DNA from: a bacterium
GTDB taxonomy: Bacteria; Eisenbacteria; RBG-16-71-46
DNA: 16,898 bases
NCBI GenBank assembly: GCA_043779265.1
Contig: JAYWEM010000162.1
Span: 1 to 16,898 of the forward strand
Direction of reading: 5' to 3'
Position 1 is the stretch's first letter, and every line of letters starts with the position of its first letter. The position numbers were made by a program, and so were the translations under genes. Positions 1-16,898 of the stretch are shown here, in pieces. Under the pieces are notes generated by a model, which searched no databases, was not told where the DNA came from, and saw nothing but the letters and a program-made list of their open reading frames with translations.

Positions 1-34
1 ACCCGTGTTGTTGCGACGACCGGTTGAACCCACC
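1..34 (+). mobile_element. Right end of an IS30-family insertion sequence (last codons of the transposase plus terminal inverted repeat); the rest lies left of the window
   Basis: 1-27 reads ACC CGT GTT GTT GCG ACG ACC GGT TGA = TRVVATTG*, resembling the 'VATTG*/VASTG*' C-terminus I recall for a group of IS30 transposases whose stop lies inside the IR. TGTTGCGACGACCGGTTGAACCCACC resembles their terminal IR. IS3 homology (QYTS) starts immediately after, at 35. Family assignment is by recognition, not a database search. Confidence 0.7.
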
Positions 35-375
35 CAATACACTTCGCTCGCGTTCGGATCTCGGTGTCGTGAGGCGGGCATCCGGGCTTCGATGGGTTCG
101 GTCGGCGACTGTTACGACAACGCGATGTGCGAGTCGTTCTTCGCGACGCTGGAGTGCGAGCTGCTCAACAAGTATCGGTTCCCCACGCAGATCGTGGCGA
201 GGCCCCACGTGTTCAACTTCATCCCGGATGGTACAACACGCGGCGGCGGCATTCCTCGATCGGTTATCTCTCACCGATCGAGTTCGAGAAGCGGTACGAA
301 GCGGGCCTCCGAGCCGAGTCGAACGAAAACGGCTTCCCAGGATGCCCGCAGAGCGAGCATCCTGCTGGTGCCTGA
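35..375 (+). pseudogene. IS3-family transposase (OrfB, integrase-core/DDE C-terminal half), interrupted and frameshifted
   Basis: Frame 2 from 35: QYTSLAFGSRCREAGIRASMGSVGDCYDNAMCESFFATLECELL...VFNFI. It continues in frame 1 from 226: GWYNTRRRHSSIGYLSPIEFEKRY, stop at 373-375. Only 2 nt (224-225) separate ATC and GGA TGG, i.e. a 1-bp deletion. QYTS, DNAxxESFF and YNxxRxHSxxGYxSP are hallmark IS3 motifs. Confidence 0.9.
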
Positions 376-441
376 GTCCGAGGTCGGGGGCCAGCGAGGC
401 GAAACAGCGCCTCGCGCGGCCGTCGACCATCCGCAGTCCTC

Positions 442-469
442 AACCGTCTACGGAACCGGGGCTACTCCA
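442..469 (+). repeat. Probable right terminal inverted repeat of the IS3-family element
   Basis: AACCGTCTACGGAACCGGGGCTACTCCA ends in the CA-3' typical of IS3 ends and lies ~70-95 bp after the transposase stop. The partner IR is outside the window. Confidence 0.65.
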
Positions 470-470
470 G

Positions 471-629
471 TCTCACGCATGTTGGCAGAGTGGGCAGGCC
501 ATGTGGAAGGCGTTCCTTGCGAGGAATCGCCTCGAATCGCGATCACTCCCGGGAGCAGTCGAGGAGATCCGCGAGTTCCTGGTCGAACCGTTGAGGATCG
601 CGCGAGAGCGGATCGAGCGCGGCGGGTGA
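471..629 (+). pseudogene. C-terminal remnant of an AbiEii/AbiGii-like nucleotidyltransferase toxin gene
   Basis: Frame 3 after the IS end: QAMWKAFLARNRLESRSLPGAVEEIREFLVEPLRIARERIERGG*. This resembles the 'QW.AFL.KNRL...L..VV..LR.FL.P' tail of AbiEii-family toxins. There is no N-terminus because it abuts the IS3 end. Confidence 0.55.
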
Positions 630-657
630 AGGCCTGACGCTGAAAGGCACAGTAATA

Positions 658-733
658 TGGCGTCCCCAACGGGATTCGAACCCGTGTCGCCGCCGTGAAA
701 GGGCAGTGTCCTAGGCCTCTAGACGATAGGGAC
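658..733 (-). tRNA. tRNA-Glu (anticodon UUC), 76 nt, CCA encoded
   Basis: Reverse complement GTCCCTATCGTCTAGAGGCCTAGGACACTGCCCTTTCACGGCGGCGACACGGGTTCGAATCCCGTTGGGGACGCCA. Acceptor stem GTCCCTA/TGGGGAC, anticodon arm CTGCC-CTTTCAC-GGCGG, T arm CGGG-TTCGAAT-CCCG, discriminator G, CCA. Confidence 0.97.
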
Positions 734-747
734 GCAATCGGCGCGCG

Positions 748-776
748 ACGGTAGTCGGACCGGGCGATGCGCGCAA
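748..776 (-). promoter_or_regulatory. Putative sigma70-type promoter of tRNA-Glu
   Basis: Minus strand TTGCGC (776-771), 17-bp spacer, TACCGT (753-748), then a GC-rich stretch, 14 bp upstream of the mature tRNA 5' end. Confidence 0.55.
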
Positions 777-852
777 GCAGCCGAGCGCGCGTCGCCGGTA
801 CTCGTCCATGAACGCATGATCGGGCGCGTCGCCCGCGCTCGACTCGCCAGCA

Positions 853-912
853 CGTTTCGACTCCGAAGGAACTGCCGATTCACAGTTCCGTGTCAGATTC
901 GGAGTCGGGACG
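853..912 (+). promoter_or_regulatory. Long bulged inverted repeat upstream of the metalloprotease gene, overlapping an ECF-sigma-like promoter motif
   Basis: CGTTTCGACTCCGAA (853-867) pairs with TTCGGAGTCGGGACG (898-912; 13 Watson-Crick + 2 G-U). GGAACTG (868-874) pairs with CAGTTCC (883-889). The same stretch reads GGAACTG-N17-GTCAGA (868-897). Confidence 0.4.
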
Positions 913-979
913 CGAATCCCCATTGTGGGCGCTCCCTCTGGCGCCCCCCGGGTCATGGCCGACACCTAGGGAGCACGCG

Positions 980-3900
980 ATGCACGCCTTCCATCCTGCT
1001 GTTCCGCGGTCCCTTGTGCTCGCCGTGCTGGTGGCGGTCGTCCTGCCGATCCTCGGTCCCAAGGTGGCGAGTGGTCAGAGCGCTGCTCCCCCGAGCGCCG
1101 CTTGGAGCGCCGCCGCGGGCAGCGAGCCGTGCGGCTCGGAACTCAAGCTCGAGGAGTCGATCCAAGCGGACCCGGGGCTGCGTGAACGCCGGTCGCTCTT
1201 CGAGGCGCTGGTCCAGGAAGCCCAGCGCCAGGGGCTCGCTCCCAACCGATCCCAGATGGCGGGCCCCAGCTACGTGATCCCGGTGGTGGTGCACATCGTC
1301 CACCAGAACGGGCTCGAGAACATCTCCGACGCGCAGGTGCAGAGCCAGATCCATGCGCTCAATCGCGACTTCGCCGACTCGCTCTCGAACGGCTCGCCGG
1401 CCGTCAACACCAACATCCAGTTCTGCCTCGCCACGCAGCTTCCCAACGCGAGCCCGGTGGTGTGGTCCACCACCCCGGGCATCACGCGCACGTTCTCGGT
1501 GCAGACCAACCACACGTTCGGGAACTACGCGAGCGAGGTGGCGCTCAAGGCCATCGACTACCTGCCGTCGAACAAGTACCTGAACATCTGGGTGGTCAAC
1601 AACATCGCGGGCGCGGGCGGCGGCGTCGCCGGTTATGCCACGTTCCCCGGCACCGTGCCCCCGACACTCGACGGCATCGTGATCCGCTACACGGCGTTCG
1701 GCAGCAACACCACGCCCTTCGGCGGCCCGTGGCCCAACGCGCTGCCCAACAACGCCGACGGCAAGATCATGACACACGAGGTCGGCCACTACCTGAACGT
1801 CTACCACACGTTCCACGGCGCTTGTTCCTCGCAGGGCGACTTCGTGGCCGACACACCGCCCGAGGCGCTCTACCGCACCGGGTGCCCGGGCGGCTCGCTC
1901 ACGTCCTGCACCAACGTGAACGACCCGATCGAGAACTTCATGGACTACACCAACGACGCGTGCCGGTTCGCGTTCACGGCGGGTCAGACGGTGCGCATGC
2001 ACACCACGCTGTCGTCGTTCCGCGCCTCGCTGGTGAGCGGCCAGAACCTGCTGGACGTGGGCTGCGACAGCGGCCTCAACGCCCTCATCGTGCGCTCGCG
2101 CGGGCAGATCTGCAGTGCCGACACGGTGGCGTTCACCACGCCGGCGGCGGGCGCGGGCTGGACCTACGCGTGGAGCTTCCCGGGCGGCGTGCCGTCGTCC
2201 GCGAGCACACAGAGCGCCTCGGTCGTGTACCCGAATCCCGGCGTGTACTCGGCGACGCTGACCGTCACGGACGGCTTCTATGGCGTGAGCACCAACTCCG
2301 TGACCACCTACGTGCGCGCGTGCGTGCCGGTCACGGGACCGTGCCGGCAGTGGGTGTCGCCGCAGAACTCCTCGCTCGACTTCGGCACCGGGGTGCCGCG
2401 CCCCGTGGCGGGGCGCATCAACATCTCCGCCGAGCCCGGCTCGGCCGTTTCCGATGCCTCGGGCACACTGCTCTTCTACACCGACGGCATCCGGGCCTAC
2501 GACCGGACCAACACGATCATGCCGAACGGCACCGGACTGCTCGCGGGGACGAGTTCGCACAACGGCGCGCTGATCATCGCGCGCCCGGGCACCGCCTCGC
2601 AGTACTTCCTCTTCACCGTGCGCCAAGGGGAGGAGGCGCCCAATACCAGCGCGCTCAACTACAGCGTCGTGGACATGACGCTCAATGCGGGGTTCGGCGC
2701 CATCGTCACCGGTCAGAAGAACATCACCGTGGCGCTGCCCGGAACCCCGAACGCGATGCTCGAAGGCATGGCCGCGATCCCGCACTGCAACGGCACCGAC
2801 TGGTGGCTCATCTCGCACGGCGGATGGAACACCGACGGCAAGCTGTTCGTGACCCGCGTGACCAATGCGGGCCCCGCGGTGACGACGACCCACTCCATCG
2901 GACTCGCCGTGCCCGGCAACCCCTTCCTCGGCGCGATCGTGGCCTCGCGCGACGGCACCCGCATCGCCGGGGTCTCGGCCAGCTACGGAACGCTCGCGGT
3001 GTGGAACTTCAATCGCATGACCGGTGTGCCGACGACCCTGCTCGCCACCACCACGGCCTACGGAGGCTACGCCGACGTGGCGTTCAGCCCCAACGGCCGG
3101 CTGCTCTACCTCAATCACGCGAGTGCCGGCTTCGGCGTTCGGCAACTCGATCTGGTGACGCTCCAGATCCGCGATATCCTGACCGGCACCCTCACGGCGA
3201 TCGCCCAGGGCCCCGACGGCCTGATCTACATCGCCCCGGCGGGGGCCACGTCGCTTCACTGCATCAACTATCCGGACCAGTTCAACACCAACAATCTGAA
3301 TGAGTGCGGACTGAACCTTGCGAGCGTGCCGCTGGCGCCGGGCGCCACCACCGGGCCCTTCGGGGCGCTGCCGAACATGCCGCTCCAGTGCACCACCGTG
3401 CGGCCTGCGGAGTTCACGCACACGGTCACCAACTGCCTGACCGTGAACCTGACCTCGCTCAACTGTTCGGGTCCATGGACCTGGAACTTCGGGGACGCGA
3501 CGAGCGGCAGCGGGCAGACGGTGTCGCACACCTTCGCGGCTCCCGGCACCTACACCATCACGCTCACGGTGACGGGCGCCGTGCCGGCCACGATCCAGAG
3601 AACGGTCACGCTCGGCATGCAGCCGGTGTCCATCGCCGGCTCGTCCACCGTGTGCGACACCGTCGCGTACAACTACTCGGCGATCGGGCCGCCCAACTAC
3701 ACCTACTCCTGGAGCACCAGCGGCGGCACGCCCACGTTCGGCAGCGGCAGCAATATCGATGTGCTGTGGCCGCTCAGCTTCGGGACGCTGACGCTGGTGG
3801 CTTACGACTCCACCACCGGCTGCTCCGTGACGCTGACCAAGAACATCGGGCCGTGTCCCACCTGCACGCCGCCGCCCGCGAACATGACAGCGTGGTTCCC

Positions 3901-5566
3901 GCTCGATGAGACCTCGGGCACGCTGGCGCTCGAGACCGTGCTCGCCTCGCACGGCCAGGATGTGAACGGGCCGCTGCACGCTCCGGCCCAAGTGCGGCGC
4001 GGCCGCACGTTCGATGGCGTGAACCAGATGGTGCAGGCGCCTGATGCGCCCAATCTCGACTTCGGCACCGGCGACATCACCATCGACGCGTGGGTCCGCA
4101 CGGCGGTCGGCACCGGCATCCAGTCGGTCGTGGACAAGCGCACGGTGGATCCCGAACAGGGCTATGCGCTCTACCTCAAGCAAGGCCGTCTCGCATTCCG
4201 GCTCGCCGATCTCACCACGTCGACCGAGTACTGGCTGCCGACCACGCCCTACGTGGCCGACGGCCAGTGGCATCACGTGGCGGCCGTGCTGCGCCGCTCG
4301 GTGCCGGCCACGGGCACGCGCCTGTTCGTGGATGGCAACCTCGTCGCGAGCTTCCCCGCGTACGCCGGGGGCGATGTGAGCAACGCCGAGCCCCTCTTGA
4401 TCGGCGCCGTGGCCGGCTTCTTCGGCCCGCAGAGCTACACGGCCGGCTCGATCGACGAGGTCGAGTTGTTCCAGCGCTCGCTCACCGCCTCGGAGATCAG
4501 TGCCATCGTGCTCTCGGACTCGCTCGGCAAGTGCAAGGAGTTCAGCTGGGTGCCCACGGTGGCCAACATCTGCCGCGACCAGACTTCGCTCACGCTGACC
4601 ATGCGCGTCTGCAACTACACCACCACCACGCAGACTTATGCGATCACGTTCGGCCCGCAGCCGCTGGGCGGCATCTGCACTTGGGCGAGCCCCACGGGGA
4701 TCACGCTCACCACACCCGGCACGGTCACCGTGCCCGCCAACAGCTGCGTGTCCGTGACGTACACCGTGCCGCGGCCGCCGGGCATGCCGCTCTATCAGAC
4801 CTCCTGCTACCAGGTCACCGTCACCAACACCGCGACCTCGCAATCCACCACCAACATCGGCGCCATCTACTCCAGTCGGCGCTGGTGCAACCTCGTGATC
4901 GTCGGACCGGTGGGTGTCGGCGGCTGGGGCGGATCGAGTGGCTCGACCGGGGCGGCGCGCCTGGTGTTCCGGGTGACCAACACCGATGACGTTCCCGTCA
5001 CCGAGGCGTACTCCCTCTCGCTCGGCACCGCCCACGGCAGCGCGCCGGGTGAGGAGGCGCTGGTCTCGCTCGACGGCCTGCCGCCGGGCGAACCGGTCAC
5101 GGGTGGCCTGTCGCTGGCGCCGGGCGAGTCGGCTGATGTCGAAGTCCACGCCACCTTCGCCGAGCCGCGGGCGTTCCGCTTCTACGATGTGGTGTGGTCC
5201 ATGGACGAGGACGGCGACGGGATTGCCGAACCACTCCAGACCGGTGCCGTCTCGTTCGGGCAGACGCAGCCGACCGTGTCGGTTCCCGTCGAACCGAGAA
5301 CCGGCGTGCGGCTCACGCTCGGCGTCTCGCCCAACCCGGTGCGTTCCCATGCCACCGTTCGCTATGTGCTGCCCGCAGCCGGGCGCGTCGAGCTGACGCT
5401 CTATGACGTGGCGGGACGCGAGGCCACGCGCGTGCCCGCGTTCGATGCCCCAGCGGGGGAGGGCGCGGTCACGCTCGACTGCCGCGGGCTGCGGCGGGGC
5501 GTGTACTTCGCTCGGATGCGCGTGGACTCGCAGAGCGCGGGACAGAGGTTCCTGCGATTGGAATAG
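980..5566 (+). CDS. Secreted M43 (pappalysin/ulilysin-like) zinc metalloprotease with PKD, beta-propeller, PKD, LamG-like and C-terminal T9SS/FlgD-like sorting domains, ~1528 aa
   Basis: ATG 980 preceded by AGGGAG (968-973), preferred over GTG 890. Hydrophobic signal segment LVLAVLVAVVLPIL; propeptide CG motif; IPVVVHIVH...ENISDAQVQSQI..LN.DF; zinc motif HEVGHYLNVYH (1775-1807); Met-turn ENFMDYT; PKD motifs YAWSFPGG..YPNPGVYSATLTVTD and WTWNFGD..HTFAAPGTYTITLTVT; LamG DGQWHHVAAV..LFVDG..GSIDEVELFQRSL; C-terminal PNP...LYDVAGR...GVYFARM. Confidence 0.93.
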   Translation: MHAFHPAVPRSLVLAVLVAVVLPILGPKVASGQSAAPPSAAWSAAAGSEPCGSELKLEESIQADPGLRERRSLFEALVQEAQRQGLAPNRSQMAGPSYVIPVVVHIVHQNGLENISDAQVQSQIHALNRDFADSLSNGSPAVNTNIQFCLATQLPNASPVVWSTTPGITRTFSVQTNHTFGNYASEVALKAIDYLPSNKYLNIWVVNNIAGAGGGVAGYATFPGTVPPTLDGIVIRYTAFGSNTTPFGGPWPNALPNNADGKIMTHEVGHYLNVYHTFHGACSSQGDFVADTPPEALYRTGCPGGSLTSCTNVNDPIENFMDYTNDACRFAFTAGQTVRMHTTLSSFRASLVSGQNLLDVGCDSGLNALIVRSRGQICSADTVAFTTPAAGAGWTYAWSFPGGVPSSASTQSASVVYPNPGVYSATLTVTDGFYGVSTNSVTTYVRACVPVTGPCRQWVSPQNSSLDFGTGVPRPVAGRINISAEPGSAVSDASGTLLFYTDGIRAYDRTNTIMPNGTGLLAGTSSHNGALIIARPGTASQYFLFTVRQGEEAPNTSALNYSVVDMTLNAGFGAIVTGQKNITVALPGTPNAMLEGMAAIPHCNGTDWWLISHGGWNTDGKLFVTRVTNAGPAVTTTHSIGLAVPGNPFLGAIVASRDGTRIAGVSASYGTLAVWNFNRMTGVPTTLLATTTAYGGYADVAFSPNGRLLYLNHASAGFGVRQLDLVTLQIRDILTGTLTAIAQGPDGLIYIAPAGATSLHCINYPDQFNTNNLNECGLNLASVPLAPGATTGPFGALPNMPLQCTTVRPAEFTHTVTNCLTVNLTSLNCSGPWTWNFGDATSGSGQTVSHTFAAPGTYTITLTVTGAVPATIQRTVTLGMQPVSIAGSSTVCDTVAYNYSAIGPPNYTYSWSTSGGTPTFGSGSNIDVLWPLSFGTLTLVAYDSTTGCSVTLTKNIGPCPTCTPPPANMTAWFPLDETSGTLALETVLASHGQDVNGPLHAPAQVRRGRTFDGVNQMVQAPDAPNLDFGTGDITIDAWVRTAVGTGIQSVVDKRTVDPEQGYALYLKQGRLAFRLADLTTSTEYWLPTTPYVADGQWHHVAAVLRRSVPATGTRLFVDGNLVASFPAYAGGDVSNAEPLLIGAVAGFFGPQSYTAGSIDEVELFQRSLTASEISAIVLSDSLGKCKEFSWVPTVANICRDQTSLTLTMRVCNYTTTTQTYAITFGPQPLGGICTWASPTGITLTTPGTVTVPANSCVSVTYTVPRPPGMPLYQTSCYQVTVTNTATSQSTTNIGAIYSSRRWCNLVIVGPVGVGGWGGSSGSTGAARLVFRVTNTDDVPVTEAYSLSLGTAHGSAPGEEALVSLDGLPPGEPVTGGLSLAPGESADVEVHATFAEPRAFRFYDVVWSMDEDGDGIAEPLQTGAVSFGQTQPTVSVPVEPRTGVRLTLGVSPNPVRSHATVRYVLPAAGRVELTLYDVAGREATRVPAFDAPAGEGAVTLDCRGLRRGVYFARMRVDSQSAGQRFLRLE

Positions 5567-5705
5567 GTGCTGCGCGCCGCGGGCACGAGCGGCGATGCGG
5601 CTCGCCGAAGCACCTGGCGCCTTGCCGGTCGGTGATGTTCACGCTCGATACACCTAGCGCAGTCCATCCTCGATCACGGAACGCGCCGGGCGCGTGCAGG
5701 GGTTG

Positions 5706-5728
5706 TGGTATCCCCAACGGGATTCGAA
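5706..5728 (-). repeat. Copy of the tRNA-Glu 3' end (att-site-like fragment)
   Basis: TGGTATCCCCAACGGGATTCGAA vs TGGCGTCCCCAACGGGATTCGAA at 658-680: 21/23 identical, 18 bp perfect (5711-5728 = 663-680). Identity stops at the T-loop TTCGAA. Confidence 0.88.
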
Positions 5729-5779
5729 GCGGACCCCCCCCGCGAACCAGCGTCGCAACCCGTCGACCAAACGCGCAAA

Positions 5780-5868
5780 GACAACGACTTGCGCGAGGAG
5801 TCAGACGACGCGAGTGGACGGGAGTAGACGGAGAAGAGGGACAGTTCGGGGACAATTCGGGGACAGGC
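5780..5868. repeat. Cluster of short direct repeats resembling a tyrosine-integrase att arm
   Basis: IHF-like GACAACGACTT(G) 5780-5791; GAGTGGACGG/GAGTAGACGG (5812-5821, 5822-5831); three 11-bp-period repeats GGGACAGTTC / GGGGACAATTC / GGGGACAGGC (5838-5868). Confidence 0.6.
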
Positions 5869-5884
5869 TTCTCGCTGGGCAGTC

Positions 5885-6451
5885 TTATGGCCGGGAATGA
5901 AAGGTGGGGGGCAGGAAGACGGTGCTCCTCAGACAGACGCCATGAAGGCCGTCAATGAACGATTGGGCCACAGCGGCCGTCCATGCCACATTGGGCATCT
6001 CTGTGATGCGCGCGCCGCCTGGAGCAACCTTGGTGTATTCCAAGTCCTTTCCGGCGTAGGGATGAGATATCCAGTGAATGACTATGCGGTGCCCGTCGTT
6101 GAGTGGGAAGAATCTAGCTAAGCCTACGCGTTCCGCTTCCTGGAGACAGGCGGTGAGGTCATGACCAAAGGCCGAGCTCCTGAGCTCCCTCTCGCTCTTG
6201 TCATTGCAGCTTAGGAACGCTTTCAGCGAGAGCTCGATGGAGCGCGCGTAGAGGAAATAGATGACGAAGAGATGGTTAGAGCTATCAAGCTCCCGCGCAA
6301 ACTGTTCCAAGCCCAAGGTCCGCACATGCGCGGCCGAATGCCCCACCAGCACCAGTTCATTGGCGGCCGCAGCGAACTGCCGGGCCCGATCCAAGAGGGC
6401 AAGGGGAGAAAGAACCCCGCCTCGGGCACGGCTGCGGATCCAGCCGCGCAA
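5885..6451 (-). CDS. HEPN-like domain protein (start uncertain, possibly 5'-truncated)
   Basis: YFLYARSIELSLKAFL...ELRSSAFGHDLTACLQEA matches the 'E-x-x-LKA...HDL' pattern of HEPN-fold proteins. GC is locally low (29/60 at 6061-6120, 31/60 at 6241-6300). Only TTG starts are available near the 5' end. Confidence 0.6.
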   Translation of the reverse strand: MRGWIRSRARGGVLSPLALLDRARQFAAAANELVLVGHSAAHVRTLGLEQFARELDSSNHLFVIYFLYARSIELSLKAFLSCNDKSERELRSSAFGHDLTACLQEAERVGLARFFPLNDGHRIVIHWISHPYAGKDLEYTKVAPGGARITEMPNVAWTAAVAQSFIDGLHGVCLRSTVFLPPTFHSRP

Positions 6452-6467
6452 TCAGGAGGTGCGCCCC

Positions 6468-7301
6468 ATGAGTCCTGATTCGGATCGCGCTTCGACCGCG
6501 TCTGCTGATCCGTTCACGAAGTTCAAGGCCATGCAGCGCGAGGGCTGGTCACATTTCGGGCCGCTCGCCATCTTCACGACGCCACCGGCAGCACAACTGG
6601 TTCGGTTCGCGGGCGTTCGCGCGGGCGATCGTGTCCTGGACGTGGGGAGCGGAACGGGCGTTGCGGCCATCACCGCTGCTCGCCTGGGAGCGAGGGTGAC
6701 CGGATCGGACCTGTCGCCAGCCCTGCTCGATCAGGCACGCGAGAACGCGCTCATCGCAGGCGTCGAGCTCGAGTGGCGGGAAGCCGATGTCGAGCACCTG
6801 CCGTTTCGAGACGGCGAGTACGACGTCGTGCTCAGCCAGTTCGGGCACATGTTCGCGCCGCGGCCCGAGGTGGCGGTGTCGGAGATGCTGCGCGTGCTGC
6901 GTCCCGGTGGGACCATCGCGTTCTCGACGTGGCCGCCGGACCAGTTCGTGGCGCAGATGTTCGCCCTGACCGCTCGCTACGCGCCCCCGCCTCCGCCCGG
7001 AGTCGTGCCGCCCGCCCTGTGGGGCGAGCCCGCGATCATCCGAGAGCGACTGGGTACGGCCGTGCGCTACCTCGTGTTCGATCGCGACATGATGCGCGTC
7101 AACGCGCTCAGTCCGCAGCACGTGCGCCACTTCACCGAACGCACCGCCGCTCCGATCCTCAGGCTGGTCGAGGCGCTGGAGCCAAGCGATCCCGCGAAGC
7201 TCGAACAGTTCCGCAGGGAGTTCGACGCGCTTGCCGCCCAGTACTTCGAGATGAACGCGATGCGACAGTCGTATCTGATGACGAGGGGCGTGAAGGTGTG
7301 A
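6468..7301 (+). CDS. Class I SAM-dependent methyltransferase (UbiE-like/Methyltransf_11-25 type), 277 aa
   Basis: ATG 6468 with AGGAGGT at 6454-6460 (the ORF-track start at 6261 overlaps the HEPN gene). Motif I VLDVGSGTG, VTGSDLS, ADVEHLPFRDGEYDVV, EMLRVLRPGG. Confidence 0.93.
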   Translation: MSPDSDRASTASADPFTKFKAMQREGWSHFGPLAIFTTPPAAQLVRFAGVRAGDRVLDVGSGTGVAAITAARLGARVTGSDLSPALLDQARENALIAGVELEWREADVEHLPFRDGEYDVVLSQFGHMFAPRPEVAVSEMLRVLRPGGTIAFSTWPPDQFVAQMFALTARYAPPPPPGVVPPALWGEPAIIRERLGTAVRYLVFDRDMMRVNALSPQHVRHFTERTAAPILRLVEALEPSDPAKLEQFRREFDALAAQYFEMNAMRQSYLMTRGVKV

Positions 7302-7409
7302 TCAGTCGGTAGGCGCAGGACTGCTGTGCCGGACGGCGTCCGGAGTGGACTCAGCGAGAAGATCGTGAACGATGCCAGGAGCCCGCGCGCTCCGAACCCG
7401 CCTAACGGC

Positions 7410-10400
7410 TCACTGCATGACGAGCAGCTTCAGCGTGTGGAGTTGCCCGGATGCCTTGAGCCGCAAGAGATACACACCGGCGGGAAGTGAAGCACGCGAG
7501 GCCGATCTCGGCGACCAGCGGAGCTGCGTGTGACCCGCGCTCATCGGTCCGCGGAAGAGCGTCGCCACGCGCTGCCCGGTGACGCTGTACAGATCGATCT
7601 CCACGGGACCCGTGCGCGCGAGCGCCAGCGCGATGTTCGTGCTCGTTCGAAGCGGGTTGGGTGTGGCCGGCCCGAGCGCGTCGGCGATGGGCAGCGCCAC
7701 CGACTCGCTGCCGAGCACCGTGGGGATCTCGGTGGCGAAGGCCGAACCCTGATGCGCGCCGTCGATCGCCTGCACCGACCAGTAGCCCGAGGTCTGGGAT
7801 TGGATCACCGGCAGGCTCAGGCGGAGTTGCGCATTGCCCAGCTTCGGCACCTGACGCCAGCCATCGACCTGCGCCATCGCCGAGACCAACTGGCCCCCTC
7901 CGGGCGTGGTGCCGAGCCGGACGTTGTACGAAAGGCTCGCGGCAGGCGTGTGGTCATCGGTCGCGGGGCTCCAGGTGAGCGTCAAGACATTGCCGTTGAC
8001 GCTGCTGTTGAGCCCAACCGGCGCCGAGGGTGGCAGGTTGGGCGGCGCGCCGTCGTTCATGTAGAGGCCAGCCACGCCGAGTCCCGTGAGTGCCAGATCG
8101 ACGTCATGGTCGTTGTCGAAGTCGCCCCACGCGAGCGAGCTGTAGTAAGTGTTGGGAAGCGGCAGTTCGGTGTCCACATATCCGGCGGCGTCTTTGCGAT
8201 AGACGCGCGTCATCCCCACTCCGGCATCGATGTAGCCGGTCACCGCGATGTCGAGGTCGCCGTCGTTGTCGTAGTCCGCCCAGGCCGATCGAGAGGAACT
8301 GGCGCCCTCGACGTTGGCTCCGATTGGGATCAGCAGGTTGTCGGAGTTGCGATAGACCTCGGTGAATCGCTGCGATCCGGTCCAGCCGTTGATCAGCAGG
8401 TCCAGGTCGCCATCGGCGTCGTAGTCGCCCCAGCAGAGCGAGCCCTCCCACGCGCCCGGCAGCGAGAGCCCCGAGTTCACGAATCCGTTGCCGCCGTCGT
8501 TGCGGTACACGCGCGTGATGCCCTGCGTGCCGTTGTGCCCCATGACCGCCAGGTCGAGATCGCCGTCCTCGTCGACATCGCCCCAGTCGGCGTAGGTGAA
8601 TGCGACTCCCTCGACCGGGTACTTGAGCGCGAAGCGACCGTTGCGCTGGATGTAGATGCCGGCCTGATGCTGTGAGCCGTCGTAGCCCGAGGTGAAGAGG
8701 TCGAGGTCGCCATCGCCGTCGGCATCGCCCCATGCGACCGTGCCGTAGAGCACGCCAGGGAGATCCGTCGCGATGTCGGTGAAGGTGCCGGCGTCGTTGC
8801 GATAGATGCGCGTCACGAGTGGTCCGGCGTTCCAACCGCAGATCGCCAGGTCCAGATCGCCGTCGCGGTCGAAGTCCCCCCAGTCCACTGAGCCCCACTC
8901 CACGTTCGGGAGCGCGGTCGGCATGTCGGTGAAGGAACCGCCGCCGTTGTTGCGGTAGAGCTTGGTCACCGGACCGAATCCGTTGCTGCCGCACATGACG
9001 AGATCGAGGTCGCCGTCGCCGTCATAGTCGCCCCAGGCCATCGCGCTCCGGTAGAGGCCCGGGAATCCCGCCGCGACCGACTCCAGGACGATGCCGAGCG
9101 TCTGGGGGGGCGCGAACGCGCTGCTGCGATAGCCGGGGTCCACCGCCTGCACGCTCCAGTAGCAGCGCTGGTCGGGAAGGGTGAGGGTGATCGAACGCCT
9201 GCCGCGTGTGTTGCCGGGGCCGCCGATGCGATGGAATCCCGTGGCCGGGTTCGACATGGCCGAGAGGATCTGCTGGCCTCCGGGCGACGTGCCGACCCGG
9301 ACGTTGTAGGTGAGCCCGGTGCCCGTGGCATCGTGATCGTCGCTCGCAGCCGACCACGACAGTGTGAGTTGGTCGCCGTTGCGCGACCACGCGAGACCCG
9401 CGGGCACGGCGGGGGGGGCGTTGGAGGGAGCGCCGCAGCCCAGGAACACCTTGGTCAGCGCGGGCCCCGCGAGGCCCGAGAGCGCGACGTCGAGAATGCC
9501 GTCGCCGTTGCTGTCGCCCAGGTCGGCATCGCTGCTGAACACCGAGGGCAGCCCGGTTCCCGCGGCCGCCAGGAAGCCGCCTGCGGCAGTGCCGTAGAAG
9601 ACGCGCGCCTGCCGGCCGACGGTCGGGTTGTAGCCGGTGAGCAGGATGTCGAGGCGGCCGTCGTTGTCGAGGTCGCCCCAGTCGGAGGAGCCCTCCTGGA
9701 TGCCCGGGAGTCCCGCGAAGAGGTCGGTGAACGAGCCATCGCCGTTCGAGCGGTAGACGCGGGCGATCTGATCGGCGCCCACTCCGGTGCTGCCGGTGAG
9801 CAGCAGGTCCTCGTCGCCGTCGCGATCGAAGTCCGCCCACGCGGCGGTGCCGAAGGCGACACCGGGCAGGCCGCTCGCCATCGCGGTGAAGCCGCCGCCG
9901 CCATCGTTGCGGTAGAGGTCGGCGTGCCGGACGTTGCTGTCATCGAATCCGGTGATCAACAGATCGAGATCGCCATCGCCGTCGAAGTCGCCGAAGGCGC
10001 TCCTGCCCGAGGACACTCCGGGAAGCGACATCCCCAAGTCGTAGAAGATGCCCTGCTCATTGATGTAGAGACGCGAGATGGAGCCCGTGGAACTCGCGCC
10101 CGTGAGCAGCAGGTCGAGGTCGCCATCGCGGTCGATGTCGGCCCATGCGGCGGTGCCGCCGCAGAGTCCCGGCAAGCCGGCGCCGATGTCGGCGAACGAG
10201 CCGCCGGTGTTGCGGTAGATGCGGGTGACATAGATGCCCGAGGCGCAGCCGGTGATCACCAGATCGAGGTCGCCATCGCGGTCGTAGTCGCCCCAGGCCG
10301 ACGACGTGTAGTCCAGCGTCGGCAGTCCCGCTCCGACGGGACTGAAGCCGCCCCCGTTGCCGAGGTTGCGCCAGATGTCCGAACCGTTCACGCCGGTCAC

Positions 10401-13400
10401 CAGCAGGTCGAGTAGGTCGTCCCCGTCGTAGTCGCCGAACGCGACCGTGCTGGTGGTGGGCGTGATCGCGGCGCCCGCATCGGCATAGTGAGTGGCCACG
10501 CGTGCCACGGGGCCGCTCACGAAGACGGACGACTGGAATGCGGCGTCCACCGTCTGCACGCTCCAGTGGTACTCGCCCGGAGGCAGCGACAGCGTCCACG
10601 TGCGCCGCTGCTGCGCGTTGCCGCGCGCGGCCAGCTGGCGCCGATGGTTGACGGGCTCGGACTGCGAGGCGAACACGTCGTTGGCGCCAGGCGTTGTGCC
10701 GATGCGCAGGTTGTAGCCGAGCGCAGCGGTCGCCGTGCGATCGTCATTGCCCGCGCCCCACGAGAAGTTCACCTGGATCCTGCCGCCGATGCAGCCCGAG
10801 GTGTTGACGGCGAGGCCCGAGGGCGCGAAGGGGATGGCGTTGCCGACCGCGATGTCGTTGCGGTAGACCTGCGCCACGTTGGCCACGCTCGCCCAGCCGG
10901 TCTGGAACAGGTCGACGTCGCCATCACCGTCGAAGTCGGCCCACGCGAGCGAGGCGCGGCGGGCGCCATTGAGCCGCGCGCCGGTGTCGACGTAGGCGCC
11001 CGCATCGTTGCGATAGAGGCGCGTGACGTTGGCCGCGCCCTCGCGGCCGTTGACGGCGATGTCGAGGTCGCCGTCGTTGTCGTAGTCGCCCCAGCTCGCC
11101 TGGCCGTCGAGCTGCTGCGCGAGCGTCAGGATGGGCACGTAGATGCCGCCGCCGTTGTTGCGAATGACCCACAGCGCATTGCTGCCCATGAGCAGGAGGT
11201 CGAGGTCGCCATCCTCGTCGTAGTCCCCGAACTCGGCGGAGTACTCCACGCCCGGAAGGCCCGCGCCCGCATTCATGAACACGCCGCCGTCATTGCGATA
11301 GAGGATCGTGACGGGCGTGGTGGTGGCGCCCTGCCAGCCCGCCACCAGTAGATCGAGGTCGCCGTCGCCGTCATAGTCGCCCGCATCGAGCGAGGCGTGC
11401 TGGACGCCCACGAAGGCCATGGGCGATGCGCTGAAGCTGCCGCCCGTGTTCACATAGAGCCTCGTCAGGCCCGCGTTGCCGTAGGCCGGGCCCGCGCGGC
11501 CCGCGATCACCAGGTCGAGGTCGCCGTCGTTGTCGAAGTCGCCCCACACCTGGTCGGAGTAGGCGACCGGCTCGAAGGACCCGAAGATGTCGCTGAAGAC
11601 GCCGCCGGAGTTGCGATAGACGCGCGCGACGAGCGCGGGCCCCGAGCGCTCGCCGCTGATCGCCACGTCCAGGTCGCCGTCGCCGTCGTAGTCCCCGAGC
11701 CGCGCCGCCCCGGCCCAGACCTGAGGAAGCCCGGGGATGATCTGGGTGAACGTGCCGGCGCCGTTGTTGCGGCCGAGGTAGGTGGCCGGACTGGGGGGCA
11801 GCGTGTCGGAGACGGCGCGATTGCCCGTCCAGATCACGTCGAGATCGCCGTCGCCATCGACGTCGCCCCATTCGATCGAGCCGAATTGCGTTCCCGAGAG
11901 TGACGCGCCGAGCAGCGCGATCGCCGGCCCGGACGAACCTCCCGAGATCGGACCCGAGCGCCACACGCCGCGGCCGTAGGTGAAGGCGACGAGGCGATTG
12001 CCCTCCCAGTGGAGGTCCGAGACCTGCGTGTAGGCCGGACCCTCGGATTGCTCGTGGCTGCGCATGAGCCCCCACGTGAGGCCCTTGTCCTGGGACCCGA
12101 GCACGCCGAGCGCGGTGCCGGCGTAGATCCACGAGCGGTTGCTCGGATGGATCACGATCGTCTCCACCGCGACGGCCGGCAGGCCGGTGGACCCCGAGCC
12201 CGAGCGCACGCTCCACGTCGATCCGCCATCCGAGGTGAACCACACATTCGAGGCGGAGAAGCCGCCGAAGGTGACCCACACTTCGTTGGTGTTCGAGGGG
12301 TTGATGGCGATGTCGGTGACGATCCGATCCGGAAGTGGAGTGGCGCCGCCATCGAGATCGACCCAACTCACGCCATTGTCCGTGGAGCGTGACAGCGTGC
12401 CGTCGCTATAGCCCGCCCACACGAGCGAGGCGTTGGACGACACGAGTTCGATCGCAGAGCAGAGCGGGCCCATGGTGGGGCAGCCGCCGGGCGTGGGATT
12501 CGGCACGTGATTCACGGGGCCGCGCACCGAGGTCCAGCTGTCGGCGAAGTTGGTGGAGCGCCACAGGTTCCGGCCACCCGCGAACATCCGACCGGCGACC
12601 ACCGGGTCGGACTTGAACGGCGCGATGAAGCGTGCGGTGCAGCCATTCTGCGCATCGGTCAGGCCACCGATGCAGGTGCCCGGGATGCCGAAGACGCCGG
12701 GCTTCCAGAGCTCGAGATTCACGTACTGCCAGTAGTGCGTCGAGAGGTCGGCCGAATAGGCGCAGTAGCCGCCGTCGCCGCCGAAGCGGTTCACCCATGT
12801 GTTGGAGCCGGTGCGTCGCCACGTGCCGTTGTCCTGCAGGCCGCCCATCAGCTCGTTTGTGCCCGGTTGGATGGCGCCCTTGTAGAACTGCGTCGTGCGC
12901 AGGCCGTTCGAGAGGTTGGTCCAGCCCTCGTCGCCCGTGAGGATGTCGTCCTTGCGCTGGACGCCGCCGTCGTTGCCGAAGTAGACGCGGCGGTTGGTGG
13001 TGCCGTTGTAACCCGGATGAGAGACGATGACGTGGTGGTCGGCGTGTGCGCTGGCACCCGGGTAGGCCCACCATGTGCTGATCTTGGTGAAGTTCGCGCC
13101 ACCGTCGGTGCTGCGCCACGCATCGATGCCGGCGACCGCCACGACATTGGGATTGGTCGGGTCCACCCAGATCGCGTTGTCGTACCAGCCCTGATTGCCG
13201 AGGTACAGATCGCCCGTGCGGCGGCGAGTCCAGGTGGCACCGGCATCGAGTGAACGCCACACCTCGCCGCTCGCGCGGTCGACCGAGGCGAAGATCGTGG
13301 TCTCGTTCGAGCCGAGCGCGAACTCCACCCGCCCGGCATCGGCGGGCAGAAGCCCCGTCGCGCCGGTGTGCAGCGTGGTCCACGTCGCGCCGCTGTCGCC

Positions 13401-14351
13401 CGAGCGGAACGCGCCGGCGGCAGAGCCCACCATCACCACGTGCGTCGTGGGCGTCGCCTTCACGTCGCGCAGGTTGGCCATGTTGAGCACCAGGCTCCAG
13501 GTGTCGCCGAGGTTCGAGGAGCGGAGGAGCCCGTTCGAGGTGGCCGCATAGAGGAAGTCGTCCCCCGGCACCATCGCGAGGCGGCTCGTCTGGATCCATC
13601 CCGCGGTCGCCGGAAGCTGGGTCCACGTGGCGCCGTTGTCGGTGCTGCGGAAGACGCCGGCACCGCTCACGGTGCCTCCAGTGGCCGTGCCCACACCGTT
13701 CTGCTCCGCGAACTCGCCGGTTGCGGCGAACAGCGTGCCCGAGTCCGTGTCGATCACGAGCGAGGTGACCGAGAGCGAGGGGAGGAAGTCGTCGATCATG
13801 GTCCAGGAGAAGCCGCCGTCGAATGACGTGGCGATGCCGCCAGTGGCGGCGCCCGCCCAGAGGTGATTCGCGTCATTGGGATCGAACAGGATCGCGCGCG
13901 TGCGTCCGCCGATGTTCTCGGGTCCCATCCACTCCCAGTTGCCGAGCCCCGCGTCGAGCACACCGAGCGCGCCGCTGCGACGCAGTCGAGCGTCATTCAG
14001 TTCGAGTTCGTCCTTGGCCTCGATGAGGTCCTGTCCCGTGGCCGTCTCATCGCCGGCGGTCAGCATGGCCCAGCGCTCACGCATCAACTCGCCCGGGAAG
14101 TCCGGGCGGCGCATGCTTCGCGTCACGAGGTCCGGCCCGAACGTGCTGAAAGGCGGTGACACGCGGAGCCCATCGCGCGGGGCCGTCGCGGTGAGCCAGA
14201 TCGGCAAGAGGCCGCCCTCGCTGTCGTGCACGGGCAGCGACGCCCACGCGCTCTCGCTCCCGGAGTGATCAGGCCCGGCGCTCGCTGGAAGCGCCGGGCC
14301 CGACGCGAGCAACAGGGAGAGGAGCAGCGATCGGGTCGTGACGGCCTTCAT
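7410..14351 (-). CDS. Giant secreted protein: Asp-box (BNR; VPS10/sortilin/GH74-like) propeller region + 3 x [seven FG-GAP/VCBS repeats + Fn3-like domain] + C-terminal T9SS/FlgD-like domain, 2313 aa
   Basis: ATG preceded by GGAGGT (14362-14357); signal peptide MKAVTTRSLLLSLLLASGPALPASA; about ten S-x-D-x-G-x-[ST]-W Asp boxes; motifs GPENIGGR, HADHH, GNDGG, GGLQDNG; 21 [GA]D-x-D-x-DGDLD-like repeats in three sets of seven, each set followed by P..P.GL..W....DD....L.YN.R.GT.PG..Y.WSVQ.VD; ends PNP..LYSVTGQRVATL..GVYLLRL. Confidence 0.93.
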   Translation of the reverse strand: MKAVTTRSLLLSLLLASGPALPASAGPDHSGSESAWASLPVHDSEGGLLPIWLTATAPRDGLRVSPPFSTFGPDLVTRSMRRPDFPGELMRERWAMLTAGDETATGQDLIEAKDELELNDARLRRSGALGVLDAGLGNWEWMGPENIGGRTRAILFDPNDANHLWAGAATGGIATSFDGGFSWTMIDDFLPSLSVTSLVIDTDSGTLFAATGEFAEQNGVGTATGGTVSGAGVFRSTDNGATWTQLPATAGWIQTSRLAMVPGDDFLYAATSNGLLRSSNLGDTWSLVLNMANLRDVKATPTTHVVMVGSAAGAFRSGDSGATWTTLHTGATGLLPADAGRVEFALGSNETTIFASVDRASGEVWRSLDAGATWTRRRTGDLYLGNQGWYDNAIWVDPTNPNVVAVAGIDAWRSTDGGANFTKISTWWAYPGASAHADHHVIVSHPGYNGTTNRRVYFGNDGGVQRKDDILTGDEGWTNLSNGLRTTQFYKGAIQPGTNELMGGLQDNGTWRRTGSNTWVNRFGGDGGYCAYSADLSTHYWQYVNLELWKPGVFGIPGTCIGGLTDAQNGCTARFIAPFKSDPVVAGRMFAGGRNLWRSTNFADSWTSVRGPVNHVPNPTPGGCPTMGPLCSAIELVSSNASLVWAGYSDGTLSRSTDNGVSWVDLDGGATPLPDRIVTDIAINPSNTNEVWVTFGGFSASNVWFTSDGGSTWSVRSGSGSTGLPAVAVETIVIHPSNRSWIYAGTALGVLGSQDKGLTWGLMRSHEQSEGPAYTQVSDLHWEGNRLVAFTYGRGVWRSGPISGGSSGPAIALLGASLSGTQFGSIEWGDVDGDGDLDVIWTGNRAVSDTLPPSPATYLGRNNGAGTFTQIIPGLPQVWAGAARLGDYDGDGDLDVAISGERSGPALVARVYRNSGGVFSDIFGSFEPVAYSDQVWGDFDNDGDLDLVIAGRAGPAYGNAGLTRLYVNTGGSFSASPMAFVGVQHASLDAGDYDGDGDLDLLVAGWQGATTTPVTILYRNDGGVFMNAGAGLPGVEYSAEFGDYDEDGDLDLLLMGSNALWVIRNNGGGIYVPILTLAQQLDGQASWGDYDNDGDLDIAVNGREGAANVTRLYRNDAGAYVDTGARLNGARRASLAWADFDGDGDVDLFQTGWASVANVAQVYRNDIAVGNAIPFAPSGLAVNTSGCIGGRIQVNFSWGAGNDDRTATAALGYNLRIGTTPGANDVFASQSEPVNHRRQLAARGNAQQRRTWTLSLPPGEYHWSVQTVDAAFQSSVFVSGPVARVATHYADAGAAITPTTSTVAFGDYDGDDLLDLLVTGVNGSDIWRNLGNGGGFSPVGAGLPTLDYTSSAWGDYDRDGDLDLVITGCASGIYVTRIYRNTGGSFADIGAGLPGLCGGTAAWADIDRDGDLDLLLTGASSTGSISRLYINEQGIFYDLGMSLPGVSSGRSAFGDFDGDGDLDLLITGFDDSNVRHADLYRNDGGGGFTAMASGLPGVAFGTAAWADFDRDGDEDLLLTGSTGVGADQIARVYRSNGDGSFTDLFAGLPGIQEGSSDWGDLDNDGRLDILLTGYNPTVGRQARVFYGTAAGGFLAAAGTGLPSVFSSDADLGDSNGDGILDVALSGLAGPALTKVFLGCGAPSNAPPAVPAGLAWSRNGDQLTLSWSAASDDHDATGTGLTYNVRVGTSPGGQQILSAMSNPATGFHRIGGPGNTRGRRSITLTLPDQRCYWSVQAVDPGYRSSAFAPPQTLGIVLESVAAGFPGLYRSAMAWGDYDGDGDLDLVMCGSNGFGPVTKLYRNNGGGSFTDMPTALPNVEWGSVDWGDFDRDGDLDLAICGWNAGPLVTRIYRNDAGTFTDIATDLPGVLYGTVAWGDADGDGDLDLFTSGYDGSQHQAGIYIQRNGRFALKYPVEGVAFTYADWGDVDEDGDLDLAVMGHNGTQGITRVYRNDGGNGFVNSGLSLPGAWEGSLCWGDYDADGDLDLLINGWTGSQRFTEVYRNSDNLLIPIGANVEGASSSRSAWADYDNDGDLDIAVTGYIDAGVGMTRVYRKDAAGYVDTELPLPNTYYSSLAWGDFDNDHDVDLALTGLGVAGLYMNDGAPPNLPPSAPVGLNSSVNGNVLTLTWSPATDDHTPAASLSYNVRLGTTPGGGQLVSAMAQVDGWRQVPKLGNAQLRLSLPVIQSQTSGYWSVQAIDGAHQGSAFATEIPTVLGSESVALPIADALGPATPNPLRTSTNIALALARTGPVEIDLYSVTGQRVATLFRGPMSAGHTQLRWSPRSASRASLPAGVYLLRLKASGQLHTLKLLVMQ

Positions 14352-14575
14352 GGCGGACCTCCGGGGGCGACGCTCGGCTGGGGCGGGGACGGGGCTCGGT
14401 GCCCAGGCGCGCGGGCGAGACGCCGGACAGCAGGAAACGCCCGCGGGGTGCGCTGTGCTCTCTGGGACGATGCAAGCGGAGCGGCATCACAGGCGATTGC
14501 GATCGCGGCTGTCGCACGAGAAGGGAGGTCCGCTCCGAAGTCGTTGTCAGAAGCGCTGTTCACCGGAGAGAGGGT

Positions 14576-14618
14576 GCGCAAGACTGGGTGTCGCGTTAGC
14601 GCGCAAGACTGGGTGTCG
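14576..14618. repeat. Perfect 18-bp direct repeat, 25-bp period
   Basis: GCGCAAGACTGGGTGTCG at 14576-14593 and 14601-14618, in non-coding DNA upstream of the giant gene. Confidence 0.85.
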
Positions 14619-15067
14619 TTGGACACGGTGCACATGTCCGCGTTGCCTTGTCCCAGATTCGAATGCGCGGCCCCAGAATCCGTGCACTGCCAACGGGTTA
14701 CCCGCTCGAGCCCACCAGGCAACCGGTGGGTCTACGGGTGGCTTGGCTGTTCCTGCTTGAGGAGCGAAAGGCTGAGGCCTGGAAGTACGCGAACGAAGGC
14801 TGCCGAAAGGACGAGGTAAATGAGCATTGCCTGCGGATCCTCGAGAGGTTGGGGACAGGCGGTTTCGTTCCACCCAAGTGACATTGAAGGCGCTCGTGGG
14901 CGATATGAGCTCGCCTGAGAAGAACCTTGACGAAGGCTCTGGGTCCGCATAGCGGCGGCCACGATTGTTGGAGGACACCCGAATGTGACCCGAAGGTCCT
15001 GCTCGCTCTGAATCGACCCTCCGGCGTCCTGGATAGCCAGTCAGCGCAGTCCGACACCCCGAAGTCG

Positions 15068-15137
15068 CGGGACCCGAATCCGTGTCGCCGCCCCTTTTGG
15101 GCCAGGTCCCCGGCCTCGAGCCGATGGGGACGCAATC
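15068..15137 (-). pseudogene. Decayed copy of tRNA-Glu (5' 63 nt plus leader), lacking the acceptor 3' strand and CCA
   Basis: 15069-15137 aligns without gaps to 671-739 with 52/69 identities (hand count), including CCGTGTCGCCGCC and GGGACGCAATC. The six nucleotides TTTCAC of the anticodon loop are replaced by AAAAGG. Confidence 0.85.
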
Positions 15138-15214
15138 CGGCGCACGAGTCATTGGGCCTTGCCGACTCGCGCAAGCTGAAGGTGGTGCCCCCCAGCAGTG
15201 CGATCCCGCTGCGC

Positions 15215-16897
15215 CTACCTCGCGCCGCGCGAGATCAGCAGTACGCGCGCTTCGCTCACCATGCCGCGGGCCATCAGGTCGCTGGCGCCGTTCTCGGCGG
15301 CCGACTCGCTCGCCCAGTTGCCGAGCACGAGCCGGTACATGGTCACGCCGGCATCGCGGTAGGGCACGATGCGTACGGGCATCTTGGTGGCATCCGCCAC
15401 TCGTGCACGTTCCTCGCCGGCTCTCGCCTCATCCAGGTAGGCGCCGATCGCGACGCCGTACACGCGTGACGAGTCGCGCCTCACTGCGGTGGACCTCGGC
15501 GTCGTCGCGGCCGCTCGGGTGATGGGCTGCGGCAGCGCGAGAACGGGCGCCTCGACGCGGGTCGTATCGGGCGCCGGGGCTGATGTCACCGAGTCCACCA
15601 CAGCTGCGGGCGGCACGGGCGTGGGCTCGACGGTTGCGGCCTGGCCACCCGCGATGCCGCGCAGCACGGGTAGGTCGACGACTCCGAAGCGCTGCATGAG
15701 CACGGCACCGATCGCGAGTGCGGCAACGACGGCGGCGGTCATGAGCCAAGGTGCCACACCGGGCTTCTCGGCGGCCTCTTGCGCGAGTTCGGCCTCGATG
15801 CGTTCGCGCAGGCGAGGCGGGAGGTGGCTCAGATCGGCGCGCGTGGGATCGGCGGTCGCCGAGCGAGCAGCGAGCTCAGCGGGGCTCGGGAAGCGAGGCT
15901 CCTCGGGCGGCGGAAGTGCGGCCATCGCAGGGGCGCCTCCCTGCCAGCGCTTGGCCTCGTAGAGATCCTTGACGGCGGCGCTCCAGGCATCACGCTCGGA
16001 CGGATCGACGGGGTCGACGGCTGGCGGAGGGCTGCCGGTGAGTGCGGGCGGCTGCCACGAGGGCGCAGGCCGGACGAGCGGCGGCGGTGACCACATGTCC
16101 GACGGCGCGGTCCCGGGCTCGACGGCAGGCGGCGGCCACGCGGGCGGCGGCGTTGCGGGCTGGGCGGGCGGCTGCCAAGCCGAGGGCGGCAGCGCGGCCG
16201 GCTCGGGCGGCGGCGCAGGCGGCGACGACGCCGATGCGGGCGGCGTCACGGCGGCGAGTGGAGTCGTGGGAGCCGTGGGCGTCGCACCGAGCGTGTCCGG
16301 TGTGTCGGCATGTCCCGGCAACACGCTGCGGAACTCCGTCTCGCGTGCGACCTGCTGGATATGCACCCCGGTCACCGTCTGCGCGCCCTCGGCGAAGGCG
16401 GCGATCAGGGCGGCCGATGCGACCGTGTTGATCTCGCGCGGGATGCCGTGCGTGAGGCGGTAGATCTCGCGGCAGGTATCGGGCGGGAACAAGCGCCAGG
16501 CATTGCCGCCTGCCACCGAGACGCGGTGATGCACGTAGCCCGCGGTTTCCTCGGGCGACAGCGGGTTCAGCCGGTAGTGCACCGTGATGCGCTGACGCAA
16601 CTGACGCAGCTCGGGCCGTGACAGCTTCTGCTCCAACTCGGGCTGACCGACGAGGAAGATCTGCAGCAGCTTCTCGCCCTGCGACTCGACGTTCGAGAGC
16701 AGCCGGATCTCCTCCAGGAGGTCGGTCGCCAGATTCTGCGCCTCGTCGAGCACGAGCACGGAGTATTCACCGCGCGCGCGAACCGCGAGCAGGTGGCGTT
16801 CGAGTTGCACGAGCGCCTGCGGCTTGCTGCTGCCGGGAGGCAGCGGCAGCCCGAATCGCAGCGCGATCTCCTCGATCAGTTCCTGACGCGTCAGCGC
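15215..16897 (-). CDS. ExeA/GspA-family AAA ATPase with Pro-rich linker, TM helix and C-terminal SPOR-like domain (5'-partial; runs off the window)
   Basis: The frame stays open to the window edge (ALTRQELIEEIALRFGLPLPPGSSKPQALV...). Walker B VLVLDEAQNL, LEEIRLLSN, LVGQPEL, RQLRQRI, GIPREIN; TM WLMTAAVVAALAIGAVL; SPOR-like YGVAIGAY...MYRLVLGNWASESAA. Confidence 0.9.
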   Translation of the reverse strand, partial: ALTRQELIEEIALRFGLPLPPGSSKPQALVQLERHLLAVRARGEYSVLVLDEAQNLATDLLEEIRLLSNVESQGEKLLQIFLVGQPELEQKLSRPELRQLRQRITVHYRLNPLSPEETAGYVHHRVSVAGGNAWRLFPPDTCREIYRLTHGIPREINTVASAALIAAFAEGAQTVTGVHIQQVARETEFRSVLPGHADTPDTLGATPTAPTTPLAAVTPPASASSPPAPPPEPAALPPSAWQPPAQPATPPPAWPPPAVEPGTAPSDMWSPPPLVRPAPSWQPPALTGSPPPAVDPVDPSERDAWSAAVKDLYEAKRWQGGAPAMAALPPPEEPRFPSPAELAARSATADPTRADLSHLPPRLRERIEAELAQEAAEKPGVAPWLMTAAVVAALAIGAVLMQRFGVVDLPVLRGIAGGQAATVEPTPVPPAAVVDSVTSAPAPDTTRVEAPVLALPQPITRAAATTPRSTAVRRDSSRVYGVAIGAYLDEARAGEERARVADATKMPVRIVPYRDAGVTMYRLVLGNWASESAAENGASDLMARGMVSEARVLLISRGAR

Positions 16898-16898
16898 G

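Follow-up and report, generated by a model that had tools for sequence, protein, structure and literature searches.

How did the sole tRNA-Glu(TTC) gene of a bacterial genome come to lie 14 kb from the site where its relatives keep theirs, with a decayed copy at that site and a detached 3′ end in between? The window examined here is the whole of a 16,898-bp contig (C162) from a 3.43-Mb assembly (G000). The original prediction was that three same-strand homologues of one tRNA-Glu gene are present, and ARAGORN and BLASTN (word size 7, whole genome) confirmed it, placing the live gene (658–733), a 23-bp 3′ fragment (5706–5728) and a decayed copy (15068–15131) on the minus strand. The predicted offset of 14,398 bp between the intact and decayed copies also held, without a gap through the tRNA body. 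Misassembly of two loci is hardly credible as the source of this layout. The contig belongs to a metagenome-assembled genome, the whole window is spanned by no long read or single contig, and the two supporting sequencing runs are possibly the source sample itself. However, contigs from these runs tile 707–16898 with zero differing letters at an even depth of about 9–13, single pieces run across the decayed copy (11353–16898) and across the fragment (1922–6857), and a congeneric genome, G002, carries the SPOR, M43 and tRNA genes described below in the same order on one contig. Among the matches listed for the two runs, no piece bridges the live tRNA to positions 1–657.

The live gene, which encodes its CCA end, is the one ARAGORN call in the window and the only TTC copy among the calls for the assembly, as had been anticipated for the intact copy. 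Its promoter (734–778, minus strand) has a −35-like box at 771–776, a 17-nt spacer and a −10-like box at 748–753. The pattern TTGnnn-N16-18-TAnnnT precedes 50 of the 57 tRNA-Glu loci examined and occurs in 0.16% of random 80-mers. Upstream of the −35 box, no significant spacer homology was found in eight pairings.

The decayed copy (minus strand) corresponds to tRNA positions 1–64, of which 47 match the live gene. BLASTN aligned 670–778 with 15068–15176 at 72.7% identity over 110 bp (E = 5.8e-9), and in the comparison with shuffled sequence that the original prediction had called for, the local alignment score of 94 lay far above the scores of 200 dinucleotide shuffles made from the remaining window sequence (39.7 ± 3.7, maximum 57). 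Homology extends about 45 bp upstream, through the decayed promoter (15132–15176, minus strand; −35-like box kept at 15169–15174) up to the −35 box, indicating that promoter and gene were duplicated together rather than the gene alone. Over these 45 positions the decayed promoter is identical to the live G000 promoter at 33, to that of G002 at 29 and to that of G001 at 26. The anticodon loop has been replaced, the D and T loops are changed, the −10 box is lost and the 3′ end is absent, any similarity to the acceptor end behind position 64 being no better than chance (p = 0.38); the stretch thus departs from a canonical tRNA, and neither Rfam (E ≤ 10) nor ARAGORN reported a tRNA there. Changes affect 16 of the 64 sites, 12 of 23 at A/T and 4 of 41 at G/C positions, the latter being, as a rough estimate, about the per-lineage amount expected from the M43 difference given below. 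A retained function for this copy, either that of a pseudo-tRNA or that of a hairpin ending the ExeA-SPOR transcript, has a precedent in tRNA-Other beside a Bacillus cereus island, as presented in the part of PMC3399842 cited here, and several of the changes add pairing. We nevertheless consider it very unlikely, since the folding energy is ordinary both relative to shuffled sequence (z = −0.6 and −1.4) and among 2000 decays simulated with these substitutions (p = 0.23), the promoter has lost its −10 box, no terminator-like site was detected, and nothing similar occurs in G002 or in the other SPOR-side sequences examined.

The decayed copy begins about 85 bp behind the conserved anchor of the locus, the 3′ part of a gene for an ExeA-like AAA and SPOR protein (15215–16898, minus strand), which runs on into contig C95, where it lies behind a pyrE-like gene. 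Relatives with an intact tRNA-Glu shortly behind this gene, to which the original prediction had looked for support, do exist. In 16 of 24 other genomes of the same family a tRNA lies 76–250 bp behind the SPOR match (one cut by a contig end), and among 60 further SPOR loci 30 have an undecayed copy, 29 of them at 73–315 bp, two of these being truncated by a contig end. For the 30 loci without one, paralogous SPOR genes, ends of contigs or wider gaps are the likely reasons. The SPOR-tRNA order of the relatives marks the site beside the ExeA-like gene as ancestral, as had been supposed. A decayed original paired with a live duplicate was found in one genome among the relatives compared. Three candidates for a second such case were set aside: both copies in G014 fall within 1.9 kb of 97% identity where a contig starts, which we interpret as an assembly overlap; a candidate decayed copy in G019 (contig C78) is an intact though divergent tRNA-Glu with its own fragment; and the second copy in G010 is a 60-bp attR. 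A metagenome scan with the SPOR domain returned 597 candidate stretches, none of them confirmed, and a metagenome pattern scan for the promoter and tRNA start gave two matches, both in unrelated gene context. In two further runs (X3 and X4) a relative is represented by pieces of the two giant genes of the window, with almost no cover at 5641–6204 and 14665–15228; because low-depth contigs show presence only, this gap was left out as evidence.

The 23-bp fragment comprises tRNA positions 54–76 and matches the live gene at 21 of them, 18 in one exact run. It is followed by an element-side arm (5729–5870, minus strand) with short direct repeats at 5838–5866, homologues of which, the closest with 89% identity over 159 bp, occur in 28 of the 100 other genomes from this order. 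The best of these matches begin or stop at the tRNA fragment, and in G005, G025, G050, G051, G070 and G085 the contig bearing such an end also carries an intact tRNA upstream of it. Judged by its sequence, then, the fragment is an ordinary attR of a family of tyrosine-integrase elements targeting tRNA-Glu. Neither the arm nor the tRNA had a match in viral contigs. The left end and integrase of the element are gone from the locus: Pfam revealed no integrase among the eight window proteins scanned, and tblastn with two integrases of tRNA-Glu islands (from G010 and G050) found none in the window, the same search locating relatives at 51–65% on contigs C79 and C89. The fragment has the orientation of the tRNA gene and lies upstream of the only intact one; the gene upstream of the fragment is the decayed one.

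It had been proposed that an insertion split and killed the SPOR-side tRNA, its 5′ part and the 23-bp 3′ part being left at two ends, while a duplicate took over. The geometry stands in that the two halves are complementary and overlap at positions 54–64, and the decayed-copy homology does end at position 64 with its 3′ end undetectable there. Also in keeping with a split are the absence of the family integrase from the window and two acceptor-end positions at which the fragment stands apart from every one of the 13 aligned family members, differences that host-derived decay could explain. Yet the family restores the tRNA gene in relatives, a block of M43 gene, promoter and tRNA also exists in a second species without decayed copy or fragment, and the arm is nearly uneroded. 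At conserved arm sites, 4 of 118 have changed (1 of 47 A/T and 3 of 71 G/C), a count biased low by the choice of columns for conservation among elements, and the difference at A/T sites from the decayed copy (1/47 versus 12/23) is significant (Fisher p = 1e-6). Because the arm has eroded so little, the attR appears to have arrived after most of the decay, which argues against the fragment as the lost half and makes a split improbable. Even a split would put the duplicate first, because the cell would survive it only with the duplicate already present.

Between the live tRNA and the attR lies a gene for a 1528-aa secreted-type protein (980–5566, plus strand) with an M43 zinc metallopeptidase domain (HExxH), PKD and LamG domains and a C-terminal sorting-like domain. 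Its placement relative to the live tRNA is the same in G002, where contig C48 reads SPOR end, other cargo, M43, two genes, promoter and intact tRNA, and where the 12 kb separating SPOR from the tRNA contain no remnant of a tRNA. The two genomes share 91.6% nucleotide identity over M43 and 86% over 179 bp of promoter and tRNA, and the common sequence stops at the M43 stop codon, 140 bp from the attR. At 4-fold sites the M43 genes differ by 0.206 (189/918), the background median being 0.404 over 59 gene pairs, one of which is as low; pairs with more difference at codon position 1 than at position 3, less than 55% identity or fewer than 60 sites were dropped from this background, the unfiltered set being distorted by five antisense shadow ORFs. 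Likewise, three M43 fragments are 91–95% identical to G002, whereas at least 90% is reached by 3 of 82 background 1-kb fragments. These divergences show that M43 was shared recently between the two lineages, in a direction that two compared genomes allow to be read either way. Recent sharing is shown for M43 and not for the tRNA, the promoter region lacking excess similarity to G002. The live promoters agree at 38 of 45 positions and the 100 bases upstream of the tRNA at 80, within the 61–95 spanned by 11 other orthologous-looking tRNA pairs; the bodies of the live tRNAs differ at 4 of 74 sites, a larger difference than in the other pairs (96–100% identical). Closeness to G002 beyond the background is seen in the neighbouring M43 gene, but in neither the promoter nor the tRNA body of the surviving copy. 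The stretches fetched around seven further M43 homologues, the nearest in the genomes of relatives, contain no tRNA, so linkage to a tRNA is not a general property of M43. M43 proteins of 83–93% identity exist elsewhere (P0002, P0003, P0090, P0091 and P0093), the 83%-identical one (P0003) being encoded on a 151-kb contig, and a search of viral contigs with an M43 relative gave one distant match (29%).

Could the live gene instead be the original, pushed away from SPOR by upstream insertions, the decayed copy and island being newcomers that entered by ExeA-SPOR recombination and were joined illegitimately, at their right end, close to the M43 stop? G002 displays a pushed-away state without remnant, genomes of other genera have genes inserted upstream of an undisplaced tRNA (2.4 kb in G073, 1.6 kb in G083 and 1.0 kb in G051), and the end of the common sequence at the M43 stop, so close to the attR, would suit such a junction. 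We give this little credence, because ExeA and SPOR lie at background divergence from G002 (4-fold 0.28–0.35), M43 being the outlier, and because an incoming tRNA and attR would be expected to erode together, whereas their erosion is unequal. Somewhat less doubtful, though still rather unlikely, is a duplication within the lineage, in which promoter and tRNA doubled around M43 in an ancestor of G000 (perhaps also of G002) and the first copy decayed, G002 having deleted its first copy or acquired M43 and promoter later by tRNA-anchored recombination. It accounts for the same end structure as the explanation preferred below, the decayed promoter is nearest to the live G000 promoter, as given above, and identity to G002 upstream of the tRNA is at the level of ordinary orthologues. 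On the other side, the low M43 divergence demands a separate event, no reason is given for M43 lying between the copies, and the state of G002 can be explained by upstream insertions alone, as in G073, G083 and G051.

The explanation we prefer, at about an even chance of being right, is that a block of M43 gene, promoter and tRNA entered behind the resident tRNA, probably by lateral transfer, and that the resident decayed. The ancestral order read from the relatives is pyrE, ExeA-SPOR, promoter and tRNA-Glu, with islands gathering behind the tRNA. A block carrying M43, a promoter and a whole tRNA-Glu would have come to sit behind the resident tRNA, most likely through a single crossover in the common tRNA sequence with a circular piece, leaving the structure seen, a direct repeat of promoter and tRNA flanking cargo. 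The likeliest donor would be a congeneric lineage whose M43 gene, like that of G002, already preceded the promoter of the tRNA. Import from G002 has against it that the decayed promoter is nearer the live G000 promoter, by a small difference. With two copies one would be redundant, and redundancy may have caused the decay, in which the −10 box, the anticodon loop and the 3′ end of the SPOR-side copy were lost under the strong A/T-to-G/C drift of the genome. Duplication would thus come first and death by redundancy, not by insertion, second, with the attR younger than most of the decay. That young attR fits no one-step model; integration into an already dead gene is problematic because it needs an intact T loop, which the decayed copy lacks. 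More tentatively, a foreign tRNA copy would have replaced an essential single-copy tRNA gene, carried in alongside the gene for a giant secreted metallopeptidase; as a recombination anchor the tRNA would have brought its own promoter, and decay of the resident would have closed off recombination between the repeats, locking the cargo in. If so, tRNA hotspots could move stepwise through the chromosome, each step marked by a dead copy.

The remaining content fits the predicted integration hotspot, borne out by islands behind the tRNA in relatives and by the attR family. Beyond the attR lie a 188-aa ORF, probably cargo (5885–6451, minus strand; GC 0.60, lower), without Pfam or PADLOC matches, and a SAM-dependent methyltransferase gene (6261–7301, plus strand; true start probably near 6468) with homologues at 66–81% nucleotide identity in 31 of 100 other genomes. 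The second giant gene (7410–14351, minus strand) encodes a 2313-aa secreted-type protein with a Vps10-like propeller, FG-GAP repeats and an FlgD-Ig tail, whose N-terminal 817 aa find their best match among 60 relatives at 45%. Both giant secreted-protein genes had been foreseen; the common history assumed for them fails in that M43 lies outside the attR-bounded segment. Next to the second giant gene are an insertion-sequence end remnant (14507–14626), 72–83% identical to the ends of elements of about 2.2 kb in relatives, which we take from the look of their ORFs to be IS21-like, and an end remnant of another mobile element (14640–14712), whose homologues adjoin what we take to be half of a comM-like gene and the start of an HTH gene. 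We weighed and rejected a second att site at 14660–14684, where 25 bp resemble the decayed junction: the homologues of this stretch are ends of a different element. Downstream of the live tRNA, and converging on it, the C-terminal remnant of an AbiEii-type toxin gene (459–629, plus strand) is putative old island cargo: its direct AbiEii match is weak (E = 0.015), and it shares 45% identity over 56 aa with an ORF of the G005 island that is itself AbiEii. The 3′ remnant of an IS3-type transposase (1–473, plus strand) occupies the contig end, with related pieces on two other contigs.

If our reading is right, the locus preserves, in a little-studied phylum, a legible record of how a tRNA gene relocated at an island hotspot through duplication and decay, with lateral transfer probably contributing. 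The arrangement is unusual, yet it is made of ordinary processes: attR, pseudogene and cargo turnover are all known already, and no new molecular machine is implied.

Among known systems, the nearest are the tRNA-targeted islands of Islander, which, in the part of PMC4383910 drawn on here, include tandem island arrays of tyrosine integrases and have their target gene restored. The locus resembles them in its tRNA hotspot, its 3′ fragment running from the T loop into an element-side arm and its several mobile-element remnants, and the relatives show the textbook order of intact tRNA, island and fragment, some in tandem. It differs in the lack of an integrase in the window and in its gene order, with a dead gene upstream of the fragment and the live one downstream, a layout that the Islander filter, as set out in that part of PMC4383910, rejects; such loci are possibly under-counted because tRNA-fragment island finders discard them by this configuration filter. 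Another difference is that promoter and tRNA are duplicated whole, an outcome that integrases do not bring about. Integrating elements leave partial, non-canonical tRNA copies according to the portion of PMC9897764 considered here, the insert being flanked by a tRNA-like copy without function on one side and a full copy on the other, as in G000; the copies described there are near-identical partial repeats, whereas that of G000 is 27% diverged, bears a promoter and sits at the ancestral position. The decayed copy is, like the tRNA-Other pseudo-tRNA that flanks an island in Bacillus cereus (PMC3399842, same part), a tRNA relic flanking an island, and unlike it gives no indication of a preserved structure or promoter, or of conservation.

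In xenologous gene displacement a resident gene becomes superfluous, and decays, once a copy has arrived from elsewhere. Our preferred reading has the same elements, an incoming copy, a redundant resident and decay; it departs from the usual case in that what is displaced would be the only tRNA-Glu(UUC) gene, with lateral origin shown for M43 only. Such displacement has been invoked, in the section of PMC2764846 consulted here, for a region after three tRNA genes.

The window, contig C162 in its entirety, belongs to a 3.43-Mb assembly (genome G000), and ARAGORN recognized a single tRNA in it, the minus-strand tRNA-Glu(TTC) at 658-733 (the live copy), which is also the only TTC tRNA-Glu called in the whole genome. 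A decayed copy at 15068-15176 (the dead copy) aligned with it at 72.7% identity over 110 bp (E = 5.8e-9 genome-wide), with a score of 94 compared to a maximum of 57 in 200 shuffles. The two are identical at 47 of tRNA positions 1-64, and homology continues into the promoter, where a -35-like box is retained and the -10 box is gone; a -35/-10 pattern precedes 50 of the 57 tRNA-Glu loci examined. The third homologue, a 23-bp fragment at 5706-5728, matches tRNA positions 54-76 at 21/23 nucleotides and contains an 18-bp exact tRNA-Glu piece (5711-5728). Misassembly is extremely improbable, since contigs from two runs, possibly of the source sample, tile 707-16898 with zero letter differences and span the fragment as well as the dead copy. 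ARAGORN, genome-wide alignment and the tiling contigs thus confirmed the three-homologue geometry and locations of the original prediction. Rfam returned no match at the dead copy (E≤10), and folding tests were negative, making a functional pseudo-tRNA very unlikely.

In the direction of the tRNA, the locus begins with an ExeA-like AAA-SPOR gene (hereafter SPOR), whose closest named match is from Candidatus Eisenbacteria (96% at the amino acid level) and whose remainder lies on contig C95 behind a pyrE-like gene. The dead promoter and tRNA-Glu (tRNA at 15068-15131) stand about 85 bp behind SPOR, followed by roughly 700 bp in which at least two mobile elements have left their ends, an FG-GAP protein gene (2313 aa), a methyltransferase gene with a 188-aa ORF, the element-side DNA (arm) adjoining the 23-bp fragment, a further 140 bp, an M43/PKD/LamG gene (M43; 980-5566, 1528 aa) on the strand opposite to the tRNA, and the live promoter and tRNA-Glu. 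Promoter and tRNA are directly repeated around cargo. Immediately behind the live tRNA lies an AbiEii toxin gene remnant (459-629) interrupted by an IS3-type element (1-473), indicating that the live copy itself gathered island cargo. Within the window, 14640-14712 is an element-end remnant whose homologues in three relatives (L310, L312 and L318) sit at a split gene, presumably comM-like, beside the start of what we take to be an HTH gene.

In 16 of 24 other same-family genomes, including congeneric G001 (76 bp), the SPOR match is followed by the tRNA at a distance of 76-250 bp. The remaining eight comprise G002, also congeneric, four unplaceable genomes, and G010, G013 and G015, in which the tRNA follows a pyrE-like gene and the full ExeA-SPOR gene is absent. 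Among 60 further SPOR loci (52 genomes), 30 (29 at a distance of 73-315 bp) have an undecayed tRNA-Glu copy and none has a decayed one; the other 30 seem to reflect paralogues, contig ends or longer gaps. In G073, G083 and G051, inserted genes separate SPOR from an intact tRNA. Since the tRNA closely follows SPOR in relatives, as the dead copy does here, the latter occupies the ancestral position; it is unlikely to be the newcomer. The tRNA copy at the ancestral site has decayed. Behind the intact tRNA of G001, the 3′ end of a gene (L073:1-389), apparently a large serine recombinase, points toward the tRNA.

The fragment comes from an element family. Of 100 other genomes from the same order, 28 hold homologues of the 160 bp beside it, and in the 13 best arm homologues, once aligned, the tRNA-like part begins at the T loop. 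Arm plus fragment ends lie downstream of intact tRNA-Glu, some in tandem, in G005, G025, G050, G051, G070 and G085. Two integrase queries found tyrosine integrases in the tRNA-Glu islands of G010, G022 and G050 only, among 25 loci, and none in the window. Many tRNA-Glu islands of the group (L070, L072 and L255-L259 in G005, G025, G051, G070, G085, G050 and G074) are small, at 1-10 kb, and often tandem, share the ~160-bp arm and fragment end and carry unrelated cargo; they are possibly non-autonomous islets mobilised in trans or fast-eroding islands. A second, divergent yet intact tRNA-Glu(TTC) in G019 (L067:5405-5482) has its own 3′ fragment 5 kb off, on a contig (C78) that may come from a different organism.

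Compared to the consensus of the 13 relatives, arm and fragment are changed at 1/47 A/T and 3/71 G/C conserved sites, while the dead copy is changed at 12/23 A/T and 4/41 G/C sites relative to the G001 gene (Fisher p = 1e-6 and 2e-5, a contrast somewhat inflated because arm columns were chosen for conservation). The arm is up to 89% identical to that of another genus, in agreement with low erosion. The attR formed by the fragment is family-standard and young, and, judged by their sequences, fragment and dead copy are not equally old halves of a single break. The original prediction had an insertion split and kill the SPOR-side tRNA; cause and effect are probably reversed. Killing by insertion is improbable given how little arm and fragment are eroded, even though two acceptor-end positions of the fragment, unlike those of all 13 aligned relatives, speak in its favor; these could be decay inherited from a host copy. 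The strong skew of dead-copy decay (15068-15131) toward A/T sites, against a G000 background of ~95% G/C at four-fold sites, is a small natural gauge of the genome's substitution bias.

G002 carries, on contig C48, the SPOR end, 5.5 kb of different cargo with no match found in G000, M43, propeller and ThiS genes, a promoter and an intact tRNA-Glu; neither a dead tRNA copy nor an attR was found there. Its promoter and tRNA-Glu are 86% identical to window 660-838 over 179 bp, and the M43 genes are 91.6% identical in nucleotides, compared to ~80% elsewhere (82 fragments, 3 reaching ≥90%). The M43 four-fold-site difference, 0.206 over 918 sites and uniform along the gene, is far below background (median 0.404 in 59 pairs, one as low; ExeA, 0.31), implying more recent sharing for M43 than for most genes. 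Upstream of the tRNA, 80 of 100 bases match, a value inside the span of 61-95 seen in 11 other tRNA pairs (from 19 loci, less this pair, four without a G000 match, two too short and one non-orthologous), so the evidence for recent transfer concerns M43 and does not extend to promoter and tRNA. Close homologues of M43 are scattered: G002 has one, and the next, at 48-68%, occur in 4 of 59 further genomes searched. In the stretches read around the seven closest homologues outside G000 and G002, no tRNA was found. The M43-PKD-propeller-LamG protein (980-5566) belongs to a full-length family with at least 44 clusters (P0001-P0044) and as many as three copies in one genome (G044). The propeller and ThiS genes, which in G002 (L061:10788-12190) directly precede the tRNA promoter, recur at G000:C138:29093-30446 and on G001:C158 with flanks not alignable between those two, and appear to be a wandering pair. 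The G002 tRNA-Glu(TTC) (L061:12312-12385) has two D-loop changes resembling G000 tRNA-Glu(CTC) (19/20 match), possibly through gene conversion between isoacceptors.

Integration by a single crossover is a known concept, as is illegitimate recombination assisted by an anchor. As the likeliest origin, we infer that a G002-like lineage would have supplied a circular piece with M43, promoter and tRNA, that one crossover in the tRNA would have generated the direct repeat of promoter and tRNA, and that the resident copy, then redundant, would have drifted. At dead-copy G/C sites decay has reached 10%, in loose agreement with what the M43 difference predicts for each lineage. A duplication in the lineage itself, followed by loss or import in G002, is a less probable though sizeable alternative. 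None of the explanations weighed here, the less likely ones included, accounts for a nearly uneroded attR between a long-dead and a live copy; it possibly arose by integration into an older fragment or within a segment swapped in from another strain's array.

PMC4383910 gives a 3′ fragment beginning at the T loop, downstream of an intact tRNA, as the textbook island signature, and states that Islander rejects candidates whose 3′ fragment is upstream of the gene. Other papers report that integration commonly leaves tRNA-like remnants (PMC9897764), that a pseudo-tRNA adjoining an island is already known (PMC3399842), and mention xenologous displacement of a region beside tRNA genes (PMC2764846). 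The literature searched, at the level of titles and opening lines of abstracts and mostly outside subscription journals, yielded no description of a tRNA gene replaced in such a manner, and the arrangement is known from one genome. The locus departs from an Islander-type island in two of its defining features, configuration and integrase, but it behaves like a tRNA island hotspot, with a fragment from a genuine element family.
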